From the NCBI RefSeq assembly GCF_036507355.1, contig NZ_AP027877.1: a stretch of 64,000 bases of DNA. The stretch is one strand, 5' to 3'. The translations under genes were made by a program, and so were the position numbers. This document shows, in pieces, positions 1 through 64,000 of this stretch (within the stretch, counting starts at the first letter, position 1; each line of letters starts with the position of its first letter). This stretch comes from Escherichia coli. Lineage in GTDB: Bacteria; Pseudomonadota; Gammaproteobacteria; Enterobacterales; Enterobacteriaceae. Under the pieces are notes generated by a model. That model worked only from the letters and a program-made list of their open reading frames with translations. It was not told the origin of the DNA and did not search any database.

Positions 1-503
1 GCCGTTTACCGGGGCAAACTGATAACGACATCTGGTTCTGGCAGGCGATATGCGCCAACGCGCAGGGCGATGAAACTGAAGCGACGCGTTGTTTACGTCT
101 GGCGGCGACCGGCGATCGCACCATTAACATCCACAGTTATTACAACGATCAGCCGGTTGATTATCTCTTCTGGCAAGGAATGGCGCTGCGACTGCTGGGC
201 GAACAACACACCGCACAGCAACTGTTTAGTGAAATGAAACAGTGGGCGCAAGAGATGGCGAAAACCAGTATTGAGGCGGATTTCTTTGCTGTTTCACAAC
301 CTGATCTGTTGTCGCTGTATGGCGATTTACAACAGCAGCATAAAGAAAAATGCCTGATGGTGGCGATGCTGGCGTCCGCGGGACTCGGGGAGGTTGCGCA
401 ATATGAGTCTGCTCGCGCTGAATTGACGGCGATTAATCCGGCCTGGCCGAAAGCGGCATTATTCACCACTGTGATGCCTTTTATTTTTAACTACGTTCAC
501 TAA
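1..503 (+). CDS. yphG: YphG C-terminal part (TPR-repeat protein); 5' end lies outside the window
   Basis: Open frame with codons starting at position 3 runs to TAA at 501-503 with no upstream stop; position upstream of yphF matches K-12 order. Confidence 0.6.
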   Translation, partial: RLPGQTDNDIWFWQAICANAQGDETEATRCLRLAATGDRTINIHSYYNDQPVDYLFWQGMALRLLGEQHTAQQLFSEMKQWAQEMAKTSIEADFFAVSQPDLLSLYGDLQQQHKEKCLMVAMLASAGLGEVAQYESARAELTAINPAWPKAALFTTVMPFIFNYVH

Positions 504-599
504 ACCCTATTAACTGTAATATTTGAGCGGCACGCGCTGCCGCTCACGCTCAAATAATTAAAATAAGCCGTTGTAAATAAAAAACCTACAGGAGGCACT

Positions 600-1583
600 A
601 TGCCTAAAAAAATGAGAACAACCCGTAATCTATTATTAATGGCTACGCTATTAGGTAGCGCTTTATTTGCCAGGGCTGCGGATAAAGAAATGACCATTGG
701 CGCAATATACCTTGATACTCAGGGATATTACGCTGGAGTGCGTCAGGGCGTTCAGGATGCGGCAAAAGATTCTTCAGTACAGGTACAGTTAATTGAAACT
801 AACGCCCAGGGTGATATTTCGAAAGAAAGTACCTTTGTTGATACCCTCGTGGCGCGTAATGTCGATGCTATTATTTTATCGGCAGTGTCTGAAAATGGCA
901 GTAGCCGTACCGTTCGTCGCGCCAGTGAAGCGGGTATTCCGGTGATTTGCTACAACACCTGTATTAATCAAAAGGGTGTCGATAAATATGTCTCGGCATA
1001 TCTGGTGGGTGACCCGCTGGAATTTGGTAAAAAACTGGGTAACACTGCCGCCGATTATTTTATTGCCAACAAAATTGACCAGCCGAAAATTGCCGTCATC
1101 AATTGCGAAGCCTTTGAAGTTTGTGTGCAGCGACGTAAAGGATTTGAAGAAGTATTAAAATCCCGCGTTCCCGGCGCGCAAATTGTCGCTAATCAGGAAG
1201 GGACTGTTTTAGATAAAGCGATTTCCGTTGGTGAAAAACTGATTATCTCCACGCCGGATCTCAACGCCATTATGGGGGAATCGGGCGGTGCGACACTCGG
1301 CGCGGTAAAGGCGGTACGTAATCAAAATCAGGCCGGAAAAATTGCTGTTTTCGGTTCGGATATGACCACTGAAATTGCTCAGGAGCTGGAAAACAATCAG
1401 GTGCTGAAAGCGGTAGTGGATATTTCCGGTAAGAAAATGGGCAATGCTGTTTTCGCGCAAACATTGAAAGTTATCAATAAACAAGCCGACGGTGAAAAAG
1501 TGATTCAGGTGCCTATCGATCTCTATACCAAAACGGAAGACGGTAAACAGTGGCTGGCAACGCACGTTGATGGTCTGCCCTAA
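600..1583 (+). CDS. yphF: ABC transporter periplasmic sugar-binding protein
   Basis: 327-aa ORF with signal peptide, AGGAGG 7 nt upstream of ATG; periplasmic binding protein fold; synteny. Confidence 0.9.
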   Translation: MPKKMRTTRNLLLMATLLGSALFARAADKEMTIGAIYLDTQGYYAGVRQGVQDAAKDSSVQVQLIETNAQGDISKESTFVDTLVARNVDAIILSAVSENGSSRTVRRASEAGIPVICYNTCINQKGVDKYVSAYLVGDPLEFGKKLGNTAADYFIANKIDQPKIAVINCEAFEVCVQRRKGFEEVLKSRVPGAQIVANQEGTVLDKAISVGEKLIISTPDLNAIMGESGGATLGAVKAVRNQNQAGKIAVFGSDMTTEIAQELENNQVLKAVVDISGKKMGNAVFAQTLKVINKQADGEKVIQVPIDLYTKTEDGKQWLATHVDGLP

Positions 1584-1605
1584 TCGCTGATTCGCAGAGG
1601 TCCCT

Positions 1606-3117
1606 ATGTTCACGGCAACAGAGGCAGTCCCGGTAGCAAAAGTGGTGGCAGGAAATAAGCGTTATCCCGGCGTCGTTGCGTTGGATAACGTTAACTTCAC
1701 GCTCAATAAAGGCGAGGTTCGTGCGCTGTTAGGCAAAAACGGCGCGGGCAAATCGACCCTCATTCGAATGCTTACCGGCAGTGAACGTCCGGATAGCGGT
1801 GAAATCTGGATTGGCGAGACGCGACTGGAAGGTGACGAAGCTACGCTGACTCGCCGTGCCGCTGAACTGGGGGTACGCGCGGTTTATCAGGAGTTAAGTC
1901 TGGTGGAAGGGCTGACGGTGGCGGAAAACCTCTGCCTCGGTCAGTGGCCCCGCCACAACGGCATGATTGATTACCTGCAAATGGCGCAGGATGCCCAACG
2001 TTGCTTACAGGCGCTGGGCGTTGACGTTAGTCCTGAACAACTTGTTTCAACACTAAGCCCGGCGCATAAGCAGCTGGTGGAAATTGCGCGGGTGATGAAG
2101 GGCGAGCCGCGCGTGGTCATTCTTGATGAACCTACCAGTTCGCTTGCGAGTGCGGAAGTTGAACTGGTGATAAGCGCGGTGAAAAAGATGTCGGCACTGG
2201 GCGTGGCGGTGATTTATGTCAGCCACCGGATGGAAGAAATTCGCCGCATTGCCTCCTGTGCCACCGTTATGCGCGACGGGCAGGTGGCTGGCGATGTGAT
2301 GCTCGAAAACACTTCCACGCATCATATTGTGTCGCTAATGCTAGGGCGCGATCACGTTGATATTGCGCCGGTTGCACCTCAGGAAATTGTGGATCAGGCC
2401 GTGCTGGAAGTCCGTGCGTTACGCCATAAGCCCAAGCTGGACGACATCAGCTTTACGCTACGTCGTGGCGAAGTGCTCGGCATTGCTGGCCTGCTGGGGG
2501 CAGGACGCAGTGAATTGCTGAAAGCGATTGTTGGGCTGGAGGAGTATGAACAGGGCGAAATTGTTATCAACGGCGAGAAAATCACGCACCCCGATTACGG
2601 CGACATGCTGAAACGCGGCATTGGCTATACGCCAGAAAACCGCAAAGAAGCGGGGATCATTCCCTGGCTGGGCGTTGACGAAAATACAGTGCTGACTAAT
2701 CGGCAAAAAATTAGCGCCAACGGCGTGCTGCAATGGTCCACCATCCGCCGCCTGACCGAAGAGGTGATGCAGCGGATGACGGTTAAGGCCGCCAGTAGCG
2801 AAACGCCCATCGGTACGCTTTCTGGCGGCAATCAGCAAAAAGTGGTGATCGGTCGTTGGGTCTATGCCGCCAGCCAGATTTTGTTGCTCGACGAGCCGAC
2901 GCGCGGCGTCGATATCGAAGCCAAACAGCAGATTTACCGTATTGTCCGTGAGCTGGCTGCCGAAGGAAAAAACGTGGTGTTTATCTCCAGTGAAGTGGAG
3001 GAGTTACCGCTGGTGTGCGACCGCATTCTGTTGTTACAGCACGGTACGTTCTCGCAGGAGTTTCACGCTCCGGTCAATGTGGATGAGCTGATGTCCGCCA
3101 TTCTGTCTGTGCACTGA
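1606..3117 (+). CDS. yphE: ABC transporter ATP-binding protein (duplicated ATPase domains)
   Basis: 503-aa ORF with two Walker A motifs (GKNGAGKST, GLLGAGRSE) and LSGG signatures. Confidence 0.92.
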   Translation: MFTATEAVPVAKVVAGNKRYPGVVALDNVNFTLNKGEVRALLGKNGAGKSTLIRMLTGSERPDSGEIWIGETRLEGDEATLTRRAAELGVRAVYQELSLVEGLTVAENLCLGQWPRHNGMIDYLQMAQDAQRCLQALGVDVSPEQLVSTLSPAHKQLVEIARVMKGEPRVVILDEPTSSLASAEVELVISAVKKMSALGVAVIYVSHRMEEIRRIASCATVMRDGQVAGDVMLENTSTHHIVSLMLGRDHVDIAPVAPQEIVDQAVLEVRALRHKPKLDDISFTLRRGEVLGIAGLLGAGRSELLKAIVGLEEYEQGEIVINGEKITHPDYGDMLKRGIGYTPENRKEAGIIPWLGVDENTVLTNRQKISANGVLQWSTIRRLTEEVMQRMTVKAASSETPIGTLSGGNQQKVVIGRWVYAASQILLLDEPTRGVDIEAKQQIYRIVRELAAEGKNVVFISSEVEELPLVCDRILLLQHGTFSQEFHAPVNVDELMSAILSVH

Positions 3118-3140
3118 TGAATTTTACCGAGGAACCTAAG

Positions 3141-4139
3141 ATGTCTGCTTCGTCATTACCATTGCCGCAGGGCAAGAGCGTCTCGCTCAAACAATTTGTC
3201 AGTCGCCATATTAATGAGATCGGTTTGCTGGTGGTGATTGCCATTCTTTATCTGGTCTTCTCCCTGAACGCGCCTGGCTTTATCTCATTGAATAACCAGA
3301 TGAACGTGCTGCGCGATGCCGCCACCATTGGGATCGCTGCCTGGGCGATGACGCTGATTATTATCTCCGGTGAAATTGATGTCAGCGTTGGGCCGATGGT
3401 GGCTTTTGTCTCGGTGTGCCTGGCATTTTTGCTGCAATTTGAAGTTCCGCTGGCGGTGGCGTGTCTGCTGGTGTTGCTGTTAGGCGCGCTGATGGGAACG
3501 CTGGCCGGGGTGCTGCGCGGCGTGTTTAACGTACCAAGTTTCGTTGCCACACTGGGGCTGTGGAGCGCCCTGCGCGGAATGGGGCTGTTTATGACCAACG
3601 CCCTGCCAGTGCCGATTGACGAAAACGAGGTGCTGGACTGGCTGGGCGGACAATTTCTCGGTGTGCCAGTATCCGCGCTGATCATGATGGTGTTGTTTGC
3701 GCTGTTTGTGTTCATCAGCCGCAAAACTGCCTTCGGGCGCTCGGTTTTTGCCGTTGGCGGTAATGCCACGGCGGCGCAGTTGTGCGGTATTAACGTTCGT
3801 CGGGTACGCATTCTTATCTTTACCCTTTCGGGATTATTAGCGGCGGTGACTGGCATTTTGTTGGCGGCGCGCCTCGGTTCCGGTAACGCAGGTGCCGCAA
3901 ACGGTCTGGAGTTTGACGTCATCGCCGCGGTCGTGGTCGGCGGTACGGCACTTTCCGGCGGTCGCGGTTCCCTGTTCGGTACATTGCTTGGTGTGCTGGT
4001 GATTACGCTAATCGGTAACGGTCTGGTGCTGCTCGGGATTAACTCCTTTTTCCAGCAGGTGGTACGCGGAGTCATCATCGTGGTGGCGGTGCTGGCGAAT
4101 ATCTTGCTGACCCAGCGAAGCAGTAAAGCGAAACGCTAA
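3141..4139 (+). CDS. yphD: ABC transporter permease
   Basis: Polytopic membrane ORF; ATG 3141 has GAGG SD; an upstream ATG at 3117 overlaps the yphE stop (TGATG) and is an alternative start. Confidence 0.85.
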   Translation: MSASSLPLPQGKSVSLKQFVSRHINEIGLLVVIAILYLVFSLNAPGFISLNNQMNVLRDAATIGIAAWAMTLIIISGEIDVSVGPMVAFVSVCLAFLLQFEVPLAVACLLVLLLGALMGTLAGVLRGVFNVPSFVATLGLWSALRGMGLFMTNALPVPIDENEVLDWLGGQFLGVPVSALIMMVLFALFVFISRKTAFGRSVFAVGGNATAAQLCGINVRRVRILIFTLSGLLAAVTGILLAARLGSGNAGAANGLEFDVIAAVVVGGTALSGGRGSLFGTLLGVLVITLIGNGLVLLGINSFFQQVVRGVIIVVAVLANILLTQRSSKAKR

Positions 4140-4204
4140 ACCTTAACGCCCCTGGTGCGGGTGCGGCAGGGATGAAAATTAATCGTATTGTTAATGAGGG
4201 ATTT

Positions 4205-5266
4205 ATGAAAACGATGCTGGCAGCTTATTTACCAGGAAATTCGACCGTCGATCTGCGGGAAGTTGCGGTGCCGACGCCGGGGATTAACCAGGTACTGATC
4301 AAAATGAAATCCTCCGGAATTTGCGGAAGCGATGTCCACTATATTTATCATCAACACCGCGCCACGGCGGCGGCGCCCGATAAACCGTTATACCAGGGAT
4401 TTATCAACGGTCATGAACCGTGCGGGCAAATTGTGGCGATGGGGCAAGGCGGTCGCCATTTTAAAGAGGGCGACCGCGTGCTGGTGTATCACATTTCTGG
4501 CTGTGGTTTTTGCCCGAACTGCCGCCGCGGTTTTCCTATTTCTTGTACTGGCGAAGGAAAAGCGGCTTACGGCTGGCAGCGTGACGGCGGTCATGCCGAA
4601 TATCTGCTGGCGGAAGAAAAAGATCTGATCCTCCTGCCGGATGCGCTGAGCTACGAAGATGGCGCGTTTATCAGTTGCGGCGTTGGCACAGCGTATGAAG
4701 GGATCTTGCGCGGCGAAGTTTCCGGCAGTGATAACGTGTTGGTGGTTGGTCTGGGGCCGGTCGGCATGATGGCGATGATGCTGGCGAAAGGTCGCGGTGC
4801 AAAACGGATCATCGGCGTTGATATGCTGCCGGAACGTCTGGCGATGGCAAAACAGTTAGGGGTGATGGATCACGGCTATTTAGCGACCACCGAAGGTCTG
4901 CCGCAGATAATTGCTGAACTTACCCACGGTGGCGCGGATGTTGCTCTTGATTGTTCAGGTAATGCCGCAGGTCGCTTGCTGGCACTGCAATCCACTGCTG
5001 ACTGGGGGCGGGTGGTTTACATTGGTGAAACCGGAAAAGTGGAATTCGAGGTCAGCGCCGATCTGATGCACCATCAACGGCGGATTATTGGCTCCTGGGT
5101 GACCAGTCTGTTCCATATGGAAAAATGCGCCCACGATTTGACTGACTGGAAGCTGTGGCCGCGTAACGCCATTACCCATCGCTTCTCGCTGGAACAGGCA
5201 GGTGATGCCTATGCGCTGATGGCGAGCGGCAAATGCGGAAAAGTTGTGATTAACTTCCCGGATTAA
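4205..5266 (+). CDS. yphC: Zn-dependent alcohol dehydrogenase family oxidoreductase
   Basis: MDR/ADH-like ORF (GHE, Cys-rich zinc site, GLGPVG Rossmann motif); start chosen at SD-preceded ATG giving 353 aa. Confidence 0.88.
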   Translation: MKTMLAAYLPGNSTVDLREVAVPTPGINQVLIKMKSSGICGSDVHYIYHQHRATAAAPDKPLYQGFINGHEPCGQIVAMGQGGRHFKEGDRVLVYHISGCGFCPNCRRGFPISCTGEGKAAYGWQRDGGHAEYLLAEEKDLILLPDALSYEDGAFISCGVGTAYEGILRGEVSGSDNVLVVGLGPVGMMAMMLAKGRGAKRIIGVDMLPERLAMAKQLGVMDHGYLATTEGLPQIIAELTHGGADVALDCSGNAAGRLLALQSTADWGRVVYIGETGKVEFEVSADLMHHQRRIIGSWVTSLFHMEKCAHDLTDWKLWPRNAITHRFSLEQAGDAYALMASGKCGKVVINFPD

Positions 5267-5277
5267 GGAGTCAGCGG

Positions 5278-6150
5278 ATGACCATCTATACCTTATCTCA
5301 CGGGGGGCTCACGCTGGACGTTTCTGACCAGGGCGGTGTCATAGAAGGTTTCTGGCGTGATACGACGCCGCTCTTACGTCCTGGTAAAAAAAGCGGTGTG
5401 GCAACCGATGCCTCCTGTTTTCCGCTGGTGCCGTTTGCAAACCGGGTGAGCGGTAACCGTTTTGTCTGGCAGGGGCGTGAGTATCAACTGCAACCGAATG
5501 TTGAATGGGATGCGCACTATCTGCACGGCGACGGCTGGCTGGGGCAGTGGCAATGTGTCTCGCGCAGTGATGATAGCTTGTGTCTGGTATATGAACATCT
5601 CAGCGGTGTCTATCACTATCAGGTAAGTCAGGCGTTTCATTTAACGGCGGATACGCTGACGGTGACGCTCTCTGTCACCAATCAAGGGGCAGAGACGCTG
5701 CCATTTGGTACCGGCTGGCATCCTTATTTTCCGTTGTCGCCGCAAACGCGGATTCAGGCACAGGCGAGCGGTTACTGGCTGGAGCGGGAGCAGTGGCTGG
5801 CGGGTGAGTTTTGCGAGCAGCTACCGCAAGAATTGGATTTTAACCAGCTCGCGCCGTTGCCGCGCCAGTGGGTGAACAATGGTTTTGCCGGATGGAATGG
5901 TCAGGCCCGCATCGAGCAGCCGCAGGAGGGTTATGCCATCATCATAGAAACGACGCCACCTGCACCGTGTTATTTCATCTTTGTTTCCGACCCGGCGTTT
6001 GATAAAGGATATGCGTTTGATTTCTTCTGTCTGGAGCCGATGAGCCATGCGCCGGATGACCATCATCGCCCGGAAGGGGGGGACCTCATTGCGCTTGCGC
6101 CGGGGGAATCAACAACCTCAGAGATGTCGTTGCGGGTAGAGTGGCTGTAA
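5278..6150 (+). CDS. yphB: Aldose 1-epimerase family protein
   Basis: 290-aa ORF, AAGGAG SD; synteny. Confidence 0.88.
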   Translation: MTIYTLSHGGLTLDVSDQGGVIEGFWRDTTPLLRPGKKSGVATDASCFPLVPFANRVSGNRFVWQGREYQLQPNVEWDAHYLHGDGWLGQWQCVSRSDDSLCLVYEHLSGVYHYQVSQAFHLTADTLTVTLSVTNQGAETLPFGTGWHPYFPLSPQTRIQAQASGYWLEREQWLAGEFCEQLPQELDFNQLAPLPRQWVNNGFAGWNGQARIEQPQEGYAIIIETTPPAPCYFIFVSDPAFDKGYAFDFFCLEPMSHAPDDHHRPEGGDLIALAPGESTTSEMSLRVEWL

Positions 6151-6157
6151 TTTATAA

Positions 6158-6191
6158 AATGCCGGATAAGGCGTTCACGCCGCATCCGGCA
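6158..6191. repeat. REP (repetitive extragenic palindromic) element
   Basis: atgccggataaggcgttcacgccgcatccggcat palindrome typical of enterobacterial REP. Confidence 0.8.
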
Positions 6192-6197
6192 TCTTTC

Positions 6198-6620
6198 CTA
6201 ACGGCGATCGAGAGAAATTGCCCCCGGCCCGGTAATTGCCAATAGCAAGAACGCGCCAGCGATACTGACATTCTTCCAGAAATTAATCATATTTGGCCCG
6301 ACGGCATCGCCGGTCATATCCCAGTAATGGTGACCAATCACCGCCGTACCCAGCGTGTAGAAAATAAACAGTACCGCCAGCGGACGGGTGAAAAAGCCAA
6401 GCACGATTAATATCGCGGCGGGCACTTCCATAACTACCGCAATAATCGCTGCCAGCATCGGCATCGGTGCGCCCAGCGAGGCCATATATTGGACCGTACC
6501 GTCAAAGCCCATCATTTTGGGAAAACCAAAAATAATGAAAATTAGGACCACGGCGATACGGGCAATTAATAACAAAACGGGGCGGGCAGCACCAAAATCA
6601 AAATAACGTAGTGAGTTCAT
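6198..6620 (-). CDS. yphA: DoxX-family inner membrane protein
   Basis: Hydrophobic ORF; start placed at MNSLRYF (140 aa); ORF track extends to 6665. Confidence 0.85.
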
Positions 6621-6716
6621 AACCAATCCCTTTGCAAGATAATGTGATTTAAACGTAATACACACTCTGGTACCTCGCCACGCCCCAGGCGTTGAGATAT
6701 TCGCTAATTATCCTGG

Positions 6717-7928
<1,212 letters not shown>

Positions 7929-8741
7929 TTAAAGATCCAACCCAGCCGCTACGTGGCGAATGCCGCGAATCGCTAAACCCGCATCAGCGTTGATCATCAC
8001 ACCGCTTAATGCGCGATTATTGCGCCGCGATGCCAACATCACATACGGACCCGTAAAATCAGCCGGTTGCGGGAAAAATTGCAGCGGTAAAATGGCGGCA
8101 ATTTTCTCCGGCGTCAGAGACTGCATTATCGAGGTTTCACTTTGCCCGAGCGCCTGTGGGCCGCGCAGGTCGCTGGCCATACCACACGGGCCGACGCCAT
8201 TCACCCGCACTTTCGGTGCCAGTTCATAAGCCAGTTGGCGAATAAGTCCGGTTGCAGCATGTTTACTGGCGGTGTACAGCGGGCCACCGCCGCCAGGATA
8301 CCAGGCGGCATTTGACAGTGTGAAAATCATGCTGCCTTCACTGGCGATTAACGCCGGAGCGCAGGCTTTTGCGCCCAGCAGGTAACCGAGTACGTTGACG
8401 TTAAACAGCTCGTGGAAGCCGGTTTCGAGCGTCTCTGCGGGAGTATTAACCAGTGAGGCATTGTGATCCCAGATGCCCGCATTGCCGATAAAACAATCTA
8501 GCTTGCCGGAACGAGTCAGGATCTGATCGACCGCGCGTTGATAATCGGCATAACAGGTCACGTTGCCTTCCACCGCCAGAATATGTTCGCCAAATCGCTG
8601 ACGCAGACTGGCGACTTTTGCCGCCGACAGTTCCAGCGTGGCAACCTGCGCGCCTTCTTCGATAAATCGCTCGACCAGCGCCAGCCCTAATCCCGATCCG
8701 CCGCCGGTAATAAAAATGGACTCGTTATGCAGATCGCTCAT
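7929..8741 (-). CDS. hcaB: cis-dihydrodiol dehydrogenase (SDR family)
   Basis: 270-aa SDR ORF (TGGGSGLG); overlaps hcaC by 4 nt. Confidence 0.93.
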
Positions 8742-9057
8742 GGCTGCGCCTCCGGTAAGTCGATGAAAATGTCACCACCTTCAACGTGTACTGGATAAGT
8801 GGTGAGCGGATCGGTAGCGGGCAGGCATAACGCTTTCCCCGTTTTCAGGCAAAAACTGGCGGCGTGTAGTGGGCACTCCACCGTGGCGTCATCTTCCAGA
8901 TACCCTTCTGACATCGACGCATTACCATGGCTGCAACGATCGTTAATGGCATAAAACTCGCCGCCAACGTTGAACAGGGCGATGACGGGCGAGGTATCGA
9001 TCCGGAGAGCCTCACCCTCCGGCACATCCGCAACGGGACACGCATAAATTCGATTCA

Positions 9058-9058
<1 letters not shown>
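8738..9058 (-). CDS. hcaC: Rieske ferredoxin subunit of 3-phenylpropionate dioxygenase
   Basis: 106-aa ORF with Rieske CxH...CxxH motif. Confidence 0.93.
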
Positions 9059-10970
<1,912 letters not shown>

Positions 10971-11069
10971 CTATTTTTGTGTCATAAGGATGTTGCTGGT
11001 TGGTTGCTAATATGTGAAATAGTTAATTTCTACCAGCTGAGACGTTTTTTCGATAACAAGGGGAAGGTG

Positions 11070-11960
11070 ATGGAACTACGGCATTTACGCTATTTCGTCG
11101 CAGTGGCGCAGGCACTGAACTTTACCCGTGCGGCGGAAAAACTGCATACCTCACAGCCTTCGTTAAGCAGCCAGATCCGCGATCTTGAAAACTGTGTCGG
11201 TGTTCCGTTACTGGTGAGGGATAAGCGCAAAGTCGCGTTGACGGCGGCGGGAGAATGTTTTCTCCAGGACGCGCTGGCAATCCTCGAACAAGCGGAAAAT
11301 GCCAAATTACGGGCGCGGAAAATTGTTCAGGAAGACAGACAATTAACCATTGGCTTTGTGCCATCGGCGGAAGTGAATTTACTGCCAAAAGTATTACCGA
11401 TGTTTCGTCTCAGACAGCCAGACACCTTGATTGAGCTGGTGAGTTTAATCACCACGCAACAGGAGGAAAAAATTCGCCGTGGTGAACTCGACGTCGGCTT
11501 AATGCGCCATCCTGTTTATAGCCCGGAGATTGATTATCTGGAGCTTTTTGACGAACCATTAGTGGTGGTGTTACCGGTTGATCACCCTTTAGCACATGAA
11601 AAAGAGATCACCGCCGCGCAACTGGATGGCGTGAATTTCGTCAGTACCGATCCGGCGTATTCCGGTTCGCTTGCGCCGATCGTTAAAGCGTGGTTTGCAC
11701 AAGAAAACAGCCAGCCAAATATCGTCCAGGTGGCAACGAATATTCTGGTGACCATGAATCTGGTGGGCATGGGGCTGGGCGTCACTTTGATACCCGGTTA
11801 TATGAATAATTTTAATACCGGGCAGGTTGTTTTTCGTCCCATTGCCGGAAATGTGCCTTCCATTGCTTTACTGATGGCGTGGAAGAAAGGGGAGATGAAG
11901 CCGGCATTACGCGATTTCATCGCCATTGTGCAGGAACGTTTGGCAAGCGTAACGGCATAA
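11070..11960 (+). CDS. hcaR: LysR-family transcriptional activator of the hca operon
   Basis: MELRHLRYF LysR N-terminus at ATG 11070 (296 aa); divergent from hcaE; ORF track start 10977 is upstream. Confidence 0.9.
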   Translation: MELRHLRYFVAVAQALNFTRAAEKLHTSQPSLSSQIRDLENCVGVPLLVRDKRKVALTAAGECFLQDALAILEQAENAKLRARKIVQEDRQLTIGFVPSAEVNLLPKVLPMFRLRQPDTLIELVSLITTQQEEKIRRGELDVGLMRHPVYSPEIDYLELFDEPLVVVLPVDHPLAHEKEITAAQLDGVNFVSTDPAYSGSLAPIVKAWFAQENSQPNIVQVATNILVTMNLVGMGLGVTLIPGYMNNFNTGQVVFRPIAGNVPSIALLMAWKKGEMKPALRDFIAIVQERLASVTA

Positions 11961-12119
11961 TTACGCATTATCTTTGCAACATGCGTCACGGATCGCAGTT
12001 TTTGAGTGCTTGTGAACTGGCGTTACAGACATCGGGAAGCAGGCTCGAATATTCTTATTTTTCAACTTGCACCAACATTCGATTAACTCCAGACTAACGC
12101 CTCCTGACGGGAGGGACTC

Positions 12120-13259
12120 ATGGTTTTGCAATCCACGCGCTGGTTGGCGCTCGGCTATTTCACATACTTTTTTAGTTACGGCATTTTTCTACCTTTCTGG
12201 AGCGTCTGGCTTAAAGGGATTGGTTTAACGCCAGAAACCATCGGCCTGTTATTGGGGGCAGGTCTGGTTGCCCGTTTTCTCGGGAGTTTGCTCATCGCGC
12301 CCCGCGTCAGCGATCCTTCCCGCCTGATTTCCGCCTTGCGCGTGCTGGCAGTGCTGACACTTATCTTTGCTGTCGCCTTCTGGGCGGGGGCGCACGTAGC
12401 GTGGCTGATGCTGGTGATGATTGGCTTTAACCTCTTTTTCTCACCGCTGGTACCGTTGACCGATGCACTGGCGAATACGTGGCAAAAGCAGTTCCCGCTT
12501 GATTACGGCAAAGTGCGACTGTGGGGCTCGGTGGCGTTTGTCATTGGCTCGGCGCTGACGGGCAAACTGGTCACTATGTTTGATTATCGGGTGATCCTCG
12601 TGCTGTTGACGTTGGGCGTGGCATCCATGCTGCTCGGCTTTCTCATCCGTCCGACGATTCAGCCACAAGGGGCAAGCCGCCAACAGGAGAGCACCGGTTG
12701 GTCAGCGTGGTTGGCGCTGGTTCGCCAGAACTGGCGCTTTCTGGCCTGCGTTTGTTTATTGCAGGGGGCGCATGCGGCCTATTACGGTTTTAGCGCCATT
12801 TACTGGCAGGCAGCTGGCTACTCGGCCTCGGCGGTGGGGTATTTGTGGTCGCTGGGCGTGGTGGCGGAAGTCATTATCTTTGCACTGAGTAATAAACTTT
12901 TCCGCCGTTGTAGTGCACGCGATATGCTGTTGATCTCGGCGATTTGCGGCGTAGTGCGCTGGGGCATTATGGGAGCAACTACGGCGTTGCCGTGGTTGAT
13001 AGTGGTGCAAATTCTGCATTGCGGCACCTTCACGGTCTGCCACCTGGCCGCCATGCGCTATATTGCCGCTCGCCAGGGTAGCGAAGTCATCCGTTTACAG
13101 GCGGTTTACTCTGCCGTCGCGATGGGCGGCAGTATCGCTATCATGACCGTTTTCGCCGGTTTCCTGTATCAATATCTGGGCCACGGCGTGTTCTGGGTGA
13201 TGGCGCTGGTGGCGCTTCCGGCAATGTTTTTGCGCCCGAAAGTTGTTCCCTCATGCTGA
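12120..13259 (+). CDS. hcaT: MFS transporter (putative 3-phenylpropionate permease)
   Basis: 379-aa polytopic membrane ORF; synteny. Confidence 0.9.
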   Translation: MVLQSTRWLALGYFTYFFSYGIFLPFWSVWLKGIGLTPETIGLLLGAGLVARFLGSLLIAPRVSDPSRLISALRVLAVLTLIFAVAFWAGAHVAWLMLVMIGFNLFFSPLVPLTDALANTWQKQFPLDYGKVRLWGSVAFVIGSALTGKLVTMFDYRVILVLLTLGVASMLLGFLIRPTIQPQGASRQQESTGWSAWLALVRQNWRFLACVCLLQGAHAAYYGFSAIYWQAAGYSASAVGYLWSLGVVAEVIIFALSNKLFRRCSARDMLLISAICGVVRWGIMGATTALPWLIVVQILHCGTFTVCHLAAMRYIAARQGSEVIRLQAVYSAVAMGGSIAIMTVFAGFLYQYLGHGVFWVMALVALPAMFLRPKVVPSC

Positions 13260-14531
13260 TTCGAGCATTTTGCGGATCTGCTCCTGTTGATGTGTTGTCA
13301 GTGTCAGGTCCGTATAGATCAGCGGTGGTGAAAAGAGCGGTAACGGCATGGTATAAGGAGCAATAATCAGTGCCGCGCCACGCGGAGCGCCTGTCTGCAA
13401 AAATGCCTTTACCGACATATGTTTAATGTTGAGCGGCAGTAACGTTAGTTCGCGTAACTGCTGCTCAATCTGCGCTTCTCGCTCGCTATCATTCCCGGTC
13501 AGTAGAATAATCTGTTTTTCATGCAGATCGTTTTCCTGCATTAGCCAGGCACCGAAAATCACCGCGACCAGACCACTTTCCTCATCAGAAAGATGGACGC
13601 CGTATTCACTTTCAAATCCGGCCAGCGCCGCGCGGGTGGTGCGTACCAGGCGTGGATACAGTCTGGCGAACTCTTCCGGCAGGGTATTATCAATACCGAT
13701 GGCAAACAAACTGCGATTTAACGCCTGGGCGAGGTGGGTATAAAGCTGATCGCATAACCCCTGTTCATCATAAAAACGAACATTTCCCAGCTCACGAAAA
13801 TGGTTTACCAGACGTTTGATAGACTGACGCAATTGTCTGTCCCGCTGATGCGCATCCCGCAATGGATCGGGAACCCGCAACATGGAAAAAAGTAGTGCCA
13901 TAAACAGTGGCTCATCAGGTGGTACAGGCTGGAGCGCCCGACGCTGCCAGTGGCGTCCAATTTCCTGCGCTACCTGAAATTCAAGGCAGGATTCCGCCCA
14001 GCGACGTTGGAGCGGATTAAACTGAGGCGTAATTCCAGCGTGGTGCTGCAGCAAACAATATTGCAGATACAGACACAGGAAATGAATATCGCGCGATTCA
14101 AAGCGTTTTTGCAGCCGTCGGGAGCAGAGATTCACTAACGCTTGTAGATTGGTATCGTCGTAAAAGTTACGCGCAATTCCGCGCCGCTTCAGTTCACTCT
14201 TCAGGGCGGGGGTGAATTGGCCGGTAATAAATGACGGACACAGACGGAAACCACGTCGTAGCCAGTGAAATAAACACAAACGTTGGTTAAGCACTGTACC
14301 TTCAACCCGGTAGCTACCGTCATAACCAGTCGTCAGTGTGAGTTGATGATAGCGCAGGATCTCCCGTCCTGTTTCGCTGATATCAAGACTGGCAATATCA
14401 TCATCCACACCATTAAGCTCGCTGAAGGTTGCCATGGTGGCGGTCAACCCCGGCTGAAAGAGCGTCAGCAAGATCTGGCAGCGGCGCTGGGGAGCCGAAA
14501 GGACAGATGGTGGAGCAAGCGTAGGCATCAT
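13251..14531 (-). CDS. csiE: Stationary-phase inducible protein CsiE
   Basis: ORF starting MMPTLAPP (426 aa); 3' end overlaps hcaT by 9 bp (convergent). Confidence 0.85.
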   Translation of the reverse strand: MMPTLAPPSVLSAPQRRCQILLTLFQPGLTATMATFSELNGVDDDIASLDISETGREILRYHQLTLTTGYDGSYRVEGTVLNQRLCLFHWLRRGFRLCPSFITGQFTPALKSELKRRGIARNFYDDTNLQALVNLCSRRLQKRFESRDIHFLCLYLQYCLLQHHAGITPQFNPLQRRWAESCLEFQVAQEIGRHWQRRALQPVPPDEPLFMALLFSMLRVPDPLRDAHQRDRQLRQSIKRLVNHFRELGNVRFYDEQGLCDQLYTHLAQALNRSLFAIGIDNTLPEEFARLYPRLVRTTRAALAGFESEYGVHLSDEESGLVAVIFGAWLMQENDLHEKQIILLTGNDSEREAQIEQQLRELTLLPLNIKHMSVKAFLQTGAPRGAALIIAPYTMPLPLFSPPLIYTDLTLTTHQQEQIRKMLESA

Positions 14532-14721
14532 CTGTAGATCTCCCATAAGCATAATTGATAAGAATAGCTAAAGTTTGCTCAGGGAAATGGCGAAGGGAAT
14601 GCTAATCATCAGAAATGTTGGCAAGCGTCACAGAATTTTTCTCATCTTAAACTGTTCTGACCAGTGGATTAGCATGTCTTAAGGTGGTTTTGTGAATGAT
14701 TATCGTGCTAGCGATCATGGG

Positions 14722-15576
14722 TTAGTTCTGCGGATTCAACGCGCTAAGGATAAAGTCCACCATCTGTTCGCGATAAACATCGCCGTGACGATCGGAAAAA
14801 GCATCAATGTGTTCGCCATCCGGGATTAGGATCAACCGTTTTGGCTCTTTTGCCAGGCTATACAACTTTTCGCTGTGCTGCCATGGGATAACGTGATCAG
14901 CTTTACCGTGAATGAGTAAAAGCGGGATCGGGCTGACGCTGGCGATGTAATTTTCGCCGCTGTAACTCTCATCAAGTAAGTAGCCACTGCCGGGGATCAT
15001 CTGGTTGGCGATGGTTGCATAAGAGGCAAATGTGGAGTCGAGGATCACCGCACGTATGCCTTCACGATCACCCTGACCAATAACAGCAAGAATATTCGCC
15101 CCGCCAATACTCTGCCCGAACAGCACCAGCCGTTGTGGGTTTACATCACTGCGATGGCGCACCACATTGATGGCGCTTTGCGTATCGTCCAGCAATCCGG
15201 CCTGGGACGGCGTGCCTTTTGATTTACCAAACCCGCGATAATCAAACATAAAAACGTTGAAATTACGCTCGGGTAACCAACTGACCAGCGGCCAGTGGGC
15301 GGACATATTTCCGGCATTGCCGTGAGCATGAATGATGGTTGCGATGGCGTTGTCAGCAGGGCCCGTCGAAGAAGGGATAAACCAGCCTTGCAGACGAGTA
15401 CCGTCCTTAGCCGTAAATTCGACGGATTCCGCCGACCAGGGGTCGGGACCGTAAATTTTATCGTCAGGATAATAGAAGAAGTTGATGGCAACGCGCGGCA
15501 CTAAATAAACGCAGAAGGCAACAACAAAGAGAATAAACAGAATTTTGAGAACGCGTTTGTTCACTGGCAGCGCCAT
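14722..15576 (-). CDS. yfhR: Alpha/beta hydrolase family protein
   Basis: ORF with TM anchor and GQSIGG nucleophile elbow; start placed at MALPVNK (284 aa); ORF track extends to 15603. Confidence 0.85.
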   Translation of the reverse strand: MALPVNKRVLKILFILFVVAFCVYLVPRVAINFFYYPDDKIYGPDPWSAESVEFTAKDGTRLQGWFIPSSTGPADNAIATIIHAHGNAGNMSAHWPLVSWLPERNFNVFMFDYRGFGKSKGTPSQAGLLDDTQSAINVVRHRSDVNPQRLVLFGQSIGGANILAVIGQGDREGIRAVILDSTFASYATIANQMIPGSGYLLDESYSGENYIASVSPIPLLLIHGKADHVIPWQHSEKLYSLAKEPKRLILIPDGEHIDAFSDRHGDVYREQMVDFILSALNPQN

Positions 15577-15720
15577 AACCTTTCCTTGCGACTTCTTTAT
15601 CATCCATTAATCGGGGAAAGATGGTGGGAGAGTGACGAAAGAAAGTAAAGCGGTGAGGAAGTATTTCGGAATAGCGCCTGAAAGGCGAGGGCGGGTGAGT
15701 GACATCACCCGCCTGAGTCA

Positions 15721-16524
15721 TTAACGCTTCAGAGCGTCGCTTAACTCGTCACGCATGTTCGCCAGCATGGCTTTAACAACACGCGGGTTACCAGCAACGA
15801 TGTTACCGGTCAGCATATAGTTATGACCACCGGTGAAGTCGCTGACGATGCCGCCCGCTTCACGAACCAGCAGCTCGCCTGCAGCGAAGTCCCACGGGCG
15901 CAGACCGATTTCAAAGAAACCGTCAACACGACCCGCAGCGACGTAAGCCAGATCCAGCGCCGCAGAACCGGTACGACGGAAGTCTGCACATTCGTTGAAC
16001 AGTTTGCCGACGATGTTGATGTAGGTAGTGGCGTACTGTTTTGCTTTGAACGGGAAGCCGGTCGCCAGAATAGTACCGTCGAGATCGCGAGCGGTGCTTC
16101 CGCGCAGACGGTAGCCGTTCAGCTGTGCGCCCTGACCGCGAGTGGCGGTGAACAGCTCGTTACGCATAGGATCGTATACCACAGCAACTTCGGTGCGGCC
16201 TTTGATACGAACGGCGATAGATACCGCGAAGTGCGGCAGACGTTTGATAAAGTTGGTAGTGCCATCCAGTGGATCGATAACCCATTGAACATCCTGATCA
16301 GTACCTTCAAGTTCACCGCTTTCTTCGGTGATGATGGTGTGCTGTGGGTAAGATTTACGAATCGTGTCGATAATCACCGCTTCGGCAGCTTTATCTACGT
16401 TGGTCACGAAATCGTTACTGCCTTTCTGGCTCGCTTCTACAGCGTCCGGGGTTTCATAGTTTTTGGCAATTAAATTACCCGCCTTGCGCGCTGCGCGCAC
16501 GGCGATGTTCAGCATCGGATGCAT
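15721..16524 (-). CDS. suhB: Inositol monophosphatase
   Basis: 267-aa ORF with IMPase motifs (DPLDGT, WVIDPLDGTTNF). Confidence 0.95.
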   Translation of the reverse strand: MHPMLNIAVRAARKAGNLIAKNYETPDAVEASQKGSNDFVTNVDKAAEAVIIDTIRKSYPQHTIITEESGELEGTDQDVQWVIDPLDGTTNFIKRLPHFAVSIAVRIKGRTEVAVVYDPMRNELFTATRGQGAQLNGYRLRGSTARDLDGTILATGFPFKAKQYATTYINIVGKLFNECADFRRTGSAALDLAYVAAGRVDGFFEIGLRPWDFAAGELLVREAGGIVSDFTGGHNYMLTGNIVAGNPRVVKAMLANMRDELSDALKR

Positions 16525-16642
16525 CGGTCTCTCTCACTAGATGTTAAAGAACGGGAAAACGGCGCAGAGTATAGCAGCGAGATCGGCATCTGTCTTCGTT
16601 TTATGATAAGATGCGCGAATAATCTTTAGACGAAGAAAGACA

Positions 16643-17383
16643 ATGCTGCAAAATATTCGAATTGTGCTGGTGGAGACGTCACACACCGGCAATATGGGTT
16701 CTGTTGCCCGTGCCATGAAAACAATGGGATTAACCAATCTGTGGCTGGTTAATCCACTGGTGAAACCTGACTCCCAGGCGATTGCCCTGGCGGCGGGGGC
16801 CAGCGATGTGATTGGTAATGCTCACATCGTCGATACGCTCGACGAAGCGTTAGCCGGTTGTAGCCTGGTGGTGGGCACCAGCGCACGCTCCCGCACGCTG
16901 CCGTGGCCGATGCTCGACCCGCGCGAATGCGGTCTGAAAAGCGTCGCTGAAGCGGCAAATACCCCGGTGGCGCTGGTGTTTGGTCGTGAGCGCGTCGGCC
17001 TGACCAATGAAGAGTTGCAGAAATGCCATTATCATGTCGCGATTGCGGCAAACCCTGAATACAGCTCGCTGAACCTGGCGATGGCGGTTCAGGTTATTGC
17101 CTATGAAGTGCGCATGGCCTGGCTGGCAACTCAGGAAAATGGCGAGCAGGTCGAGCATGAAGAGACGCCGTATCCGCTGGTCGATGATCTGGAGCGTTTT
17201 TATGGTCATCTGGAACAAACGCTGCTGGCAACCGGTTTTATCCGTGAAAACCATCCGGGGCAGGTGATGAATAAATTGCGCCGTCTGTTTACCCGTGCGC
17301 GCCCGGAAAGCCAGGAATTGAATATCCTGCGCGGGATTCTGGCTTCTATAGAGCAGCAGAATAAAGGTAATAAGGCCGAATAA
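16643..17383 (+). CDS. trmJ: tRNA (cytidine/uridine-2'-O)-methyltransferase (SPOUT)
   Basis: 246-aa ORF, SpoU-family motifs; divergent from suhB. Confidence 0.93.
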
Positions 17384-17390
17384 CATGGTT

Positions 17391-17476
<86 letters not shown>

Positions 17477-17514
17477 CAGGTACAAACGCCACGATAAAAA
17501 ATGGCACTGAAGGT

Positions 17515-17572
17515 TAAATACCCGACTAAATCAGTCAAGTAAATAGTTGACCAATTTACTCGGGAATGTCAG
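17515..17572 (+). promoter_or_regulatory. Tandem IscR type-1 binding sites in the iscR promoter (autoregulation)
   Basis: ATACCCGACTAAATCAGTCAAGTAAAT fits the IscR type-1 motif; second related site ATAGTTGACCAATTTACTCGGGAAT follows; upstream of iscR. Confidence 0.7.
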
Positions 17573-17650
17573 ACTTGACCCTGCTATGCAATACCCCCAC
17601 TTTTACAATAAAAAACCCCGGGCAGGGGCGAGTTTGAGGTGAAGTAAGAC

Positions 17651-18139
17651 ATGAGACTGACATCTAAAGGGCGCTATGCCGTGACCGCAATGCTTGACGT
17701 TGCGCTCAACTCTGAAGCGGGCCCGGTACCGTTGGCTGATATTTCCGAACGTCAGGGAATTTCCCTTTCTTATCTGGAACAACTGTTTTCCCGTCTGCGT
17801 AAAAATGGTCTGGTTTCCAGCGTACGTGGACCAGGCGGTGGTTATCTGTTAGGCAAAGATGCCAGCAGCATCGCCGTTGGCGAAGTGATTAGCGCCGTTG
17901 ACGAATCTGTAGATGCCACCCGTTGTCAGGGTAAAGGCGGCTGCCAGGGCGGCGATAAATGCCTGACCCACGCGCTGTGGCGTGATTTGAGCGACCGTCT
18001 CACCGGTTTTCTCAACAACATTACTTTAGGCGAACTGGTTAATAACCAGGAAGTGCTGGATGTGTCTGGTCGTCAGCATACTCACGACGCGCCACGCACC
18101 CGCACACAAGACGCGATCGACGTTAAGTTACGCGCTTAA
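17651..18139 (+). CDS. iscR: Fe-S cluster regulator IscR (Rrf2 family)
   Basis: 162-aa ORF with HTH and Cys cluster ligands. Confidence 0.95.
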
Positions 18140-18250
18140 TAAAAAGAATTCAGAATCAGGCCGGAGTGCTAAATACTCCGTAAACACGGTCGTACATCCA
18201 GCCGGTAGCCTGGTTCCTTGCATTGAGTGATGTACGGAGTTTATAGAGCA

Positions 18251-19465
18251 ATGAAATTACCGATTTATCTCGACTACTCCGCAACCACGCCGGTGGACCC
18301 GCGTGTTGCCGAGAAAATGATGCAGTTTATGACGATGGACGGAACCTTTGGTAACCCGGCCTCCCGTTCTCACCGTTTCGGCTGGCAGGCTGAAGAAGCG
18401 GTAGATATCGCCCGTAATCAGATTGCCGATCTGGTCGGCGCTGATCCGCGTGAAATCGTCTTTACCTCTGGTGCAACCGAATCTGACAACCTGGCGATCA
18501 AAGGTGCAGCCAACTTTTATCAGAAAAAAGGCAAGCACATCATCACCAGCAAAACCGAACACAAAGCGGTACTGGATACCTGCCGTCAGCTGGAGCGCGA
18601 AGGTTTCGAAGTCACCTACCTGGCACCGCAGCGTAACGGTATTATCGACCTGAAAGAACTCGAAGCAGCGATGCGTGACGACACCATCCTCGTTTCTATC
18701 ATGCACGTGAATAACGAAATCGGCGTGGTACAGGATATCGCGGCTATCGGCGAAATGTGTCGTGCTCGTGGCATTATCTATCACGTTGATGCAACCCAGA
18801 GCGTGGGCAAACTGCCTATCGATCTGAGCCAGTTGAAAGTTGACCTGATGTCTTTCTCCGGTCACAAAATCTATGGCCCGAAAGGTATTGGTGCGCTGTA
18901 TGTGCGTCGTAAACCGCGCGTACGCATCGAAGCGCAAATGCACGGCGGCGGTCACGAACGCGGTATGCGTTCCGGCACTCTGCCTGTTCACCAGATCGTC
19001 GGAATGGGCGAAGCCTATCGCATCGCAAAAGAAGAGATGGCGACCGAGATGGAACGTCTGCGCGGACTGCGTAACCGTCTGTGGAACGGCATCAAAGATA
19101 TCGAAGAAGTTTACCTGAACGGTGACCTGGAACACGGTGCGCCGAACATTCTCAACGTCAGCTTCAACTACGTTGAAGGTGAGTCGCTGATTATGGCGCT
19201 GAAAGACCTCGCGGTTTCTTCCGGTTCCGCCTGTACGTCAGCAAGCCTCGAACCGTCCTACGTGCTGCGCGCGCTGGGGCTGAACGACGAGCTGGCACAT
19301 AGCTCTATCCGTTTCTCTTTAGGTCGTTTTACTACTGAAGAAGAGATCGACTACACCATCGAGTTAGTTCGTAAATCCATCGGTCGTCTGCGTGACCTTT
19401 CTCCGCTGTGGGAAATGTACAAGCAGGGCGTGGATCTGAACAGCATCGAATGGGCTCATCATTAA
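18251..19465 (+). CDS. iscS: Cysteine desulfurase IscS
   Basis: [10 protein letters not shown] start (404 aa), PLP lysine motif [12 protein letters not shown], active-site SSGSACTS. Confidence 0.97.
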
Positions 19466-19492
19466 TCGGTATCGGAATCAGGAGAATTTATA

Positions 19493-19879
19493 ATGGCTTA
19501 CAGCGAAAAAGTTATCGACCATTACGAGAATCCGCGTAACGTGGGTTCCTTTGACAACAACGACGAGAACGTCGGCAGCGGCATGGTGGGTGCACCGGCC
19601 TGTGGCGACGTGATGAAGTTGCAGATTAAAGTCAACGATGAAGGTATCATTGAAGACGCGCGTTTTAAAACTTACGGCTGCGGTTCCGCTATCGCTTCCA
19701 GCTCCCTGGTCACCGAATGGGTGAAAGGGAAGTCTCTCGACGAAGCGCAGGCGATCAAAAACACCGATATTGCTGAAGAACTTGAACTGCCGCCGGTGAA
19801 AATTCACTGTTCTATTCTGGCAGAAGACGCGATCAAAGCCGCCATTGCGGACTATAAAAGCAAACGTGAAGCAAAATAA
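19493..19879 (+). CDS. iscU: Fe-S cluster scaffold IscU
   Basis: 128-aa ORF with the conserved Cys and LPPVK motif. Confidence 0.97.
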   Translation: MAYSEKVIDHYENPRNVGSFDNNDENVGSGMVGAPACGDVMKLQIKVNDEGIIEDARFKTYGCGSAIASSSLVTEWVKGKSLDEAQAIKNTDIAEELELPPVKIHCSILAEDAIKAAIADYKSKREAK

Positions 19880-19895
19880 GAGTTGAGGTTTGGTT

Positions 19896-20219
19896 ATGTC
19901 GATTACACTGAGCGACAGTGCAGCAGCGCGAGTAAATACCTTTCTGGCTAACCGCGGTAAAGGGTTTGGCCTGCGTCTGGGCGTGAGAACCTCCGGGTGT
20001 TCAGGTATGGCTTATGTACTGGAATTTGTTGACGAACCGACGCCGGAAGACATCGTGTTTGAAGACAAAGGCGTGAAAGTCGTGGTCGATGGCAAGAGCC
20101 TGCAATTTCTGGACGGTACGCAGCTGGACTTCGTAAAAGAAGGCCTGAACGAAGGGTTTAAATTCACCAACCCGAACGTCAAAGATGAGTGTGGTTGCGG
20201 CGAAAGCTTCCACGTTTGA
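19896..20219 (+). CDS. iscA: Fe-S A-type carrier IscA
   Basis: MSITLSD start (107 aa), C-terminal CGCGESF motif. Confidence 0.95.
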
Positions 20220-20233
20220 TGCGCATACCGATA

Positions 20234-20269
20234 ACCCCACCGTGGTCGCCTGCGCGTGGGGTTTGTTTT
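20234..20269 (+). terminator. Hairpin followed by T-tract between iscA and hscB (candidate partial terminator)
   Basis: CCCCAC...GTGGGG stem followed by tttgtttt. Confidence 0.4.
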
Positions 20270-20314
20270 ACCTGATTCGCCGTTATCGCGGCGGATCGCA
20301 GCCCTGAGAATGTT

Positions 20315-20830
20315 ATGGATTACTTCACCCTCTTTGGCTTGCCTGCCCGTTATCAACTCGATACCCAGGCACTGAGCCTGCGTTTTCAGGATCTACAACG
20401 TCAGTATCATCCTGATAAATTCGCCAGCGGAAGCCAGGCGGAACAACTCGCCGCCGTACAGCAATCTGCAACCATTAACCAGGCCTGGCAAACGCTGCGT
20501 CATCCGTTAATGCGCGCGGAATATTTGCTTTCTTTGCACGGCTTTGATCTCGCCAGCGAGCAGCATACTGTGCGCGACACCGCGTTCCTGATGGAACAGT
20601 TGGAGCTGCGCGAAGAGCTGGACGAGATCGAACAGGCGAAAGATGAAGCGCGGCTGGAAAGCTTTATCAAACGTGTGAAAAAGATGTTTGATACCCGCCA
20701 TCAGTTGATGGTTGAACAGTTAGACAACGAGACGTGGGACGCGGCGGCGGATACCGTGCGTAAGCTGCGTTTTCTCGATAAACTGCGAAGCAGTGCCGAA
20801 CAACTCGAAGAAAAACTGCTCGATTTTTAA
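20315..20830 (+). CDS. hscB: Co-chaperone HscB (J-domain)
   Basis: 171-aa ORF with J-domain HPD motif. Confidence 0.95.
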
Positions 20831-20846
20831 TTTCTGGAAGCTAAAC

Positions 20847-22697
20847 ATGGCCTTATTACAAATTAGTGAACCTGGTTTGAGTGCTGCGCCGCATCAGCGA
20901 CGTCTGGCGGCCGGTATTGACCTGGGCACAACCAACTCGCTGGTGGCGACAGTGCGCAGCGGTCAGGCCGAAACGTTAGCCGACCATGAAGGCCGTCACC
21001 TGCTGCCATCTGTTGTTCACTATCAACAGCAAGGGCATTCGGTGGGTTATGACGCGCGTACTAATGCAGCGCTCGATACCGCCAACACAATTAGTTCTGT
21101 TAAACGCCTGATGGGACGCTCGCTGGCTGATATCCAGCAACGCTATCCGCATCTGCCTTATCAATTCCAGGCCAGCGAAAACGGCCTGCCGATGATTGAA
21201 ACGGCGGCGGGGCTGCTGAACCCGGTGCGCGTTTCTGCGGACATCCTCAAAGCACTGGCGGCGCGGGCAACTGAAGCCCTGGCAGGCGAGCTGGATGGTG
21301 TCGTTATCACCGTTCCGGCGTACTTTGACGATGCCCAGCGTCAGGGCACCAAAGACGCGGCGCGTCTGGCGGGCCTTCACGTCCTGCGCTTACTTAACGA
21401 ACCGACCGCTGCGGCTATCGCCTACGGGCTGGATTCCGGTCAGGAAGGCGTGATCGCCGTTTATGACCTCGGTGGCGGGACGTTTGATATTTCCATTCTG
21501 CGCTTAAGTCGCGGCGTGTTTGAAGTGCTGGCAACCGGCGGTGATTCCGCGCTCGGCGGCGATGATTTCGACCATCTGCTGGCGGATTACATTCGCGAGC
21601 AGGCGGGCATTCCTGATCGTAGCGATAACCGCGTTCAGCGTGAACTGCTGGATGCCGCCATTGCAGCCAAAATCGCGCTGAGCGATGCGGACTCCGTGAC
21701 CGTTAACGTTGCGGGCTGGCAGGGCGAAATCAGCCGTGAACAATTCAATGAACTGATCGCGCCACTGGTAAAACGAACCTTACTGGCTTGTCGTCGCGCG
21801 CTGAAAGACGCGGGTGTAGAAGCTGATGAAGTGCTGGAAGTGGTGATGGTGGGCGGTTCTACTCGCGTGCCGCTGGTGCGTGAACGGGTAGGCGAATTTT
21901 TCGGTCGTCCACCGCTGACTTCCATCGACCCGGATAAAGTCGTCGCTATTGGCGCGGCGATTCAGGCGGATATTCTGGTGGGTAACAAGCCAGACAGCGA
22001 AATGCTGTTGCTTGATGTGATCCCACTGTCGCTGGGCCTCGAAACGATGGGCGGCCTGGTGGAGAAAGTGATTCCGCGTAATACCACTATTCCGGTGGCC
22101 CGCGCTCAGGATTTCACCACCTTTAAAGATGGTCAGACGGCGATGTCTATCCATGTAATGCAGGGTGAGCGCGAACTGGTGCAGGACTGCCGCTCACTGG
22201 CGCGTTTTGCGCTGCGTGGTATTCCGGCGCTACCGGCTGGCGGTGCGCATATTCGCGTGACGTTCCAGGTCGATGCCGACGGTCTTTTGAGCGTGACGGC
22301 GATGGAGAAATCCACCGGCGTTGAGGCGTCTATTCAGGTCAAACCGTCTTACGGTCTGACCGATAGCGAAATCGCTTCGATGATCAAAGACTCAATGAGC
22401 TATGCCGAGCAGGACGTAAAAGCCCGAATGCTGGCAGAACAAAAAGTAGAAGCGGCGCGTGTGCTGGAAAGTCTGCACGGCGCGCTGGCTGCTGATGCCG
22501 CGCTGTTAAGCGCCGCAGAACGTCAGGTCATTGACGATGCTGCCGCTCACCTGAGTGAAGTGGCGCAGGGCGATGACGTTGACGCCATCGAACAAGCGAT
22601 TAAAAACGTAGACAAACAAACCCAGGATTTCGCCGCTCGCCGCATGGACCAGTCGGTTCGTCGTGCGCTGAAAGGCCATTCCGTGGACGAGGTTTAA
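20847..22697 (+). CDS. hscA: Hsp70-type chaperone HscA
   Basis: [10 protein letters not shown] start (616 aa), Hsp70 ATPase motifs ([16 protein letters not shown]). Confidence 0.96.
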
Positions 22698-22698
22698 T

Positions 22699-23034
22699 AT
22701 GCCAAAGATTGTTATTTTGCCTCATCAGGATCTCTGTCCTGATGGCGCTGTTCTGGAAGCTAATAGCGGTGAAACCATTCTCGACGCAGCTCTGCGTAAC
22801 GGTATCGAGATTGAACACGCCTGTGAAAAATCCTGTGCTTGCACCACCTGCCACTGCATCGTTCGTGAAGGTTTTGACTCGCTTCCCGAAAGCTCAGAGC
22901 AGGAAGACGACATGCTGGACAAAGCCTGGGGACTGGAGCCGGAAAGCCGTTTAAGCTGCCAGGCGCGCGTCACCGACGAAGATTTAGTGGTCGAAATCCC
23001 GCGTTACACTATCAACCATGCGCGTGAGCATTAA
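22699..23034 (+). CDS. fdx: [2Fe-2S] ferredoxin Fdx
   Basis: 111-aa ORF with CxxxxxCxxC...C cluster ligands. Confidence 0.95.
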
Positions 23035-23045
23035 CAGAGGTTAGT

Positions 23046-23246
23046 ATGGGACTTAAGTGGACCGATAGCCGCGAAATTGGCGAAGCACTGTACGATGCGT
23101 ATCCCGATCTTGATCCGAAAACGGTTCGATTCACCGATATGCATCAGTGGATTTGCGATCTGGAAGATTTCGACGACGACCCGCAGGCATCCAACGAGAA
23201 AATCCTCGAAGCGATTTTGTTAGTCTGGCTGGACGAAGCCGAATAA
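23046..23246 (+). CDS. iscX: Fe-S assembly protein IscX
   Basis: 66-aa acidic ORF downstream of fdx. Confidence 0.92.
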
Positions 23247-23490
23247 TTTCCGCGTCATGCTTCACGCCGCAGATGCGTTGGCTGCGCTCGTTCACCCCAG
23301 TCACATAGTTATCTATGCTCCTGGGGCTTCACTCACTTGCCACGTGATTCGGCCTTTTGGCCTCACCCCTCCGGGGCCAGCGCAAGCGCTGTTCAAAACG
23401 CAATGCGTTTTGTCCTGCAACGCGAATCATTTAGCGGAAAAATCCTGGGGCTGCCAACTGGCGGCCCTTTTACAAAGAAGGATAACTAAA

Positions 23491-24774
23491 ATGACAGAAG
23501 CGATGAAGATTACCCTCTCTACCCAACCTGCCGACGCGCGCTGGGGAGAAAAAGCAACTTACAGCATTAATAATGACGGCATTACCCTGCATTTGAACGG
23601 GGTAGACGATCTGGGGCTGATCCAGCGTGCGGCGCGCAAGATTGACGGTCTGGGCATCAAGCATGTTCAGTTAAGCGGTGAAGGCTGGGATGCGGATCGC
23701 TGCTGGGCATTCTGGCAAGGTTACAAAGCCCCGAAAGGCACGCGTAAAGTGGAGTGGCCGGATCTGGACGATGCCCAGCGACAGGAACTGGATAACCGCC
23801 TGTTGATCATCGACTGGGTGCGTGACACCATCAACGCACCGGCGGAAGAGCTGGGGCCATCGCAACTGGCACAGCGTGCTGTTGATCTGATCAGCAACGT
23901 CGCAGGCGATCGTGTGACTTATCGGATCACCAAAGGCGAAGATCTGCGTGAGCAAGGTTATATGGGGCTGCACACCGTCGGACGCGGTTCAGAACGTTCT
24001 TCGGTATTGCTGGCGCTGGATTACAACCCAACTGGCGATAAAGAAGCGCCAGTGTACGCGTGCCTGGTAGGTAAAGGTATCACTTTTGACTCCGGCGGCT
24101 ACAGCATCAAACAGACTGCGTTTATGGACTCGATGAAGTCGGACATGGGCGGCGCGGCAACGGTTACCGGGGCGCTGGCATTTGCCATTACGCGCGGACT
24201 GAACAAGCGCGTGAAGCTGTTCCTCTGCTGTGCGGATAACCTGATTAGCGGCAATGCGTTCAAGCTGGGCGATATCATCACCTATCGCAACGGTAAAAAA
24301 GTTGAAGTGATGAACACTGATGCCGAAGGGCGTCTGGTGCTGGCCGATGGTCTGATTGATGCCAGTGCGCAGAAACCGGAACTGATCATTGATGCGGCGA
24401 CCCTCACCGGGGCGGCGAAAACTGCGCTGGGTAATGATTATCACGCGTTGTTCAGTTTTGACGATGCGCTTGCCGGTCGTTTGCTGGCGAGTGCCTCACA
24501 AGAGAACGAACCATTCTGGCGTCTGCCGCTGGCGGAATTCCACCGCAGCCAGCTGCCGTCTAACTTTGCCGAACTGAACAATACCGGAAGCGCGGCGTAT
24601 CCGGCAGGCGCGAGCACGGCGGCGGGCTTCCTGTCGCACTTTGTTGAGAACTATCAGCAAGGCTGGCTGCATATCGACTGCTCGGCGACTTACCGTAAAG
24701 CGCCGGTTGAACAGTGGTCTGCGGGTGCTACGGGACTTGGTGTGCGCACGATTGCTAATCTGTTAACGGCGTAA
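23491..24774 (+). CDS. pepB: Aminopeptidase B (M17 leucyl aminopeptidase family)
   Basis: Start [10 protein letters not shown] with AAGGA SD (427 aa); M17 signature NTDAEGRL; ORF track start 23257 is an upstream in-frame extension. Confidence 0.93.
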
Positions 24775-24780
24775 ACTAAT

Positions 24781-24888
<108 letters not shown>

Positions 24889-24916
24889 CCCGAACGTTGA
24901 ATGAATTGTGGTTCTT

Positions 24917-25693
24917 ATGTCCGAAACAAAAAATGAACTTGAAGACCTGCTGGAAAAAGCAGCAACCGAACCGGCGCACCGCCCGGCTTTTTTCCGTACT
25001 CTACTGGAATCCACCGTCTGGGTGCCTGGTACGGCGGCGCAGGGCGAGGCTGTGGTTGAAGAGAGCGCGCTTGATTTACAGCACTGGGAAAAAGAAGACG
25101 GCACCAGCGTCATTCCTTTTTTTACCTCGTTAGAAGCACTTCAACAGGCGGTTGACGGCGAACAGGCATTTGTTGTAATGCCCGTTCGCACATTGTTTGA
25201 GATGACCCTTGGCGAAACGCTCTTCCTTAATGCCAAACTGCCAACCGGTAAAGAATTTATGCCGCGTGAAATCAGTTTGTTGATTGGTGAAGAGGGAAAT
25301 CCGCTGAGCAGTCAGGAAGTACTGGAAGGCGGCGAATCGCTGATATTATCGGAAGTCGCAGAGCCGCCAGCACAAATGATTGATTCACTCACCACCTTAT
25401 TTAAAACCATTAAACCAGTGAAGCGTGCTTTTATCTGTTCAATTAAAGAGAACGAAGAGGCACAGCCTAATTTACTTATTGGTATTGAAGCCGATGGTGA
25501 TATCGAAGAAATTATTCAGGCGGCGGGAAGTGTAGCAACCGATACATTACCTGGCGATGAACCAATCGATATTTGCCAGGTGAAAAAAGGGGAAAAAGGA
25601 ATTAGCCATTTTATTACCGAACATATTGCGCCATTCTATGAACGTCGTTGGGGTGGTTTTTTGCGTGACTTTAAACAGAACCGGATAATCTAA
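24917..25693 (+). CDS. sseB: SseB (enhanced serine sensitivity protein B)
   Basis: ORF MSETKNELEDLL (258 aa); the ORF track start at 24908 is a GTG; synteny next to pepB. Confidence 0.88.
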   Translation: MSETKNELEDLLEKAATEPAHRPAFFRTLLESTVWVPGTAAQGEAVVEESALDLQHWEKEDGTSVIPFFTSLEALQQAVDGEQAFVVMPVRTLFEMTLGETLFLNAKLPTGKEFMPREISLLIGEEGNPLSSQEVLEGGESLILSEVAEPPAQMIDSLTTLFKTIKPVKRAFICSIKENEEAQPNLLIGIEADGDIEEIIQAAGSVATDTLPGDEPIDICQVKKGEKGISHFITEHIAPFYERRWGGFLRDFKQNRII

Positions 25694-25694
25694 A

Positions 25695-26000
25695 ATATGC
25701 CGCCCCAAAGGGCGGCATTCGGGCTTACCTGCTGTTCTGAAGGTTGTTAACCACCAGTAAATTGTTGCCGGAGAGACTCAGGTTATTATTTACCTCGGTT
25801 AACAGCGCACCAGAAACAATAAGTACGATACAAAAGCACCGTATCTTCATTGTGCGGTCCATGCGAAGACCGCATCACGACAGCACCACTGGCGATATTG
25901 CCGCGATAGCAAGCGCTGTGAAACACCTGCATTTACGGCCACGGAACATCCTTTCCTAAAGCCAGCGCCCGTTTGCGAGACGGCGGAAAGGGCCGGTGTC
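25695..26000 (-). ncRNA. ryfA: RyfA-like RNA, copy 1 (mRNA for a small hydrophobic protein); 5' end not determined
   Basis: Minus-strand hairpin gccgccc-tttg-gggcggc plus AUAUUUUA tail at about 25695-25722; location between sseB and sseA as for K-12 ryfA. Confidence 0.5.
25725..25850 (-). CDS. timP: TimP-like small hydrophobic protein, 41 aa (MKIRCFCIVLIVSGALLTEVNNNLSLSGNNLLVVNNLQNSR), copy 1
   Basis: Intact ATG...TAA ORF on the minus strand, below the 60-aa ORF-track cutoff; hydrophobic N-terminus; terminator immediately downstream; weak SD. Confidence 0.5.
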   Translation of the reverse strand: MKIRCFCIVLIVSGALLTEVNNNLSLSGNNLLVVNNLQNSR

Positions 26001-26034
26001 GATAATACGCTAAATAAACAATAATTACTCTCTT

Positions 26035-26063
26035 TTGCTTGACAAAAAGAGAGTTGCTGGCGA
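26035..26063 (+). promoter_or_regulatory. Candidate sigma70 promoter of the divergent sRNA, copy 1
   Basis: TTGACA at 26035-26040, 17-bp spacer, GAATAT at 26058-26063. Confidence 0.4.
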
Positions 26064-26067
26064 ATAT

Positions 26068-26177
26068 TGCTCTGCTGTGAAGCACCTGCGTTGCTCATGC
26101 AACACAAGTCAATCTGCTGGAGAGGCCGCGAACCAAACCGGCAACAAATAACCGCCTGATTTTGGCGGTTTTTTGTT
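26068..26177 (+). ncRNA. TimR/RyfB-like antisense sRNA candidate, copy 1
   Basis: Promoter-like element upstream, terminator ccgcc-tgattt-ggcgg-TTTTTT at 26150-26177; 5' segment complementary to the copy-1 RyfA 5' UTR. Confidence 0.45.
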
Positions 26178-26378
26178 GCTTAAAGAAAGTGAATTTACAT
26201 GTTTAAGTAATATCTTTTACCGGTTAGTATTTTTAATATTGAGCGGGATTTGTTTATATTTGTCTGAATTCGGACTAATAAGCCAGGTCATTTTAATATC
26301 GAACATATTGCGCCATTCTATGAACGTCGCTGGGATGGTTTTTTGCGTGACTTTAAACAGAACCGGATAATCTAAAAT

Positions 26379-26680
26379 ATGCCGCCCCAAAGGGCGGCAT
26401 TCGGGCTTACCTGCTGTTCTGAAGGTTGTTAACCACCAGTAAATTGTCGCCGGAGAGACTCCGGTTATTATTTACCTCGGTTAACAGCGCACCAGAAACA
26501 ATAAGTACGATACAGAAGCACCGTATCTTCATTGTGCGGTCCATGCGAAGACCGCATCAAGACAGCACCACTGGCGATATTGCCGCGATAGCAAGCACTG
26601 TGGGGTGCCTGTATTTACGGTCATGGAACATCCTTTCCTAAAGCCATCGCCCGTTTGCGAGACGGCGAAAAGGGCCATTA
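26379..26680 (-). ncRNA. ryfA: RyfA-like RNA, copy 2; 5' end not determined
   Basis: Second copy of the same terminator hairpin and ORF-bearing block. Confidence 0.45.
26407..26532 (-). CDS. timP: TimP-like small hydrophobic protein, 41 aa, copy 2 (two substitutions relative to copy 1: L24R, N29D)
   Basis: Intact ORF MKIRCFCIVLIVSGALLTEVNNNRSLSGDNLLVVNNLQNSR on the minus strand. Confidence 0.5.
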   Translation of the reverse strand: MKIRCFCIVLIVSGALLTEVNNNRSLSGDNLLVVNNLQNSR

Positions 26681-26756
26681 AGAATAATACTCTCATGTTT
26701 GAATAATTACTCTGTTTATTATCTTGACACAGCCAGGCATAAAAGAGAGTATTTCA

Positions 26757-26862
26757 ACACTGTGGGGTGCCTGCGTTGCTCCGGCAACACAAGTCAACCT
26801 GCTGGAAAGGCCGCGAACCAGACCAGCAATAAAAAACCGCCAAATTCGGCGGTTTTTTATTG
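26757..26862 (+). ncRNA. TimR/RyfB-like antisense sRNA candidate, copy 2
   Basis: TTGACA at 26724-26729; terminator accgcc-aaattc-ggcggt-TTTTTT at 26835-26862 (bidirectional, also serves sseA); 5' segment has a perfect 16-nt match to the copy-2 RyfA 5' UTR. Confidence 0.45.
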
Positions 26863-26874
26863 CCTGTAAAATAC

Positions 26875-27720
26875 TTATTTCACTGGCTCAACCGGTAAAT
26901 CTGCCCGCGCGCCCCATTCACTCCATGCGCCGTCGTACAGTTTCACGTTTGGCACATCCAGCGTCGCGAGTGCTAACAAAACCACGGCTGCCGTTACACC
27001 AGAGCCGCAGCTGACGATAATTGGTTTGTCGTAGCTGACGCCGCGACCAAAAAATATCGCATCCAGTTCATCGGTCGTTTTTAGTTCGCCTTCGCGCACC
27101 AGTTCCGTCCACGGAACGTTCAATGCACCGGGAATATGTCCGCGACGTAAACCTGGGCGAGGTTCATCAACTTCTGCGTTAAAACGTGCAGCCGGGCGGG
27201 CATCAATAATTTGCGCCGTATTTTCATGGCTTGCCAATAACACATCGGTTACTTTCACCACTGCTTCAGGATTAAACGCGGCGTTAAACTCTCCTTCCGG
27301 CAGCTCTACTGCACCTTCTTCTAACAACAGATCATCGCGCTGCCAGCCTGCAAGTCCACCCCCCAGAATCGACACTTTCTCTACACCAAAGGTGCGCAGC
27401 ATCCACCATGCTCGTGGGGCTGAGAAAAGATTACCTTCGTCATAGACAATCAGGTGCTTATCCTGGTTAACGCCTAATTCACGCATCGCCACGGCGAACG
27501 TTTCCGGGCGCGGCAGCATGTGCGGAAGCGGGGAAGTGTGATCAGAAAGCGCTTCGATATCAAAAAACACTGCGCCGGGAATATGTCCATTCAGATACTC
27601 CTGAGCAACGTTACGATCTTCCTGTCCAGGCGACGCCATGCGGGCATCGATAATCTGAATTTCCGGGTCATCAATATGTTCGGCGAGCCAGTCGGCTCCT
27701 ACAAACCATGTCGTGGACAT
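26875..27720 (-). CDS. sseA: 3-mercaptopyruvate sulfurtransferase (tandem rhodanese domains)
   Basis: Start MSTTWFVGADWL (281 aa); rhodanese active-site Cys (CGSGVTA); ORF track extends upstream to 27879. Confidence 0.93.
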   Translation of the reverse strand: MSTTWFVGADWLAEHIDDPEIQIIDARMASPGQEDRNVAQEYLNGHIPGAVFFDIEALSDHTSPLPHMLPRPETFAVAMRELGVNQDKHLIVYDEGNLFSAPRAWWMLRTFGVEKVSILGGGLAGWQRDDLLLEEGAVELPEGEFNAAFNPEAVVKVTDVLLASHENTAQIIDARPAARFNAEVDEPRPGLRRGHIPGALNVPWTELVREGELKTTDELDAIFFGRGVSYDKPIIVSCGSGVTAAVVLLALATLDVPNVKLYDGAWSEWGARADLPVEPVK

Positions 27721-27926
27721 AGGCATCTCCATTTTTGCCGGGGTTAGGCTAAATTGTCGGATGTTTAGTGAAAAGCGACAAGCAAAAGAGGCTGATTTGG
27801 CTGTCTGAGCCACAATTCTCACTAAAATTCGGATTGTATGGGCGTGATACTGAATTACATAACGTAAATTCTCACGCATAATAATTATTCGACGTTGCTA
27901 ACGGGCCATTGTGGCAGGGATGAAAA

Positions 27927-30900
27927 ATGAAAAAGTTACGCGTAGCCGCCTGCATGCTAATGCTGGCGCTGGCAGGGTGCGACAACAACGATAACGCGCC
28001 AACAGCGGTGAAAAAAGATGCGCCTTCTGAAGTTACTAAAGCGGCCTCTTCAGAAAACGCGAGTTCAGCAAAACTCTCCGTGCCGGAGCGACAAAAACTG
28101 GCACAACAGAGTGTAGGTAAGGCGCTGACATTACTGGATCTCTCTGAAGTCCAACTTAATGGTGCAGCCACGCTGGTGCTGACGTTCTCCATCCCTCTCG
28201 ACCCGGATCAGGATTTCTCACGCGTTATTCATGTCGTCGATAAAAAAAGCGGCAAAGTGGATGGTGCCTGGGAGTTGTCAGATAATCTTAAAGAGCTGCG
28301 TTTACGCCACCTCGAACCGAAACGTGATTTGATCGTTACTATTGGCAAAGAGGTCAAAGCACTCAACAACGCAACCTTCAGTAAAGATTACGAAAAAACT
28401 ATAACTACCCGCGATATCCAGCCCAGCGTCGGTTTTGCCAGCCGTGGTTCGCTGCTGCCTGGTAAAGTCGTTGAAGGGCTGCCGGTAATGGCGCTCAACG
28501 TTAATAATGTCGATGTTAACTTCTTCCGCGTTAAGCCAGAATCTCTGCCAGCATTCATTAGCCAATGGGAATACCGCAATTCGCTGGCGAACTGGCAGTC
28601 AGACAAACTGCTGCAGATGGCGGATCTGGTCTACACCGGACGGTTTGATCTCAATCCTGCGCGTAACACCCGTGAAAAATTATTGCTGCCGCTGGGCGAT
28701 ATCAAACCGCTTCAGCAGGCGGGCGTGTATCTGGCTGTGATGAATCAGGCTGGACGTTACGATTACAGTAATCCCGCGACGCTGTTTACGTTAAGTGATA
28801 TCGGCGTTTCAGCTCACCGTTATCACAATCGTCTGGATATCTTTACCCAAAGTCTGGAAAACGGCGCGGCCCAGCAAGGAATTGAAGTCTCTTTATTAAA
28901 TGAGAAAGGGCAGACTCTGACTCAGGCAACCAGTGACGCTCAGGGGCATGTGCAGCTGGAAAATGATAAAAATGCGGCATTACTGCTGGCACGTAAAGAC
29001 GGTCAGACAACGCTACTCGATTTAAAACTTCCGGCGCTGGACTTAGCAGAATTTAACATTGCAGGTGCGCCAGGCTATAGCAAACAGTTTTTCATGTTTG
29101 GCCCGCGCGATCTTTATCGCCCGGGTGAAACGGTAATCCTCAATGGTTTGCTGCGTGATGCAGACGGTAAAGCGTTGCCCAATCAACCCATCAAGTTAGA
29201 CGTGATTAAACCCGATGGGCAGGTACTCAGGAGCGTCGTTAGTCAGCCGGAAAATGGCCTCTACCACTTTACCTGGCCACTCGATAGCAATGCGGCAACC
29301 GGTATGTGGCATATTCGCGCTAACACGGGCGATAACCAGTATCGGATGTGGGATTTCCACGTCGAAGATTTTATGCCAGAGCGTATGGCGCTGAATCTGA
29401 CCGGTGAGAAAACCCCGCTTACGCCGAATGAAGAAGTGAAATTCTCCGTGGTGGGATACTACCTGTACGGTGCACCTGCTAATGGTAATACTTTGCAAGG
29501 GCAACTTTTCCTGCGCCCACTGCGTGAGGCTGTGTCAGCCTTACCTGGTTTTGAATTCGGCGATATAGCTGCCGAAAACCTTTCCCGCACGCTGGATGAA
29601 GTTCAGTTGACGCTGGATGATAAAGGGCGCGGCGAAGTTTCTACAGAAAGCCAGTGGAAGGAAACGCATTCCCCATTACAGGTTATTTTCCAGGGTAGTT
29701 TGCTGGAATCGGGCGGTCGCCCAGTGACGCGCCGCGCTGAGCAGGCTATCTGGCCTGCCGATGCATTGCCGGGGCTCCGTCCGCAGTTCGCCTCGAAATC
29801 GGTTTACGATTATCGCACTGACAGCACGGTGAAACAGCCCATTGTTGATGAAGGCAGTAACGCCGCTTTTGACATCGTTTATAGCGATGCGCAAGGCGTG
29901 AAAAAAGCCGTGTCGGGCTTGCAGGTGCGCCTGATTCGCGAACGCCGCGATTACTACTGGAACTGGTCAGAAGATGAAGGCTGGCAGTCACAGTTTGATC
30001 AAAAAGATCTGATCGAAAATGAACAAACTCTGGATCTGAAAGCGGACGAAACCGGCAAGGTCAGTTTTCCGGTAGAGTGGGGAGCTTATCGTCTGGAAGT
30101 CAAAGCGCCGAATGAAGCGGTCAGTAGTGTTCGTTTCTGGGCTGGCTATAGCTGGCAGGACAACAGCGACGGGAGCGGTGCCGTGCGACCCGACCGTGTC
30201 ACGCTGAAACTGGATAAAGCCAGTTATCGCCCTGGCGATACCATTAAGTTGCATATTGCCGCGCCAACGGCGGGTAAAGGTTATGCGATGGTCGAGTCCA
30301 GTGAAGGGCCGCTGTGGTGGCAAGAGATTGATGTTCCGGCTCAAGGGCTGGATCTGACGATTCCGGTCGATAAAACCTGGAATCGTCATGATCTTTATTT
30401 GAGTACGCTGGTGGTGCGTCCTGGCGATAAATCTCGCTCCGCGACGCCAAAACGCGCGGTTGGTGTGTTGCATCTGCCGCTTGGTGATGAAAACCGTCGC
30501 CTCGATTTGGCGCTGGAAACACCAGCAAAAATGCGTCCCAATCAACCATTAACCGTGAAAATTAAAGCCAGCACTAAAAATGGCGAGAAGCCTAAACAGG
30601 TGAATGTGCTGGTGTCTGCCGTTGATAGTGGTGTGCTGAATATTACTGACTACGTCACGCCAGATCCGTGGCAGGCGTTCTTTGGTCAGAAACGCTATGG
30701 CGCAGACATTTACGATATTTACGGTCAGGTTATTGAAGGTCAGGGGCGTCTGGCAGCTCTGCGTTTCGGTGGCGATGGTGATGAGCTGAAACGTGGTGGT
30801 AAACCGCCGGTCAATCACGTCAATATTGTCGCGCAGCAGGCGCTGCCGGTAACGCTCAACGAACAGGGCGAAGGCTCGGTTACACTGCCGATTGGCGATT

Positions 30901-32888
30901 TTAACGGTGAATTGCGCGTCATGGCGCAAGCCTGGACGGCAGATGACTTCGGTAGCAACGAAAGCAAAGTGATAGTTGCCGCACCGGTGATTGCTGAACT
31001 GAACATGCCGCGCTTTATGGCGAGTGGCGATACCTCGCGTCTGACGCTGGATATCACTAATCTTACCGATAAACCGCAAAAACTGAACGTTGCCCTGACC
31101 GCCAGTGGTTTGCTTGAACTGGTCAGCGATTCACCCGCAGCCGTTGAATTAGCGCCAGGTGTGCGTACTACGCTGTTTATCCCGGTGCGAGCATTGCCGG
31201 GTTATGGCGATGGAGAAATTCAGGCCACCATTAGCGGGTTAGCGTTACCGGGTGAAACCGTTGCCGATCAGCATAAGCAGTGGAAAATCGGCGTCCGTCC
31301 GGCGTTCCCGGCACAAACGGTTAATTACGGTACGGCGTTACAGCCTGGTGAGACATGGGCGATTCCGGCGGATGGATTGCAAAACTTCTCGCCTGTTACG
31401 CTGGAAGGGCAATTGTTGTTGAGCGGCAAACCACCGCTGAACATCGCACGTTATATCAAAGAGTTAAAAGCGTATCCGTACGGCTGTCTTGAGCAAACCG
31501 CCAGCGGCCTGTTCCCGTCACTTTATACCAACGCAGCCCAACTGCAGGCGTTGGGCATCAAAGGCGACAGTGATGAGAAACGCCGTGCATCGGTCGATAT
31601 CGGCATTTCCCGTTTGCTGCAAATGCAACGTGATAACGGCGGCTTTGCGCTGTGGGATAAAAACAGTGACGAAGAGTACTGGCTGACGGCTTACGTGATG
31701 GATTTCCTGGTCCGCGCAGGCGAACAGGGTTACAGCGTGCCGACAGACGCCATTAACCGGGGTAATGAGCGTCTGCTGCGCTATTTACAAGATCCGGGCA
31801 TGATGTCGATCCCGTACGCGGATAATCTCAAAGCCAGTAAATTCGCCGTACAGTCTTACGCTGCGCTGGTGTTGGCCCGTCAGCAAAAGGCTCCGCTGGG
31901 TGCGCTGCGTGAAATCTGGGAGCATCGTGCAGATGCCGCTTCTGGTTTACCGCTGCTGCAACTTGGCGTTGCGCTGAAAACCATGGGTGATGCAACGCGT
32001 GGTGAAGAAGCGATTGTGCTGGCGCTGAAAACGCCGAGAAATAGTGATGAGCGGATATGGCTGGGTGATTACGGTAGTCCACTGCGCGACAACGCGTTGA
32101 TGCTCTCCTTGCTGGAAGAAAATAAACTGCTACCCGATGAGCAGAACACTTTGCTGAACACGCTTTCGCAGCAGGCATTTGGTGAACGCTGGCTATCGAC
32201 CCAGGAAAGTAACGCGTTGTTCCTGGCTGCCCGTACGATTCAGGATTTACCCGGTAAATGGCAGGCGCAAACCTCTTTCTCAGCTGAGCCGCTGACAGGC
32301 GAGAAAGCGCAAAACAGTAATCTGAATAGCGATCAACTTGCTACCTTGCAGGTGACCAACAGTGGCGATCAGCCGTTATGGCTGCGTGTGGATGCCAGCG
32401 GTTATCCGCAATCCGCACCTTTACCGGCGAACAATGTGCTGCAAATCGAGCGTCATATTCTTGGTACTGATGGTAAGAGCAAATCGCTGGACTCGTTACG
32501 TAGCGGCGATCTGGTGCTGGTCTGGTTGCAGGTAAAAGCCAGTAACAGCGTGCCGGACGCGTTAGTCGTGGATCTGCTGCCTGCGGGTCTGGAACTGGAA
32601 AACCAGAATCTGGCGAACGGTAGCGCCAGCCTGGAGCAAAGTGGTGGCGAAGTGCAGAACTTACTGAACCAGATGCAGCAGGCGAGTATTAAGCACATTG
32701 AGTTCCGTGACGATCGCTTTGTGGCGGCGGTTGCCGTTGATGAATACCAACCGGTAACGCTGGTGTATCTGGCGCGGGCGGTGACGCCGGGAACGTATCA
32801 GGTACCGCAACCGATGGTGGAATCAATGTATGTTCCCCAATGGCGGGCGACCGGCGCGGCTGAAGATTTGCTGATTGTCAGACCGTAA
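27927..32888 (+). CDS. yfhM: Alpha-2-macroglobulin family lipoprotein (ECAM)
   Basis: 1653-aa ORF, lipoprotein signal LALAGC, thioester motif CLEQ at 31485-31496. Confidence 0.95.
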   Translation: MKKLRVAACMLMLALAGCDNNDNAPTAVKKDAPSEVTKAASSENASSAKLSVPERQKLAQQSVGKALTLLDLSEVQLNGAATLVLTFSIPLDPDQDFSRVIHVVDKKSGKVDGAWELSDNLKELRLRHLEPKRDLIVTIGKEVKALNNATFSKDYEKTITTRDIQPSVGFASRGSLLPGKVVEGLPVMALNVNNVDVNFFRVKPESLPAFISQWEYRNSLANWQSDKLLQMADLVYTGRFDLNPARNTREKLLLPLGDIKPLQQAGVYLAVMNQAGRYDYSNPATLFTLSDIGVSAHRYHNRLDIFTQSLENGAAQQGIEVSLLNEKGQTLTQATSDAQGHVQLENDKNAALLLARKDGQTTLLDLKLPALDLAEFNIAGAPGYSKQFFMFGPRDLYRPGETVILNGLLRDADGKALPNQPIKLDVIKPDGQVLRSVVSQPENGLYHFTWPLDSNAATGMWHIRANTGDNQYRMWDFHVEDFMPERMALNLTGEKTPLTPNEEVKFSVVGYYLYGAPANGNTLQGQLFLRPLREAVSALPGFEFGDIAAENLSRTLDEVQLTLDDKGRGEVSTESQWKETHSPLQVIFQGSLLESGGRPVTRRAEQAIWPADALPGLRPQFASKSVYDYRTDSTVKQPIVDEGSNAAFDIVYSDAQGVKKAVSGLQVRLIRERRDYYWNWSEDEGWQSQFDQKDLIENEQTLDLKADETGKVSFPVEWGAYRLEVKAPNEAVSSVRFWAGYSWQDNSDGSGAVRPDRVTLKLDKASYRPGDTIKLHIAAPTAGKGYAMVESSEGPLWWQEIDVPAQGLDLTIPVDKTWNRHDLYLSTLVVRPGDKSRSATPKRAVGVLHLPLGDENRRLDLALETPAKMRPNQPLTVKIKASTKNGEKPKQVNVLVSAVDSGVLNITDYVTPDPWQAFFGQKRYGADIYDIYGQVIEGQGRLAALRFGGDGDELKRGGKPPVNHVNIVAQQALPVTLNEQGEGSVTLPIGDFNGELRVMAQAWTADDFGSNESKVIVAAPVIAELNMPRFMASGDTSRLTLDITNLTDKPQKLNVALTASGLLELVSDSPAAVELAPGVRTTLFIPVRALPGYGDGEIQATISGLALPGETVADQHKQWKIGVRPAFPAQTVNYGTALQPGETWAIPADGLQNFSPVTLEGQLLLSGKPPLNIARYIKELKAYPYGCLEQTASGLFPSLYTNAAQLQALGIKGDSDEKRRASVDIGISRLLQMQRDNGGFALWDKNSDEEYWLTAYVMDFLVRAGEQGYSVPTDAINRGNERLLRYLQDPGMMSIPYADNLKASKFAVQSYAALVLARQQKAPLGALREIWEHRADAASGLPLLQLGVALKTMGDATRGEEAIVLALKTPRNSDERIWLGDYGSPLRDNALMLSLLEENKLLPDEQNTLLNTLSQQAFGERWLSTQESNALFLAARTIQDLPGKWQAQTSFSAEPLTGEKAQNSNLNSDQLATLQVTNSGDQPLWLRVDASGYPQSAPLPANNVLQIERHILGTDGKSKSLDSLRSGDLVLVWLQVKASNSVPDALVVDLLPAGLELENQNLANGSASLEQSGGEVQNLLNQMQQASIKHIEFRDDRFVAAVAVDEYQPVTLVYLARAVTPGTYQVPQPMVESMYVPQWRATGAAEDLLIVRP

Positions 32889-35201
32889 ATGCCTCGCTTG
32901 TTAACCAAACGCGGCTGCTGGATAACGCTGGCAGCTGCGCCATTTCTCCTTTTTCTTGCAGCGTGGGGAGCAGATAAACTCTGGCCTCTACCGCTGCATG
33001 AAGTCAATCCCGCACGAGTGGTCGTGGCGCAGGATGGTACGCCGCTCTGGCGCTTCGCCGATGCTGACGGCATCTGGCGTTATCCGGTAACAATCGAAGA
33101 TGTTTCTCCACGTTACCTTGAAGCGCTGATCAATTATGAAGATCGCTGGTTCTGGAAGCATCCGGGGGTGAATCCATTCTCGGTGGCGCGCGCAGCATGG
33201 CAAGATCTCACTTCGGGACGGGTTATTTCCGGTGGCAGCACGCTCACTATGCAGGTTGCTCGTCTGCTTGATCCTCACCCCAAAACATTTGGCGGCAAAA
33301 TTCGCCAGCTCTGGCGCGCGTTGCAACTGGAATGGCATCTGTCTAAGCGTGAAATTCTGACCTTGTATCTTAACCGCGCTCCGTTTGGCGGTACGTTGCA
33401 GGGGATCGGTGCGGCAAGTTGGGCTTATCTCGGAAAGTCGCCTGCGAATTTAAGCTATTCCGAGGCGGCAATGCTGGCGGTTTTGCCGCAAGCGCCCAGC
33501 CGTCTTCGCCCGGATCGTTGGCCGGAGCGTGCCGAAGCCGCGCGTAATAAAGTGCTCGAACGGATGGCCGTGCAAGGTGTGTGGTCCCGTGAGCAGGTAA
33601 AAGAGTCAAGGGAAGAACCCATCTGGCTGGCACCCCGACAAATGCCGCAACTGGCACCGCTGTTTTCGCGCATGATGCTCGGTAAAAGCAAAAGCGACAA
33701 AATCGTTACTACGCTGGATGCCGGTCTTCAACGACGTCTGGAAGAACTGGCGCAAAACTGGAAAGGACGTTTACCACCGCGCAGCTCACTGGCGATGATC
33801 GTGGTTGATCATACCGATATGCGTGTTCGCGGCTGGGTGGGATCGGTAGATCTCAACGATGATTCACGCTTTGGTCATGTTGATATGGTCAATGCGATCC
33901 GATCGCCAGGGTCGGTTCTCAAACCGTTTGTTTACGGTCTGGCGCTGGATGAAGGCTTGATCCATCCGGCATCGCTGTTGCAAGACGTCCCCCGGCGCAC
34001 CGGTGATTATCGACCAGGTAACTTTGATAGCGGTTTTCATGGCCCGATCAGCATGAGCGAGGCGCTGGTGCGCTCGCTGAATTTACCTGCTGTGCAGGTG
34101 CTGGAAGCCTATGGACCGAAACGGTTTGCGGCAAAATTACGCAATGTTGGATTGCCGTTGTATCTGCCCAACGGCGCTGCGCCCAATCTTTCGCTCATTC
34201 TCGGCGGTGCTGGTGCAAAACTGGAAGATATGGCGGCAGCGTATACCGCGTTTGCTCGCCACGGCAAGGCAGGCAAATTGCGCTTACAGCCTGACGATCC
34301 GCTGCTTGAACGGCCTTTAATGTCGTCGGGGGCTGCGTGGATCATTCGCCGGATTATGGCTGATGAAGCGCAACCCTTGCCGGATGGTGCCTTGCCGCGC
34401 GTCGCTCCACTGGCATGGAAAACGGGCACCAGCTATGGCTATCGTGACGCTTGGGCGATTGGGGTTAACGCTCGTTATGTCATTGGGATCTGGACTGGCA
34501 GACCGGACGGCACGCCCGTTGTTGGTCAGTTTGGTTTTGCCAGCGCCGTACCATTGTTGAATCAGGTCAATAATATCTTACTGTCGCGCAGTGCTAATCT
34601 GCCGGAAGACCCGCGCCCGAACTCAGTCACTCGTGGCGTTATCTGCTGGCCGGGCGGACAGTCTTTGCCGGAAGGTGACGGTAACTGTCGCCGCCGCCTG
34701 GCAACCTGGCTGCTGGACGGGAGTCAGCCGCCAACTCTATTACTGCCGGAGCAGGAAGGCATTAATGGCATTCGTTTCCCCATCTGGCTGGATGAAAATG
34801 GCAAACGTGTTGCCGCTGATTGCCCGCAAGCGCGACAAGAAATGATAAATGTCTGGCCGCTACCGCTGGAACCCTGGTTGCCCGCATCAGAACGTCGCGC
34901 TGTGCGCTTACCACCGGCCTCGACAATTTGCCCGCCATACGGTCACGATGCCCAGCTCCCGCTGCAGCTGACAGGCGTTCGCGATGGCGAGATTATTAAA
35001 CGTTTACCGGGCGCAGCGGAAGCGACTTTGCCGTTGCAATCAAGTGGAGGGGCAGGTGAACGCTGGTGGTTTCTGAATGGCGAACCGTTAACTGAACGCG
35101 GGCGCAACGTGACCCTGCATTTGACGGATAAAGGTGATTATCAATTGCTGGTGATGGATGACGTAGGGCAAATCGCGACAGTGAAATTTGTCATGCAATA
35201 G
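32889..35201 (+). CDS. pbpC: Penicillin-binding protein 1C (glycosyltransferase/transpeptidase)
   Basis: 770-aa ORF directly abutting the yfhM stop (TAAATG); GT51 and transpeptidase domains. Confidence 0.95.
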   Translation: MPRLLTKRGCWITLAAAPFLLFLAAWGADKLWPLPLHEVNPARVVVAQDGTPLWRFADADGIWRYPVTIEDVSPRYLEALINYEDRWFWKHPGVNPFSVARAAWQDLTSGRVISGGSTLTMQVARLLDPHPKTFGGKIRQLWRALQLEWHLSKREILTLYLNRAPFGGTLQGIGAASWAYLGKSPANLSYSEAAMLAVLPQAPSRLRPDRWPERAEAARNKVLERMAVQGVWSREQVKESREEPIWLAPRQMPQLAPLFSRMMLGKSKSDKIVTTLDAGLQRRLEELAQNWKGRLPPRSSLAMIVVDHTDMRVRGWVGSVDLNDDSRFGHVDMVNAIRSPGSVLKPFVYGLALDEGLIHPASLLQDVPRRTGDYRPGNFDSGFHGPISMSEALVRSLNLPAVQVLEAYGPKRFAAKLRNVGLPLYLPNGAAPNLSLILGGAGAKLEDMAAAYTAFARHGKAGKLRLQPDDPLLERPLMSSGAAWIIRRIMADEAQPLPDGALPRVAPLAWKTGTSYGYRDAWAIGVNARYVIGIWTGRPDGTPVVGQFGFASAVPLLNQVNNILLSRSANLPEDPRPNSVTRGVICWPGGQSLPEGDGNCRRRLATWLLDGSQPPTLLLPEQEGINGIRFPIWLDENGKRVAADCPQARQEMINVWPLPLEPWLPASERRAVRLPPASTICPPYGHDAQLPLQLTGVRDGEIIKRLPGAAEATLPLQSSGGAGERWWFLNGEPLTERGRNVTLHLTDKGDYQLLVMDDVGQIATVKFVMQ

Positions 35202-35264
35202 TCTGTTTTGTCCCTGATTGTTGCTTAAACTAGGTTTATTTTAAAAAAATGTTACCTTCATCAA

Positions 35265-35293
35265 TAGTCAACGGCTCTGTTGCTCATTATAAT
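35265..35293 (+). promoter_or_regulatory. Candidate sigma70 promoter of ndk
   Basis: TAGTCA -35, 17-bp spacer, TATAAT at 35288-35293. Confidence 0.45.
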
Positions 35294-35349
35294 CCGCGCC
35301 ATCTCGTACGCTGGTACAGACAACAACAGAACAATTTACAGAGGTAAAA

Positions 35350-35781
35350 ATGGCTATTGAACGTACTTTTTCCATTATCAAACCGAACGCGGTAGCAAAA
35401 AACGTCATTGGTAATATCTTTGCGCGCTTTGAAGCTGCAGGGTTCAAAATTGTCGGCACCAAAATGCTGCACCTGACCGTTGAACAGGCTCGTGGCTTTT
35501 ATGCTGAACACGATGGAAAACCGTTCTTTGATGGTCTGGTTGAATTCATGACCTCTGGCCCGATCGTGGTTTCCGTGCTGGAAGGTGAAAACGCCGTTCA
35601 GCGTCACCGCGATCTGCTGGGCGCGACCAATCCGGCAAACGCACTGGCCGGTACTCTGCGCGCTGATTACGCTGATAGCCTGACCGAAAATGGTACCCAC
35701 GGTTCTGACTCCGTCGAATCTGCCGCTCGCGAAATCGCTTATTTCTTCGGCGAAGGCGAAGTGTGCCCGCGCACCCGTTAA
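35350..35781 (+). CDS. ndk: Nucleoside diphosphate kinase
   Basis: 143-aa ORF, active site NGTHGSDS. Confidence 0.97.
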
Positions 35782-35930
35782 TAATTTCGTAAATGCCGCG
35801 TGCAAACGTGGCATCCGTGCGCCAGAATTTGTACAATGCAGCGCCCCCGGACGAGCAGCCGCTCACCGGGGCGTTTCTTTTTTCAACCCTCCAGGGGCCA
35901 TAACGTGTAATAACGAGGCCGGAATAGCAT

Positions 35931-37085
35931 ATGTCTGAACAATTAGTCACACCTGAAAACGTCACCACGAAAGATGGAAAAATCAACCTGCTGGATCTCA
36001 ACCGTCAGCAGATGCGGGAGTTTTTTAAAGATTTAGGTGAAAAACCCTTCCGCGCCGATCAGGTGATGAAGTGGATGTATCACTATTGCTGCGACAACTT
36101 TGATGAGATGACCGACATCAACAAAGTGTTGCGCGGCAAACTGAAAGAGGTGGCGGAGATCCGCGCACCGGAAGTGGTTGAAGAACAGCGTTCATCTGAC
36201 GGCACCATTAAATGGGCGATCGCCGTAGGCGATCAGCGCGTCGAAACGGTGTATATCCCGGAAGACGACCGTGCCACGCTCTGCGTCTCTTCGCAGGTGG
36301 GGTGTGCGCTGGAGTGTAAATTCTGTTCCACCGCCCAGCAGGGCTTTAACCGCAACCTGCGGGTGTCGGAAATTATCGGCCAGGTGTGGCGTGCGGCGAA
36401 AATCGTCGGTGCAGCAAAAGTCACCGGTCAGCGCCCAATCACTAACGTAGTGATGATGGGCATGGGCGAGCCGCTGCTCAACCTGAACAACGTCGTTCCG
36501 GCGATGGAAATCATGCTTGATGATTTCGGTTTTGGCCTGTCTAAACGTCGCGTCACGCTTTCCACTTCCGGTGTAGTTCCGGCGCTGGATAAACTGGGCG
36601 ATATGATCGACGTTGCACTGGCAATTTCCCTGCACGCGCCGAACGACGAAATTCGTGACGAAATTGTGCCGATCAACAAAAAGTACAATATCGAAACGTT
36701 CCTTGCTGCGGTGCGCCGTTATCTGGAGAAATCCAACGCCAATCAGGGCCGAGTCACTATTGAATACGTGATGCTTGACCACGTTAACGACGGCACTGAA
36801 CACGCGCACCAACTGGCGGAACTGCTGAAAGATACGCCGTGTAAGATCAACCTGATCCCGTGGAACCCGTTCCCGGGTGCGCCGTATGGACGCAGCTCGA
36901 ACAGCCGTATCGACCGTTTCTCAAAAGTGCTGATGAGCTACGGTTTCACCACTATTGTGCGTAAAACTCGTGGTGATGATATCGATGCTGCCTGTGGTCA
37001 GTTGGCGGGCGATGTTATCGACCGTACGAAACGTACCCTGCGTAAACGGATGCAGGGTGAAGCCATCGACATTAAAGCGGTCTGA
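35931..37085 (+). CDS. rlmN: 23S rRNA/tRNA m2A methyltransferase (radical SAM)
   Basis: 384-aa ORF with CALECKFC radical-SAM motif. Confidence 0.95.
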
Positions 37086-37089
37086 TAGC

Positions 37090-37133
37090 CATTACGCCAC
37101 GGTTACTTTATGTACCGTGGCGTAATGTTTTAT
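37090..37133 (+). terminator. Rho-independent terminator after rlmN
   Basis: cattacgccacggt ... accgtggcgtaatg hairpin followed by ttttat. Confidence 0.6.
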
Positions 37134-37369
37134 GAATGAAGTATTAAGTTGCAATTGTCTGGTCAATATTAACGGTGCGTTTTTGCTGACTTTAAGGCAG
37201 TATGTAACGATGCAACAGTAAGTTAGCCTTAGTGAATGTGAGCTTTGTCACGAGCACACAGACGGTCTTATACTGTATGATAACGGTTAACTTAACGGAT
37301 GTTTCGCGGTGTGGGTGAGCATGATGGTTCACCGGCATCTCAATTCTCATTTAAACGTACCTGCAGCGA

Positions 37370-38383
37370 ATGAATACTGAAGCCACGCACGACCAAAATG
37401 AAGCACTTACTACCGGCGCTCGCCTGCGTAATGCTCGCGAACAACTAGGACTTAGTCAGCAGGCCGTTGCCGAGCGACTTTGCCTGAAGGTTTCCACGGT
37501 ACGCGACATTGAAGAAGATAAGGCACCCGCCGATCTTGCTTCAACATTCCTGCGCGGATATATCCGCTCTTATGCGCGTCTGGTACATATTCCAGAAGAA
37601 GAACTGCTGCCAGGGCTGGAAAAGCAGGCTCCACTACGGGCTGCAAAAGTTGCGCCGATGCAGAGTTTTTCCCTCGGTAAACGCCGCAAAAAACGCGACG
37701 GCTGGCTGATGACCTTCACCTGGCTGGTGTTGTTTGTGGTTATCGGCCTGAGCGGTGCCTGGTGGTGGCAAGACCACAAAGCTCAGCAGGAAGAGATCAC
37801 CACTATGGCCGATCAATCTTCGGCGGAACTGAGCAGTAATAGCGAGCAGGGGCAGAGTGTTCCGTTAAATACGTCGACAACTACAGACCCGGCTACAACG
37901 TCCACGCCGCCAGCGTCTGTGGATACTACCGCAACCAACACGCAAACACCTGCCGTAACTGCGCCAGCACCAGCTGTTGATCCGCAACAGAATGCGGTTG
38001 TTTCGCCTTCGCAGGCAAATGTTGATACCGCCGCGACCCCGGCACCAACGGCAGCAACAACGCCAGATGGTGCTGCGCCGTTGCCAACCGATCAGGCTGG
38101 CGTGACCACGCCGGTGGCTGATCCGAATGCGCTGGTGATGAACTTTACTGCCGATTGCTGGCTGGAGGTCACTGATGCTACCGGTAAAAAATTGTTTAGC
38201 GGTATGCAGCGTAAAGACGGTAATTTGAACTTAACCGGCCAGGCACCGTACAAACTGAAAATTGGTGCGCCAGCCGCAGTACAGATCCAGTATCAAGGGA
38301 AACCTGTCGATCTGAGTCGTTTTATCAGAACTAACCAGGTTGCGCGTCTGACCCTCAATGCCGAACAATCACCGGCGCAGTAA
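37370..38383 (+). CDS. rodZ: Cytoskeleton protein RodZ
   Basis: 337-aa ORF: N-terminal HTH, single TM segment, Pro/Thr/Ala-rich linker, C-terminal domain. Confidence 0.93.
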
Positions 38384-38409
38384 CAGACGGGTAACGCGGG
38401 AGATTTTTC

Positions 38410-39528
38410 ATGCATAACCAGGCTCCAATTCAACGTAGAAAATCAACACGTATTTACGTTGGGAATGTGCCGATTGGCGATGGTGCTCCCATCGCCGTAC
38501 AGTCCATGACCAATACGCGTACGACAGATGTCGAAGCAACGGTCAATCAAATCAAGGCGCTGGAACGCGTTGGCGCTGATATCGTCCGTGTCTCCGTACC
38601 GACGATGGACGCGGCAGAAGCGTTCAAACTCATCAAACAGCAGGTTAACGTGCCGCTGGTGGCTGACATCCACTTCGACTATCGCATTGCGCTGAAAGTA
38701 GCGGAATACGGCGTCGATTGTCTGCGTATTAACCCTGGCAATATCGGTAATGAAGAGCGTATTCGCATGGTGGTTGACTGTGCGCGCGATAAAAACATTC
38801 CGATCCGTATTGGCGTTAACGCCGGATCGCTGGAAAAAGATCTGCAAGAAAAGTATGGCGAACCGACGCCGCAGGCGTTGCTGGAATCCGCCATGCGCCA
38901 TGTTGATCATCTCGATCGCCTGAACTTCGATCAGTTCAAAGTCAGCGTGAAAGCGTCTGACGTCTTCCTCGCTGTTGAGTCTTATCGTTTGCTGGCAAAA
39001 CAAATCGATCAGCCGTTGCATCTGGGGATCACCGAAGCCGGTGGTGCGCGCAGCGGGGCAGTAAAATCCGCCATTGGTTTAGGTCTGCTGCTGTCTGAAG
39101 GCATCGGCGACACGCTGCGCGTATCACTGGCGGCCGATCCGGTCGAAGAGATCAAAGTCGGTTTCGATATTTTGAAATCGCTTCGTATCCGTTCGCGAGG
39201 TATCAACTTCATCGCCTGTCCGACCTGTTCGCGTCAGGAGTTTGATGTTATCGGTACGGTTAACGCGCTGGAGCAACGCCTGGAAGATATCATCACTCCG
39301 ATGGACGTTTCGATTATCGGCTGCGTGGTGAATGGCCCAGGTGAGGCGCTGGTTTCTACACTCGGCGTCACCGGCGGCAACAAGAAAAGCGGCCTCTATG
39401 AAGATGGCGTGCGCAAAGACCGTCTGGACAACAACGATATGATCGACCAGCTGGAAGCACGCATTCGTGCGAAAGCCAGTCAGCTGGACGAAGCGCGTCG
39501 AATTGACGTTCAGCAGGTCGAAAAATAA
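38410..39528 (+). CDS. ispG: HMBPP synthase IspG
   Basis: 372-aa ORF with Fe-S Cys ligands ([16 protein letters not shown]). Confidence 0.96.
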
Positions 39529-39638
39529 TAACGTGATGGGAAGCGCCTCGCTTCCCGTGTATGATTGAACCCGCATAGCTCCCGAAACATTGAGGGAAGC
39601 GTTGAGGGTTCATTTTTATATTCAGAAAGAGAATAAAC

Positions 39639-40913
39639 GTGGCAAAAAACATTCAAGCCATTCGCGGCATGAACGATTACCTGCCTGGCGAAACGGCCAT
39701 CTGGCAGCGCATTGAAGGCACACTGAAAAACGTGCTCGGCAGCTACGGTTACAGTGAAATCCGCTTGCCGATTGTAGAGCAGACCCCGCTATTCAAACGT
39801 GCGATTGGTGAAGTCACCGACGTGGTTGAAAAAGAGATGTACACCTTTGAGGATCGCAATGGCGACAGCCTGACTCTGCGCCCTGAAGGGACGGCGGGCT
39901 GTGTACGCGCCGGCATCGAGCATGGTCTTCTGTACAATCAGGAACAGCGTCTGTGGTATATCGGGCCGATGTTCCGTCACGAGCGTCCGCAGAAAGGGCG
40001 TTATCGTCAGTTCCATCAGTTGGGCTGCGAAGTTTTCGGTCTGCAAGGTCCGGATATCGACGCTGAACTGATTATGCTCACTGCCCGCTGGTGGCGCGCG
40101 CTGGGTATTTCCGAGCACGTAACTCTTGAGCTGAACTCTATCGGTTCGCTGGAAGCACGCGCCAATTACCGCGATGCGCTGGTGGCATTCCTTGAGCAGC
40201 ATAAAGAAAAGCTGGACGAAGACTGCAAACGCCGCATGTACACTAACCCGCTGCGCGTGCTGGATTCAAAAAATCCAGAAGTGCAGGCGCTTCTCAACGA
40301 CGCTCCGGCATTAGGCGATTATCTGGACGAGGAATCTCGTGAGCATTTTGCCGGTCTGTGCAAACTGCTTGAGAACGCGGGGATCGCTTACACCGTAAAC
40401 CAGCGTCTGGTGCGTGGTCTGGATTACTATAACCGTACCGTTTTCGAGTGGGTGACTAACAGTCTCGGCTCCCAGGGCACCGTGTGTGCAGGCGGTCGTT
40501 ATGACGGTCTTGTGGAACAACTGGGCGGTCGTGCAACACCGGCTGTCGGTTTTGCGATGGGCCTCGAACGTCTTGTATTGTTAGTACAGGCCGTTAATCC
40601 GGAATTTAAAGCCGATCCTGTTGTCGATATATACCTGGTGGCTTCAGGTGCTGATACACAATCTGCGGCTATGGCATTAGCTGAGCGTCTGCGTGATGAA
40701 TTACCGGGCGTGAAATTGATGACCAACCACGGCGGCGGCAACTTTAAGAAACAGTTTGCCCGTGCTGATAAATGGGGTGCCCGCGTTGCTGTGGTGCTGG
40801 GTGAGTCTGAAGTGGCTAACGGCACAGCAGTAGTGAAGGATTTGCGCTCTGGTGAGCAAACGGCAGTTGCGCAGGATAGCGTAGCCGCGCATTTGCGCAC
40901 GTTACTGGGTTAA
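39639..40913 (+). CDS. hisS: Histidine--tRNA ligase
   Basis: 424-aa ORF with class II aaRS motifs; GTG start. Confidence 0.96.
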
Positions 40914-40930
40914 GGAAGGAGAAGGACAGC

Positions 40931-41551
40931 GTGGAAATTTACGAGAACGAAAACGACCAGGTAGAAGCGGTTAAACGCTTTTTTGCTGAAAATGGCAAAG
41001 CACTGGCTGTTGGGGTGATTTTGGGCGTTGGCGCACTAATTGGCTGGCGCTACTGGAACAGCCATCAGGTTGATTCTGCACGCTCCGCTTCTCTTGCCTA
41101 TCAAAATGCGGTTACCGCAGTGAGCGAAGGCAAACCGGATAGCATCCCGGCGGCGGAAAAATTTGCTGCTGAAAATAAAAATACTTATGGTGCGCTGGCT
41201 TCTTTGGAACTTGCGCAGCAATTTGTTGACAAAAATGAACTAGAGAAAGCTGCCGCCCAGTTACAACAGGGGCTGGCAGACACGAGCGATGAAAATCTCA
41301 AAGCCGTGATAAATCTGCGTCTTGCTCGCGTTCAGGTACAGCTCAAGCAGGCTGATGCCGCGCTGAAAACCCTTGATACCATCAAAGGTGAAGGGTGGGC
41401 TGCCATTGTTGCCGACCTGCGTGGTGAAGCATTGCTGAGCAAAGGTGATAAGCAAGGTGCGCGTAGTGCATGGGAAGCAGGCGTGAAAAGCGATGTTACT
41501 CCGGCACTGAGCGAAATGATGCAGATGAAAATTAATAATTTGTCCATCTGA
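40931..41551 (+). CDS. yfgM: Membrane-anchored periplasmic TPR protein YfgM
   Basis: 206-aa ORF, N-terminal TM anchor; GTG start. Confidence 0.9.
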   Translation: MEIYENENDQVEAVKRFFAENGKALAVGVILGVGALIGWRYWNSHQVDSARSASLAYQNAVTAVSEGKPDSIPAAEKFAAENKNTYGALASLELAQQFVDKNELEKAAAQLQQGLADTSDENLKAVINLRLARVQVQLKQADAALKTLDTIKGEGWAAIVADLRGEALLSKGDKQGARSAWEAGVKSDVTPALSEMMQMKINNLSI

Positions 41552-41561
41552 GAGGGACCCG

Positions 41562-42740
41562 ATGCAATTGCGTAAATTACTGCTGCCAGGACTGCTTTCC
41601 GTTACCCTTTTAAGCGGCTGTTCGCTGTTTAACAGCGAAGAAGATGTGGTAAAGATGTCCCCATTGCCAACCGTTGAAAACCAGTTTACGCCGACCACGG
41701 CGTGGAGCACTTCCGTTGGTAGCGGCATTGGCAACTTCTATTCCAATCTTCATCCGGCACTGGCGGACAACGTTGTCTATGCAGCGGACCGCGCTGGTTT
41801 AGTAAAAGCGCTGAATGCGGATGATGGCAAAGAAATCTGGTCTGTCAGCCTGGCCGAGAAAGATGGCTGGTTCTCTAAAGAGCCTGCATTACTTTCTGGC
41901 GGTGTGACCGTGTCTGGTGGACATGTCTACATTGGCAGCGAAAAGGCGCAGGTTTACGCGCTGAATACCAGCGATGGTACTGTGGCATGGCAAACTAAAG
42001 TCGCGGGTGAAGCACTTTCGCGCCCGGTGGTCAGCGACGGTCTGGTGTTAATCCACACCAGTAACGGTCAGTTACAAGCGCTGAACGAAGCTGACGGCGC
42101 TGTCAAATGGACAGTTAACCTCGATATGCCTTCGCTCTCTTTGCGTGGCGAGTCTGCGCCGGCAACGGCTTTTGGTGCGGCCGTCGTGGGGGGCGATAAT
42201 GGTCGCGTCAGCGCAGTGCTGATGGAACAGGGCCAGATGATTTGGCAGCAGCGTATTTCCCAGGCGACCGGTTCTACCGAAATTGACCGTCTGAGCGATG
42301 TTGACACGACTCCCGTCGTTGTTAACGGCGTTGTTTTCGCGCTGGCCTATAATGGTAACCTGACGGCGCTTGATCTGCGCAGTGGTCAGATTATGTGGAA
42401 ACGCGAACTGGGTTCGGTGAATGATTTCATCGTCGACGGCAATCGCATCTATCTGGTCGATCAAAATGACCGGGTGATGGCGTTGACCATTGATGGCGGC
42501 GTTACGCTGTGGACACAAAGCGATCTGCTGCATCGCCTGCTGACTTCTCCGGTGCTGTATAATGGCAACCTGGTGGTCGGTGACAGTGAAGGTTATTTGC
42601 ACTGGATTAACGTCGAAGATGGTCGTTTCGTTGCCCAGCAAAAAGTTGATAGTTCCGGTTTCCAGACTGAACCGGTTGCCGCTGACGGCAAACTGCTGAT
42701 CCAGGCAAAAGACGGAACCGTGTACTCTATTACACGTTAA
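41562..42740 (+). CDS. bamB: Outer membrane protein assembly factor BamB (PQQ beta-propeller lipoprotein)
   Basis: 392-aa ORF with lipobox LLSGC. Confidence 0.95.
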   Translation: MQLRKLLLPGLLSVTLLSGCSLFNSEEDVVKMSPLPTVENQFTPTTAWSTSVGSGIGNFYSNLHPALADNVVYAADRAGLVKALNADDGKEIWSVSLAEKDGWFSKEPALLSGGVTVSGGHVYIGSEKAQVYALNTSDGTVAWQTKVAGEALSRPVVSDGLVLIHTSNGQLQALNEADGAVKWTVNLDMPSLSLRGESAPATAFGAAVVGGDNGRVSAVLMEQGQMIWQQRISQATGSTEIDRLSDVDTTPVVVNGVVFALAYNGNLTALDLRSGQIMWKRELGSVNDFIVDGNRIYLVDQNDRVMALTIDGGVTLWTQSDLLHRLLTSPVLYNGNLVVGDSEGYLHWINVEDGRFVAQQKVDSSGFQTEPVAADGKLLIQAKDGTVYSITR

Positions 42741-42857
42741 TCGTCTCTGTCGTTCACTTTGAAAACGGCTCCTGGACAGGGGCCGTTTTCCTGTTTTTAA
42801 CAACGACGCGAATATAGCGTGCGTTGTCTGATGATTTATAAAAATGAGGCTTTAAAC

Positions 42858-44330
42858 ATGGTACCTGTGGTCGCGCTTGTCGGGCGCCCTAACGTAGGAA
42901 AATCCACGTTATTTAACCGTCTAACTCGCACCCGAGATGCGCTGGTTGCGGATTTCCCGGGTCTGACTCGTGACCGTAAGTACGGTCGTGCGGAAATTGA
43001 AGGCCGTGAGTTTATCTGTATTGATACCGGCGGGATTGATGGCACAGAAGACGGTGTAGAAACCCGCATGGCGGAACAGTCGCTGCTGGCGATTGAAGAA
43101 GCGGACGTCGTACTGTTTATGGTGGATGCGCGCGCGGGCCTGATGCCGGCAGATGAAGCGATTGCCAAACATCTGCGCTCCCGTGAAAAACCGACCTTCC
43201 TGGTGGCAAACAAAACTGACGGTCTGGATCCCGATCAGGCAGTGGTTGATTTCTACTCGCTTGGTTTAGGTGAAATCTACCCGATCGCCGCGTCTCACGG
43301 TCGTGGCGTATTAAGTCTGCTGGAGCATGTGCTGCTGCCGTGGATGGAAGATCTCGCACCGCAAGAGGAAGTCGACGAAGACGCTGAATACTGGGCGCAA
43401 TTTGAAGCGGAAGAGAACGGCGAAGAAGAAGAGGAAGACGACTTCGACCCGCAAAGTCTGCCGATCAAACTGGCGATTGTGGGTCGTCCGAACGTAGGTA
43501 AGTCTACACTCACTAACCGTATTCTTGGTGAAGAGCGCGTTGTTGTTTACGACATGCCTGGCACGACGCGTGACAGCATCTACATCCCAATGGAACGCGA
43601 TGGACGTGAGTATGTGCTCATTGACACCGCTGGCGTACGTAAACGCGGCAAAATCACCGATGCTGTAGAGAAATTCTCCGTAATCAAAACGTTGCAGGCC
43701 ATTGAAGACGCCAACGTGGTGATGTTAGTGATTGATGCGCGCGAAGGTATTTCCGATCAGGATCTCTCGCTGCTGGGCTTTATTCTCAATAGTGGGCGCT
43801 CACTTGTCATTGTGGTGAATAAGTGGGATGGCCTGAGTCAGGAAGTGAAAGAGCAGGTGAAAGAGACACTGGACTTCCGTCTGGGCTTTATCGATTTTGC
43901 TCGCGTGCACTTTATCTCTGCATTGCACGGCAGTGGTGTTGGTAACCTGTTTGAATCAGTGCGTGAAGCTTATGACAGTTCCACCCGTCGCGTGGGTACG
44001 TCTATGCTGACACGAATTATGACCATGGCTGTTGAAGATCACCAACCGCCGCTGGTACGTGGTCGTCGTGTGAAGCTGAAATATGCCCACGCTGGTGGTT
44101 ATAACCCGCCGATTGTGGTGATTCACGGTAACCAGGTAAAAGACCTGCCGGATTCTTACAAGCGTTATTTGATGAACTATTTCCGCAAGTCTCTGGATGT
44201 GATGGGGACGCCGATTCGTATTCAGTTCAAAGAAGGGGAAAACCCGTATGCGAATAAGCGTAACACCCTGACGCCGACCCAGATGCGCAAGCGTAAGCGC
44301 CTGATGAAGCATATCAAGAAAAGTAAGTAA
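42858..44330 (+). CDS. der: Ribosome-associated GTPase Der/EngA (tandem GTPase domains)
   Basis: Start [16 protein letters not shown] (490 aa); two G1 motifs GRPNVGKS; KH-like C-terminus. Confidence 0.96.
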
Positions 44331-44392
44331 TTACTTATCTGGTTTCCCTTTCCATATGGAGAGGGAAATCCATAAAAATGTGAGGATCATTT

Positions 44393-44608
44393 ATGGAACT
44401 CAGCTGCCCAATCTGCCAAAACCCTCTCGAACGTAATGGCGAGGCTACTCACTGCGCAACGTGTAACAAAGATTTCATAGTCCAGGCTCTTTGTCCTGAC
44501 TGCCACCAACCTTTGCAGGTATTAAAAGCGTGTGGTGCGGTGGATTATTTCTGCCAGCATGGTCACGGTTTAATTTCTAAAACCCGTATTGAATTTGTCA
44601 TTGTTTAA
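44393..44608 (+). CDS. yfgJ: Small Cys-rich protein YfgJ (zinc-ribbon like)
   Basis: 71-aa ORF with CxxC pairs. Confidence 0.88.
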   Translation: MELSCPICQNPLERNGEATHCATCNKDFIVQALCPDCHQPLQVLKACGAVDYFCQHGHGLISKTRIEFVIV

Positions 44609-44817
44609 TATCACTGGAATATATGATTTCACATTATATATTCCTAATATAAATATTATAATCTCTTTCCTATTAGATTAACGACTAATTAAAAATGTGT
44701 AAAGTCACATTCTTATAATTTTAAGATTATATTTAGCACTTATGGAGTGCAGTTCCTGTGCTATCTGGAATACAATATTAGACATTATTTCAGAATTAAA
44801 TTTTCACAGAGAAAAAC

Positions 44818-64000: not shown

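Follow-up and report, generated by a model that had tools for sequence, protein, structure and literature searches.

Convergent genes whose coding sequences share their last few bases are an established class in Escherichia coli, where 58 convergent overlaps have been counted (Lillo and Krakauer, 2007; PMC2174442). The genes that form them have predicted intrinsic terminators in only ~20% of cases, and a model in which the overlaps arise by mutation of stop codons fits them (Lillo and Krakauer, 2007). Convergent overlap has also been catalogued at the level of transcripts. Specifically, ExcludonFinder lists 165 convergent excludons in MG1655, a pair being listed when it is found in half or more of 58 RNA-seq samples from MG1655, and csiE-hcaT is one of the pairs listed (NAR, 2025; PMC12288877). 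That two genes transcribed towards each other may interfere is, as a principle, backed by general work on convergent transcription and on excludons (PMC12288877 among it). A third related system is the bidirectional intrinsic terminator, found at convergent pairs with close 3′ ends and described from SEnd-seq and with an RNAP-collision model (bioRxiv 10.1101/2022.10.23.513370).

Here we consider the junction between hcaT and csiE in a stretch of E. coli DNA of 64,000 nucleotides (contig NZ_AP027877.1), the whole of which is referred to as the window. We propose that this junction is probably an ancient and ordinary tail-to-tail overlap of two genuine genes, which came about through drift of stop codons where there is no intergenic DNA and which is tolerated as a by-product of compaction.

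The shared 3′ ends of hcaT and csiE

On the plus strand of the window hcaT (12,120–13,259) encodes an MFS transporter of 379 amino acids and ends with a TGA at 13,257–13,259, as given by the list of open reading frames and by PGAP in identical or near-identical genomes. On the minus strand csiE (13,251–14,531) encodes a protein of 426 amino acids with two PRD domains, its TGA running from 13,253 to 13,251 (list of open reading frames and PGAP). The two coding sequences share, tail to tail, the 9 bp TCATGCTGA at 13,251–13,259, and both stop codons lie inside this segment; the surrounding sequence at 13,240–13,262 is AAGTTGTTCCCTCATGCTGATTC. The final codons of hcaT are CCC TCA TGC TGA, closing a tail that reads V-V-P-S-C-stop, and re-translation of the minus strand gives GAA TCA GCA TGA for csiE, the last residues being M-L-E-S-A-stop. 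Codon boundaries of the two genes coincide, which places the overlap in phase (123:321), and each stop is the complement of a serine codon of the partner: the TCA in hcaT lies opposite the csiE stop, and the TCA in csiE lies opposite the hcaT stop. At its other end, the csiE open reading frame called mechanically begins seven codons earlier, at 14,552 (14,532–14,552, minus strand; MLMGDLQ followed by MMPTL...), and the shorter start, giving 426 amino acids, is the one backed by PGAP and by the NCBIfam profile.

The HcaT tail is variable and is unlikely to be needed for function, which would suit an annotation error in which one of the two genes truly stops earlier and there is no real overlap. 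We regard such an error as scarcely conceivable, as the stops are fixed by the sequence, neither gene has an earlier in-frame stop, PGAP makes identical calls in all genomes inspected and the family profiles extend to the annotated ends of both genes. The NCBIfam equivalog NF008597 matches CsiE over 1–425 of 426, and NF008346 matches HcaT over 1–381 of 383; since both proteins are matched end to end, the two stops are not artefacts of annotation. HcaT is, moreover, covered over its full length by Pfam MFS_1_like and NCBIfam TIGR00902/NF008346, Pfam recognises two PRD stretches in CsiE, and orthologues of both genes occur in more than 30 species. A sequencing error at 13,251–13,259 is argued against by several independent O157:H7 genomes, whose junction region matches at 100% identity. 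Of 5426 complete E. coli genomes, 5424 contain the junction, taken as 120 bp, at ≥95% identity. The 9-bp overlap is still annotated in WL297, which diverges most among the E. coli matches, as it is by RefSeq/PGAP in strain ES5, K-12 TOP10 and O157:H7 PV15-279 (100% identical to the window), that is, in every E. coli record inspected.

The initial annotation had described a 9-bp convergent overlap that depends on the position of both stops. These are the same whether read from the sequence, from the list of open reading frames, from re-translation or from RefSeq, and a re-analysis for a different stop in csiE or hcaT, against RefSeq and the family profiles, leaves them unchanged. The 9-bp overlap is real, ordinary and already known; being present in every RefSeq annotation inspected, and with the overlap of the transcripts published, it carries little weight as a discovery. 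It does have practical consequences. Deleting or tagging the 3′ end of either hcaT or csiE damages the other gene, and the original Keio primers for csiE truncate hcaT (PMC9431181). In addition, hcaT is a common reference gene for qPCR, and assays near its 3′ end that do not distinguish strands could detect csiE transcripts in stationary phase. The pair also offers a clean and deeply conserved example for the study of how transcription terminates at convergent genes without a spacer.

Spacing and gene neighbourhood across the Enterobacteriaceae

A genome scan with CsiE yielded 36 csiE loci from other Enterobacteriaceae (designated by L numbers), 35 of which have a convergent hcaT neighbour; the locus L028 is without hcaT. 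The two genes abut or overlap at 32 of the 35. The overlap is 9 bp in other Escherichia, the C. amalonaticus/sedlakii group, Pseudenterobacter and Intestinirhabdus; 6 bp in several Citrobacter and in Salmonella arizonae and diarizonae; 4 bp in Kosakonia, Leclercia, Pseudescherichia, Silvania, Cedecea colo and others; and 14 bp in eight Buttiauxella, while in 'E. coli' E69 and Enterobacter soli the genes meet with a spacing of 0 bp. There are thus five distinct stop configurations among the 32 spacer-free loci, as drift of stop codons predicts. For a single locus, a short overlap of this kind is not improbable by chance; what would seem to go beyond chance is its persistence, namely the zero or negative spacing at 32 of 35 other Enterobacteriaceae loci. 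For local comparison, the three further convergent pairs within the surrounding 40 kb have gaps of only 31–62 bp. Another very tight convergent junction of the window is that of sseB and timP, a gene annotated at 41 codons for a small toxic inner-membrane protein (window ~25,690–25,815, minus strand; position transferred from L045 32,493–32,618), with a gap of 31 bp.

Only three loci have a spacer, of +38, +89 and +186 bp. All three spacers (L024 4737–4774, L022 4737–4825 and L031 4152–4337) consist of strongly folding, repeat-like DNA. By their likeness to the consensus sequences, we take the L024 spacer to be a single REP-like element, that of L022 to be a paired-REP (BIME-like) element (−48.8 kcal/mol) and that of L031 to be an ERIC-like element of ~190 bp with CCCCAGGAGCTTACTCAAGTAAGTGACTGGGGTGA. 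This resemblance in folding to REP, paired-REP and ERIC-type elements gives all three the appearance of secondary insertions.

Alignment of the orthologues shows the two protein ends to differ in character. The C-terminus of CsiE is conserved as ...IRxxLE[S] (...IRKMLES in the window), and the HcaT tail past ...RPK/RV varies both in sequence and in length, from 4 to 10 residues. A variable HcaT tail facing a conserved CsiE end points to drift of stop codons without intergenic DNA, in which no specific overlap would be preserved. On this model the CsiE C-terminus would be held and the cytoplasmic tail of HcaT after ...RPKV would be free to vary, and because of that freedom the hcaT frame could continue opposite the final codons of csiE as far as the first stop it encounters.

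Hidden constraint at the level of RNA was looked for as synonymous-codon entropy in codon alignments of 35–36 orthologues. No extra constraint was found at the 3′ ends, where the entropy is 1.06–1.52 for hcaT and 1.12–1.37 for csiE against gene means of 1.23. At the opposite end of hcaT, the first ~30 codons (12,120–12,210) have an entropy of 0.60–0.81, roughly half the mean of 1.23 (35 orthologues), which suggests that the beginning of the mRNA is constrained, for instance by translation initiation or by structure. A like tendency to low entropy is seen in the first 20 codons of csiE, over few usable columns.

The neighbourhood of the pair bears on its age. In the window the hcaR-hcaEFCBD genes (~6,650–11,960, from hcaD to hcaR) lie between hcaT and yphA, and this arrangement is found only in E. 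coli proper and in L006, a close relative labelled E. coli that has hcaR/hcaE beside hcaT. In E. albertii, E. whittamii, 'E. coli' E69, Enterobacter soli and Dryocola an orthologue of yphA directly follows hcaT (comparison loci for the hca cluster: L003, L004, L005, L019 and L022). As hcaT stands directly beside yphA in these genomes, the csiE-hcaT pair is older than the association with phenylpropionate genes, and the same neighbourhood means that a transporter named for phenylpropionate has been conserved without adjacent catabolic genes. The initial annotation had framed the junction as one of phenylpropionate uptake against a stationary-phase gene. That framing is apt for E. coli and loses its footing elsewhere, where the pair exists without adjacent hcaR/hcaE. 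The hcaT gene has its own promoter, and its role in the uptake of 3-phenylpropionate is only partly supported (PMC10249474).

This conservation raises the question of whether CsiE, as a PRD protein, and an HcaT-type MFS transporter are functionally coupled, the overlap being a side-effect of selection for their linkage. The pair is kept without adjacent hcaR/hcaE in Escherichia, Citrobacter, Salmonella, Kosakonia, Leclercia, Enterobacter, Cedecea and Buttiauxella, and even next to a CsiE homologue of 51% identity there is a convergent MFS_1_like gene. Ties to transport systems are typical of PRD proteins (the BglG/LicT and MtlR families), and CsiE has weak matches to LicT/GlcT profiles. However, a homologue of 34% identity lies between suhB and glyA with the MFS gene absent, L028 also does without hcaT, and the genes sit in a conserved core block, iscRS-trmJ-suhB-csiE...glyA-hmp, for which shared ancestry alone explains the synteny. 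Convergent orientation yields no co-transcription and we found no experimental link between CsiE and HcaT, and we therefore hold functional coupling to be highly improbable.

The loci with the 51%-identical CsiE, L040 and L041, are metagenome contigs in which the hcaT-like gene is called at 342 amino acids (ending at 4385 in L040; region 4272–4420). In L040, homology to the C-terminus of HcaT continues in another frame to a stop at 4272–4274, 7 bp inside csiE. The hcaT-like gene in L040/L041 would thus have undergone a frameshift close to its 3′ end, and since this is present in two independent assemblies it is possibly a real truncation or a pseudogene.

Transcript ends, termination and possible regulation

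Published Term-seq data place the 3′ end of csiE in MG1655 at 2,666,762 (plus strand; mean count 1664), the assigned class being 'primary' with respect to csiE and 'antisense' with respect to hcaT (Adams et al., 2021; PMC7815308, supplementary file 1). It appears in the sheet for LB at OD600 2.0 only (Adams et al., 2021), which fits a stationary-phase gene. With the row format (50 nt, the 3′ end and 10 nt) verified against the thrL entry, the K-12 sequence of 61 nt and the window show a single mismatch, which lies downstream of the csiE 3′ end. In the window the mapped end is position 13,204 on the minus strand; it falls inside hcaT, 47 nt beyond the final base of the csiE stop. The csiE transcript, as transferred from MG1655, hence has a 3′ untranslated tail at 13,204–13,250 (minus strand) that is antisense to the hcaT codons for ...ALVALPAMFLRPKVVP. 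For hcaT no 3′ end was found in the three Term-seq conditions (Adams et al., 2021). The Rho analysis of the same study does not include the csiE end; it apparently covers conditions in which no csiE end was detected (Adams et al., 2021).

It had been claimed that the junction leaves no room for terminators and that each transcript must run into the partner gene, and both points are upheld. There are zero intergenic bases, and neither a consensus scan nor a permissive script for hairpins with T-runs found a credible intrinsic terminator within ~800 nt past either stop. The csiE transcript ends 47 nt inside hcaT and the pair is in the MG1655 excludome, so that transcripts overlap at csiE-hcaT by the published Term-seq and excludome data together. 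This overlap of transcripts is real and already in the literature.

The structures at and around the junction are modest. At the mapped csiE end lies a small GC hairpin, GCGC-CACCA-GCGC (13,203–13,215, minus strand), with the end itself on the 3′ arm of its 4-bp stem and with no U tract; its folds have z scores of −0.25 to −0.9 and are not distinctive against shuffled sequences. The complement of this segment forms the plus-strand hairpin ahead of a T-run in hcaT. This weak hairpin, followed by AATGTTTTTG on the sense strand of hcaT ~25 nt before its stop, was considered as a terminator (13,205–13,232, plus strand) and rejected: it is weak, it precedes the hcaT stop, and outside Escherichia the T-run has not been conserved. 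The T-run itself (13,223–13,232, plus strand) lies inside hcaT, where it encodes M-F-L, and is absent in Citrobacter and other genera. Were the hairpin ever to terminate transcription, non-stop mRNAs of hcaT would result. The RNA read through past the two stops shows no distinctive structure (z −0.46 and +0.01 against shuffled sequences), no inverted repeat was found at the junction, and a search of Rfam at a permissive threshold gave no family there, its one snoRNA match (E = 0.41) being due to chance.

Base composition offers a different lead. The RNA past the csiE stop is rich in C and poor in G (12,750–13,250, minus strand), with a C/G ratio of 1.2–2.0 in most 78-nt windows, a composition compatible with loading of Rho. 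The hcaT read-through RNA is G-rich over its first ~140 nt, and the first stretch in which C exceeds G, at 13,420–13,640 (plus strand; C/G 1.2–1.85), begins 160 nt and ends 380 nt past the stop and is a candidate entry zone for Rho. Dependence of the csiE and hcaT ends on Rho is in both cases suggested by composition only.

Taken together, the transcripts of csiE and hcaT most likely end by factor-dependent termination or processing, and not at an intrinsic terminator. For want of a spacer, an intergenic terminator is lacking on both sides, and transcripts of either gene would then end inside the partner gene, as mapped for csiE at 47 nt into hcaT and as we infer for hcaT. The ribosome would leave at the stop codon, with untranslated antisense RNA downstream of it, and Rho, possibly aided by head-on encounters of polymerases, would end transcription, after which exonucleases would trim the RNA. 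Release by Rho typically occurs further from the stop than the csiE end at +47, which may be a processed end.

The initial annotation had further held that such an arrangement allows transcriptional interference or antisense effects between the two genes. This is mechanistically possible and, for this pair, unsupported. In its strongest form the idea would be that csiE and hcaT lower each other's expression through head-on collisions of polymerases and cleavage of the RNA duplex by RNase III, with csiE, once induced on entry into stationary phase, directing antisense RNA and polymerases into hcaT from its 3′ end, and vice versa. Several observations are in keeping with it: the transcript overlap is documented, the tight junction is kept across genera, the csiE end is seen only at OD 2.0, hcaT has been implicated in stationary-phase survival (PMC10249474), and excludon pairs as a class have raised synteny and are enriched in stress and transport genes (PMC12288877). 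However, under the definition used for the excludome an overlap of coding sequences makes any co-expression count (PMC12288877). Because overlapping coding sequences satisfy this definition upon any co-expression, the listing of csiE-hcaT, with both genes transcribed in at least 50% of 58 samples, shows co-transcription and not mutual exclusion. The hcaT mRNA is, moreover, one of the three most invariant transcripts of E. coli over strains, growth stages and temperatures, and it serves as a qPCR reference (PMC3110127). Expression of both genes is weak (the Term-seq count, 1664, stands near the bottom of its table), the overlap varies in size among loci, and synonymous sites by the junction are under no extra constraint. 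Mutual repression through the overlap is, on balance, unlikely.

The invariance of hcaT, the lack of extra synonymous constraint and the existence of ~58 such overlaps in E. coli all count against a strong regulatory effect. The persistent spacing of zero or less, together with the higher synteny of excludons (PMC12288877), does leave room for selection on the arrangement. That the spacer-free junction is a selected device, by which induction of csiE in stationary phase, acting by way of antisense RNA or colliding polymerases, trims or lowers expression of the transporter, or else the mark of CsiE and the transporter working as a functional pair, strikes us as distinctly improbable; if true, it would give HcaT a role beyond the uptake of phenylpropionate. 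In all likelihood the sense/antisense overlap does not serve regulation and is simply tolerated as a consequence of compaction.

Comparison with described convergent systems

The junction resembles bidirectional intrinsic terminators in being formed by a convergent pair with close 3′ ends and in having a small GC hairpin with a one-sided A-run at the mapped csiE end. It is unlike them in that this hairpin has only 4–5 bp, is not distinctive against shuffled sequences and is without a U tract in the csiE direction, and in that the T-run in the hcaT direction precedes the hcaT stop and is not conserved. An intrinsic or bidirectional terminator, recognised as a stable GC-rich hairpin with a U tract past the stop, was rejected for this junction, where that combination was not found within ~800 nt downstream of either stop.

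The likeness to excludons is more direct, given that csiE-hcaT is itself listed as one (PMC12288877) and that the csiE transcript extends antisense into hcaT (Adams et al., 2021). Classic excludons, however, overlap through long UTRs, whereas here it is the coding sequences that overlap and the mapped antisense extension is short, at 47 nt. Moreover, the defining features of excludons are mutually exclusive expression and RNase III processing, while csiE-hcaT is placed among them by the overlap of its transcripts and hcaT is notably invariant.

The closest match is with the convergent overlaps of Lillo and Krakauer (2007; PMC2174442). As in that class, genes on opposite strands share a few 3′-terminal bases and their stops are the complement of TCA codons; the origin by mutation of stop codons is common to both, and no intrinsic terminator is predicted, as is the case for ~80% of the genes in the class. 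The commonest form described is 4 bp long (CTAA, TTAG and the like), whereas hcaT/csiE overlaps by 9 bp in phase (123:321). The 4-bp form does occur at the csiE/hcaT junction of sister genera, and in nothing essential does the pair differ from this class.

Follow-up and report, generated by a model that had tools for sequence, protein, structure and literature searches.

A long-form ERIC element with an internal hairpin module in the iscX-pepB spacer of Escherichia coli

The spacer between iscX and pepB

The spacer that separates iscX from pepB in Escherichia coli raises the question of what kind of sequence it holds and whether that sequence acts on the genes around it. In the window (the whole stretch of 64,000 nucleotides analysed here), the iscX stop codon TAA (23244-23246) ends at position 23246 and pepB starts at ATG 23491, which gives a gap of 244 bp (23247-23490), compared to 1 bp between hscA and fdx and 11 bp between fdx and iscX in the open reading frame list. 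The pepB start opens a clean 427-aa translation and is also the RefSeq start in relatives. The original prediction, made from the letters of the window, had described this gap as unusually long for the operon, which was borne out, and as containing GC-rich inverted repeats, both of which are present: one at 23295-23326 (pair I2; arms CCCCAGTCACATAG and CTATGCTCCTGGGG) and a CCCC-TCC-GGGG hairpin within 23361-23378. A perfect 9-bp hairpin was also found at 23394-23412. The sense RNA of 23247-23495 folded at -98.2 kcal/mol compared to -74.1 ± 4.7 kcal/mol in 200 shuffles (z = -5.1), with none of the 200 reaching the native energy. The spacer was 100% identical to that of O145:H28, strain 042 and further genomes.

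The spacer consists of a long-form ERIC element, a non-ERIC 8-bp stem-loop and the pepB ribosome-binding site and start codon. Its features are given below in window coordinates.

23046..23246, plus strand: iscX coding sequence, for context (open reading frame list; annotated iscX in matching E. coli records)
23247..23440, unstranded: long-form ERIC/IRU element of 194 bp (127-bp canonical part and 67-nt internal module), with the orientation that folds less strongly on the mRNA-sense strand
23247..23272, unstranded: left terminal inverted repeat of the ERIC, TTTCCGCGTCATGCTTCACGCCGCAG (pair I1, 26 nt, 73% complementary)
23257..23490, plus strand: spurious in-frame N-terminal extension of the pepB open reading frame (505 aa in all), missing where the ERIC is missing
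23289..23332, unstranded: ERIC central core around the CCCCAG...CTGGGG palindrome, with head-to-head ERIC2 and ERIC1R primer sites
23346..23412, unstranded: 67-nt four-hairpin module, missing in the K-12 allele (alignment with K-12 and O157, and fold)
23415..23440, unstranded: right terminal inverted repeat of the ERIC, CTGCAACGCGAATCATTTAGCGGAAA (pair I1), A/U-rich and aligning with the canonical right end TCCTGCAACTCGAATTATTTAGGGTATA known from dozens of loci
23448..23471, plus strand: stem-loop GGGCUGCC-AACU-GGCGGCCC followed by UUUU (8-bp stem-loop at 23448-23467), a little after the ERIC and not part of it
23478..23493, plus strand: pepB ribosome-binding site AAGGA (23478-23482) and ATG (23491-23493); AAGGATAA...ATG is kept in all orthologous spacers

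Taken as a whole, the explanation that we prefer is a long-form ERIC of old inheritance, followed by the stem-loop and the ribosome-binding site, with a proposed effect on the mRNA, and we put its probability at roughly 0.8.

Identity and anatomy of the ERIC element

ERICs (enterobacterial repetitive intergenic consensus elements, also called IRU or RU-1) were reportedly described by Sharples & Lloyd in 1990 and by Hulton et al. in 1991. The element in the window shares with this family a 127-bp imperfect palindrome, the ERIC1R/ERIC2 core, terminal inverted repeats, an intergenic and putatively transcribed location (between iscX and pepB) and presence or absence that varies between strains and species. 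Without its 67-nt module the 194-bp element measures exactly 127 bp, as in K-12, O157:H7 and E. albertii. The two primer sites (primer sequences from PMC3696847) lie at 23289-23310 on the minus strand (ERIC2) and at 23311-23332 on the plus strand (ERIC1R) with 19 of 22 positions matching in each. Neither has another match in the 64-kb window, with 0 expected by chance; the window holds a single ERIC copy. The outermost 7 nt pair perfectly (TTTCCGC with GCGGAAA), and in the minimum-energy folds both the termini and the arms were paired to form one long irregular hairpin closed by the termini, along whose arms weak Rfam matches to V_AS5 and CssrA were located. The 127-bp query was found at 60,713 places in 5,425 of the 5,426 complete E. 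coli genomes, with a median of 13 and a maximum of 19 per genome; these ~13-19 detectable copies agree with the published ERIC copy number of ~20-30.

The element differs from the family in its termini (TTTCC...GGAAA as opposed to TATAC...GTATA), in the extra 67-nt module and in the lack of a readable TA duplication. Neither TA termini nor a TA target-site duplication was visible at the site, where the termini TTTCCGC...GCGGAAA are flanked by TAA on the left and AATCC on the right, and the duplication was not reconstructable as the empty alleles differ too much beside the site. The missing TA hallmark is consistent with an old, immobilised copy. In core, length, palindrome, copy number, polymorphism and long-form subclass the element agrees with ERICs, and it departs from them in the canonical TA termini and duplication. 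Identity as an ERIC/IRU, taken jointly with the history at the site that is proposed below, is very likely. A decayed small element had been one of the original suggestions: it is a small element (an ERIC/IRU, hence a MITE), but decay did not hold up, as this is a full-length long-form copy that differs less between species than the genes on either side do. It is a sequence of a known kind in a well-studied genome, and no new class of system.

The ERIC folded at -75.8 kcal/mol on the sense strand compared to -97.4 kcal/mol on the minus strand, with the same sign in all 14 long ERICs tested. The stronger minus-strand fold is therefore a family-wide property, which alone does not tell which strand acts at iscX-pepB.

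The stem-loop a little downstream of the ERIC reads GGGCUGCC-N4-GG(C/U)(G/A)GCCC and then a short U-run across orthologues. Its stem was paired in 88 of 88 cells (11 sequences from 8 genera), with or without an ERIC beside it, and the loop varied freely. Substitutions in the stem were limited to U.G to U-A and G-C to G.U, so that pairing is kept on the sense strand only. A simple terminator scan, which needs at least 5 T in 8 bases, did not call the stem-loop at 23448-23471 because it is followed by only 4 U. It is probably a leaky terminator or a 3'-end-stabilising hairpin of the isc transcript.

The internal hairpin module

Sharp in 1997, Cromie, Collins & Leach in 1997 and Wilson & Sharp in 2006 are said to have reported ERICs with foldable ~70-bp internal insertions at fixed sites, homologous between copies. 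The window element shows no essential difference from these, having a foldable ~70-bp segment at a fixed right-arm site that is homologous among copies; at iscX-pepB the long form appears to be ancestral, with long and short forms alternating among orthologues. The module sits between CTTGCC(A/G)C and TCCTGCAAC and folds into four hairpins, H1 (23351-23362), H2 (23366-23376), H3 (23378-23391) and H4 (23394-23412).

A search with the hairpin 4 core, scanned against one genome per species, returned at least 120 stretches, of which ~14 of those listed look like chance matches. Among the matches listed, the module lies directly 5' of TCCTGCAACTCGAATTATTTAGGGTATA in Pectobacterium, Dickeya, Leminorella, Intestinirhabdus, Salmonella arizonae/diarizonae, Enterobacter, Citrobacter, Erwinia and E. 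whittamii. At least 14 full-length long ERICs of ~194 bp were found in other genera, with the same junctions, a homologous segment and an architecture like that of the window element. These full-length matches came from Pseudocitrobacter, Enterobacter asburiae, Leminorella, Intestinirhabdus, Pectobacterium, Erwinia and Salmonella diarizonae, with the module always directly 5' of TCCTGCAAC. Some of the listed loci had the ERIC ends and the module without the ERIC core, and others combined the module with YPAL-like hairpins. The YPAL / RU-2 elements of Yersinia and Pectobacterium (De Gregorio et al., 2006; Delihas, 2007) resemble the window element in being multi-hairpin miniature elements (~168 bp), and many listed loci join YPAL-like hairpins with the module and the ERIC right end; the window element differs in having an ERIC central core, not a YPAL-like hairpin series. 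In Pasteurellaceae and at a few Intestinirhabdus loci the module occurred without ERIC ends, and there the Rfam family RF02902 (AaHKsRNA22) scored 47-80 bits.

RF02902 was also the sole above-threshold Rfam match in the iscX-pepB region, at 23348-23420 on the minus strand with 45.3 bits compared to a gathering score of 39.8. The match shares with the family the order of small hairpins and a near-identical ACAAAACGC-loop-GCGUUUUGAAC hairpin, and differs in being nested in an ERIC, in lying antisense to the operon and in lacking 24 model positions. Pasteurellaceae copies scored 63-80 bits with this model and other long ERICs 42-46 bits. The match is best read as recognition of the repeat module rather than of an sRNA gene.

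Structure was kept while sequence varied among the copies. Hairpin 1 had 25 distinct self-complementary arm pairs in 36 copies, and hairpin 3 showed compensatory changes in four of its eight pairs (RNAalifold). When 45 modules were aligned with MAFFT, RNAalifold picked up hairpin 3 alone, as loops of varying length put the other stems out of register; each sequence was then folded locally instead. The minus strand folded better in 39 of the 45 module copies and in every whole ERIC tested. The closest other module copies in E. coli genomes had 82-90% identity over ~60% of the module. A bolder reading would take the module as an ancient structure-constrained unit, common to long ERICs, YPAL-like elements, RF02902 and tRNA-linked repeats of Cellvibrionales and Alteromonadales and gained or lost precisely at one ERIC site, with the iscX-pepB copy, better kept than adjacent synonymous sites from before the Escherichia-Leclercia split onwards, co-opted as an intercistronic RNA element that sets pepB versus isc expression; taken as a package we consider this unlikely.

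Several further loci were observed during the search. E. coli has two more elements with ERIC termini and a diverged module and without the ERIC core, each ~125 bp and strain-variable, one in the rfaJ-waaO spacer (L005/L007, 340-470) and one upstream of uhpA (L006/L008, 330-470). Intestinirhabdus alba (L068-L129) has dozens of module-bearing ERIC-like or YPAL-like elements among the matches listed, as well as stand-alone RF02902-like copies (L084, L086, L128), and looks like the richest source among those matches for study of the module. Non-enteric gammaproteobacteria have the same module, with three hairpins, 75-130 nt downstream of a tRNA gene for Val or Ser (L041, 10160-10391; L049, 8934-9179; L050, 1256-1553; L020, 152-398). 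There it lies inside a partial duplicate of the tRNA 3' end, with the T-loop apparently interrupted by it (GGGTTCGA / module / ATCCC...). Finally, Ysr224 (Yersinia sRNA 224, Rfam) scored above threshold at a Pectobacterium locus rich in module-type repeats (L017, 4574-4680), and may be one more 'sRNA' family that is founded on a repeat.

Alleles and history of the site

Three alleles were found across the 5,426 complete E. coli genomes. The long allele (at least 80% of the 244-bp query) was present in 424 genomes, or in 436 when counted by the module alone (~8%), and a 127-bp ERIC in ~2,864, K-12 and O157:H7 among them. An ERIC of any length was present at iscX-pepB in 3,288 genomes; the remainder (~2,137; ~39%) have no ERIC and a 58-bp spacer, as in ATCC 25922 and strain 74-2. 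The spacer of the K-12-like and O157:H7 alleles is 177 bp and differs from the window by the missing 67-nt block and two edge bases. With junctions marked by slashes, the short allele reads GCCGC/CT/TCCTGC and the long allele GCC(G/A)C/GTGATT...TTTTG/TCCTGC. A single clean insertion or deletion was considered and rejected as these junctions do not fit it; they require 69 nt for CT, 67 nt with two substitutions, or deletions of 10 and 57 nt.

The state of the site also varied across the 10 other taxa compared.

Long form: E. whittamii (98% identical); Leclercia (247-bp spacer)
Short form: E. albertii; Klebsiella sp. I138
Deletion remnant: Siccibacter (module hairpin 3 and right end kept); K. 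pneumoniae (TTTCGCG-TTAA-GCGAAAA)
No ERIC: Salmonella; Citrobacter braakii; Enterobacter hormaechei; Pluralibacter; two further Escherichia lineages

Spacers in ERIC-free relatives and E. coli measured 53-61 bp, with 53 bp in Salmonella. A Salmonella diarizonae locus (L036) was rejected as an orthologue, as the ERIC alone matches and the flanks do not; the true Salmonella spacer is the 53-bp one without an ERIC. Rather than one identical spacer in all relatives with no sign of covariation, we found a highly polymorphic spacer whose stems carry compensatory changes.

All ERIC-bearing orthologues have locus-specific, non-consensus termini (TTTCC(G/A)CG...), which points to a single old insertion and not to several at the same place, and the long form must be old since it is orthologous in E. 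whittamii and Leclercia. By these comparisons the ERIC at iscX-pepB is very likely old and vertically inherited, and was lost from, or never present in, other lineages. The module is present in Leclercia, E. whittamii and Siccibacter, so at this site the long form is probably the ancestral state and the K-12 allele a derived one. With K-12, E. albertii and Klebsiella sp. all carrying short forms, the module must have been gained or lost more than once, in either direction, and templated conversion from other ERIC copies would provide a route for such gain and loss.

Constraint on the orthologous element

We compared mismatches in the ERIC with those at third-codon positions of the adjoining iscX and pepB, and the ERIC had diverged more slowly in all three species pairs.

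K-12 and E. albertii: ERIC 0/127, third-codon positions 29/237, P = 2.5e-6
Window and E. whittamii: ERIC 3/194, third-codon positions 24/267, P = 5e-4
Window and Leclercia: ERIC 20/192, third-codon positions 121/267, P = 1e-16

Two stems changed between E. coli and Leclercia by compensation. In the terminal stem a G-C pair became A-U (TTTCCGC/GCGGAAA to TTTCCAC/GTGGAAA), and in the central stem a U-A pair became G-C (CATAG/CTATG to CAGAG/CTCTG). Several of the other differences between the two ERICs are in loops. The slow divergence and the compensatory stem changes suggest selection on structure, although the slow divergence could instead stem from gene conversion or inter-species recombination.

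Transcription and a possible effect on the mRNA

According to PMC4055776, which cites Giel et al. (2006), iscR mutants of E. coli and Yersinia show joint derepression of the isc genes, pepB and sseB. A consensus scan of 22600-24000 returned no promoter-like site on either strand and no canonical terminator. Given this co-derepression and the lack of a promoter-like site in the scanned region, the ERIC most likely lies within a read-through isc-pepB-sseB mRNA, and the region is better described as intercistronic than as a dedicated pepB leader. An Rfam scan of 22600-24000 to E = 10 returned 0 riboswitch or cis-regulatory families; the only cis-regulatory match in the window was iscRS (18140-18249).

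According to reviews of De Gregorio et al. (2005), Yersinia ERICs beside gene 3' ends lower the level of the upstream transcript, and the cause proposed there, again as the reviews present it, is that ribosomes stop the hairpin from folding, so that an RNase E site becomes accessible in the terminal repeat on the 3' side. The window ERIC resembles the B-oriented, stop-codon-proximal ERICs of Yersinia enterocolitica described in that work in adjoining the upstream stop codon, in being probably co-transcribed and in having an A/U-rich right repeat on the 3' side. By analogy, the ERIC would be transcribed inside the read-through mRNA and fold as a long irregular hairpin. A ribosome terminating at iscX would open the base of this hairpin, because the first base of the ERIC directly follows the iscX stop codon. 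The opened hairpin would expose the A/U-rich right-hand repeat (the GAAUCAUUUAG side, 3' in the mRNA) to RNase E, making the right repeat at 23415-23440 a candidate RNase E target, and this exposure would lower the upstream isc segment of the mRNA relative to pepB. We propose such an effect on isc and pepB mRNA tentatively and regard it as rather doubtful. The weaker fold of the strand present in the mRNA counts against such an effect. Any effect of the ERIC must also be dispensable, because ~39% of E. coli genomes do without the whole element, as do Salmonella, Citrobacter, Enterobacter hormaechei and Pluralibacter.

Alternative explanations

A considerable possibility, short of even odds, is that the ERIC is a functionless relic, a selfish MITE that inserted behind iscX and has simply stayed there, with its slow divergence due to gene conversion, interspecies recombination or peculiarities in how palindromes mutate, and not to selection, and with no measurable change in isc or pepB expression. 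The polymorphism in presence, absence and length within E. coli and across genera would be expected of such a relic, the remnants in Siccibacter and K. pneumoniae look like ongoing erosion, and the E. albertii ERIC is 100% identical to that of K-12 while the flanks differ by ~5%, which could equally reflect recent transfer. However, divergence below that of the flanking third-codon positions recurs in three independent species pairs, two stems are preserved by compensatory double changes, and the orthologues share both their locus-specific odd termini and a AGTTATCT centre, which speaks against their having been homogenised by ERICs from elsewhere. That the spacer is a dedicated cis-regulatory leader of pepB (riboswitch, attenuator or thermosensor) is scarcely credible by comparison. 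The original prediction had considered a processed or regulated 5' UTR of pepB, and the strongly structured RNA (z = -5.1) upstream of pepB fits this, but the structured part is a dispersed repeat, neither a cis-regulatory Rfam match nor a promoter-like site was found, and thousands of E. coli genomes as well as several genera (Salmonella, Citrobacter and Enterobacter among them) express pepB from a 53-61-bp spacer that lacks the structured part. The natural alleles have largely refuted the leader.

Two further alternatives concern the module. It could be a small mobile element in its own right that entered a 127-bp ERIC of the K-12 type recently, which would make the window allele the derived one; this is improbable. 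Sharp (1997) and Cromie et al. (1997) speak in their titles of insertions within ERIC sequences, the long allele does not differ from the short one away from the junction, the long allele is confined to only ~8% of E. coli genomes, and the module does occur without ERIC ends in Pasteurellaceae and Intestinirhabdus. A recent insertion is hard to reconcile with the orthologous long forms of E. whittamii and Leclercia, whose divergence is as under descent, or with hairpin 3 of the module being retained at the same site in Siccibacter. The unclean junction and the lack of a close donor among E. coli genomes (best others 82-90% over ~60%) also count against it, and the short forms of K-12, E. albertii and Klebsiella sp. 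require repeated gain or loss regardless of direction. Far less probable still is an independent sRNA on the minus strand at 23348-23420, a homologue of Aggregatibacter AaHKsRNA22 antisense to the isc-pepB transcript. The RF02902 score exceeds the curated threshold on that strand, the same model matches both Pasteurellaceae copies and other long ERICs, and the minus strand is the better-folding one in most modules and all whole ERICs tested. Against this, the match lacks 24 model positions and behaves as a dispersed repeat module, not as a single-copy gene, and neither strand has a promoter-like or terminator-like site in 22600-24000. The family itself comes from one RNA-seq survey with no function shown, in which 35 candidates had near-identical copies elsewhere in the genome.

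Annotation and neighbouring features

The spacer should be labelled as an ERIC repeat, and the RF02902 match should be read as the repeat module and not as an sRNA gene. The RefSeq annotation of MG1655 has no repeat feature in the iscX-pepB spacer. The upstream extension of pepB that had been suspected of being spurious is a 505-aa open reading frame running in frame from ATG 23257, and it translates the repeat element. Gene callers do translate ERICs, as in this frame (23257-23490), in a 478-aa 'PepB' from a public metagenome (P0001) and in a 72-aa open reading frame in the Leclercia spacer (L135, 380-598), and the 505-aa 'extended PepB' should therefore be rejected.

Three modest points of interest stand out: the series of three alleles, a degree of conservation among orthologous copies that was not expected, and the broad occurrence of the hairpin module. 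The 58-, 177- and 244-bp spacers form a natural series in near-identical backgrounds and make a convenient test of the effect of an ERIC and its module on the stability of a polycistronic mRNA. That orthologous ERICs diverge slowly and are also lost repeatedly poses a minor puzzle as to how selection acts on MITEs.

Downstream of pepB, the pepB-sseB spacer (24782-24881) carries a classical REP/BIME pair (GCCGGATGCGGCGTAAACGCCTTATCCGGCCTAC ... GTAGGCCTGATAAGTATGGCGCATCAGGC), which appears to be the 'RU-3' repeat placed 3' of pepB by Delihas (2007). Like the ERIC, REP/BIME is a short palindromic intergenic repeat inside an operon; it differs in its ~35-bp units and in having no ERIC core or termini. 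Two full-length ryfA RNA genes (25692-25996 and 26374-26678) lie on the minus strand at 25692-26678 around an IS128 sRNA match (26132-26342), where K-12 MG1655 has a single ryfA/timP. The other Rfam elements in the window were as expected: the iscRS stability element (18140-18249), sroE (39528-39619) and ES036/CssrF (48098-48140).

Follow-up and report, generated by a model that had tools for sequence, protein, structure and literature searches.

Between sseB and sseA, an Escherichia coli genome very probably carries two tandem timPR (ryfA) type I toxin-antitoxin modules

Paralogous type I toxin-antitoxin pairs, lying in tandem or dispersed, are represented by ibs/sib, ldr/rdl and zorO/orzO, in which differences in the pairing regions give cognate-specific repression. 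Their toxins and RNAs are unrelated to those of timPR, and most antitoxins of these types are cis-antisense RNAs or act on processed mRNAs, whereas timP is regulated by a structural switch in its unprocessed mRNA.

For timPR itself, the toxicity of TimP and its repression by TimR were demonstrated in Salmonella, as were the TimP protein and its membrane targeting (PMC7667032). Overexpression is toxic and causes membrane leakage, and TimR represses at the level of translation (PMC7667032, PMC11228461). The TimR site is stem-loop SL2 (PMC11228461), and timP translation depends on a pseudoknot-based structural switch (PMC11228461, PMC13000454). De-repression of the chromosomal timP of Salmonella does not halt growth (PMC7667032). 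Salmonella Typhimurium has one module, with a 38-residue TimP and an additional adjoining gene, STM2534 (PMC7667032, PMC11228461, PMC13000454). A tandem arrangement was published in 2017 by Fris et al. for Shigella dysenteriae, in which ryfA1 and ryfA2 are accompanied by divergent ryfB1 and ryfB2 (PMC5333039). RT-PCR demonstrated both RyfA RNAs, and RNA-seq the RyfB RNAs of ~100 nt; RyfB1 acts as a repressor of RyfA1 only, not of RyfA2 (PMC5333039). In that account, unlike ours, RyfA was handled as a non-coding RNA; the TimP ORF was recognised in 2020. A preceding sequence-only reading of the DNA studied here had correctly named the Shigella ryfA1/ryfA2 pair, but considered an organisation of two toxin-antitoxin pairs worth characterising, which had already been done in S. 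dysenteriae (PMC5333039).

The window, i.e. the whole stretch of 64,000 nucleotides of E. coli DNA that was analysed, contains a sseB-sseA gap that we interpret with high confidence as an array of two tandem units of timPR (ryfA/TimP-TimR), a type I toxin-antitoxin module of enterobacteria. The order is sseB, timP1, TimR1, spacer, a partial copy of sseB (sseB'), timP2, TimR2 and sseA. The 3' end of the sseB coding sequence (24917-25693, plus strand; from the ORF list, with sseB of 777 nt in RefSeq at homologous loci) forms the left border of unit 1, and the sseA coding sequence (26875-27720, minus strand; from the ORF list, 846 nt in RefSeq at homologous loci) forms the right border of the array. 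Two homologous units occupy positions 25607-26885 in a register of 682 bp, and the ORF start codons, at 25850 and 26532, are exactly 682 bp apart, as originally noted. Direct repeats align 25607-25906 with 26289-26588 (97% over 300 nt) and 26062-26198 with 26747-26883 (73%, ungapped), the register of all direct repeats being 682-685 bp. Identity between the units is 97.6% in the ORF, 95.4% in the sseB piece, 94.4% over the whole timP mRNA (~95% between ryfA1 and ryfA2, which likewise lie in tandem between sseB and sseA in S. dysenteriae), 90.4% in the 5'UTR, 82.9% in TimR and 56.8% in the divergent promoter region. The ~80% similarity given for the 3' halves in the earlier description is not uniform; similarity is lowest in the promoter region and at the sRNA 5' end. 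Unit 2 starts with the duplicated sseB 3' piece (26289-26375, plus strand, aligning with 25607-25693), and the duplication junction is 26288/26289. This piece had rightly been taken as the mark of the junction, but it comprises 87 bp rather than about 70 bp. At homologous loci, RefSeq labels its equivalent a sseB pseudogene fragment and, where the layout is alike, annotates timP twice together with that fragment.

Misassembly had been named as something that would undo the sequence-only reading. Repeats of ~680 bp exceed short-read length, which is the sole ground for suspecting that two alleles were collapsed or joined; no evidence in support of such an artefact was found, and we regard it as extremely improbable. 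Over 10,962 bp that take in the array, identity to an independent NCBI assembly (GCA_016660925.1) is 99.99%. The best identity of the window to 5426 complete E. coli genomes is 99.0-99.3%. The same contiguous junction recurs in 156 complete E. coli genomes of many sources, the timP copy count tallies exactly with these 156 genomes, and experiments in S. dysenteriae detected both RNAs (PMC5333039). Assembly error does not account for the duplication.

In unit 1, the timP1 (ryfA) mRNA (25692-25996, minus strand) matches Rfam RF00126 with 313.8 bits over model positions 1-296 of 296. It carries allele A, with the variable region TGTTT of the RyfA2 type; the RyfA1 and RyfA2 type names are taken from the published list (PMC5333039). 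The 41-codon ORF, MKIRCFCIVLIVSGALLTEVNNNLSLSGNNLLVVNNLQNSR, at 25725-25850 (minus strand) scores 77.7 bits against NCBIfam NF040796 (TimP; cut-off 45). An intrinsic terminator with nine pairs and a T run was found by terminator scan at 25697-25718 (minus strand), 3 nt past the sseB stop codon. By sequence search, a promoter -10 hexamer, TATTAT, was located at 26002-26007 (minus strand), 6 nt upstream of the 5' end of the Rfam match. The TimR1 promoter, TTGACA-18 nt-AATATT (26039-26068, plus strand), has 10/12 matches in the promoter scan and precedes a TimR1 sRNA candidate of ~104 nt (26075-26178, plus strand; fold z-score -2.6), whose putative 5' end was placed from the promoter and whose terminator lies at 26150-26170 on the plus strand. 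Its counterparts would be the ~100-nt RyfB transcripts of S. dysenteriae (PMC5333039).

Unit 2 has the same composition. The timP2 (ryfA) mRNA (26374-26678, minus strand) is a full-length RF00126 match with 315.1 bits and carries allele B, with the variable region CACCC of the RyfA1 type. Its 41-codon ORF, MKIRCFCIVLIVSGALLTEVNNNRSLSGDNLLVVNNLQNSR, at 26407-26532 (minus strand) scores 84.2 bits against NF040796 (cut-off 45), the intrinsic terminator found by the terminator scan is at 26379-26400 (minus strand), and the -10 hexamer TATTAT found by sequence search is at 26684-26689 (minus strand). The TimR2 promoter (26724-26753, plus strand) was recognised by sequence search and direct reading as TTGACA at 26724-26729, an 18-nt spacing and AGTATT at 26748-26753. 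The consensus promoter scan omitted it on account of the G at the second position of the -10 hexamer, with which AGTATT fails a strict consensus; the same promoter layout is repeated in the TimR genes of K-12 and of other alleles. The TimR2 sRNA candidate of ~104 nt (26760-26863, plus strand), again with a predicted 5' end, is supported by an inverted repeat and a fold z-score of -4.05, and its terminator is at 26826-26863 on the plus strand. Sub-threshold Rfam matches on this terminator (AgrB, RNAI and others) were taken as terminator look-alikes and set aside.

By all sequence tests available, both units are complete ryfA/timP modules. Each matches RF00126 along the full model, 1-296 of 296, for which the gathering score is 80; NF040796 is matched by residues 1-39 of either 41-residue product; and the TimP N-terminus, MKIRCFCIVLIVSGALL, is hydrophobic and appears signal-sequence-like. 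In all, 12 terminator-like sites were found, compared with 1.8 expected from shuffles. The components proposed from the letters of the sequence were recovered in both units, namely a ryfA/timP-like identity, an intact 41-codon ORF, a minus-strand terminator hairpin by the sseB stop codon (25718-25697) or its copy (26400-26379), and plus-strand promoter and terminator motifs framing an sRNA candidate, about 100 nt as proposed and ~104 nt as delimited here. [quoted passage not shown]

By analogy with Salmonella, each unit would give rise to a ~305-nt minus-strand mRNA with a 144-nt 5'UTR folding into SL1 to SL4. The timP mRNA would encode a 41-residue inner-membrane toxin with a signal-sequence-like N-terminus, and the neighbouring promoter would drive a divergent plus-strand sRNA of ~104 nt, TimR (RyfB in Shigella). 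Translation would take place only in a fold with the SL1-SL3 pseudoknot and with a long-range pairing by which the Shine-Dalgarno sequence is released from SL4. Pairing of the TimR 5' end with the SL2 loop region would destabilise the pseudoknot and so block translation. For this strain, transcription, toxicity, the repression mechanism and the in vivo orthogonality of the two pairs are what we infer. In an alignment of 20 sequences, the published 5'UTR structure including the pseudoknot has 98.8% of cells paired (40 pairs), compared to 35-48% in controls with slid partners. Compensatory changes occur in SL2, where pair 73-82 is AU in 9 and GC in 8 of the 20 sequences, and SL4 is invariant. 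Unit 1 conforms fully to the SL1-SL4 and pseudoknot structure; in unit 2, the pseudoknot and SL3 each lack one pair.

In each unit, the 5' end of the divergent sRNA candidate is complementary to SL2 of its own timP mRNA and matches the variable region there. The predicted TimR1 site (25915-25934, minus strand; mRNA nt 63-82) forms an unbroken 20-bp helix with the TimR1 5' end. The predicted TimR2 site (26596-26611, minus strand) comprises 16 nt whose plus-strand letters equal those of 26758-26773, so that the two RNAs would be perfectly complementary. Predicted duplex energies are -36.7 kcal/mol (unit 1, 20 bp) and -37.4 kcal/mol (unit 2, 16 bp) for the cognate pairs and -15.8 and -25.3 kcal/mol for the non-cognate ones, favouring cognate pairing by 11-21 kcal/mol. 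As the alleles TGTTT and CACCC co-vary with their own sRNAs, repression by each TimR is predicted to be directed mainly at the toxin of its own unit. However, TimR2 (B) could still form an 18-bp helix with timP1 (A) through five G-U wobbles, at -25.3 kcal/mol, and specificity may therefore be one-sided rather than strict. The two 5-nt variable regions are identical to those of S. dysenteriae, where a ~100-nt divergent sRNA likewise lies upstream of each copy, with complementarity overlapping the variable region, as for the candidates here.

A regulatory reading of the same RNAs would see in the ~305-nt transcripts mainly trans-acting sRNAs (RyfA1, RyfA2) with targets set by the variable region, and in the duplication a regulatory diversification rather than a gain in toxin dosage. 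We consider this rather improbable as the main role. It would accommodate the loss of ompC mRNA and of cell-to-cell spread upon RyfA1 overproduction in S. dysenteriae (PMC5333039), the phenotypes of ryfA deletions in UPEC and APEC (PMC8205139, PMC13188913, PMC10664665) and the position of the variable region in the exposed loop of SL2. On the other hand, the ORF, at 97.6%, is the best conserved segment between the units, both ORFs score above the TimP family cut-off, the protein, its toxicity and its membrane targeting have been demonstrated in Salmonella (PMC7667032), and the variable region co-varies with the adjoining TimR, as expected of a toxin-antitoxin recognition site. Regulatory-RNA and toxin roles are also compatible with each other.

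Copies were counted using junction-spanning queries with strict E-value limits, cross-checked by the timP copy count; coverage alone is unfit for counting two-copy genomes because the search joins nearby pieces. Among 5426 complete E. coli genomes, 156 (2.9%) have at least two toxins, five of these having three, and the duplication junction of the window is present in 156 as well. About 60% have one unit and about 31% show the K-12-like layout of a single toxin alongside two sRNA genes; the K-12-type deletion junction was found in 1679 E. coli genomes. The timP copy count is concordant, with 5586 places equal to 5425 + 156 + 5. An exact-pattern scan of species representatives for a 25-nt conserved timP segment, which missed most Escherichia representatives, returned five loci, each with a single match. 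The K-12 locus, which includes Rfam 'IS128', resembles the window in position, in its allele A toxin, in the spacer and in the start of the sseB piece. It differs by a deletion that begins ~20 bp inside the sseB piece and extends as far as the second mRNA's 5' end, which leaves it without a second toxin. The single ryfA ascribed to K-12 in the sequence-only reading holds for timP, but the locus is more than one simple module, as it retains the spacer, a second TimR-like gene and ~20 bp of the sseB piece. The TimR-like gene next to the toxin is allele C (non-cognate), and the cognate allele A gene is distal, ~320 bp further away.

The frequency of the K-12 state bears on whether unit 2 of the window is functional. 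In contrast to ryfA1/ryfA2 of S. dysenteriae, copy 2 has two private 5'UTR substitutions. The first, C to A at mRNA nt 32 (26647, minus strand), falls into site 1 of the SL1-SL3 pseudoknot and is the lone unpaired cell at pair 32-108 among 20 sequences; with it, the predicted energy of the site 1-3 duplex is -10.1 instead of -13.8 kcal/mol. The second, G to U at nt 119 (26560, minus strand), breaks C94-G119 of the lower SL3 stem, is the lone unpaired cell at 94-119 among the 20 sequences, is flagged by cmscan as a non-standard pair, and weakens the predicted SL3 hairpin from -13.5 to -8.4 kcal/mol. An exact match to this timP2 5'UTR was sought among the complete E. coli genomes and not found. 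With one pseudoknot pair and one SL3 pair broken, timP2 may be poorly translated. The earlier view that both copies are kept stands for the ORFs, promoters and sRNAs, but the two substitutions of copy 2 lie in RNA elements on which translation depends. Taken further, unit 1 alone would be a working toxin and unit 2 translationally crippled, at an early step towards the K-12-like state in which the toxin is lost and the sRNA gene is left. This would agree with the finding in Salmonella that single pseudoknot or SL1/SL3 mutations abolish translation (PMC11228461, PMC13000454), and with the common loss of the second toxin (1679 genomes with the K-12-type deletion junction vs 156 with intact arrays). 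We nevertheless judge it unlikely, given that the timP2 ORF, -10 hexamer, terminator, SL4 and cognate TimR2 are all intact, and that, with most positions of the 5'UTR being paired, two substitutions are too few to argue from statistically. Moreover, position 32 is outside the positions tested in the Salmonella papers, and it was mapped by a +2 numbering offset deduced from M2 and M2'. The pseudoknot and SL3 variants of copy 2 offer a ready-made natural test of the published structural-switch model.

The alleles themselves appear to be mobile among arrays. In the 13 arrays or variants that were fully read, allele orders A-B, A-C, C-A and C-A-B share one common junction, the arrays hold one to three toxins in variable order, and the specificity alleles shuffled among them, which co-vary, number at least four, including TGTAT, which is absent from the published list of variable regions. 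Orphan TimR genes exist, and orphan or misplaced TimR genes occur in ~38% of genomes, K-12 included; in K-12 and E7-1N7, the TimR adjoining the toxin is non-cognate and the cognate TimR is more distant. Single alleles are found elsewhere, with B in Escherichia sp. E1V33 and a divergent E. coli, C in E. whittamii and B-like alleles in Citrobacter. Because the alleles are old, distinct and also single in other lineages and species, divergence after in-place duplication is not the sole possible origin of the window's two units. One founding duplication may instead have created the spacer and the sseB' junction, with older alleles swapped in afterwards by homologous recombination, gene conversion and unequal crossing-over. 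We hold this scenario to be plausible, though at somewhat less than even chances. The junction common to all four allele orders, the lone alleles in other lineages, the mosaic identity of the units (95-98% for the ORF and sseB piece against 57% for the promoter region) and the displaced cognate TimR genes speak for it. An equal mosaic would, however, be expected if gene conversion had acted on the conserved part following an old duplication, and the recombination reading draws on the 13 fully read arrays or variants.

More broadly, and more tentatively still, the sseB-sseA gap of E. coli and Shigella might be a polymorphic cassette array whose timP/TimR pairs are mutually orthogonal, a reading that we regard as possible rather than probable. 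If so, orphan sRNAs could provide immunity to incoming toxin alleles, asymmetric G-U cross-pairing could rank alleles in a hierarchy, and the second toxin of the window may already be silent at the level of RNA structure.

The two-copy layout, the module and its mechanism are already published, and annotation pipelines already label both toxins. Considering the S. dysenteriae layout of 2017, the described timPR module and the RefSeq annotation of two timP genes, the finding is already known and its discovery value is small. Its practical value is for those working on ryfA/timPR in E. coli. Strains differ in timP copy number and recognition allele, and the adjacent sRNA is not always cognate; results of deletion or overexpression can therefore be misread where a single timP/timR pair is taken for granted.

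The AT-rich spacer separating the units (26179-26288) is present in 2157/5426 E. coli genomes, confined to the sseB-sseA locus wherever present, and missing at the single-unit loci of Escherichia and Citrobacter (E. whittamii, Escherichia sp. E1V33 and Citrobacter). A derivation from a decayed sseA 3' end was considered and dropped, as nothing else in the window region matches the spacer and its only locus in E. coli genomes is this one. An Rfam match named 'IS128' (RF00125, 228.6 bits; 26132-26342, minus strand) runs from the TimR1 terminator across the spacer and into the sseB piece; a literature search for IS128 with sseA or sseB returned nothing relevant. Separately, one IS1 end is present in the window.

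The gap between sseB (end 25693) and sseA (minus strand, end 26875) measures 1182 bp, and repeat finding, pairwise alignment, ORFs and terminators confirmed the claim of the sequence-only reading that it is filled by two homologous units, one on the sseB side (timP1 and TimR1) and one on the sseA side (timP2 and TimR2). Direct repeats pair 25607-25906 with 26289-26588 (97% over 300 nt) and 26062-26198 with 26747-26883 (73%, ungapped), corresponding to a register of 682 to 685 bp. Each unit carries a 41-codon ORF on the minus strand, timP1 at 25725-25850 and timP2 at 26407-26532, with the start codons offset by exactly 682 bp, as had been read. A terminator scan, which gave 12 terminator-like sites against 1.8 expected, placed minus-strand hairpins directly past the sseB stop codon and past its duplicated copy. 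Upstream of each timP mRNA lies a plus-strand promoter (TTGACA, 18 nt, A(A/G)TATT), followed by about 104 nt and an intrinsic terminator, found by the same scan on the plus strand, which together delimit the sRNA candidates.

The two mRNAs, at 25692-25996 (-) and 26374-26678 (-), match the ryfA family (Rfam RF00126, gathering score 80) over its full length with 313.8 and 315.1 bits, respectively, and their ORFs score 77.7 and 84.2 bits against NCBIfam NF040796 TimP (cut-off 45); judged from sequence, both timP copies are structurally complete genes. ryfA was renamed timP after its product was found to be a toxic protein of the inner membrane, and the divergent sRNA TimR represses timP by pairing with its 5'UTR (PMC7667032). 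Tandem ryfA1 and ryfA2 were reported in S. dysenteriae in 2017; they are 95% identical, with the largest difference in a 5-nt variable region, and are each accompanied by a divergent ryfB (TimR) of about 100 nt, and both RyfA RNAs were detected (PMC5333039). Relative to that pair, unit 1 carries TGTTT (ryfA2 type) and unit 2 CACCC (ryfA1 type). Both the system and its arrangement are already known, and the sequence-only reading recognized the array correctly; its exact two-copy organization is not new, having been described in S. dysenteriae, and standard annotation labels it in E. coli. Strain TB06052 is 99.0% identical to the region and has the same layout in RefSeq (sseB, timP, sseB pseudogene fragment, timP, sseA), as does every other array examined. 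The array is not an assembly artefact. The window is from E. coli or Shigella, and none of the complete E. coli genomes in the collection is identical to it (best 99.3%).

Identity between the units is 97.6% in the ORF, 95.4% in the sseB piece, 90.4% in the 5'UTR, 82.9% in TimR and 56.8% in the divergent promoter region, indicating that divergence is concentrated rather than spread as a uniform similarity of about 80% across the 3' halves, as had been proposed. The duplicated 3' piece of sseB at the start of unit 2, put at about 70 bp in that reading, spans 87 bp (26289-26375).

Translation of timP mRNA, which undergoes no processing, requires a pseudoknot between stem-loops SL1 and SL3 as well as long-range pairing that releases the SD from SL4, and TimR binding at SL2 destabilizes the pseudoknot (PMC11228461, PMC13000454). 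SL2 contains the variable region, which varies in concert with the 5' end of the adjacent sRNA. The predicted duplex energies, whose pattern a second computation reproduced, are -36.7 kcal/mol for TimR1 with timP1 and -37.4 kcal/mol for TimR2 with timP2, versus -15.8 kcal/mol for TimR1 with timP2 and -25.3 kcal/mol for TimR2 with timP1. The strength of the last pairing is due to a G-rich TimR2 meeting a U-rich timP1 site in an 18-bp helix with five G-U wobbles. Predicted cross-pairing is asymmetric (26758-26773 (+) with 25915-25934 (-)), with at most 8 bp for TimR1-timP2. In S. dysenteriae, RyfB1 decreases RyfA1 only (PMC5333039), which argues by analogy that TimR2-timP1 cross-pairing would have little effect on RNA levels.

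To assess the 5'UTR structure, we aligned 20 timP 5'UTRs and counted pairs against the published structure, including the seven-pair pseudoknot (nt 30-36 with nt 104-110), whose position we derived from the Salmonella mutations G33C+C34G and G102C+C103G with an offset of +2. Overall, 98.8% of cells were paired, and the SL2 stem is kept through compensatory changes, pair 73-82 being A-U in 9 sequences and G-C in 8. Among the 20 sequences, the timP2 of the window alone lacks pair 32-108 of the pseudoknot (C to A, 26647), and it alone lacks pair 94-119 of the lower SL3 stem (G to U, 26560). The predicted energies weaken from -13.8 to -10.1 kcal/mol for the site 1-3 duplex of the pseudoknot and from -13.5 to -8.4 kcal/mol for the SL3 hairpin. 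Considering that single mutations in the same elements abolish timP translation in Salmonella (PMC11228461, PMC13000454), timP2 may be poorly translated in the window strain. This 5'UTR has no exact match among the complete E. coli genomes; both substitutions recur in the near-identical assembly GCA_016660925.1. These two structure-breaking variants are a modest addition to the known system.

The units are separated by an AT-rich spacer of 110 bp (26179-26288) with no detectable source, found within E. coli genomes at the sseB-sseA locus only; a sigma-70-like motif lies inside it on the plus strand (26233-26260). The Rfam family IS128 (RF00125) matches 26132-26342 (-) with 228.6 bits. This segment takes in the TimR1 terminator, on its complementary strand, the spacer and, of the sseB piece, the first 54 bp, and from this coverage IS128 as a family seems to correspond to the duplication scar. 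Neither the Rfam match nor the literature search gave evidence for or against IS128 as a transcript.

Copies per genome were counted with junction-spanning queries under strict E-value limits in 5426 complete E. coli genomes. The contiguous junction of spacer, sseB piece and timP2, implying at least two toxins, occurs in 156 genomes (2.9%), five of which have two such junctions and three toxins. As an independent count, the timP mRNA query hit 5586 places in 5425 genomes, which equals 5425 + 156 + 5 exactly. The spacer is present in 2157 genomes (40%), a K-12-type deletion junction in 1679 (31%), and a second junction type, in which the spacer leads directly into an orphan TimR that carries a fourth allele, in 392 (7%); the remainder, about 60%, have a single unit without spacer. 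The spacer is also absent at the single-unit loci of E. whittamii, Escherichia sp. E1V33, one divergent E. coli and two Citrobacter genomes.

In 13 loci that were read throughout, we distinguished four recognition alleles, A (TGTTT), B (CACCC), C (CGCGT) and D (TGTAT), and a corresponding sRNA type goes with each of them. The published variable regions of Shigella and Escherichia are also four, CACCC, CCCCC, CGCGT and TGTTT (PMC5333039). Allele D (sRNA GACGAGAUACACUUGC) is outside that list; it lies at 1315-1400 of the KK19-02 locus (L003) and 1940-2500 of the E7-1N7 locus (L016), the toxin standing alongside in E7-1N7 and the TimR being the orphan of the 392 genomes. The order is A-B in the window and six other strains, A-C in ST648, C-A in LCP30S3_I5, C-A-B in GF4-3, and C then D in E7-1N7, followed there by an A-like and then a D TimR. 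In K-12, toxin A is followed by a C-type TimR, the spacer and an A-type TimR; in KK19-02, toxin C is accompanied by a C-type TimR and by an orphan TimR of type D. One junction is common to all arrays read, which points, at the level of sequence comparison, to a single founding duplication with later recombination among old alleles. In the TimR literature, as far as our incomplete coverage extends, we found no mention of the allele shuffling, the common junction or the K-12 and KK19-02 TimR arrangement. The population-level view, in which putatively orthogonal alleles are shuffled and some TimR genes stand as orphans, likewise adds modestly to the known system.

In GF4-3 (1368-3100 of locus L005, from NZ_CP053258.1), the three ORFs are intact at 41 codons and the two spacer-plus-sseB junctions are identical to each other. 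In K-12 (837-1420 of locus L002, equivalent to window 25692-26863), the single timP is followed by two TimR-like genes, each with its promoter and terminator intact; with the toxin mRNA, the adjacent allele C TimR is predicted to pair at -25.7 kcal/mol and the distal, cognate allele A TimR at about -37 kcal/mol. In ST648 (337-1114 of locus L014, from NZ_CP008697.1), sseB is annotated as frameshifted and the first TimP carries the substitution C5S (MKIRSFC...).

Elsewhere in the window, 56162-56237 (-) is an exact 76-nt match to what we take to be the IS1 terminal sequence, indicating an IS1 copy ending there. A REP-like palindrome between pepB and sseB (24769-24813) matches naRNA4 below threshold (40.3 bits, gathering score 59.5). 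Further above-threshold Rfam matches are the iscRS stability element (18140-18249 (+)) and sroE (39528-39619 (+)), both of which seem unsurprising in this part of the chromosome, as well as ES036 (48098-48140 (-)) and AaHKsRNA22 (23348-23420 (-)).

Follow-up and report, generated by a model that had tools for sequence, protein, structure and literature searches.

The interval between the convergent genes sseB (plus strand) and sseA (minus strand) of the Escherichia coli DNA analysed here (a stretch of 64,000 nucleotides, referred to as the window) contains two tandem timPR (ryfA/ryfB) type I toxin-antitoxin-like units. Four hairpins found in this interval are most probably the Rho-independent terminators of four small transcripts, two for each timPR unit. 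The minus-strand transcripts are RyfA, and the plus-strand RNAs of about 100 nt are repressor sRNAs of the TimR/RyfB type. The elements and this kind of arrangement are already known, and the finding is an ordinary one.

Gene content of the sseB-sseA interval

The sseB coding sequence is located at 24917..25693 (+), with the stop codon TAA at 25691-25693, and the predicted SseB protein has 98% identity to the versions of K-12 MG1655, E. coli TB06052 and E. coli 86-24. The sseA coding sequence is located at 26875..27720 (-), with the stop codon at 26875-26877, and its protein is 100% identical to K-12 SseA; both genes were taken from the list of open reading frames (ORFs). The gene order timR, ryfA, timP, sseA and sseB is annotated in K-12 in the same way as here, and in E. 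coli TB06052 (99.1% identical) PGAP annotated two timP genes and an sseB fragment.

Each timPR copy is predicted to encode a RyfA/timP mRNA of ~305 nt on the minus strand and a divergent repressor sRNA of ~100 nt on the plus strand. Both RyfA copies, 25692..25996 (-) in unit 1 and 26374..26678 (-) in unit 2, match the Rfam family RF00126 over its full length (313.8 and 315.1 bits, respectively). RyfA of unit 1 has the variable region TGTTT, which corresponds to the 'ryfA2' type of Fris 2017, and is 98% identical to K-12 ryfA b4440. RyfA of unit 2 has the variable region CACCC ('ryfA1-like') and is 98% identical to the single copy in O157:H7 86-24. ORFs of 41 codons (MKIRCFCIVLIVSGALLTEV...) in both copies match annotated timP genes (K-12, and PGAP in TB06052). 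The timP ORF of unit 1, encoding 41 aa, is located at 25725..25850 (-) and corresponds to K-12 timP b4812, and that of unit 2 is located at 26407..26532 (-) and is annotated as timP by PGAP in TB06052.

The TimR/RyfB-type sRNA of unit 1 was placed at 26074..26176 (+) by homology to unit 2 and to K-12, where its orthologue is IS129/ECS011. A promoter-like site, TTGACA-18-AATATT, is present at 26039-26068, and the seed GCTGTGAAGCACCTGC is complementary to RyfA of unit 1 at 15 of 16 positions, the odd position being a G-U pair. The sRNA of unit 2, at 26759..26860 (+), is the aligned positional orthologue of K-12 timR b4811 (2653356-2653455). Its seed CACTGTGGGGTGCCTG is identical to positions 26596-26611 (16/16; direct-repeat family D3) and is thus fully complementary to RyfA of unit 2. 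Promoter-like TTGACA sites are present for the divergent sRNAs, giving each of them a putative promoter of its own in addition to a terminator.

The timP/TimR locus described earlier (Fris 2017; Andresen 2020) has the same genes at the same sseB-sseA site, and nothing essential is different here. Shigella dysenteriae possesses tandem ryfA1/ryfA2 genes with divergent ryfB1/ryfB2 RNAs of ~100 nt, and RyfB1 lowers the levels of RyfA1 (PMC5333039). Similar to that locus, the window has two RyfA copies of ~305 nt, with 95% identity to each other and distinct 5-nt variable regions (TGTTT vs CACCC). TimP toxicity and its repression by the sRNA were shown in Salmonella, and the timP mRNA is abundant (PMC7667032). 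As in other timPR systems, each copy is accompanied by a divergent sRNA of ~100 nt with a predicted complementarity of about 16 nt, and as in TimR homologues the terminators come after the complementary sequences. The timPR papers (Fris 2017; Andresen 2020) do not discuss the sharing of terminators with sseA or sseB, and they do not include the 108-bp filler or the junction sseB fragment, both of which were found here.

Hairpins and RNA 3' ends

The first-pass annotation had described three hairpins in this interval, named here H1 (next to sseB), H2 (after the sRNA of unit 1) and H3 (next to sseA), and all three are present at essentially the positions it gave. Folding of both strands yielded z-scores of -7.3 and -6.8 for H3, -5.2 and -5.0 for H2, and only -2.7 (+) and -2.0 (-) for H1 in 51-nt windows. 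A scan for terminator-like sites between 24500 and 28500 detected 15 sites, against 5.7 +/- 2.1 in shuffled sequences, although it missed H3, the T-run of which was absorbed into the extended stem. The tail scores (T) given below and d-scores of the d'Aubenton-Carafa type vary with the stem limits and with modern energies, and the d-scores serve for comparison only. RyfA's own terminator has a borderline d of about 0, yet it is a true 3' end.

Published Term-seq data of K-12 include 3' ends at 2654157(+), 2653679(-) and 2653354(-), in the U-tracts of the orthologous hairpins (PMC7815308 supplement 1). The RyfA end, 2654157(+), corresponds to position 25693, in the U4 tract past H1, where the transcript and the sseB stop codon share 1-2 nt. 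The strong end of the unit-1 sRNA, 2653679(-), corresponds to 26176 in the U6 tract of H2, and the TimR end, 2653354(-), corresponds to 26860 in the U6 tract of H3. These data come from K-12, in which the second ryfA is deleted, and were mapped onto the present two-copy sequence by orthology. Since the 3' ends of the K-12 orthologues fall in their U-tracts, the hairpins probably act as terminators of the small RNAs. Loss-of-function mutations in the timP 3'UTR of Salmonella also map to the terminator stem (PMC13000454).

For each hairpin, the curated K-12 Term-seq lists record 3' ends on one strand only, and no 3' end of sseB, sseA or IS128 was found in these lists, which cover three conditions (Adams 2021). 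Supplements of SMRT-Cappable-seq have no entry for sseA or sseB 3' ends either. The absence of sseA and sseB ends may merely reflect low expression of both genes.

That the hairpins are REP-like palindromic elements or recombination scars instead of terminators is extremely improbable. REP elements do occupy the sseB-sseA gap in several Citrobacter species, REP-related Rfam matches are present between pepB and sseB, and a palindrome lies at the right end of the repeat. However, none of the hairpins matches the REP consensus-like sequences GCCGGATG/CATCCGGC, they are single-locus, RNA 3' ends lie in their U-tracts, and they are integral to the Rfam ryfA model. REP identity was rejected on these four grounds.

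H1 and the end of sseB transcription

H1 (25697..25718, both strands) is the hairpin with which the Rfam ryfA model ends. Its 9-bp stem, 25697-25705/25710-25718 (ATGCCGCCC/GGGCGGCAT), has 7 GC pairs and a 4-nt loop, CAAA, with a dG of about -17 to -18 kcal/mol. The hairpin begins 3 nt past the sseB TAA, and 6 nt separate it from the timP stop (25725-27). The minus-strand (RyfA-sense) tail AUUUUAGAUU is U-rich, with a moderate T score of 1.6-2.0, whereas the plus-strand (sseB-sense) tail UCGGGCUUAC / UCGGGCUUACC is G/C-rich, with a T score of about 1.0-1.1, and lacks the U-tract of an intrinsic terminator. Among the first 8 nt of the tail, 1-2 are U in the sseB sense vs 4-7 in the RyfA sense, in five genera; for the sseB-sense tail UCGGGCUUACC of the window the count is 2-3, depending on the stem limit. 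This asymmetry is conserved in Escherichia, Citrobacter, Salmonella and Superficieibacter, with sseB-sense T scores of 0.6-1.2 in the latter three. With a U-rich tail in the RyfA sense alone, H1 is, judging by its sequence, a canonical terminator for RyfA only.

This agrees with the first-pass annotation in that H1 adjoins the sseB stop, has a U-rich minus-strand tail and ends the RyfA-like transcript, as seen from AUUUUAGAUU and the K-12 3' end. Its proposal that sseB shares H1 is unproven and would be non-canonical, considering that five genera lack a sseB-sense U-tract and that no sseB 3' end is recorded. H1b (26379..26400, both strands), with the same sequence as H1, ends the second Rfam ryfA match. 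This fourth hairpin was absent from the first-pass annotation, and it sits behind an 87-nt sseB 3' pseudogene fragment.

Transcription of sseB could stop at H1 only via pausing at the hairpin or collision of polymerases. The polymerases of sseB would reach a strong hairpin without a U-tract, where they may pause and then be dislodged when they run head-on into the abundant transcription of RyfA from the other side. Alternatively, sseB would be read through antisense to timP up to the co-directional sRNA terminator ~450 nt downstream. Wang et al. described a hairpin-dependent bidirectional termination without the features of intrinsic terminators, together with a collision model (bioRxiv 10.1101/2022.10.23.513370), and the sseB side of H1 would fit their class 'hairpin required, not resembling an intrinsic terminator'. 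Regarding a Rho-dependent stop of sseB, the excess of C over G in the plus strand is only mild at 25800-25960 (skew -0.16 to -0.19), and no K-12 Rho region is listed there. It is very unlikely that the conserved lack of a sseB-side U-tract is functional, with sseB reading antisense through timP to the sRNA terminator and adding to the repression of the toxin mRNA. Under this reading, sseB expression would give rise to a long antisense RNA of perfect complementarity, or to transcriptional interference, as a second layer of repression, which in the two-copy locus would act on the sseB-proximal timP copy only.

H3, H2 and possible sharing of the terminators with the flanking genes

H3 (26826..26863, both strands) is perfectly symmetric. 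Its core, CCGCC/GGCGG (26837-26841/26848-26852), is flanked by A6 (26831-26836) and T6 (26853-26858) and by an outer GCAAT/ATTGC stem, and the extended stem starts 11 nt past the sseA stop. The two tails are equal, UUUUUUAUU in the TimR sense (T 4.84) and UUUUUUAUUGC in the sseA sense (T 4.87), the U-tract of an intrinsic terminator being present in the sseA sense as well. Intrinsic termination, whichever the direction, needs no more than a T6-T8 run immediately behind a GC stem. Two-way use of H3 by sseA and TimR is plausible from these features, and H3 most likely also ends sseA transcription, which would shield the timR/timP promoters from sseA read-through. Thus, of the earlier claim that H3 serves both sseA and the sRNA, the A-run/T-run architecture and the TimR 3' end stand, while the recorded ends do not include one of sseA. 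In its own direction the TimR terminator leaks, as shown by a Rho-termination region of K-12 at 2653187(-), antisense to sseA (PMC7815308 supplement 1).

H2 (26140..26180, both strands) has the core AACCGCC/GGCGGTT at 26150-26170 and the extended stem GCAACAAAT.../...TTTTTGTTGC. The plus-strand tail UUUUUUGUUGC (UUUUUUGUU in the sense of the unit-1 sRNA) has a T score of 4.92, and the minus-strand U-run is interrupted (UUAUUUGUUGCC; T score 3.27). The A-run is broken, AAATAA/T6 here vs A6/T6 in K-12. The two-sided architecture that had been ascribed to every hairpin is seen in H3 and roughly in H2, but not in H1. The unit-1 terminator, said to have the same architecture as H3, is still symmetric in design apart from the slight break in its A-run. 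The convergent partners on either side of H2 are the unit-1 sRNA (+) and RyfA of unit 2 (-), although the latter meets its own terminator H1b first. On the minus strand, H2 would be only a weaker back-stop for transcripts that run on from this RyfA copy.

The junction between the units, at 26132-26342 (-), matches the full Rfam family IS128 (RF00125; 228.6 bits). The Rfam/K-12 entries IS128, IS129 and ECS011 differ from the present reading in that IS128 is modelled on the strand for which no RNA was found, the true transcript being the antisense TimR-like sRNA that ends at H2. Strand-specific northern blots gave no signal for the IS128 strand and detected the sRNA strand (PMC3175480). RNA of the IS128 strand is likewise absent from K-12 Term-seq, which shows the antisense 3' end only.

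H1, H2 and H3 are each a single hairpin between convergent units, namely sseB/RyfA, unit-1 sRNA/RyfA of unit 2 and TimR/sseA. Similar to known bidirectional-terminator pairs, one hairpin lies between the two units, and H3 is a classic A-tract/U-tract palindrome. Bidirectional terminators were reportedly observed between convergent E. coli genes by Ju et al. 2019 with SEnd-seq. Unlike such operon pairs of E. coli, one partner at each hairpin is a small RNA, and H1 is one-sided by sequence.

It is rather doubtful that every hairpin is an efficient shared bidirectional terminator, used by sseB and RyfA at H1, by sseA and TimR at H3, and formerly by sseA and the sRNA at H2. The convergent setting of every hairpin and the symmetry of H3 favour this explanation. 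In relatives without timPR, the convergent genes sseB and sseA are 27-60 nt apart with a single hairpin between them, which makes a shared terminator the normal state of this gene pair. In addition, bidirectional terminators of the collision type need a hairpin and not intrinsic features, and the timP mRNA is abundant. Nevertheless, the sseB-sense tail of H1 is U-poor in all genera, its 6-8 available non-coding nt being G/C-rich, and in Citrobacter werkmanii and C. braakii half of H1 has disappeared along with ryfA, with no substitute for sseB. The curated Term-seq lists without sseB or sseA 3' ends also argue against it, as does the K-12 'IS128', the sole RNA proposed for the minus side of H2, which was undetected with strand-specific probes.

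The opposite possibility, that the hairpins serve the small RNAs only, with the upstream A-run stabilising the 3' hairpin of the sRNA and with sseA and sseB ending by Rho or elsewhere, is unlikely. Experimental 3' ends belong to the small RNAs only, and Rho acts on read-through in the region. The A/T symmetry and the extended stem are furthermore kept by compensatory changes at each of the distances from sseA given below. The hairpins are conserved across genera, and among TimR-type terminators the core changes between CCGCC/GGCGG and CCGCTC/GAGCGG, and the outer stem between CAAT/ATTG, CAAC/GTTG and CAC/GTG. The TimR-type terminators were compared by per-sequence folds, since their loops and T-runs vary in length and MAFFT misaligned the 3' arms for this reason. 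Their A/T symmetry is constant whether sseA is 11-30 nt, 95 nt (Salmonella) or ~1.6 kb (Superficieibacter L058) away. However, a minus-strand gene converges on the TimR terminator in every genus examined, this being sseA or, in Superficieibacter, a 248-aa ORF 45 nt away. All observed cases of the symmetric design thus have a gene converging on them, and the T6-T8 run past the GC stem suffices for termination in either direction.

The proposal that the ancestral single unit ended at the sseA terminator agrees with the repeat structure. In the alignment, each copy of the repeat stops precisely at its sRNA terminator (position 26180 for unit 1, 26863 for unit 2), and in single-copy genomes the TimR-type terminator abuts sseA, both of which point to an ancestral unit with its end at the sseA-side terminator. 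The architecture of the unit-1 terminator, which had been taken as a sign of past adjacency to sseA, does not carry this conclusion, the symmetry being constant even where sseA is distant. The unit-1 terminator faces RyfA of unit 2, and its setting thus remains convergent.

The duplication is not clean, and an AT-rich filler of 108 bp (26181..26288; 25-28% GC) separates the units. Neither unit 2 nor other genera have an equivalent of the filler, which is present as one copy in 2157 of 5426 complete E. coli genomes. Local alignment with the TimR-downstream sequences of Salmonella, Superficieibacter, Citrobacter and E. whittamii gave no significant similarity, all scores being in the range of shuffled sequences (best score 21; shuffle mean 15, sd 2.2, max 23). 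It is followed by the sseB 3' fragment, a pseudogene of 87 nt including the stop (26289..26375, +), which matches SseB residues 231-258 by tblastn and is annotated as a pseudogene by PGAP in TB06052. Two-copy genomes are estimated at ~80, a proxy that counts genomes with >=95% identity over the full 1361 nt; the count obtained with the junction query is inflated by joined BLAST pieces from both units.

The analysis correctly delimits the four small transcripts of a duplicated toxin-antitoxin locus, and is of little importance beyond housekeeping. It also flags the Rfam/EcoCyc 'IS128' entry as the wrong strand of a TimR paralogue, and shows which hairpins could plausibly keep transcription of the flanking genes away from the promoters of toxin and antitoxin. 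If H3 stops sseA, the timR/timP control region would be protected from read-through, and if H1 fails to stop sseB, read-through from sseB would run antisense to the toxin mRNA. Both points, although small in scope, bear on the insulation of type I toxin loci.

Organisation of the sseB-sseA interval

In the window, pepB, sseB, an intergenic interval, sseA and yfhM follow one another as they do in Escherichia and Shigella. REP-related Rfam matches (naRNA4, ES036) were found between pepB and sseB, at 24769-24882. The coding sequences of sseB (plus strand, ending at 25693) and sseA (minus strand, ending at 26875) are separated by 1181 bp, filled by two tandem units. Each unit possesses a minus-strand ryfA gene, detected as a full-length Rfam match at 25692-25996 (unit 1, sseB-proximal; 313.8 bits) and 26374-26678 (unit 2, sseA-proximal; 315.1 bits), and both copies contain a 41-codon timP ORF. 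Upstream of each ryfA lies a plus-strand sRNA gene of about 100 nt that includes a promoter-like TTGACA site and a terminator. By position, the unit-2 sRNA is orthologous to K-12 timR b4811; its 16-nt seed CACTGTGGGGTGCCTG is repeated at 26596-26611 within ryfA unit 2, so that both RNAs are perfectly complementary at the seed. The cognate pair of unit 1 is GCTGTGAAGCACCTGC in the sRNA and GCTGTGAAACACCTGC in ryfA.

This is the tandem ryfA1-ryfB1/ryfA2-ryfB2 arrangement of Shigella dysenteriae, whose copies are 95% identical, with a 5-nt variable region TGTTT or CACCC (PMC5333039), and it corresponds to the timP/TimR toxin-repressor system known from Salmonella and other enterobacteria (PMC7667032). 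Among complete E. coli genomes, the closest is TB06052 (99.1% identical over the region); its annotation includes two timP genes and a pseudogene fragment of sseB. The genes, the duplication, the cognate seed specificity and the RNA ends are all already published or annotated.

Terminator hairpins of the small transcripts

The first-pass annotation had described the hairpins of this interval as terminators shared between convergent units. All of them fold on both strands, with folding-energy z-scores against chance of -2.0 to -7.3, and they terminate the four small transcripts, as shown for orthologues. In curated K-12 Term-seq data from three growth conditions (PMC7815308, supplement 1), the RyfA 3' end at 2654157(+), present in 3/3 conditions, corresponds to window position 25693, within the U4 tract, and overlaps the sseB stop codon. 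In Salmonella, loss-of-function mutations of the timP 3'UTR are located in the terminator stem (PMC13000454). A very strong K-12 end at 2653679(-), labelled 'antisense IS128' (3/3 conditions), falls within the U-tract of H2, the terminator of the unit-1 sRNA, at 26176, and the TimR end at 2653354(-), found in 1/3 conditions, falls at 26860, in the U-tract of the unit-2 terminator (H3). The curated K-12 entries include no 3' end for sseA, sseB or IS128. A K-12 Rho-termination region antisense to sseA (2653187(-), about 27027 on the plus strand of the window; Rho score 3.6, p = 6e-6; PMC7815308) indicates that some read-through of the TimR terminator is cleared by Rho inside antisense sseA.

H3 (core 26837-26852, extended 26826-26863; fold z -7.3 plus, -6.8 minus) is flanked by A6 and T6, and its tails are equally U-rich (plus UUUUUUAUUGC, T score 4.84; minus UUUUUUAUUGC, T score 4.87). 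A simple terminator scan missed it, as its T-run forms part of the stem. The sseA stop lies 11 nt from the start of the extended stem. Given this distance, the architecture and how such palindromes generally behave, sseA transcription is very probably stopped by H3 as well.

H2 (core 26150-26170, extended 26140-26180; fold z -5.2 plus, -5.0 minus) was reported on both strands by the same scan. The architecture proposed for it holds for the plus-strand tail (UUUUUUGUUGC, T score 4.9), but not fully for the minus-strand tail (UUAUUUGUUGCC, T score 3.3), where the U-run is interrupted because the A-run is AAATAA in the window; the K-12 orthologue retains A6. The minus side faces RyfA unit 2, whose own terminator H1b comes about 200 nt earlier, and H2 could therefore be at most a minus-strand back-stop.

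The Rfam match to IS128 (RF00125; 26132-26342, minus strand, 228.6 bits) spans the unit junction, comprising the antisense of the unit-1 sRNA terminator, AT-rich filler and an sseB 3' fragment. Strand-specific probes detected no IS128 RNA, only antisense IS129/ECS011 of about 95-100 nt (PMC3175480), and the K-12 Term-seq data agree. It thus appears that the Rfam/EcoCyc entry is modelled on the wrong strand of a TimR paralogue. The 5' part of the K-12 IS128 contains the first ~20 nt of the deleted second ryfA. The sRNA beside ryfA in K-12 MG1655 (locus L001, 1380-1480, corresponding to 26074-26176) has the seed region GCTGAGACGCGCTTGC, whose reverse complement contains CGCGT, one of four ryfA variable-region types (Fris 2017), and is mismatched to K-12's own ryfA (TGTTT). 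The seed that does match is carried by the annotated timR, 400 bp away and adjoining sseA, yet the mismatched sRNA gives a much stronger Term-seq 3' end than this timR. Together these observations suggest mosaic recombination between units and a possible orphan antitoxin sRNA.

The hairpin between sseB and ryfA

The ryfA/timP terminator H1a (25697-25718) and its identical copy H1b (26379-26400) consist of a 9-bp stem and a 4-nt loop (fold z -2.7 plus, -2.0 minus), starting 3 nt past the sseB stop and 6 nt past the timP stop. The terminator scan reported H1 on the minus strand only (tail AUUUUAGAUU, T score 1.6-2.0; plus tail UCGGGCUUACC, T score 1.0-1.1). The core GCCGCCC-N3-5-GGGCGGC is invariant wherever timPR is present, namely in Escherichia, some Citrobacter, Salmonella and Superficieibacter. 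In these genera, 4-7 of the first 8 nt are U in the RyfA-sense tail but only 1-2 in the sseB-sense tail, despite 6-8 non-coding nt being available there. Therefore, the U-rich minus-strand tail and RyfA end of the first-pass annotation stand, but not a canonical sseB terminator: judged by its tails, H1 is canonical for RyfA only, and sseB meets a strong hairpin without a U-tract. Nevertheless, under the collision model for convergent genes, hairpins unlike intrinsic terminators can define bidirectional stops if transcription of the opposing unit is heavy (bioRxiv 10.1101/2022.10.23.513370); timP mRNA is abundant (PMC7667032), so H1 may be used from both sides. That the conserved one-sidedness lets sseB read antisense through timP is very unlikely. 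In Escherichia whittamii (L004, 3258-3433), the sseB stop and the ryfA terminator are separated by ~175 bp of unrelated sequence that contains a hairpin of its own, and sseB and RyfA therefore do not abut.

Ancestry of the tandem units

The units align at 25606-26180 and 26288-26863, with 97% identity across the sseB 3' end, H1 and most of ryfA, and about 73% across the promoter and sRNA part. In both units, homology breaks off exactly behind the extended stem of the terminator (GTTGC|T, unit 1; ATTGC|C, unit 2). A single CACCC-type unit, directly flanked by sseB and sseA, is present in O157:H7 and in the GTDB E. coli representative. Repeat boundary and single-copy genomes both support the first-pass proposal of an ancestral unit ending at the terminator on the sseA side, although the 108-bp filler between the units (26181-26288; 25-28% GC) has still to be accommodated. 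No homologue of the filler was detectable in unit 2 or in other genera, and it occurs once each in 2157/5426 complete E. coli genomes. K-12 kept unit 1, the filler and the sseA-proximal timR, with the second ryfA body deleted. Intact two-copy loci are rare, with about 80 genomes matching the full 1361-nt query at 95% identity or more.

Among 80 Enterobacteriaceae loci collected with SseB as query, the TimR-type terminator has a long stem and A6-8/T6-8 symmetry (T scores 4.8-5.4 on both sides) in every genus with timPR, with compensatory changes in the core (CCGCC/GGCGG vs CCGCTC/GAGCGG) and the outer stem (CAAT/ATTG, CAAC/GTTG or CAC/GTG). The symmetry is retained in Salmonella, with sseA 95 nt off behind a REP element, and in Superficieibacter (L058), with sseA about 1.6 kb off and another minus-strand ORF ending 45 nt from the terminator. 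It thus always occurs in a convergent context, yet is no sign of sseA adjacency; the ancestral-end proposal gains no support from the symmetry argument of the first-pass annotation. Citrobacter werkmanii (L007, 3775-3990) and C. braakii (L010, 1048-1245) have lost ryfA/timP from mid-H1 to the promoter and keep an apparently intact orphan TimR, with the symmetric terminator adjoining sseA. Salmonella enterica subsp. arizonae (L022) lacks the first ~80 nt of ryfA.

In many genera without timPR, sseB and sseA converge on a single hairpin in a gap of 27-60 nt (A5-stem-T5 in Yokenella, for example), so a shared terminator is the ordinary condition of this pair. Several Citrobacter species without timPR have REP elements in the short convergent gap in place of the hairpin. 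REP-type palindromes GCCGGATG...CATCCGGC were observed in the gap of Citrobacter loci L008, L009, L012, L014, L016, L018, L020 and L079. We found no paper in which H1, H2 or H3 is discussed as a terminator shared with sseA or sseB. Bidirectional termination between convergent genes is well documented as a class, and shared use here would be no more than one further, ordinary case of a known kind.

Follow-up and report, generated by a model that had tools for sequence, protein, structure and literature searches.

Is a reading frame of no more than 41 codons, lying within the RyfA RNA of Escherichia coli, a toxin gene in its own right, or an incidental opening in a regulatory RNA? The question is raised by positions 25725-25850, minus strand, of a 64,000-nucleotide stretch of contig NZ_AP027877.1 (referred to below as the window), where an earlier note had pointed to a short hydrophobic ORF resembling the type I toxin TimP that had escaped the 60-aa ORF track. 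We put a probability of roughly 85% on this frame being timP, which encodes the toxin of timP/TimR, a type I toxin-antitoxin module of enterobacteria, and resides on the RyfA RNA; two tandem copies are present here, of which this is one. It is a correct rediscovery, the gene being already known in E. coli, Shigella and Salmonella; and since timP already belongs to standard annotation, the observation is correct but ordinary. Its discovery value is small, as the gene is annotated by RefSeq and in K-12, has a curated family model and has had its control mechanism dissected in three papers. What the case illustrates is that a genuine toxin gene of fewer than 50 codons can be recognised from raw sequence, and that genes of this size go unseen in an ORF track with a 60-aa limit.

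The reading frame and its family

Translation of the minus strand from 25850 to 25725 gave exactly the frame that had been described, MKIRCFCIVLIVSGALLTEVNNNLSLSGNNLLVVNNLQNSR, of 41 aa and closed by a TAA stop (timP copy 1, hereafter timP1). The ORF list has this frame begin farther upstream, at an in-frame ATG (25862), so that it reads as a 45-aa form (MDRTMKIRC...). The hydrophobic N-terminus and polar, Asn-rich tail attributed to the peptide were borne out by a mean Kyte-Doolittle hydropathy of 2.28 for residues 3-18 against -0.47 for the tail, and by eight Asn among the 41 residues. Two basic residues near the N-terminus (K2 and R4) are followed by about 16 hydrophobic residues and then by the polar C-terminal tail, which is the pattern predicted for a signal-anchor. 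ATG-initiated ORFs of at least 41 aa numbered 237 in the window against a mean of 233 in shuffled sequences; a length of 41 codons being at chance level, the significance of timP1 comes from its family match and from its conservation across genera.

The peptide scored 77.7 bits against the NCBIfam model NF040796 (small toxic inner membrane protein TimP; cut-off 45), with residues 1-39 aligned to profile positions 1-39 of 40. Alignment to Salmonella TimP, which had been proposed as a check, gave 19 identities over 39 positions (49%; BLASTP, E 2e-11), the first seven residues, MKIRCFC, being identical. The Salmonella protein used (P0121), MKIRCFCVVLLVSGTLCLHADRSYPGNSAPVTLNVQSR, matches the published description in its length of 38 aa, in Ala20/Asp21 and in the Leu at -3.

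Salmonella TimP was reached through homologous loci from other genera, which were built into a profile that was then used for a profile search; the profile, made from 16 homologues, retrieved proteins named TimP in Salmonella, Citrobacter, Erwinia and Kalamiella. Single-sequence searches with the 41-aa peptide, whether word-indexed or by exhaustive phmmer against 1.84 billion representatives, returned Escherichia and Shigella only. A scan of a genome collection with a pattern for the leader element SL4, GCGGTCNNNGCANNGACCGCAC, gave mostly chance matches in GC-rich genomes among the matches listed; filtering these by nhmmer left at least 18 true loci, with none from Salmonella among the matches listed, and the Salmonella locus was obtained through its protein instead.

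Public annotation agrees with the family assignment. An identical CDS in E. coli 14EC033 is annotated timP (WP_001491247.1), RefSeq calls the same 126-nt CDS timP in the closest E. coli genomes among the matches listed, and the exact 41-aa peptide is named TimP on 775 public contigs; it also makes up all but the first four residues of a 45-aa Shigella dysenteriae 1617 entry. The K-12 annotation holds timP (b4812), ryfA (b4440) and timR (b4811). The gene lies between sseA and sseB, convergent with sseB, an order common to 14EC033, K-12 and Salmonella. The proposal of a TimP-like type I toxin ORF is thus upheld by the model score above cut-off, the alignment to Salmonella TimP, the synteny, and the RefSeq and K-12 annotation, which together argue for timP as the identity of the frame.

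The frame could be followed well beyond Escherichia. Across 19 distinct sequences from eight genera it measured 38-41 aa and held no in-frame stops, and in all 19 it began with an ATG 2 nt after SL4. Conservation of the ORF extended from Escherichia to Yersinia, Rahnella, Pantoea and Erwinia, with a shared motif MK(I)R[CY]xCI..(I/V)V.G followed by a tail of the type S.S.N(N/S)...V..N..(G/S)(K/R). Pooled pN/pS was 0.50 in the sense frame and 0.82-1.04 in four of the five other frames; the remaining one, an antisense frame, gave 0.52, a low value that may mirror the constraint on the sense frame.

Leader RNA, antitoxin RNA and predicted control of translation

The earlier note had placed the ORF at the position of ryfA, and a full-length match to Rfam RF00126 was indeed found at 25692-25996 on the minus strand, covering model positions 1-296 of 296 without truncation and scoring 313.8 bits where the gathering score is 80. 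The 5' end of the timP1 mRNA is inferred at about 25994 (26676 in the second copy, unit 2), seven bases past a TATTAT -10 box, as in Salmonella; numbered from this +1, the AUG falls at +145 in unit 1, in unit 2 and in Salmonella by alignment of the mRNAs. At the other end, a terminator had been described directly after the ORF. The intrinsic terminator at 25697-25718 (minus strand), a hairpin of nine pairs, seven of them GC, followed by the T-run ATTTTAGATT, starts six bases past the stop codon, corresponds to the terminal stem of the ryfA model and lies just beyond the stop codon of the convergent sseB.

Immediately upstream of the start codon lies SL4 (+122 to +141; 25854-25873, minus strand), whose six stem pairs are identical to those of Salmonella SL4 and whose role in sequestration of the Shine-Dalgarno sequence has been described (PMC11228461, PMC13000454). 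A weak Shine-Dalgarno, GGA at 25858-25860, is located 7 nt before the AUG within the 3' arm of SL4, where Salmonella has AAGGA; the stem also holds a non-conserved upstream in-frame AUG at 25860-25862. The remark that there is no strong Shine-Dalgarno stands in so far as only a weak GGA is present, but the element is weak and sequestered in SL4 rather than absent. No strong Shine-Dalgarno was seen because this is how timP is designed, with only GGA available and that inside the SL4 stem.

The other pairing elements of the leader were found at their published positions. Site 1 (+28 to +34, CGCUGGC; 25961-25967, minus strand) would form the 5' half of a pseudoknot, with site 2 as its alternative partner; site 3 (+102 to +108, GCCAGUG; 25887-25893, minus strand), in the SL3 loop, would form the 3' half; and site 2 (+55 to +60, GGCCGU; 25935-25940, minus strand), whose function has been described (PMC13000454), would pair with the SL4 5' arm in the active form or with site 1 in the inactive one. 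These checks describe the potential of the sequence to pair and not the fold itself: in unit 1 the pseudoknot between sites 1 and 3 has 7/7 contiguous pairs, the 2-4 helix (site 2 with +122 to +127) has 6/6 pairs, the same as in Salmonella, the 1-2 helix has 5/5 pairs and the SL4 stem 6/6. Unit 2 has one pseudoknot mismatch, as does Salmonella, and one mismatch in the 1-2 helix.

On the plus strand, divergent from timP1 and about 80 nt upstream of it, lies the predicted antitoxin gene TimR1, an sRNA of the RyfB type at 26074-26174, which aligns with K-12 timR (b4811) and whose ends were set by that homology. Its near-consensus, sigma-70-like promoter is TTGACA-18-AATATT at 26039-26068, and its terminator, at 26150-26170, runs into a stretch of T. 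Its 5' end is complementary to a predicted TimR-binding site in SL2 of timP1, AAUGCAGGUGUUUCACAGCG (+62 to +81; 25914-25933, minus strand), with which it can form a 20-bp duplex of 17 Watson-Crick and three G.U pairs (dG -37.5 kcal/mol). Unit 1 fits a predicted type I toxin-antitoxin module, with an antisense sRNA gene that has its own promoter and terminator and is complementary to the toxin mRNA. Folding of full-length TimR against the full 5' UTR returned meaningless whole-length duplexes, and so restricted windows and a search for contiguous complementarity were used. An automatic partner search for the SL2 of unit 1 placed its best match on the strand opposite to the leader of the paralogue timP2, which is an artefact that the duplication produces.

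Each SL2 from Salmonella, Citrobacter, Superficieibacter, Pantoea, Erwinia, Rahnella and Yersinia could be matched to a complementary stretch of 16-22 nt, which lies on the opposite strand at a distance of 66-83 nt upstream. The TimR site occupies the same position in 18 other loci, and its core sequences differ between genera and co-vary with those of the putative antitoxins; such co-varying complementarity of SL2 and TimR is the signature of a conserved RNA-RNA interaction. Salmonella TimR represses timP translation in vivo (PMC7667032, PMC11228461, PMC13000454), and in S. dysenteriae the level of RyfA1 RNA was lowered by RyfB1 (PMC5333039). As far as membership in the TimP family, the ryfA RNA family and the timPR module can be judged from sequence, all its features were found in unit 1.

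From the work in Salmonella the following mechanism may be proposed. The timP mRNA, of about 303 nt, would be made constitutively, and the nascent RNA would remain untranslated with its weak Shine-Dalgarno locked in SL4. A structural switch, consisting of the pseudoknot between the SL1 and SL3 loops (sites 1 and 3) and the long-range helix that site 2 makes with the 5' arm of SL4, would free the Shine-Dalgarno so that the 41-aa peptide could be made, while the alternative 1-2 helix would keep the RNA off. The 5' end of the divergent TimR would pair with the SL2 loop of the active form, break the pseudoknot and block initiation. The peptide itself, with its two basic residues, hydrophobic stretch of about 16 residues and polar tail, would be an uncleaved signal-anchor of the inner membrane, and its overproduction would lead to a leaky membrane and a stop in growth. 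[quoted passage not shown] Salmonella timP placed in the E. coli chromosome was toxic enough to serve as a selection (PMC13000454). By analogy, translation, membrane targeting and toxicity would be expected of the Escherichia/Shigella allele as well.

Toxin, regulatory RNA or another product

RyfA might instead serve chiefly to regulate, with effects on stress resistance, fimbriae, motility, ompC and virulence, while its 41-codon frame would be translated rarely or never and matter little; we consider this, or a dual role, unlikely, and it would not conflict with the toxin reading, since one RNA could do both. It is favoured by experiments in UPEC CFT073, in which ryfA alleles with a destroyed ORF still complemented a ryfA deletion and restored wild-type phenotypes (PMC8205139), and in S. 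dysenteriae, where overproduction of RyfA1 removed ompC mRNA and a GFP fusion to a predicted start gave no protein (PMC5333039). The ORF in that fusion, however, was stated to be of 30 aa and not the 41-aa frame, and so was probably a different one, while the phenotypes of ryfA deletions are silent on whether the peptide is made. Within Escherichia pN/pS was about 1.1, a value from seven sequences that is too noisy to be used alone, and truncated alleles of 34-37 aa occur, which together suggest that constraint on the tail may be weak. Substitutions nevertheless avoid the hydrophobic N-terminal half: among 52 distinct 41-aa variants from Escherichia and Shigella, departures from the timP1 peptide numbered 62 in residues 1-20 and 160 in residues 21-41, in agreement with a published remark that the signal-like half is the conserved half. 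Against a purely regulatory role also stand the frame itself, which is open with the same start in eight genera despite many nucleotide changes, and the machinery of the 5' UTR, for which no role is known except to control whether this ORF is translated, and which is conserved nucleotide for nucleotide. Complementation by the ORF-destroyed alleles and the lack of GFP in S. dysenteriae suggest that the RNA may also act in its own right, besides encoding the peptide. According to a 2026 paper on avian E. coli, it 'remains to be determined' whether the E. coli peptide is translated and toxic.

If a peptide is made, its start has to be decided between two in-frame codons. A 45-aa product from the upstream ATG (25860-25862, MDRTMKIRC...), the length predicted in the CFT073 paper (PMC8205139) and a form assumed in some older annotations, would accord with that codon, which both window units share with K-12 and with several Citrobacter and Yersinia sequences, and with database entries of 45 and 42 aa. 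Salmonella, Rahnella, Erwinia and Y. similis, however, have AAG at this codon; the ATG is embedded in SL4 and preceded by no Shine-Dalgarno; mutation of the downstream AUG in Salmonella abolishes both TimP protein and toxicity; and the curated model and RefSeq start at MKIRC. The upstream ATG being non-conserved, within SL4 and lacking its own Shine-Dalgarno, the 41-aa start is the better one, and we regard the longer form as highly improbable. Even less credence, next to none, is given to a chance ORF in a structured non-coding RNA or to the 71-aa plus-strand ORF at 25744-25959 as the real gene, although shuffling the window leaves ORFs of timP1 length equally frequent, and although many homologues have 44-94 codons without a stop on the antisense strand, with one antisense frame at the low pN/pS given above. 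The sense frame has a curated family match and a start, length and motif conserved across genera. As antisense frames are open in many genera, stop-free stretches do not discriminate, and the case against the 71-aa ORF rests on other evidence. The two such ORFs in the window (25744-25959 and 26426-26641, both plus strand with a TTG start) had been taken for probable artefacts, and that judgement holds: a family search gave no match, its best result (E 0.058) being an archaeal methyltransferase of no relation to them; a collection of 15 billion proteins does not contain the exact sequence; neither is annotated in any of the genomes inspected; and their ends vary between genera.

The tandem units and their relation to known systems

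Two tandem timP/TimR units, about 682 bp apart, are present in the window. The second timP (26407-26532, minus strand, 41 aa) differs from the first by L24R and N29D; it scored 83.8 bits against NF040796, as measured on its 45-aa form, and its exact peptide is publicly named TimP. Its RNA (26374-26678, minus strand) matches RF00126 with 315.1 bits and is identical to that of unit 1 at 288 of 305 nt; five of the 17 differences are consecutive in the SL2 loop, which reads TGTTT in unit 1 and CACCC in unit 2. A boundary of the duplication is marked by a repeated 3' fragment of sseB (26289-26375, plus strand), comprising the last 28 codons (HFNIEHIAPFYERRWDGFLRDFKQNRII, then stop) and annotated as an incomplete SseB pseudogene in the closely similar strain 14EC033; the direct repeat 25607-25906/26289-26588 is 97% identical. 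Among complete E. coli genomes the timP intergenic region was found in 5425 of 5426, at 5600 places in all. With about 175 more places than genomes, the two-copy state is a minority arrangement, at roughly 3%.

The predicted cognate antitoxin sRNA of unit 2, TimR2 (26759-26858, plus strand), lies in a direct repeat of the TimR1 region with 73% identity, has a terminator-like inverted repeat at 26826-26863 and can form a perfect 16-bp duplex with timP2 at +66 to +81 (dG -40.7 kcal/mol). Its sub-threshold score against the AgrB RNA model (30.7 bits against 40) was the sole sequence similarity seen to classical type I systems. The SL2 loops and TimR seeds have diverged together, TGTTT being matched by AAGCA and CACCC by GGGUG. 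The non-cognate pairs look unequal on paper: TimR1 with timP2, a poor pairing, gave -22.1 kcal/mol and TimR2 with timP1 gave -32.2 kcal/mol by way of six G.U pairs. Unit 2 further carries C30A and G56A; on paper these substitutions weaken the off-state 1-2 helix and, with A-U in place of a G.U pair, should strengthen the helix by which the Shine-Dalgarno is released. That the two units form an insulated pair with different translational set-points, rather than redundant copies, is a speculative idea that we hold to be quite doubtful; if true, it would be a natural case of duplicated type I modules evolving orthogonal antitoxin recognition and different switch thresholds. In S. dysenteriae, RyfB1, which is cognate to the CACCC type, lowered RyfA1 and had no significant effect on the TGTTT-type RyfA2 (PMC5333039). 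RyfB1 being the counterpart of TimR2, this argues against cross-pairing of TimR2 with timP1, at least as regards RNA abundance.

The closest of the characterised relatives is TimP/TimR of Salmonella Typhimurium (PMC7667032, PMC11228461, PMC13000454), which occupies the same locus (yfhM-sseA-timP-sseB-pepB) and shares the RNA family, the AUG at +145, SL4, the pseudoknot, the 2-4 and 1-2 helices, the position of the TimR site, the terminator and the N-terminus MKIRCFC.VL.VSG of the peptide. It differs in that the timP1 peptide has 41 aa and not 38, with an Asn-rich tail unlike that of Salmonella TimP and 49% identity overall; in that the Shine-Dalgarno is UGGA here and AAGGA there, a change that creates the upstream in-frame AUG; in the sequences of the SL2 loop and TimR seed, which differ and are still mutually complementary; and in having two tandem modules here and one there. 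The weaker Shine-Dalgarno in Escherichia and the extent to which the C-terminal half departs from Salmonella TimP both count against the toxin reading. None of the differences from the Salmonella prototype is new: all of them, the two-copy state and the variable region included, can be found in earlier descriptions or annotation.

Two tandem ryfA copies, about 95% identical, are likewise known in S. dysenteriae (ryfA1/ryfA2 with ryfB1/ryfB2; PMC5333039). These siblings differ mainly in a 5-nt variable region, TGTTT against CACCC, as do the window units, and upstream of each, as here, lies a divergent RNA, about 100 nt long, that is complementary across the variable region; in contrast to the timP reading adopted above, the ryfA RNAs were treated as non-coding in that study. 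Since unit 1 carries TGTTT, it is of the ryfA2 type of Fris et al. (PMC5333039) and not of the ryfA1 type, whereas unit 2, with CACCC, is ryfA1-like. In E. coli K-12 the orthologue, likewise of 41 aa, agrees with unit 1 at 37 positions; SL2 is of the TGTTT form and the TimR seed is cognate. K-12 has one timP only, the second copy being deleted down to a 17-nt remnant, and its annotated timR lies 400 nt upstream, with an unannotated TimR-like copy of different seed directly upstream.

Among other type I systems, tisB/istR-1, zorO/orzO, shoB/ohsC and dinQ/agrB likewise combine a small hydrophobic membrane peptide and a long structured leader with a divergent sRNA that acts on the 5' UTR far upstream of a sequestered ribosome-binding site. 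In contrast to these four, according to the Salmonella work, timP dispenses with nucleolytic processing and uses a pseudoknot-based switch, and TimP looks less like a simple transmembrane helix than like a Sec signal sequence that stays uncleaved. The biological point touched by the window is the production and toxicity of the Escherichia/Shigella TimP, with its Asn-rich tail and weaker Shine-Dalgarno, a matter that several papers on RyfA and virulence do not decide; a related point is the functional distinctness of the two sibling modules.

Switch positions and predicted cross-pairing between the two units

The two units, in each of which a small toxin gene carried on ryfA RNA is set beside a divergent antitoxin sRNA, TimR, differ at two mRNA positions of the timP switch. 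At mRNA +30, unit 2 carries a C30A change (window position 26647 in unit 2 vs 25965 in unit 1), which introduces a mismatch into the pseudoknot, and the timP of Salmonella is mismatched at the same place. A second change, G56A at mRNA +56 (26621 in unit 2 vs 25939 in unit 1), removes one pair from the helix between sites 1 and 2 of the inactive fold and, in the helix by which the Shine-Dalgarno is freed, replaces a G.U pair with A-U.

Cross-pairing between the sibling TimR and timP modules is predicted to be asymmetric. While the predicted cognate duplex of TimR1 with timP1 reached -37.5 kcal/mol, the 5' end of TimR2 (26759-26790) was predicted to pair with SL2 of timP1 (25914-25933) at -32.2 kcal/mol by means of six G.U pairs, and TimR1 on timP2 yielded only -22.1 kcal/mol. 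In S. dysenteriae, levels of RyfA2 RNA, the timP1-type sibling, were unaffected by RyfB1, the counterpart of TimR2 (Fris et al., PMC5333039). This result, obtained at the RNA level, argues against cross-pairing of TimR2 with timP1.

Rfam matches and repeats around the locus

A strong match to the Rfam IS128 RNA family (RF00125; 228.6 bits) was found on the minus strand at 26132-26342, across the sequence that separates one timP/TimR unit from the other. The match is composed of the antisense of a duplicated sseB 3' fragment together with an opposite-strand reading of the TimR1 terminator, and IS128 as an 'sRNA' family may owe its existence to nothing more than the duplication. On TimR2, a plus-strand match to AgrB, the antitoxin RNA of dinQ/agrB, at 26780-26861 remained below threshold (30.7 bits, E 0.02; gathering score 40), and several further weak Rfam matches were stacked on the same terminator region; the AgrB match probably reflects mere terminator similarity. 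Sub-threshold matches to naRNA4/CssrE and ES036/CssrF (40.3 bits vs 59.5) were also present on both strands at 24754-24882, between pepB and sseB, a pattern as expected for a REP-type palindromic element.

When the 16 kb at 18000-34000 were compared with complete E. coli genomes, none was more than 99.0% identical. The source of the window is thus probably Shigella, a group outside that genome collection, or an Escherichia lineage with sparser sampling. The number of places matched by the same query had a median of 22 per genome, and 80 matched places lay on plasmids, indicating that this stretch holds dispersed repeats.

TimR and timP in other genomes

E. coli K-12 (locus L002, NC_000913.3 2652000-2656500; locus positions about 1341-1860) carries two TimR-like genes and one timP. 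The annotated timR, b4811, lies 400 nt upstream of timP, adjoining sseA and just past a 17-nt leftover of a deleted second timP, and has the seed that is the cognate of the TGTTT loop. The second TimR-like copy, which is unannotated, is located immediately upstream of timP and has a CGCGT-type seed (CCGCUGAGACGCGCUUGC) resembling that of E. whittamii TimR.

Natural alleles of TimP include shortened forms (proteins P0075, P0069, P0071 and P0073), among them a 34-aa form from Shigella sonnei in which the first seven residues are absent, a 36-aa E. coli form from which VNNNR has been removed by an in-frame deletion, and others of 35 and 37 aa. In one genome of Yersinia pekkanenii, ryfA/timP matches were found on at least three separate contigs (L066, L067 and L068), and multiplication of timP therefore extends beyond Escherichia and Shigella.

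Follow-up and report, generated by a model that had tools for sequence, protein, structure and literature searches.

Predicted pairing of each TimR small RNA with its own timP leader at a tandem timP/TimR locus of Escherichia coli

Introduction

Two closely similar genes lie in tandem within a 64-kb stretch of Escherichia coli DNA (the window, by which we mean the whole stretch analysed), and beside each of them a short segment repeats part of its leader, raising the question of whether each gene is matched by an RNA regulator of its own and, if so, how far the two pairings are kept apart. An earlier note on this DNA had taken the repeated segments for the seeds of two divergent sRNAs, their joint change between the units for the compensatory covariation of a functional RNA–RNA duplex, and the two modules for toxin–antitoxin systems of partly orthogonal specificity. 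We find that the locus very probably holds two tandem, complete timP/TimR (ryfA/ryfB) type I toxin–antitoxin modules between sseB and sseA, each TimR pairing with the leader of its own timP.

Publications and annotations already cover the system together with its allele-specific pairing; the reading is right and, because Fris 2017 (PMC5333039) and Andresen 2020 (PMC7667032) published it, not new. Tandem ryfA1/ryfA2 genes with divergent ~100-nt ryfB1/ryfB2 genes are known from Shigella dysenteriae, the alleles of a 5-nt variable region being TGTTT (ryfA2) and CACCC, CCCCC or CGCGT (ryfA1-like), and the complementarity of RyfB1 to RyfA1 overlaps that region (Fris 2017, PMC5333039). That study read RyfA as a non-coding sRNA and included no analysis of RyfB2 with RyfA2 or of RyfB2 on RyfA1. 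In Salmonella, ryfA encodes a toxic membrane protein, TimP, and the TimR 5′ end base-pairs with 18 nt of the leader, as established with compensatory mutants and in vitro translation; a matching upstream sRNA accompanies timP in every species that bears it, with species-specific complementarity (Andresen 2020, PMC7667032). The TimR site was subsequently mapped to SL2, and translation of timP was found to need an SL1–SL3 pseudoknot, TimR binding the pseudoknot-containing conformer and disrupting the pseudoknot (Eleftheraki and Holmqvist 2024, PMC11228461), with the full structural switch set out in an extension of that work (Eleftheraki 2026, PMC13000454).

The present analysis thus arrives again, correctly and from the bare sequence, at an RNA antitoxin–toxin pairing with an allele-specific seed that had been characterised before, and it confirms that seed–target covariation between tandem paralogues is visible to the eye. 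To the biology of timPR, ryfA and ryfB the pairing itself contributes nothing new; the modest added value lies in a survey of matched seed types, in seven genera and with three types within E. coli, of which the pattern of seed types and orphan TimR genes is the sole part that may merit follow-up.

Results

The gene order at ~24.9–27.9 kb of the window is pepB, sseB, an intergenic region of ~1.2 kb, sseA and yfhM, and this sseB–sseA intergenic locus of Escherichia and Shigella is the site of both tandem ryfA/timP genes (Table 1). The module is duplicated with a period of 682–685 bp, including a direct repeat of 97% identity (25607–25906 and 26289–26588), and the left end of the duplication takes in the last 86 nt of sseB. 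In the annotation of E. coli 14EC033, the closest complete E. coli genome (99.2% identity over 1,251 nt of the locus), that fragment is an incomplete SseB pseudogene, and RefSeq lists for this genome ‘timP (x2)’ together with the partial sseB pseudogene.

Table 1. Positions of the timP/TimR features and their flanking genes in the window
Feature	Position	Strand	Basis or detail
sseB	24908–25693	+	Left flank of intergenic region
timP1/ryfA mRNA, unit 1	25692–25996	−	Rfam RF00126 ryfA, 313.8 bits, full length (1–296/296)
TimP1 ORF, 41 aa, MKIRCFCIVLIVSGALLTEVNNNLSLSGNNLLVVNNLQNSR	25725–25850	−	NCBIfam NF040796 toxic_TimP, 77.7 bits
TimR1 predicted binding site, timP1 5′ UTR	25915–25933	−	SL2 5′ arm and loop; mRNA nt 66–84 counted from 25998
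TimR1 promoter (TTGACA, 17 nt, GAATAT)	26039–26067	+	Promoter scan, TTGACA at 26039
TimR1 sRNA (RyfB2 of Fris 2017), seed nt 1–19 GCUGUGAAGCACCUGCGUU	26074–26174	+	Homology with MG1655 timR
Duplicated sseB 3′ fragment, opening unit 2	26289–26374	+	Direct repeat
timP2/ryfA mRNA, unit 2	26374–26678	−	Rfam RF00126, 315.1 bits, full length
TimP2 ORF, 41 aa, MKIRCFCIVLIVSGALLTEVNNNRSLSGDNLLVVNNLQNSR	26407–26532	−	NCBIfam NF040796, 84.2 bits
TimR2 predicted binding site, timP2 5′ UTR (SL2)	26596–26615	−	Complementarity
TimR2 putative promoter (TTGACA, 17 nt, GAGTAT)	26724–26752	+	Read from sequence
TimR2 sRNA (RyfB1 of Fris 2017), seed CACUGUGGGGUGCCUGCGUU	26758–26858	+	Homology
sseA	from 26875	−	Right flank of intergenic region

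Both minus-strand transcripts belong to the ryfA family, scoring well above its gathering score of 80, and both reading frames exceed the 45-bit cutoff of the TimP family. The timP1 mRNA has a 5′ end homologous to that of the annotated ryfA (b4440) of MG1655 and an intrinsic terminator at 25718–25697; its reading frame opens with an ATG at 25850–25848 on the minus strand, and RefSeq calls the same 126-nt coding sequence timP in matching E. coli genomes. The two mRNAs differ at 18 positions over 307 nt, and seven of the 18 differences, all of them transitions, sit within the ~20-nt sRNA site. These include the variable region at mRNA nt 74–78, which reads UGUUU in timP1 (the ‘ryfA2’ type) and CACCC in timP2 (the ‘ryfA1’ type; Fris 2017, PMC5333039), while G75A and C84U are mutually compensating changes within the SL2 hairpin, matched in the sRNA by C10U. 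Since these alleles are shared with the published pair, unit 1 corresponds to ryfA2/ryfB2 and unit 2 to ryfA1/ryfB1. The sibling pairs of S. dysenteriae occupy the same locus in the same tandem layout with both alleles, their copies ~95% identical where those described here are 94.1% identical, and we see no structural difference between them and the units of the window.

The coding capacity of these transcripts bears on an alternative that we regard as somewhat unlikely but the strongest of those considered, namely that RyfA is mainly a regulatory RNA, acting in stress, on ompC, on fimbriae and in virulence, and that RyfB/TimR is an anti-sRNA which titrates or destabilises its sibling RyfA, the duplex itself being real. 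In S. dysenteriae, translation from a ryfA1 reporter went undetected, and overproduction of RyfA1 gave ompC and cell-spread phenotypes (Fris 2017, PMC5333039); the APEC study of 2026 reports that ryfA phenotypes do not depend on the peptide, that timR deletion has little effect in E. coli and that the ΔryfA phenotype is suppressed by additional deletion of timR (PMC13188913). Because of these two sets of results, a toxin–antitoxin reading may be incomplete for Escherichia and Shigella. Against a mainly regulatory role stand the intact 41-aa frame of both units, which scores well above the family cutoff, the conservation of that frame from Escherichia to Yersinia, and Salmonella, where toxicity, translation and repression by TimR have been demonstrated (Andresen 2020, PMC7667032). 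The regulatory-RNA and toxin roles of RyfA are not mutually exclusive.

Divergent from each toxin gene, and not overlapping it, the plus strand carries a candidate sRNA gene of ~100 nt with promoter and intrinsic terminator motifs of its own, which would complete both modules. The architecture of the TimR1 promoter matches that preceding the annotated timR of MG1655 (b4811), the 5′ ends of the two RNAs are identical (GCUGUGAAGCACCUGC...), and the intrinsic terminator of TimR1 lies at 26150–26170, followed by a T-run. For TimR2, the consensus promoter scan made no call at the putative promoter, whose GAGTAT is the −10 element of the MG1655 timR promoter; its +1 is probably A26759, and its terminator hairpin lies at 26826–26863. 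TimR2 aligns with MG1655 timR and is 100% identical to the O157:H7 copy. From S. dysenteriae RNA-seq and the MG1655 annotation we infer that both TimR sRNAs are transcribed.

Within each unit, the seed and the copy of its target both lie on the plus strand and the toxin mRNA is made from the minus strand, so that the sRNA is complementary to the mRNA. In unit 1, GCTGTGAAGCACCTGC (26074–26089) matches GCTGTGAAACACCTGC (25915–25930) at 15 of 16 positions, the sole difference, G26082 against A25923, being compatible with pairing as an sRNA-G·mRNA-U wobble; in unit 2, CACTGTGGGGTGCCTG occurs at both 26596–26611 and 26758–26773, a match of 16 contiguous positions compared with the 16 of 18 published (Fris 2017). 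In both units the target site begins 65 nt and ends 80 nt upstream of the TimP start codon. Both matches stand as first described, with shifts of 1–2 nt in their coordinates, the sRNA sides having formerly been given as 26072–26088 and 26759–26774. As had also been claimed, the cores differ jointly in sRNA and target, reading AAACA/AAGCA in unit 1 and GGGTG in unit 2. The unit 1 match extends without gaps to 19 nt (25915–25933 and 26074–26092). With one mismatch allowed, each 16-mer is found only at its two places on both strands of the window, and 100 dinucleotide shuffles gave 0.00 expected matches per 16-mer, so that neither match is expected by chance.

Folded as RNA, the cognate pairs form near-perfect helices at the 5′ end of the sRNA. 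TimR1 (sRNA1) and the timP1 leader (mRNA1) form 19 contiguous pairs with sRNA nt 1–19, of which 17 are Watson–Crick and two G·U, at the counterpart of SL2, where TimR binding was probed in Salmonella (PMC11228461); TimR2 (sRNA2) and the timP2 leader (mRNA2) form 16 contiguous Watson–Crick pairs (26596–26611), then one A·C mismatch and three more pairs. The local SL2 hairpins that these helices would have to open have predicted energies of −10.9 (timP1) and −9.2 kcal/mol (timP2).

We compared cognate with non-cognate pairing, the check proposed in the earlier note. RNAduplex on long segments returned inflated energies with long interior loops, and we used instead duplexes restricted to the site and the net binding energy from cofolding the 150-nt 5′ UTR with the full sRNA. 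The cognate pairs reach −35.9 (sRNA1 with mRNA1) and −36.7 kcal/mol (sRNA2 with mRNA2) as site duplexes and −23.5 and −22.5 as net cofolds, against −15.0 and −8.5 for sRNA1 with mRNA2 and −24.6 and −9.9 for sRNA2 with mRNA1, so that site duplexes clearly favour the cognate partner by 11–21 kcal/mol, in calculations that take account neither of kinetics nor of the dependence of mRNA binding competence on the pseudoknot. The two non-cognate pairs fail in different ways: sRNA1 and mRNA2 clash at five positions, four of them A·C/C·A mismatches within the variable core and the fifth a mismatch at mRNA nt 69, whereas sRNA2 keeps an uninterrupted register of 18 pairs with mRNA1, six of them G·U and five of those consecutive. 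This asymmetry arises because all seven site differences are transitions, which leaves sRNA2 (GGGGUG) able to wobble-pair with mRNA1 (GUGUUUC). On these predicted energies, ‘partly orthogonal’ appears to be the right wording for the specificity of the two modules, and orthogonality may be incomplete for sRNA2 on mRNA1 because the continuous G·U helix is retained.

That retained helix invites a second alternative, in which insulation between the modules is lacking, at least one sRNA represses both toxins and the units differ by neutral drift tolerated through G·U pairing. Transitions are the class of change able to pass through G·U intermediates, and the AgrA and AgrB sRNAs of dinQ show that a partly matched paralogue can affect a toxin mRNA. 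We nonetheless judge it improbable: overproduction of RyfB1 (sRNA2) in S. dysenteriae lowered RyfA1 and had no significant effect on RyfA2 (mRNA1) (Fris 2017, PMC5333039), a negative result obtained on the more permissive of the two predicted non-cognate pairs and in the one direction for which an experiment is published; the reverse pair, with its five mismatches, is far weaker still; and the sampled E. coli loci described below keep a matching sRNA type for each toxin type.

We then asked whether seed and target change together beyond this locus. A degenerate 17-base pattern, run against species-representative genomes, gave at least 120 loci, about 100 of which are chance matches in GC-rich genomes; the usable set comprises the 19 Enterobacterales loci among the matches listed, an incomplete sample that is without Salmonella and Klebsiella, for example. 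Rfam confirms 18 ryfA copies in these 19 loci, covering seven genera (Escherichia, Citrobacter, Superficieibacter, Yersinia, Rahnella, Erwinia and Pantoea). Of these copies, 17 have on the divergent strand, 61–78 nt upstream of the ryfA 5′ end, a stretch complementary to their own SL2, after which come a conserved GCGUU motif and an sRNA-like body. Yersinia pekkanenii has three copies, each with its own matched seed. The copy in Yersinia similis, a candidate for a toxin without an sRNA, was rejected as such, being a promoterless deletion fusion; the deletion apparently runs exactly between the seed and the sense copy of the target.

An alignment of 18 distinct modules in a fixed register, both units of the window included, reveals compensatory covariation, with double-sided changes at 11 of the 20 duplex pairs (58 cells). 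Paired cells make up 96.1% of the duplex as observed and 80.4% when partners are shuffled, none of 500 shuffles reaching the observed value, and sliding the register by one to three columns leaves only 27–50% of cells paired; these figures are favoured by the way in which the sites were located, through a search for complementarity, although the sites nonetheless fall at homologous positions, anchored by Rfam at mRNA nt 63–66 and by the GCGUU motif of the sRNA. In a 19 × 19 matrix of sRNAs and mRNAs, the mean energy is −38.2 kcal/mol for cognate and −23.4 kcal/mol for non-cognate pairs, and 18 of the 19 mRNAs have no stronger partner than their own sRNA, the exception being Rahnella bruchi, which has the same interaction site as R. 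victoriana.

The claim of a functional RNA–RNA duplex thus finds support here in the complementarity, the energy gap and the covariation, and in Salmonella in compensatory mutants (PMC7667032). That the 16–19-mer matches are instead inert relics of duplication or short-patch gene conversion is very hard to credit: seed and target copy are indeed same-strand direct repeats ~160 nt apart, and the Y. similis deletion between them implies that such repeats can recombine, but compensatory change affects 11 of 20 positions across seven genera, complementarity begins exactly at the sRNA 5′ end, pairing is proven by mutation in Salmonella (PMC7667032), and the match stays perfect or nearly so in the two units, the sRNA bodies of TimR1 and TimR2 having diverged to 82% identity.

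Within E. coli, representatives of the structural classes of the locus carry three matched seed types, which we name T (toxin mRNA UGUUU, sRNA seed GCUGUGAAGCACCUGC), C (CACCC, CACUGUGGGGUGCCUG) and G (CGCGU, CGCUGAGACGCGCUUGC). A fourth sRNA type is seen in the sampled loci as an orphan only. Writing each slot as [toxin type, sRNA type], the arrangements are [T,T]+[C,C] in this window and 14EC033; [T,T]+[G,G] in BroCaecum-55; [C,C] alone in O157:H7; [G,G] alone in PRO_A-1474 and T309; [G,G] with an orphan T-type or fourth-type sRNA in 2009C-3133, isolate 68 and the capsule mutant; and a K-12 class with a T-type timP, a G-type TimR-like gene, a 19-nt stub of a deleted second timP and, beside sseA, the cognate T-type timR. 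The two-unit T+C arrangement is rare, 58 of 5,425 matching genomes being at least 95% identical over the whole query.

Every timP in 11 sampled E. coli loci and in the representatives of two other Escherichia species has its cognate TimR in the locus, and none of the sampled loci holds an intact toxin that lacks a cognate sRNA. Cognate pairs there reach −37 to −45 kcal/mol and non-cognate neighbours −22 to −34, and the matching sRNA type is kept even where another TimR type lies closer. Across 5,426 complete genomes, the sRNA seed of each type occurs in at least as many genomes as the toxin site: at least 2,020 against 1,970 for T, 579 against 382 for C, and 4,546 against 2,909 for G. The T-type sRNA figure is a lower bound from a second megablast query, a first query having undercounted at 461 genomes (the K-12 variant shares only a 27-nt exact word) and the two sets possibly overlapping. 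The co-occurrence of toxins and sRNAs is accordingly read from type counts and the 11 sampled E. coli loci, not genome by genome at scale.

Discussion

In the organisation we favour, that of two complete tandem modules, each would consist of a minus-strand mRNA of ~305 nt, in which a long, structured 5′ UTR precedes the frame for the 41-aa membrane toxin TimP, and of a divergent ~100-nt plus-strand sRNA, TimR, whose first ~19 nt would pair with the loop and 5′ arm of SL2 in its own timP mRNA. Pairing would begin where the SL2 loop meets the 5′ end of the sRNA; by homology with Salmonella, binding would open SL2 and so destabilise the SL1–SL3 pseudoknot needed for translation initiation, whereby toxin synthesis would be blocked and mRNA levels might also fall. 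For this locus we infer expression, toxicity and the pseudoknot mechanism from the literature. The alleles pair UGUUU in the mRNA with AAGCA in the sRNA in unit 1, and CACCC with GGGUG in unit 2, and because seed and target alleles differ between the units each sRNA is predicted to control mainly its own toxin.

The Salmonella module is homologous to those described here, with the same Rfam ryfA and TimP families, a divergent TimR and a TimR 5′ end that pairs with SL2 in the leader, over 60 nt upstream of the RBS; it differs in being single, with a TimP reported at 38 aa as against two modules and 41 aa in the window, and only Salmonella RNA has served in tests of the pseudoknot and structural-switch mechanism. 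The tandem arrangement has a counterpart in zorO-orzO/zorP-orzP of E. coli O157:H7, tandem type I modules with divergent, non-overlapping sRNAs whose ~18-nt seeds pair with the toxin 5′ UTR, the paralogous orz sRNAs discriminating between paralogous toxin mRNAs. Toxin and RNA families are unrelated between the two systems, and zorO needs 5′ processing and a standby site where timP uses a pseudoknot switch without processing. A further parallel is dinQ, with two paralogous divergent sRNAs, agrA and agrB, complementary at 25 of 31 and 30 of 31 positions, whose toxin is neutralised only by the better-matched sRNA (Weel-Sneve 2013, PMC3567139). The dinQ locus resembles the K-12 timP locus, with its one toxin, one cognate TimR and one non-cognate TimR-like gene, though the dinQ toxin is a different one and dinQ is under LexA control. 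Homology of TimR with AgrA/AgrB was considered and rejected: the Rfam AgrB family (RF02891) matches TimR2 weakly at 26780–26861 (30.7 bits against a gathering threshold of 40, hence not a member), among the matches listed only the TimR-like sRNA of Pantoea latae reaches the threshold (40.7 bits), and the alignment reflects a shared hairpin and terminator architecture with little sequence identity.

The population pattern leads us to propose, tentatively and at somewhat less than even confidence, that the E. coli sseB–sseA region is a polymorphic two-slot timP/TimR array with at least three to four partly orthogonal types (T, C, G and the fourth, sRNA-only type), in which toxins have repeatedly been deleted and sRNAs have persisted as orphans, as in K-12. 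If expressed, orphan TimRs could provide standing immunity against incoming toxin alleles, exert weak, AgrA-like cross-regulation or act on other targets. Orphan TimR-like genes are widespread and unannotated, K-12 included, which bears on how timR deletions in E. coli are designed and read; in some strains, deletions of the ‘adjacent timR’ may have hit the wrong paralogue.

A search of the literature found no mention of the G-type TimR-like gene of MG1655. Unannotated, it adjoins ryfA (at ~2653678–2653777, minus strand), has the same promoter and terminator as the annotated timR and is non-cognate to the T-type timP. The annotated timR (b4811, 2653356–2653455) is the distal, cognate copy, 320 nt further from timP than the G-type gene.

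Compensation between the two units and the seed types of E. coli

The two tandem timP/TimR units differ by changes that compensate one another in three places at once: from unit 1 (T-type, mRNA UGUUU) to unit 2 (C-type, CACCC), the mRNA substitution G75A is accompanied by C84U in the stem of SL2, the stem-loop of the timP 5' UTR to which TimR pairs, and by C10U in the 5'-end seed of the sRNA. A further mRNA change, U74C, replaces a U·G pair of the SL2 stem with C-G (mRNA numbering starts at 25998 in unit 1 and at 26680 in unit 2); both the hairpin and the sRNA-mRNA duplex are thus kept.

Matched seed types are not confined to these two, as complete E. coli genomes (loci L121-L130) hold at least three, T, C and G (mRNA CGCGU), occupying one or two slots per locus. 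Across 5,426 E. coli genomes we counted 1,970 toxin sites and at least 2,020 sRNA seeds of the T-type, 382 and 579 of the C-type, and 2,909 and 4,546 of the G-type; there are thus more TimR genes than toxins, and sRNAs often occur as orphans. None of the sampled E. coli loci held a toxin lacking its cognate sRNA. Two C-type cognate duplexes, those of the E. coli species representative and of Escherichia sp. E1V33, contain an A·C mismatch near their middle: an A of the toxin site (GCAGACACCCC) faces a C of the sRNA seed, and the energy is about -32 to -35 kcal/mol, where a perfect match reaches -37.

Adjoining ryfA/timP, K-12 MG1655 itself has an unannotated second TimR-like gene, whose promoter (TTGACA, 17 nt, GAGTAT) and body fold are those of timR and which likewise has a terminator. 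The G-type seed of this gene (CGCUGAGACGCGCUUGC) is mismatched to the T-type K-12 timP, whose duplex energy is -25.7 kcal/mol with this neighbour and -35.9 with the distal annotated timR, b4811. In some genomes a fourth TimR-like seed, GAGUAGACGAGAUACACUUGCAGUAAUAC, adjoins sseA; no matching timP site is present at the same locus in L125 or L128, where its energies against the resident G-type toxin are -24.6 and -25.0 kcal/mol.

Coordinates of the features, in the window or in retrieved genome loci (L-numbers)
Feature	Sequence	Position	Strand
Compensating positions (mRNA nt 74-85)	window	25915-25925; 26596-26607	
A-bearing C-type site	L014	~4542-4572	
A-bearing C-type site	L076	~527-557	
K-12 TimR-like gene	L131 (NC_000913.3)	~679-778 (record ~2653678-2653777)	minus
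K-12 TimR-like gene	L121	764-862	
Fourth-type seed, beside sseA	L125	~1021-1066	
Fourth-type seed, beside sseA	L128	~2225-2270	
Y. pekkanenii ryfA/timP	L064	11053-11353	
Y. pekkanenii ryfA/timP	L065	887-1090	
Y. pekkanenii ryfA/timP	L066	1-185	
Y. similis fused ryfA	L114	4554-4837	
Ysr224	L114	4361-4467	
IS128 match	window	26132-26342	minus
AgrB match, TimR2 body	window	26780-26861	plus
AgrB match, Pantoea latae	L101	1439-1519	plus
naRNA4/REP-like matches	window	24769-24813	

Modules in Yersinia

Yersinia pekkanenii carries three ryfA/timP copies in one genome, all differing in the SL2 variable region, and upstream of each lies an sRNA seed that matches it exactly. Escherichia and Shigella are therefore not alone in having several copies of the module with different seeds. 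The ryfA copy of Yersinia similis is a fusion in which a reverse-complemented TimR body is joined directly to the SL2 site, without either promoter or SL1 but with the TimP ORF intact. Such a junction is what one would expect if the seed and its target, which are direct repeats, had recombined and lost the DNA between them. The Rfam sRNA Ysr224 lies immediately upstream.

Other RNA-family matches

IS128, a computationally predicted E. coli sRNA in Rfam, matches the window at full length (228.6 bits), antisense to the TimR1 terminator; it crosses the spacer between the units and reaches into the duplicated fragment of sseB. The match may simply reflect that this terminator is bidirectional, with no separate RNA involved. 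The Rfam model of AgrB, the dinQ antitoxin sRNA, scores 30.7 bits on the TimR2 body, below the threshold of 40, and 40.7 bits on a TimR-like sRNA of Pantoea latae; in alignment, K-12 AgrA/AgrB share the hairpin-plus-terminator architecture of TimR but only slight sequence identity. Sub-threshold naRNA4/REP-like matches between pepB and sseB are probably an ordinary REP repeat.

Follow-up and report, generated by a model that had tools for sequence, protein, structure and literature searches.

The second timP reading frame of a tandem ryfA locus in Escherichia coli: copy-to-copy comparison, 5'UTR structure and predicted antitoxin pairing

The tandem locus between sseB and sseA

The window analysed here, a stretch of 64,000 nucleotides from one Escherichia coli genome (assembly GCF_036507355.1, contig NZ_AP027877.1), carries two timP units between sseB and sseA. 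The features of the locus, in window coordinates, are as follows.

24908-25693 (+): sseB
25692-25996 (-): ryfA/timP mRNA copy 1 (RF00126, 313.8 bits), with an ORF at 25725-25850 and SL2 of class A (variable region UGUUU)
26070-26175 (+): TimR1, the unit-1 antitoxin sRNA (seed 26074-26089; predicted promoter 26039-26068 and terminator 26150-26170)
26132-26342 (-): inter-unit spacer, matching 'IS128 RNA' (RF00125, 228.6 bits)
26291-26375 (+): duplicated sseB 3' fragment, the left edge of unit 2 (95.3% identical to 25609-25693)
26374-26678 (-): ryfA/timP mRNA copy 2 (RF00126, 315.1 bits, model 1-296 of 296; gathering score 80)
26407-26532 (-): timP copy 2 ORF, 41 codons plus stop (NF040796 match; peptide identical to WP_243043448.1)
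26536-26555 (-): SL4 hairpin GCGGUC...GACCGC, sequestering the GGA Shine-Dalgarno just upstream of AUG 26532
26569-26575 (-): pseudoknot, SL3 side (RNA GCCAGUG)
26596-26611 (-): SL2, predicted TimR2-binding site, class B (variable region CACCC)
26643-26649 (-): pseudoknot, SL1 side (RNA CGAUGGC), with a private C-to-A change at 26647
26755-26861 (+): TimR2, a RyfB-type antitoxin sRNA divergent from timP2 (seed 26758-26773; ends predicted)
26875-27879 (-): sseA

Each unit has the same order: the last 85 nt of sseB, a shared terminator, the timP ORF, the 5'UTR, back-to-back promoters and the TimR terminator. The copy 2 mRNA comprises the 5'UTR stem-loops SL1-SL4, the ORF and an intrinsic terminator (26400-26379), and the two ryfA copies are 95.0% identical. 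A terminator hairpin for TimR2, an inverted repeat followed by a T run, was found at 26826-26863; TimR2 is 100% identical to the TimR adjoining class-B timP in O157 and in two-unit E. coli. The duplicated sseB 3' fragment is functionless, and PGAP labels the equivalent fragment a partial sseB pseudogene in E. coli genomes. Between the units lies an AT-rich spacer of ~110 nt, within the RF00125 match. Because this match is the inter-unit spacer, overlapping the TimR1 terminator and the duplicated sseB fragment, it is doubtful whether 'IS128 RNA' is an sRNA in its own right.

Elsewhere in the window, Rfam gave further matches over the gathering score: an iscRS stability element, sroE and ES036 (CssrF), with 18140-18249, 39528-39619 and 48098-48140 among the listed coordinates, and a weak match to AaHKsRNA22 (45.3 bits; 23348-23420, the last of the listed coordinates) inside the pepB upstream region. 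An exact IS1 terminal inverted-repeat sequence was present at 56215-56237 (-).

The earlier note had read a 41-residue TimP-like peptide from 26407-26532 (-), with a full-length paralogue in unit 1 from which it differs by L24R and N29D. Translation of the unit-2 ORF gave MKIRCFCIVLIVSGALLTEVNNNRSLSGDNLLVVNNLQNSR followed by a stop, an exact match. The unit-1 ORF (25725-25850, (-)) likewise has 41 codons, and its peptide is the same except for L24 and N29, as claimed. The size of the ORF is unremarkable alone, as dozens of similar ORFs lie close by in the window; its significance comes from homology to known families, not from length. The NCBIfam HMM NF040796 (toxic_TimP, cutoff 45) matched residues 1-39 of the unit-2 peptide with 84.2 bits (E=5.1e-24) and the unit-1 peptide with 77.7 bits. 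The unit-2 peptide has a basic n-region (MKIR), a hydrophobic core at residues 5-17 and a polar tail; MKIR is followed by CFCIVLIVSGALL, and the Kyte-Doolittle GRAVY over residues 5-17 is 2.86.

An in-frame upstream ATG at 26544 would extend the N-terminus by MDRT. In a 19-sequence cross-genus alignment this upstream AUG is not conserved, being AAG in Rahnella and Erwinia, and ACAAUGAA at the downstream start is invariant. The start originally assigned (AUG 26532) is therefore right, and PGAP annotates the same one.

None of 5,426 complete E. coli genomes matches the locus exactly; the closest are 99.1-99.2% identical, the best being TB06052 (99.2%). In TB06052, PGAP gives two timP CDSs at the same positions with a partial sseB pseudogene between them, and the unit-2 peptide, annotated TimP (WP_243043448.1), is identical to that of the window. 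Across the genomes searched, a PGAP TimP call lay beneath the match in all 60 best-matching rows and in 39 of 40 spread-sampled rows. In seven multi-copy E. coli genomes both or all three timP copies were annotated as intact and free of a pseudogene flag; the sseB fragments were flagged. With the short ORF as query, timP was present at at least 95% identity in 5425 of the 5426 genomes, at 5597 places in total (~172 extra copies, up to three per genome). The copy count rests on this short query, longer-query counts being unreliable, with BLAST pieces from K-12-type loci joined. By its sequence, the unit-2 ORF is timP, the toxin ORF inside the ryfA RNA, in a second copy that was already known. 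The gene, its duplication, the cognate sRNAs and the mechanism have been published, and the ORF is routinely annotated by PGAP.

Conservation between copies, within Escherichia and across genera

It had been proposed that both ORFs stayed intact despite about 20% nucleotide divergence elsewhere in the units, and that this reflects purifying selection on the peptide, arguing that it is coding. The units compare as follows.

25609-25914 against 26291-26596, 3' block: 97.4% identity, 8 differences in 306
25915-26180 against 26597-26865, 5' half: 73.2% identity, ~27% divergence
sseB' fragment: 4 differences in 85
spacer, terminator and 3'UTR: 0 in 31
ORF: 3 in 126
SL4 and SL3: 1 in 64
SL2: 9 in 31
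SL1: 4 in 51

The ORF differences are these.

25766/26448: N29D
25780/26462: L24R
25833/26515: silent, codon 6 (F6)

The proposed divergence is roughly right for the 5' half but does not hold for the 3' block. Divergence between the units is concentrated in the TimR-binding SL2, the promoter spacer and timR. Because the ORF sits in a uniform block of 306 nt that includes the dead sseB fragment, its conservation is uninformative. It is no better conserved than its noncoding flanks, the dead fragment included (3 differences in 126 vs 8 in 231; Fisher p=0.75), and two of its three differences are nonsynonymous, giving a pN/pS between copies of 0.61 (p=0.55). With flanks equally conserved and changes mostly nonsynonymous, the paralogue comparison carries no signal of selection on the peptide, and this part of the argument fails.

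The two replacements are not specific to one paralogue. The single TimP of K-12 is R24/D29 and that of O157 is Q24/N29, and in XJ34 unit 1 is R24/D29 and unit 2 L24/N29, the reverse of the assignment in the window. In two-unit genomes, neither the position of a unit nor its SL2 class fixes which TimP allele it carries. Codon-24 states and SL2 classes occur in all four combinations, pointing to recombination or gene conversion across the 3' block. The two ORFs are nearly identical because they share a recombining 3' block, and not through measurable selection on the peptide. Codon 24 itself (26462 and 25780 in the window) is CGG (R), CTG (L) or CAG (Q) in Escherichia, the three alleles differing at the second position. 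With R, a 6-bp mRNA hairpin, CCGGAG-UCU-CUCCGG, is complete; the L and Q alleles leave a mismatch in it.

The dN/dS check suggested for purifying selection gave no support to it within Escherichia. In a sample of 23 copies from 14 loci, every copy is 41 codons long, with 18 nucleotide alleles and 16 distinct peptides. There were 17 nonsynonymous and 6 synonymous variants, not distinguishable from the neutral ratio (p=0.81), pairwise pN/pS ranged from 0.6 to 1.8, and divergence was higher at codon position 2 (0.071) than at position 3 (0.039). No stop codon was found in the 23 copies. This is uninformative, with 0.56 expected, because just 9 of the 369 possible substitutions in the ORF create a stop.

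Across genera the pattern is that of a coding sequence. Species-representative genomes scanned with the exact SL4/start motif yielded 22 true loci, from Yersinia, Rahnella, Erwinia, Pantoea, Superficieibacter, Citrobacter and Escherichia, the motif missing Salmonella and many genera. A motif hit in Selenomonas (L014) was a chance match and was discarded. In Yersinia pekkanenii the motif occurred on three contigs (L011, L012, L013), two of them very short, which suggests multiple timP copies in this species. All complete ORFs fit the pattern MK(I)R-x-x-CIVL-VSGALL and run 38-42 codons from the invariant AUG. Internal stops are absent from the TimP frame in 23 of 23 distinct sequences from seven genera; the other two frames are stopped in 23 and 19 of the 23. 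Mean pairwise divergence at codon positions 1, 2 and 3 is 0.35/0.27/0.43 overall, 0.24/0.12/0.37 in the first 20 codons and 0.43/0.39/0.48 in the tail, the median dN/dS is 0.36, and the N-terminal half is the most conserved part of TimP. As read from these comparisons, the coding signature of the timP family is concentrated in the putative signal or anchor segment, and is seen across genera and not within Escherichia. It agrees with a published RNAcode result and with experiments in Salmonella (PMC7667032).

The unit-2 ORF is thus most likely a TimP-type coding ORF, because of the family match, the open frame in 23 of 23 sequences, the codon-position pattern of the N-terminal half and the published Salmonella experiments (PMC7667032). 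In this the proposal of a coding ORF was most likely right, but not for the paralogue conservation on which it was argued. Near-identity of short paralogous ORFs gives no evidence of purifying selection when noncoding flanks and a pseudogene fragment are equally conserved and most differences are nonsynonymous.

5'UTR structure and predicted antitoxin pairing

The 5'UTR was analysed in an alignment of 19 sequences, with C. amalonaticus, Y. similis and Y. aleksiciae, in which SL1 is deleted, excluded. Five helices (the SL1 stem, the inner SL1 hairpin, SL2, SL4 and the SL1-SL3 pseudoknot) were tested jointly; 98.2% of cells were paired and 7 pairs had changed on both sides, a result reached in 0 of 500 shuffles. 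In SL4, whose role in Shine-Dalgarno sequestration has been described (PMC11228461), all six pairs are invariant in the 19 sequences, and the variable upstream AUG (26544) lies in the loop.

Of the cells in the 7-bp pseudoknot helix, 99.2% are paired, and three of its pairs covary. Its Escherichia consensus is CGCUGGC with GCCAGUG. The sole unpaired cell among the 19 sequences is that of the timP2 studied here, where the C-to-A change at 26647 produces an A x G mismatch and leaves 6 of 7 positions paired. All 17 other Escherichia copies checked, including unit 1 of the window, have the consensus GCUGGC. The 7-mer duplex is predicted to weaken, from -10.7 to -5.0 kcal/mol. One pair of the SL3 stem is lost to another private change, U for the consensus G at 26560, and the SL3 fold goes from -13.7 to -9.2. 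A shifted register, GGCGAU x AUCGCC, could compensate (-11.9 vs -13.8 kcal/mol with flanks, predicted). In Salmonella, mutations that disrupt the pseudoknot abolish timP translation (PMC11228461), so that an intact timP2 ORF is no guarantee of translation competence.

SL2 of copy 2 (26596-26611) and the TimR2 seed (26758-26773) are perfect complements over 16 of 16 nt, and the differences in SL2 between the units are mirrored in the TimR seeds, with TimR1 (26074-26089) matching timP1. The two elements also form a perfect 16-nt direct repeat on the + strand. Duplex energies were predicted between the SL2 region and the 5' end of TimR, because full-length RNAs in every combination paired unrealistically along the whole molecule (-63 to -75 kcal/mol). 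Predicted cognate duplexes had energies of -36.1 (TimR1-timP1) and -40.0 kcal/mol (TimR2-timP2), as against -15.1 for TimR1 on timP2 and -27.6 kcal/mol for TimR2 on timP1, the latter through G·U pairs. Three SL2/TimR classes were found across E. coli, A (UGUUU), B (CACCC) and C (CGCGU), such variable-region classes having been described before (PMC5333039). They are orthogonal in silico, with -36 to -40 kcal/mol for cognate and about -14 to -27 kcal/mol for non-cognate pairs. Because the units differ mainly in their SL2/TimR pairing sequences, each TimR is predicted to control chiefly the toxin mRNA of its own module.

Probable function of the second copy, and related loci

The Salmonella system provides the model. 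Its ryfA was shown in 2020 to be coding: TimP is translated and toxic, resides in the inner membrane and is under repression by TimR, a divergent sRNA (PMC7667032); an SL1-SL3 pseudoknot is needed for translation and is disrupted when TimR binds SL2 (PMC11228461). By analogy, each module of the window would give a ~305-nt timP mRNA whose 5'UTR folds into SL1-SL4 and whose 3' half encodes a 41-residue protein with an uncleaved Sec-type signal or anchor segment. The Shine-Dalgarno would be locked in SL4, and translation would need the SL1-SL3 pseudoknot. The divergent TimR, of ~100 nt, would pair through its 5' end with the SL2 loop of its own mRNA, disrupting the pseudoknot and blocking translation.

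The window resembles Salmonella in RNA family (RF00126), protein family (NF040796) and the sseB neighbourhood; in an ORF that follows SL4 and encodes a basic and hydrophobic N-terminus; in the predicted SL1-SL3 pseudoknot architecture; and in a divergent sRNA that is complementary to SL2 at its 5' end and then runs to an intrinsic terminator. It differs in the length of the peptide (41 residues vs 38) and its diverged polar tail, in having two tandem modules instead of one, and in the mismatch that copy 2 carries in the canonical pseudoknot register; translation and toxicity, moreover, have been demonstrated for Salmonella alone.

A counterpart for the duplication is Shigella dysenteriae, for which tandem sibling copies ryfA1 and ryfA2 were reported in 2017; they are 95% identical, differ in a variable region of 5 nt and are each accompanied by a divergent RyfB (PMC5333039). 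Both copies are transcribed there, and RyfB1 acts specifically on RyfA1 (PMC5333039). The likeness extends to the tandem arrangement, the locus, the degree of identity (95.0% in the window), the variable region as the largest difference (CACCC in unit 2, UGUUU in unit 1) and a divergent RNA of ~100 nt upstream of each copy whose complementarity spans the variable region. Judged by this region, unit 2 of the window corresponds to 'RyfA1' and TimR2 to 'RyfB1'. The Shigella study treated its RNAs as noncoding; its negative coding test used a 30-residue ORF (PMC5333039). This appears to be an ORF in another frame (the 30-codon ORF at 26468-26560 in unit 2 of the window), and not the 41-residue TimP.

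The zorO-orzO, ibs-sib and ldr-rdl loci of E. coli are multi-copy chromosomal type I toxin-antitoxin loci with copy-specific antitoxins. Like these, the timP modules are paralogous toxin/sRNA pairs, tandem or dispersed, that a short variable pairing region discriminates. Unlike them, TimP has a putative Sec-type signal segment, and the timP mRNA is unprocessed and relies on a pseudoknot (PMC11228461).

We consider it highly probable that timP2 belongs to a genuine second timPR module, served by a class-B antitoxin of its own, which forms with the first a tandem type I toxin-antitoxin pair between sseB and sseA. This assignment follows from the family matches, the anatomy of the locus, the cognate complementarity, the covariation of the pseudoknot and the open frame across genera. 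On the Salmonella analogy, we infer that timP2 would be translated, toxic and repressed by TimR2.

A possibility of some weight, though an unlikely one, is that the Escherichia and Shigella ryfA copies act mainly as regulatory RNAs, alone or as partner or sponge of TimR/RyfB, with the ORF kept by RNA constraint and by homogenization of the 3' block; occasional translation, as in a dual-function RNA, would be compatible with this. No protein from E. coli or Shigella ryfA has been detected in the literature, and papers of 2021 and 2026 call translation in E. coli unproven (PMC8205139, PMC13188913). The ryfA phenotypes of UPEC are independent of the ORF, as ORF-disrupting alleles still complemented the deletion (PMC8205139), and overproduction of RyfA1 lowers ompC in S. 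dysenteriae (PMC5333039). A mainly regulatory role would also fit the variation within Escherichia, where synonymous sites are as conserved as replacement sites (0.039 at position 3, 0.071 at position 2; 17 nonsynonymous and 6 synonymous variants), and the position of the whole ORF within paired regions of the Rfam model. It accounts poorly, however, for one frame staying open across seven genera with the others closed, for the coding-type codon-position pattern of the N-terminal half, for an invariant AUG at a fixed distance from the Shine-Dalgarno in SL4, and for the translation and toxicity of Salmonella TimP (PMC7667032).

Less probable again, and in our judgement quite unlikely, is a copy in decay, transcribed but translationally crippled by its private 5'UTR mutations, its ORF intact for want of time. 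The change at 26647, unique among the 19 sequences and absent from 17 other Escherichia copies, together with the weakened 7-mer duplex (-10.7 to -5.0 kcal/mol) and SL3 fold (-13.7 to -9.2), is what would be seen in such a copy, and pseudoknot-disrupting mutations do abolish translation in Salmonella (PMC11228461). With 9 of 369 substitutions making a stop, a dead ORF can stay open long, and collapsed modules in three other species do keep open ORFs. Against decay, the shifted register GGCGAU x AUCGCC regains most of the pairing energy (-11.9 vs -13.8 with flanks), and the TimR2 seed and SL2 site are still matched at 16 of 16 positions, as expected if repression still matters. Neither alternative, a mainly regulatory RNA or a weakened copy, is mutually exclusive with the reading of timP2 as a second timPR module. 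That the ORF is an accidental open frame in a noncoding repeat is hardly conceivable: short ORFs of like size do abound in the window, but this possibility is effectively ruled out by the NF040796 match (E=5e-24) together with conservation of frame, start and length across genera.

Across E. coli the locus is a mosaic array. In PapM-32-1 (L028, 1335-3184), timP-timR units of classes A, C and B follow one another in tandem, with all three ORFs annotated as intact and two sseB pseudogene fragments. In K-12 (J53, L002 1595-2105; compare 25997-26865 of the window), the class-A timP adjoins a class-C TimR with the seed CGCTGAGACGCGCTTGC, a non-cognate combination (-26 kcal/mol, as against -36 for a matched pair). 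The class-A TimR that is cognate to it lies ~0.4 kb off, past the IS128 spacer and two remnants of a deleted unit, 7 nt of sseB' and a piece of SL1. The K-12 locus appears to have arisen from a multi-unit array by deletion or recombination, leaving an orphan antitoxin.

Collapsed modules were seen in Y. similis (L017, ~4535-4693), Y. aleksiciae (L024, ~5269-5427) and C. amalonaticus (L023, ~8041-8199). These lack SL1 and both promoters, and SL2 is joined directly to the TimR body in reverse complement. Such an arrangement is consistent with collapse by deletion between direct repeats, one being the SL2 site and the other the TimR seed in reverse complement; the 16-nt direct repeat in the window is of the same kind. 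The ORFs are still open, with 39 codons in Y. similis, 42 in Y. aleksiciae and 38 in C. amalonaticus, so that an intact ORF is weak evidence of function.

As a conjecture that we hold to be unlikely as a whole, the sseB-sseA locus of Escherichia and Shigella may be a recombining array of timP-timR cassettes of three orthogonal classes. Its toxin alleles, including the three-state codon 24 (L/R/Q), would be shuffled, the tail of the peptide would be without replacement constraint, and some antitoxins would be mismatched or orphan; the pseudoknot change in copy 2 could then be the sign of a toxin mRNA turning to a role purely at the RNA level. Whether ryfA is translated in E. coli and Shigella has been debated from 2021 to 2026. 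A coding signature that is present across genera but not within Escherichia frames that debate and points to concrete alleles.

Follow-up and report, generated by a model that had tools for sequence, protein, structure and literature searches.

The 64,000-nucleotide stretch of Escherichia coli DNA analysed here (the window) carries, at positions 27927–35201, a gene for an alpha-2-macroglobulin (A2M) immediately followed by pbpC, which raises the question of whether the two genes are intact and functional and whether they form a joint defence unit. The first-pass annotation had proposed a bacterial A2M and a PBP1c, and this reading was borne out by Pfam, NCBIfam equivalog and PDB matches and by the RefSeq annotation, which are concordant. 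We conclude, with a probability of about 95%, that this is the chromosomal E. coli yfhM-pbpC locus in an intact and functional state.

The yfhM gene (27927–32888, plus strand, as are pbpC and all features within the two genes described below) is an ATG-initiated ORF encoding an alpha-2-macroglobulin (ECAM) of 1653 amino acids, a predicted inner-membrane lipoprotein. It is followed by pbpC (32889–35201), an ATG-initiated ORF for penicillin-binding protein 1C (PBP1c), a class A PBP and peptidoglycan glycosyltransferase of 770 amino acids. The divergent sseA/yfhM intergenic region occupies 27721–27926, with the sseA end put at 27720 by matching the sequence to the ET350 and K-12 annotations, and the pbpC-ndk spacer (plus strand) occupies 35202–35349. 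The neighbours are those of K-12, with sseA on one side and ndk-rlmN on the other. Of 5426 complete E. coli genomes, 5425 carry the locus with the RefSeq annotation yfhM/pbpC, and the segment 31000–33500 is found with the same yfhM/pbpC arrangement in 5424 E. coli genomes.

YfhM is a type I (thioester-containing) bacterial A2M and an orthologue of ECAM/YfhM. Eleven A2M-type Pfam domains (bMG1, A2M_bMG2, bMG3, MG2, bMG5, bMG6, A2M_BRD, A2M, TED_complement, CUB_A2MG and bMG10) score above their gathering thresholds and occur in the expected order. The protein aligns end to end with the ECAM structures 4rtd, 4ziq and 5a42 (E = 0; for 4rtd, 3650 bits in phmmer over query residues 23–1653). The comparison with characterised ECAM that the first-pass annotation had proposed thus gave a match over the whole ORF, with 16 amino-acid differences from K-12 YfhM. 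The N-terminus, MKKLRVAACMLMLALAGC followed by D, is a lipoprotein signal peptide (27927–27983 including Asp19) with the lipobox LAGC and a predicted lipidation site at Cys18 (codon 27978–27980), in agreement with the earlier description of a 1653-residue lipoprotein. An aspartate at position +2 is an inner-membrane retention signal in Lol sorting. A signal peptide and lipoprotein box have been reported for ECAM, whose mature soluble construct begins at Asp19 (Neves et al., PMC3328433), and the lipobox seen here agrees with the descriptions in PMC3328433 and PMC3735191.

The thioester site, Tyr1183-Pro-Tyr1185-Gly-Cys1187-Leu-Glu-Gln1190 in ECAM numbering, lies at 31473–31496. The codons TGT CTT GAG CAA at 31485–31496, in the context tac ggc tgt ctt gag caa acc, encode Cys1187-Leu-Glu-Gln1190 exactly where the CLEQ motif had been placed, and the motif is in frame because (31485 − 27927)/3 = 1186. 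The crystallised E. coli protein has its thioester at these residue numbers too (Cys1187/Gln1190, PMC4498604). On re-inspection for a disrupted CxEQ, the motif was intact; chance is excluded for the CLEQ motif, the ORFs and the junction. The thioester site is kept in K-12, ET350, three divergent E. coli alleles and NCTC9100, and in a comparison by 250-nt bins with a 94.7%-identical allele, divergence is lowest in the thioester segment. Among the best 150 representatives of 50% clusters, 149 contain CxEQ, the sole exception being a fragment that begins past the motif.

An intact thioester had been taken to indicate a functional protease trap. The intactness stands, but CxEQ is necessary and not sufficient for function. 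The case for a probably functional trap rests, beyond the motif alone, on the ~99% identity of the protein to biochemically characterised ECAM, and from this identity a thioester bond and covalent trapping are also predicted for the present allele. Covalent trapping of proteases via the thioester was shown in vitro for the K-12/BL21 protein (PMC3328433, PMC4498604). All residues named in PMC4498604 for protection and activation of the thioester are intact in YfhM, beyond CLEQ alone. The bait region (30693–30815) has all its named residues, identical to K-12: Arg923–Leu942, a segment that is disordered once elastase has cut ECAM, and Arg956, Gly958 and Asn963, which touch the C-terminal MG domain after cleavage (PMC4498604). 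The RDDR motif of the C-terminal MG domain (residues 1594–1597; 32706–32717) contacts the TED or the cleaved bait in ECAM, and the ExMY motif (Glu1632-Ser-Met1634-Tyr1635, i.e. ESMY; 32820–32831) shields the thioester in the native state (PMC4498604).

K-12 ECAM/YfhM (b2520) shares with the present protein the length of 1653 amino acids, the lipobox, the domain order, CLEQ at 1187–1190, the pocket tyrosines, RDDR/ExMY and the genomic position, and differs only by the 16 allelic substitutions. The Salmonella enterica A2M (SaA2M; 4u48, 4u4j and 4u59), an orthologue from another genus that is 82% identical to ECAM (PMC4498604), is likewise type I, with the 13-domain fold, the tyrosine "lock" and an adjacent pbpC; its numbering is shifted by 8 (Tyr1175/1177 versus Tyr1183/1185), and 4u48 matches residues 18–1653 of YfhM with E = 0. 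Type II A2Ms such as Pseudomonas aeruginosa MagD also have the superfamily fold and a bait region and are likewise periplasmic and associated with the inner membrane (PMC5764988, PMC3735191), but neither the CxEQ thioester nor the lipobox cysteine is present in them, and they are encoded in a multi-gene mag-type operon rather than beside pbpC. Because YfhM has both cysteines (CLEQ and Cys18) and a pbpC neighbour, assignment to the MagD-like type II was rejected. Weak but significant matches extend to human A2M, CD109 and C3 (7voo, 6tav, 9fx2 and 8cem). The human A2M/complement C3 superfamily has in common with YfhM the MG scaffolds, a Cys-Gln thioester that is exposed when the bait is triggered, and covalent capture. 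Human A2M is a tetrameric cage ("Venus flytrap"), in contrast to the monomeric bacterial "snap-trap", which carries a lipid anchor and, at its N-terminus, two additional MG domains; the human and bacterial proteins are ~12% identical (PMC4498604).

PbpC is PBP1c, a class A penicillin-binding protein. It scores 1568.6 bits against NCBIfam NF008414 (equivalog cut-off 1121) and 919 bits against TIGR02073 (cut-off 494.2), and it contains the Pfam domains Transgly, Transpeptidase and BiPBP_C. GT51 motif 1, EDRWFWKHPG (residues 84–93, with Glu84; 33138–33167), is followed downstream by GGSTLTMQ at residues 115–122. The transpeptidase-fold motifs SxxK/SxN/KTG (33912–34427) are present as Ser342-Val-Leu-Lys (342–345), Ser396-Leu-Asn (396–398) and Lys511-Thr-Gly (511–513). 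E. coli PBP1c of K-12 (b2519) has the same 770 amino acids and architecture, five allelic substitutions apart.

No finding speaks against the gene identities; the weak points all bear on function in vivo, and whether the two genes act together is less clear than what they encode. The arrangement with pbpC directly downstream on the same strand is the A2M-PBP1c gene pair of the class 1 locus of Budd et al. (2004). The idea that A2M traps proteases and PBP1c repairs the wall is a hypothesis of that work, as cited in PMC4498604, PMC5764988 and PMC6131605, and the citing papers word the joint role as "proposed" or "postulated". The alternative is that the genes are co-located and co-expressed yet functionally independent, with ECAM trapping alone and PBP1c acting as a spare glycosyltransferase, in which case "defence pair" over-reads the synteny. 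The cautious wording of the literature favours this alternative. The sole PBP1c phenotype that we found, and the first to be linked to the protein, also does so: compensation for PBP1b upon overproduction, a spare glycosyltransferase activity with no relation to proteases (PMC6131605). E. coli NCTC9100 has kept yfhM and lost pbpC and ndk, and therefore A2M has no strict need of the partner. Among six sampled distant CxEQ homologues, three lack an adjacent PBP1c gene. In the other three, at 34–48% identity and in unrelated contexts, the gene directly downstream is of the PBP1c type and on the same strand; in two of them the spacer measures −11 to +20 nt. Such recurrence would hardly be expected if co-expression were not selected for, and it speaks against independence, as does a junction that is invariant over E. 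coli alleles differing by 5%. We therefore regard functional independence as possible but rather unlikely. Of the earlier description as a conserved A2M/PBP1c periplasmic defence pair, the identities and the adjacency hold; the joint role is still hypothetical, and the adjacency is frequent, not universal.

The present alleles differ modestly from those of K-12. The yfhM gene is 98.57% identical to b2520 at the nucleotide level, and 16 of the 1653 residues differ: A63V, V66A, D78N, K501N, D502E, I617L, R804P, V969A, G1247S, A1364V, S1385P, Y1407N, Q1455P, V1472A, S1477T and M1488V. These conservative-to-moderate substitutions are ordinary allelic variation. PbpC differs from b2519 at five of 770 residues (T273V, S336A, S500G, S680I and A701E). 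None of the substitutions in either protein hits a named functional residue, and the one nearest the bait segment is V969A. Strain ET350 YfhM differs from the present allele at eight positions, four of them among the 16 that differ from K-12. The 16 differences, R804P, Q1455P and S1385P included, could point to a decaying copy that has kept the motif and lost its trapping activity. Against this, the 1653-codon ORF is uninterrupted; the lipobox, the bait 923–963, the thioester pocket, RDDR and ExMY are free of substitutions; eight of the 16 differences are common to ET350; and the exact protein is found on seven contigs in public assemblies. The dN/dS values versus K-12 (0.095 for yfhM, which also counts against decay, and 0.056 for pbpC) indicate strong purifying selection on both genes. 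Decay is thus highly improbable and effectively excluded.

At the junction (32886–32891, plus strand), which reads aga ccg taa atg cct, the TAA stop of yfhM (32886–32888) abuts the ATG of pbpC (32889–32891) in the same reading frame with a spacer of zero, as had been noted. K-12 and five further E. coli loci show the same TAAATG sequence. The two genes were said to be directly fused. They do abut, but they do not encode a single polypeptide; the TAA is intact, and therefore two separate polypeptides are made. Read-through of the TAA into a 2424-residue A2M-PBP1c protein is barely credible, even with both ORFs in frame 0 and only a stop codon between them: TAA is an efficient stop kept in every E. 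coli locus checked, RefSeq annotates two CDSs, the genes of distant homologues overlap by 11 nt in different frames or sit at least 20 nt apart, so that a fusion is not conserved, and, judging from topology, a periplasmic A2M ahead of the N-terminal membrane anchor of PbpC would leave the PBP domains facing the wrong compartment.

Transcription very probably starts in the sseA-yfhM intergenic region and covers both yfhM and pbpC. No terminator-like site was seen between yfhM and pbpC and no terminator-like hairpin in the pbpC-ndk spacer, which has a promoter-like site for ndk (35265–35293, TAGTCA-17-TATAAT, 10/12); the first plus-strand terminator-like site, at 35860–35873, lies past ndk. Upstream of yfhM, a weak sigma-70-like match (27854–27882, ATTACA-17-CATAAT, 9/12) scores no better than shuffled sequence. 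Genomic SELEX located an RpoE-holoenzyme site within yfhM, from which pbpC could be transcribed on its own (PMC5493296). The yfhM start is preceded by the Shine-Dalgarno (SD) sequence AGGGA at ~27916–27920, with an SD/anti-SD duplex of −6.0 kcal/mol, whereas pbpC has no upstream Shine-Dalgarno sequence (+0.4 kcal/mol; 94% of the in-frame positions within yfhM give a stronger duplex). The missing terminator and the missing Shine-Dalgarno sequence are consistent with a yfhM-pbpC operon and do not prove it. With no Shine-Dalgarno sequence of its own and an ATG that directly follows the yfhM stop, pbpC probably receives its ribosomes from those that terminate at the end of yfhM, and translational coupling of the two genes appears likely.

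The mechanism and residue roles described in PMC4498604, PMC3328433 and PMC5764988 suggest how the proteins may act. YfhM would be exported and lipid-anchored via Cys18, with Asp19 holding it in the inner membrane, and the periplasmic protein would be a monomeric A2M of 13 domains. An incoming protease would cut the exposed bait at about residues 923–963, and the freed bait would push the C-terminal MG domain (RDDR, ESMY) off the thioester domain. The uncovered Cys1187-Gln1190 thioester would then react with a lysine of the protease, giving a covalent tether (the "snap-trap"). PbpC would be a membrane-anchored class A PBP supplying glycosyltransferase activity, and the two proteins may together trap the protease and repair the wall.

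The yfhM-pbpC pair is textbook-level prior knowledge and holds no novelty, as the first-pass annotation had said in calling it known biology: ECAM has been crystallised, and the locus is annotated across E. coli. Both genes belong to the E. coli core, several crystal and cryo-EM structures of the A2M exist, and the discovery value is small. Tentatively, given the invariant zero-spacer junction and the missing Shine-Dalgarno sequence, PBP1c might be made only by ribosomes finishing ECAM, which could entail a fixed, low PBP1c:ECAM ratio, a shared patch of inner membrane and a physical complex, such as Neves et al. speculated for the flexible C-terminus of ECAM. We consider this proposal doubtful as it stands; if true, obligate coupling would give the 20-year-old "defence and repair" hypothesis a concrete mechanism that can be put to the test.

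The window is part of the E. coli chromosome, and the gene order around yfhM-pbpC is that of K-12 in reversed orientation: pepB, sseB, ryfA/timP, sseA, yfhM, pbpC, ndk, rlmN, rodZ and ispG, with sseA divergent from yfhM. An 8.1-kb query around this pair found matches, with identities of 90-99.1%, in 5425 of 5426 complete E. coli genomes. All of these matches are chromosomal, and their annotation reads sseA on the minus strand, yfhM as 'alpha2-macroglobulin', pbpC as 'peptidoglycan glycosyltransferase PbpC', and ndk. The NCBI assembly GCA_016660925.1 shows a single mismatch to the window over 10,962 bases, and its YfhM protein is identical. The ORF listing gives yfhM as an ATG-initiated ORF of 1653 amino acids (27927-32888, plus strand) and pbpC as one of 770 amino acids directly after it (32889-35201, plus strand); the coordinates in the first-pass annotation are all correct. 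We checked all sequence-level defining features of the ECAM/YfhM and PbpC orthologues, and all of them are present. The locus is the orthologue of ECAM, the crystallised E. coli alpha-2-macroglobulin (A2M), in an ordinary allelic form, beside the PbpC orthologue; as the first-pass annotation had recognised, the pair is already known.

The Pfam domains of YfhM make up the full bacterial A2M architecture (bMG1, A2M_bMG2, bMG3, MG2, bMG5, bMG6, A2M_BRD, A2M, TED, CUB_A2MG and bMG10). The first-pass annotation had proposed alignment with the characterised ECAM; the crystal and EM structures of ECAM (4rtd, 4ziq and 5a42) align with YfhM at E = 0. The Salmonella A2M structure 4u48 is also matched at E = 0, and human A2M, CD109 and C3 give weak yet significant matches. 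The N-terminus, MKKLRVAACMLMLALAGCD, contains a lipobox, LAGC, that ends in Cys18 and precedes Asp19, in agreement with the predicted lipoprotein character. The thioester motif is encoded in frame by TGT CTT GAG CAA at 31485-31496, corresponding to Cys1187-Leu-Glu-Gln1190, and re-inspection of the sequence for a disrupted CxEQ motif found CLEQ intact.

We compared YfhM with the functional residues named in the ECAM structure paper (PMC4498604). The thioester residues Cys1187 and Gln1190, Tyr1183 and Tyr1185 of the hydrophobic pocket, the bait segment Arg923-Leu942, Arg956, Gly958 and Asn963, the RDDR motif (1594-1597), and the E-S-M-Y motif (1632-1635, including Met1634 and Tyr1635) are all present. 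The gene is 98.57% identical to that of K-12 at the DNA level, and none of the 16 amino acid substitutions falls on a residue named in that paper. A functional protease trap had been proposed from the CLEQ motif as the sole argument; the sequence as a whole, with all of the named residues, supports such a trap.

The Nei-Gojobori dN/dS values against K-12 are 0.095 for yfhM and 0.056 for pbpC, indicating strong purifying selection. A pseudogene or inactive allele is ruled out by these values, the intact ORF and the retention of all named residues. When yfhM is compared with an E. coli allele of 94.7% identity, the 250-nt bin just downstream of the thioester codons diverges least, with 3 differences versus 6-25 in the other nine bins. 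K-12, ET350, NCTC9100 and three divergent alleles have the same TAAATG junction as the window and the same CLEQ motif preceded by YPYG.

Among the 150 best representatives at 50% identity clustering, 149 have CxEQ in the region corresponding to the C-terminal half of YfhM, and the remaining one is a fragment that starts past the motif. CLEQ occurs in 119 of the 149, one of which also has CGEQ; the others have CAEQ, CIEQ, CTEQ, CVEQ, CSEQ or CGEQ. Unlike YfhM in the window, type II A2Ms lack both CxEQ and the lipobox cysteine and are located in a mag-type operon (PMC5764988, PMC3735191). Therefore, a thioester-less, MagD-like A2M is ruled out by the CxEQ motif and the gene neighbourhood.

PbpC has the Transgly, Transpeptidase and BiPBP_C domains of Pfam and scores above the NCBIfam equivalog cut-offs (1568.6 bits for NF008414, cut-off 1121; 919 for TIGR02073, cut-off 494). 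The gene shows 98.27% DNA identity to K-12 with 5 amino acid substitutions. The motifs EDRWFWKHPG (Glu84), GGSTLTMQ, S342-V-L-K, S396-L-N and K511-T-G are kept. Minus-strand ORFs of up to 185 amino acids in the yfhM-pbpC region were taken as mechanical, since the coding sequence that contains them is under strong constraint and annotated genomes do not call them. A scan of the whole window with Rfam found no RNA family within 27927-35201.

The junction reads '...CCG TAA ATG CCT...': the stop codon occupies 32886-32888 and the start codon begins at 32889, so that no spacer separates the genes. They had been described as directly fused. They do abut, but the yfhM stop codon is intact, and the genes therefore encode two polypeptides. 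Both ORFs are in the same reading frame, as a read-through fusion of A2M and PBP1c would require. However, the TAA is conserved, distant loci show either an 11-nt overlap, which places the two genes in different reading frames, or a spacing of at least 20 nt, and the PBP domains of a fusion would lie on the wrong side of the membrane. These points make read-through implausible.

A Shine-Dalgarno (SD) sequence is present upstream of yfhM (anti-SD duplex of -6.0 kcal/mol) and absent upstream of pbpC (+0.4 kcal/mol at 32867-32891, weaker than 94% of in-frame positions within yfhM). By the same measure, rodZ (start at 37370) also lacks a detectable SD (+0.6 kcal/mol). Because the SD is absent and TAA and ATG abut, termination-reinitiation coupling is the likeliest route of pbpC translation, as judged from the junction sequence. 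Transcription of pbpC could also start within yfhM, since genomic SELEX placed a peak of the RpoE (sigma-24) holoenzyme inside yfhM, upstream of pbpC, at K-12 coordinate 2649866 (PMC5493296); this candidate internal promoter is perhaps driven by envelope stress. Our scans found no terminator-like hairpin between yfhM and pbpC or between pbpC and ndk, and a promoter-like site (10/12) upstream of ndk. The promoter and terminator counts did not differ from those in shuffled sequence, and thus they carry little weight and give no real evidence on operon structure.

The pair had been called conserved, and this holds within E. coli, where 5424 of the 5425 matching genomes cover the junction region. 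The sole exception, NCTC9100 (NZ_LR134239.1, 5889-6066), has an intact yfhM and has cleanly lost pbpC and ndk; its match to the window ends 19 nt into pbpC, and rlmN lies 176 nt past the yfhM stop codon. Conservation is only partial, however, among six full-length CxEQ homologues from beyond the enterobacteria (34-48% identity). A same-strand gene with Transgly, Transpeptidase and BiPBP_C domains lies directly downstream at three of these loci (L008, L010 with a 20-nt spacer, and L011 with the 11-nt overlap) and was not found in that position at L009, L012 and L013. This proportion agrees with the statement that the two genes are 'frequently found in an operon' (PMC4498604).

Over 31000-33500, comprising the 3' third of yfhM and the 5' part of pbpC, 811 of 5425 genomes form a deep allele class at 90-95% identity; over the whole 8.1 kb, 19 genomes fall in this band. 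The differences are mostly synonymous (17-19 amino acids per ~660 residues) and spare the thioester, which points to old, recombinant alleles and away from diversifying selection. The KY 1497 allele has a one-codon deletion at Ser1373.

Several other features of the window were recorded. Two full-length matches to the ryfA sRNA lie on the minus strand (25692-25996 and 26374-26678; 314 and 315 bits), with an IS128 sRNA match between them (26132-26342, minus strand). K-12 has a single ryfA/timP locus at this place, and the ET350 annotation has two timP small-toxin genes; the toxin/sRNA module at 25692-26678, immediately upstream of sseA, is duplicated. The mechanical sseA ORF (26875-27879, minus strand) has 334 amino acids from its first ATG and overlaps the yfhM promoter region. 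We regard this extension as an ORF-calling artefact, the gene annotated in K-12 and ET350 having 281 amino acids (846 nt, 26875-27720). An IS1 element (~55470-56237, minus strand) between yfgH and yfgG has an exact 23-nt terminal repeat (56215-56237) and ORFs of InsA and InsB size (55907-56182 and 55485-55988). Because at least 80% of 54293-57088 is matched in just 42 of 5426 complete E. coli genomes, the insertion is lineage-specific. Between der and xseA (44818-49573, plus strand), a SinH-type inverse autotransporter of 726 amino acids with an IAT_beta domain is followed by two shorter ORFs, one of 321 amino acids without a Pfam match and one of 460 that has an adhesion domain (InvE_AD and BIg21). 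The short adhesin ORFs may derive from the decay of a larger adhesin gene. The stretch also contains an ES036/CssrF sRNA match (48098-48140).

ECAM is described as a monomeric periplasmic A2M anchored to the inner membrane. When a protease cuts its disordered bait, the freed bait outcompetes the thioester domain (TED) for the C-terminal MG domain, and the TED swings by ~36 Å, exposing the thioester for reaction with the protease (PMC4498604). Conformational changes with methylamine, chymotrypsin and elastase were observed by SAXS and EM (PMC3328433), and the monomeric trapping mode is termed 'snap-trap' in PMC12939704, with reference to Garcia-Ferrer et al. (2015, PNAS). The first phenotype attributed to PBP1c is its ability, when overproduced, to compensate for PBP1b (PMC6131605). 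A joint role of the two proteins was proposed by Budd et al. (2004, Genome Biol), as cited in PMC4498604, PMC5764988 and PMC3328433: the A2M would stop invading proteases, and PBP1c would mend the peptidoglycan.
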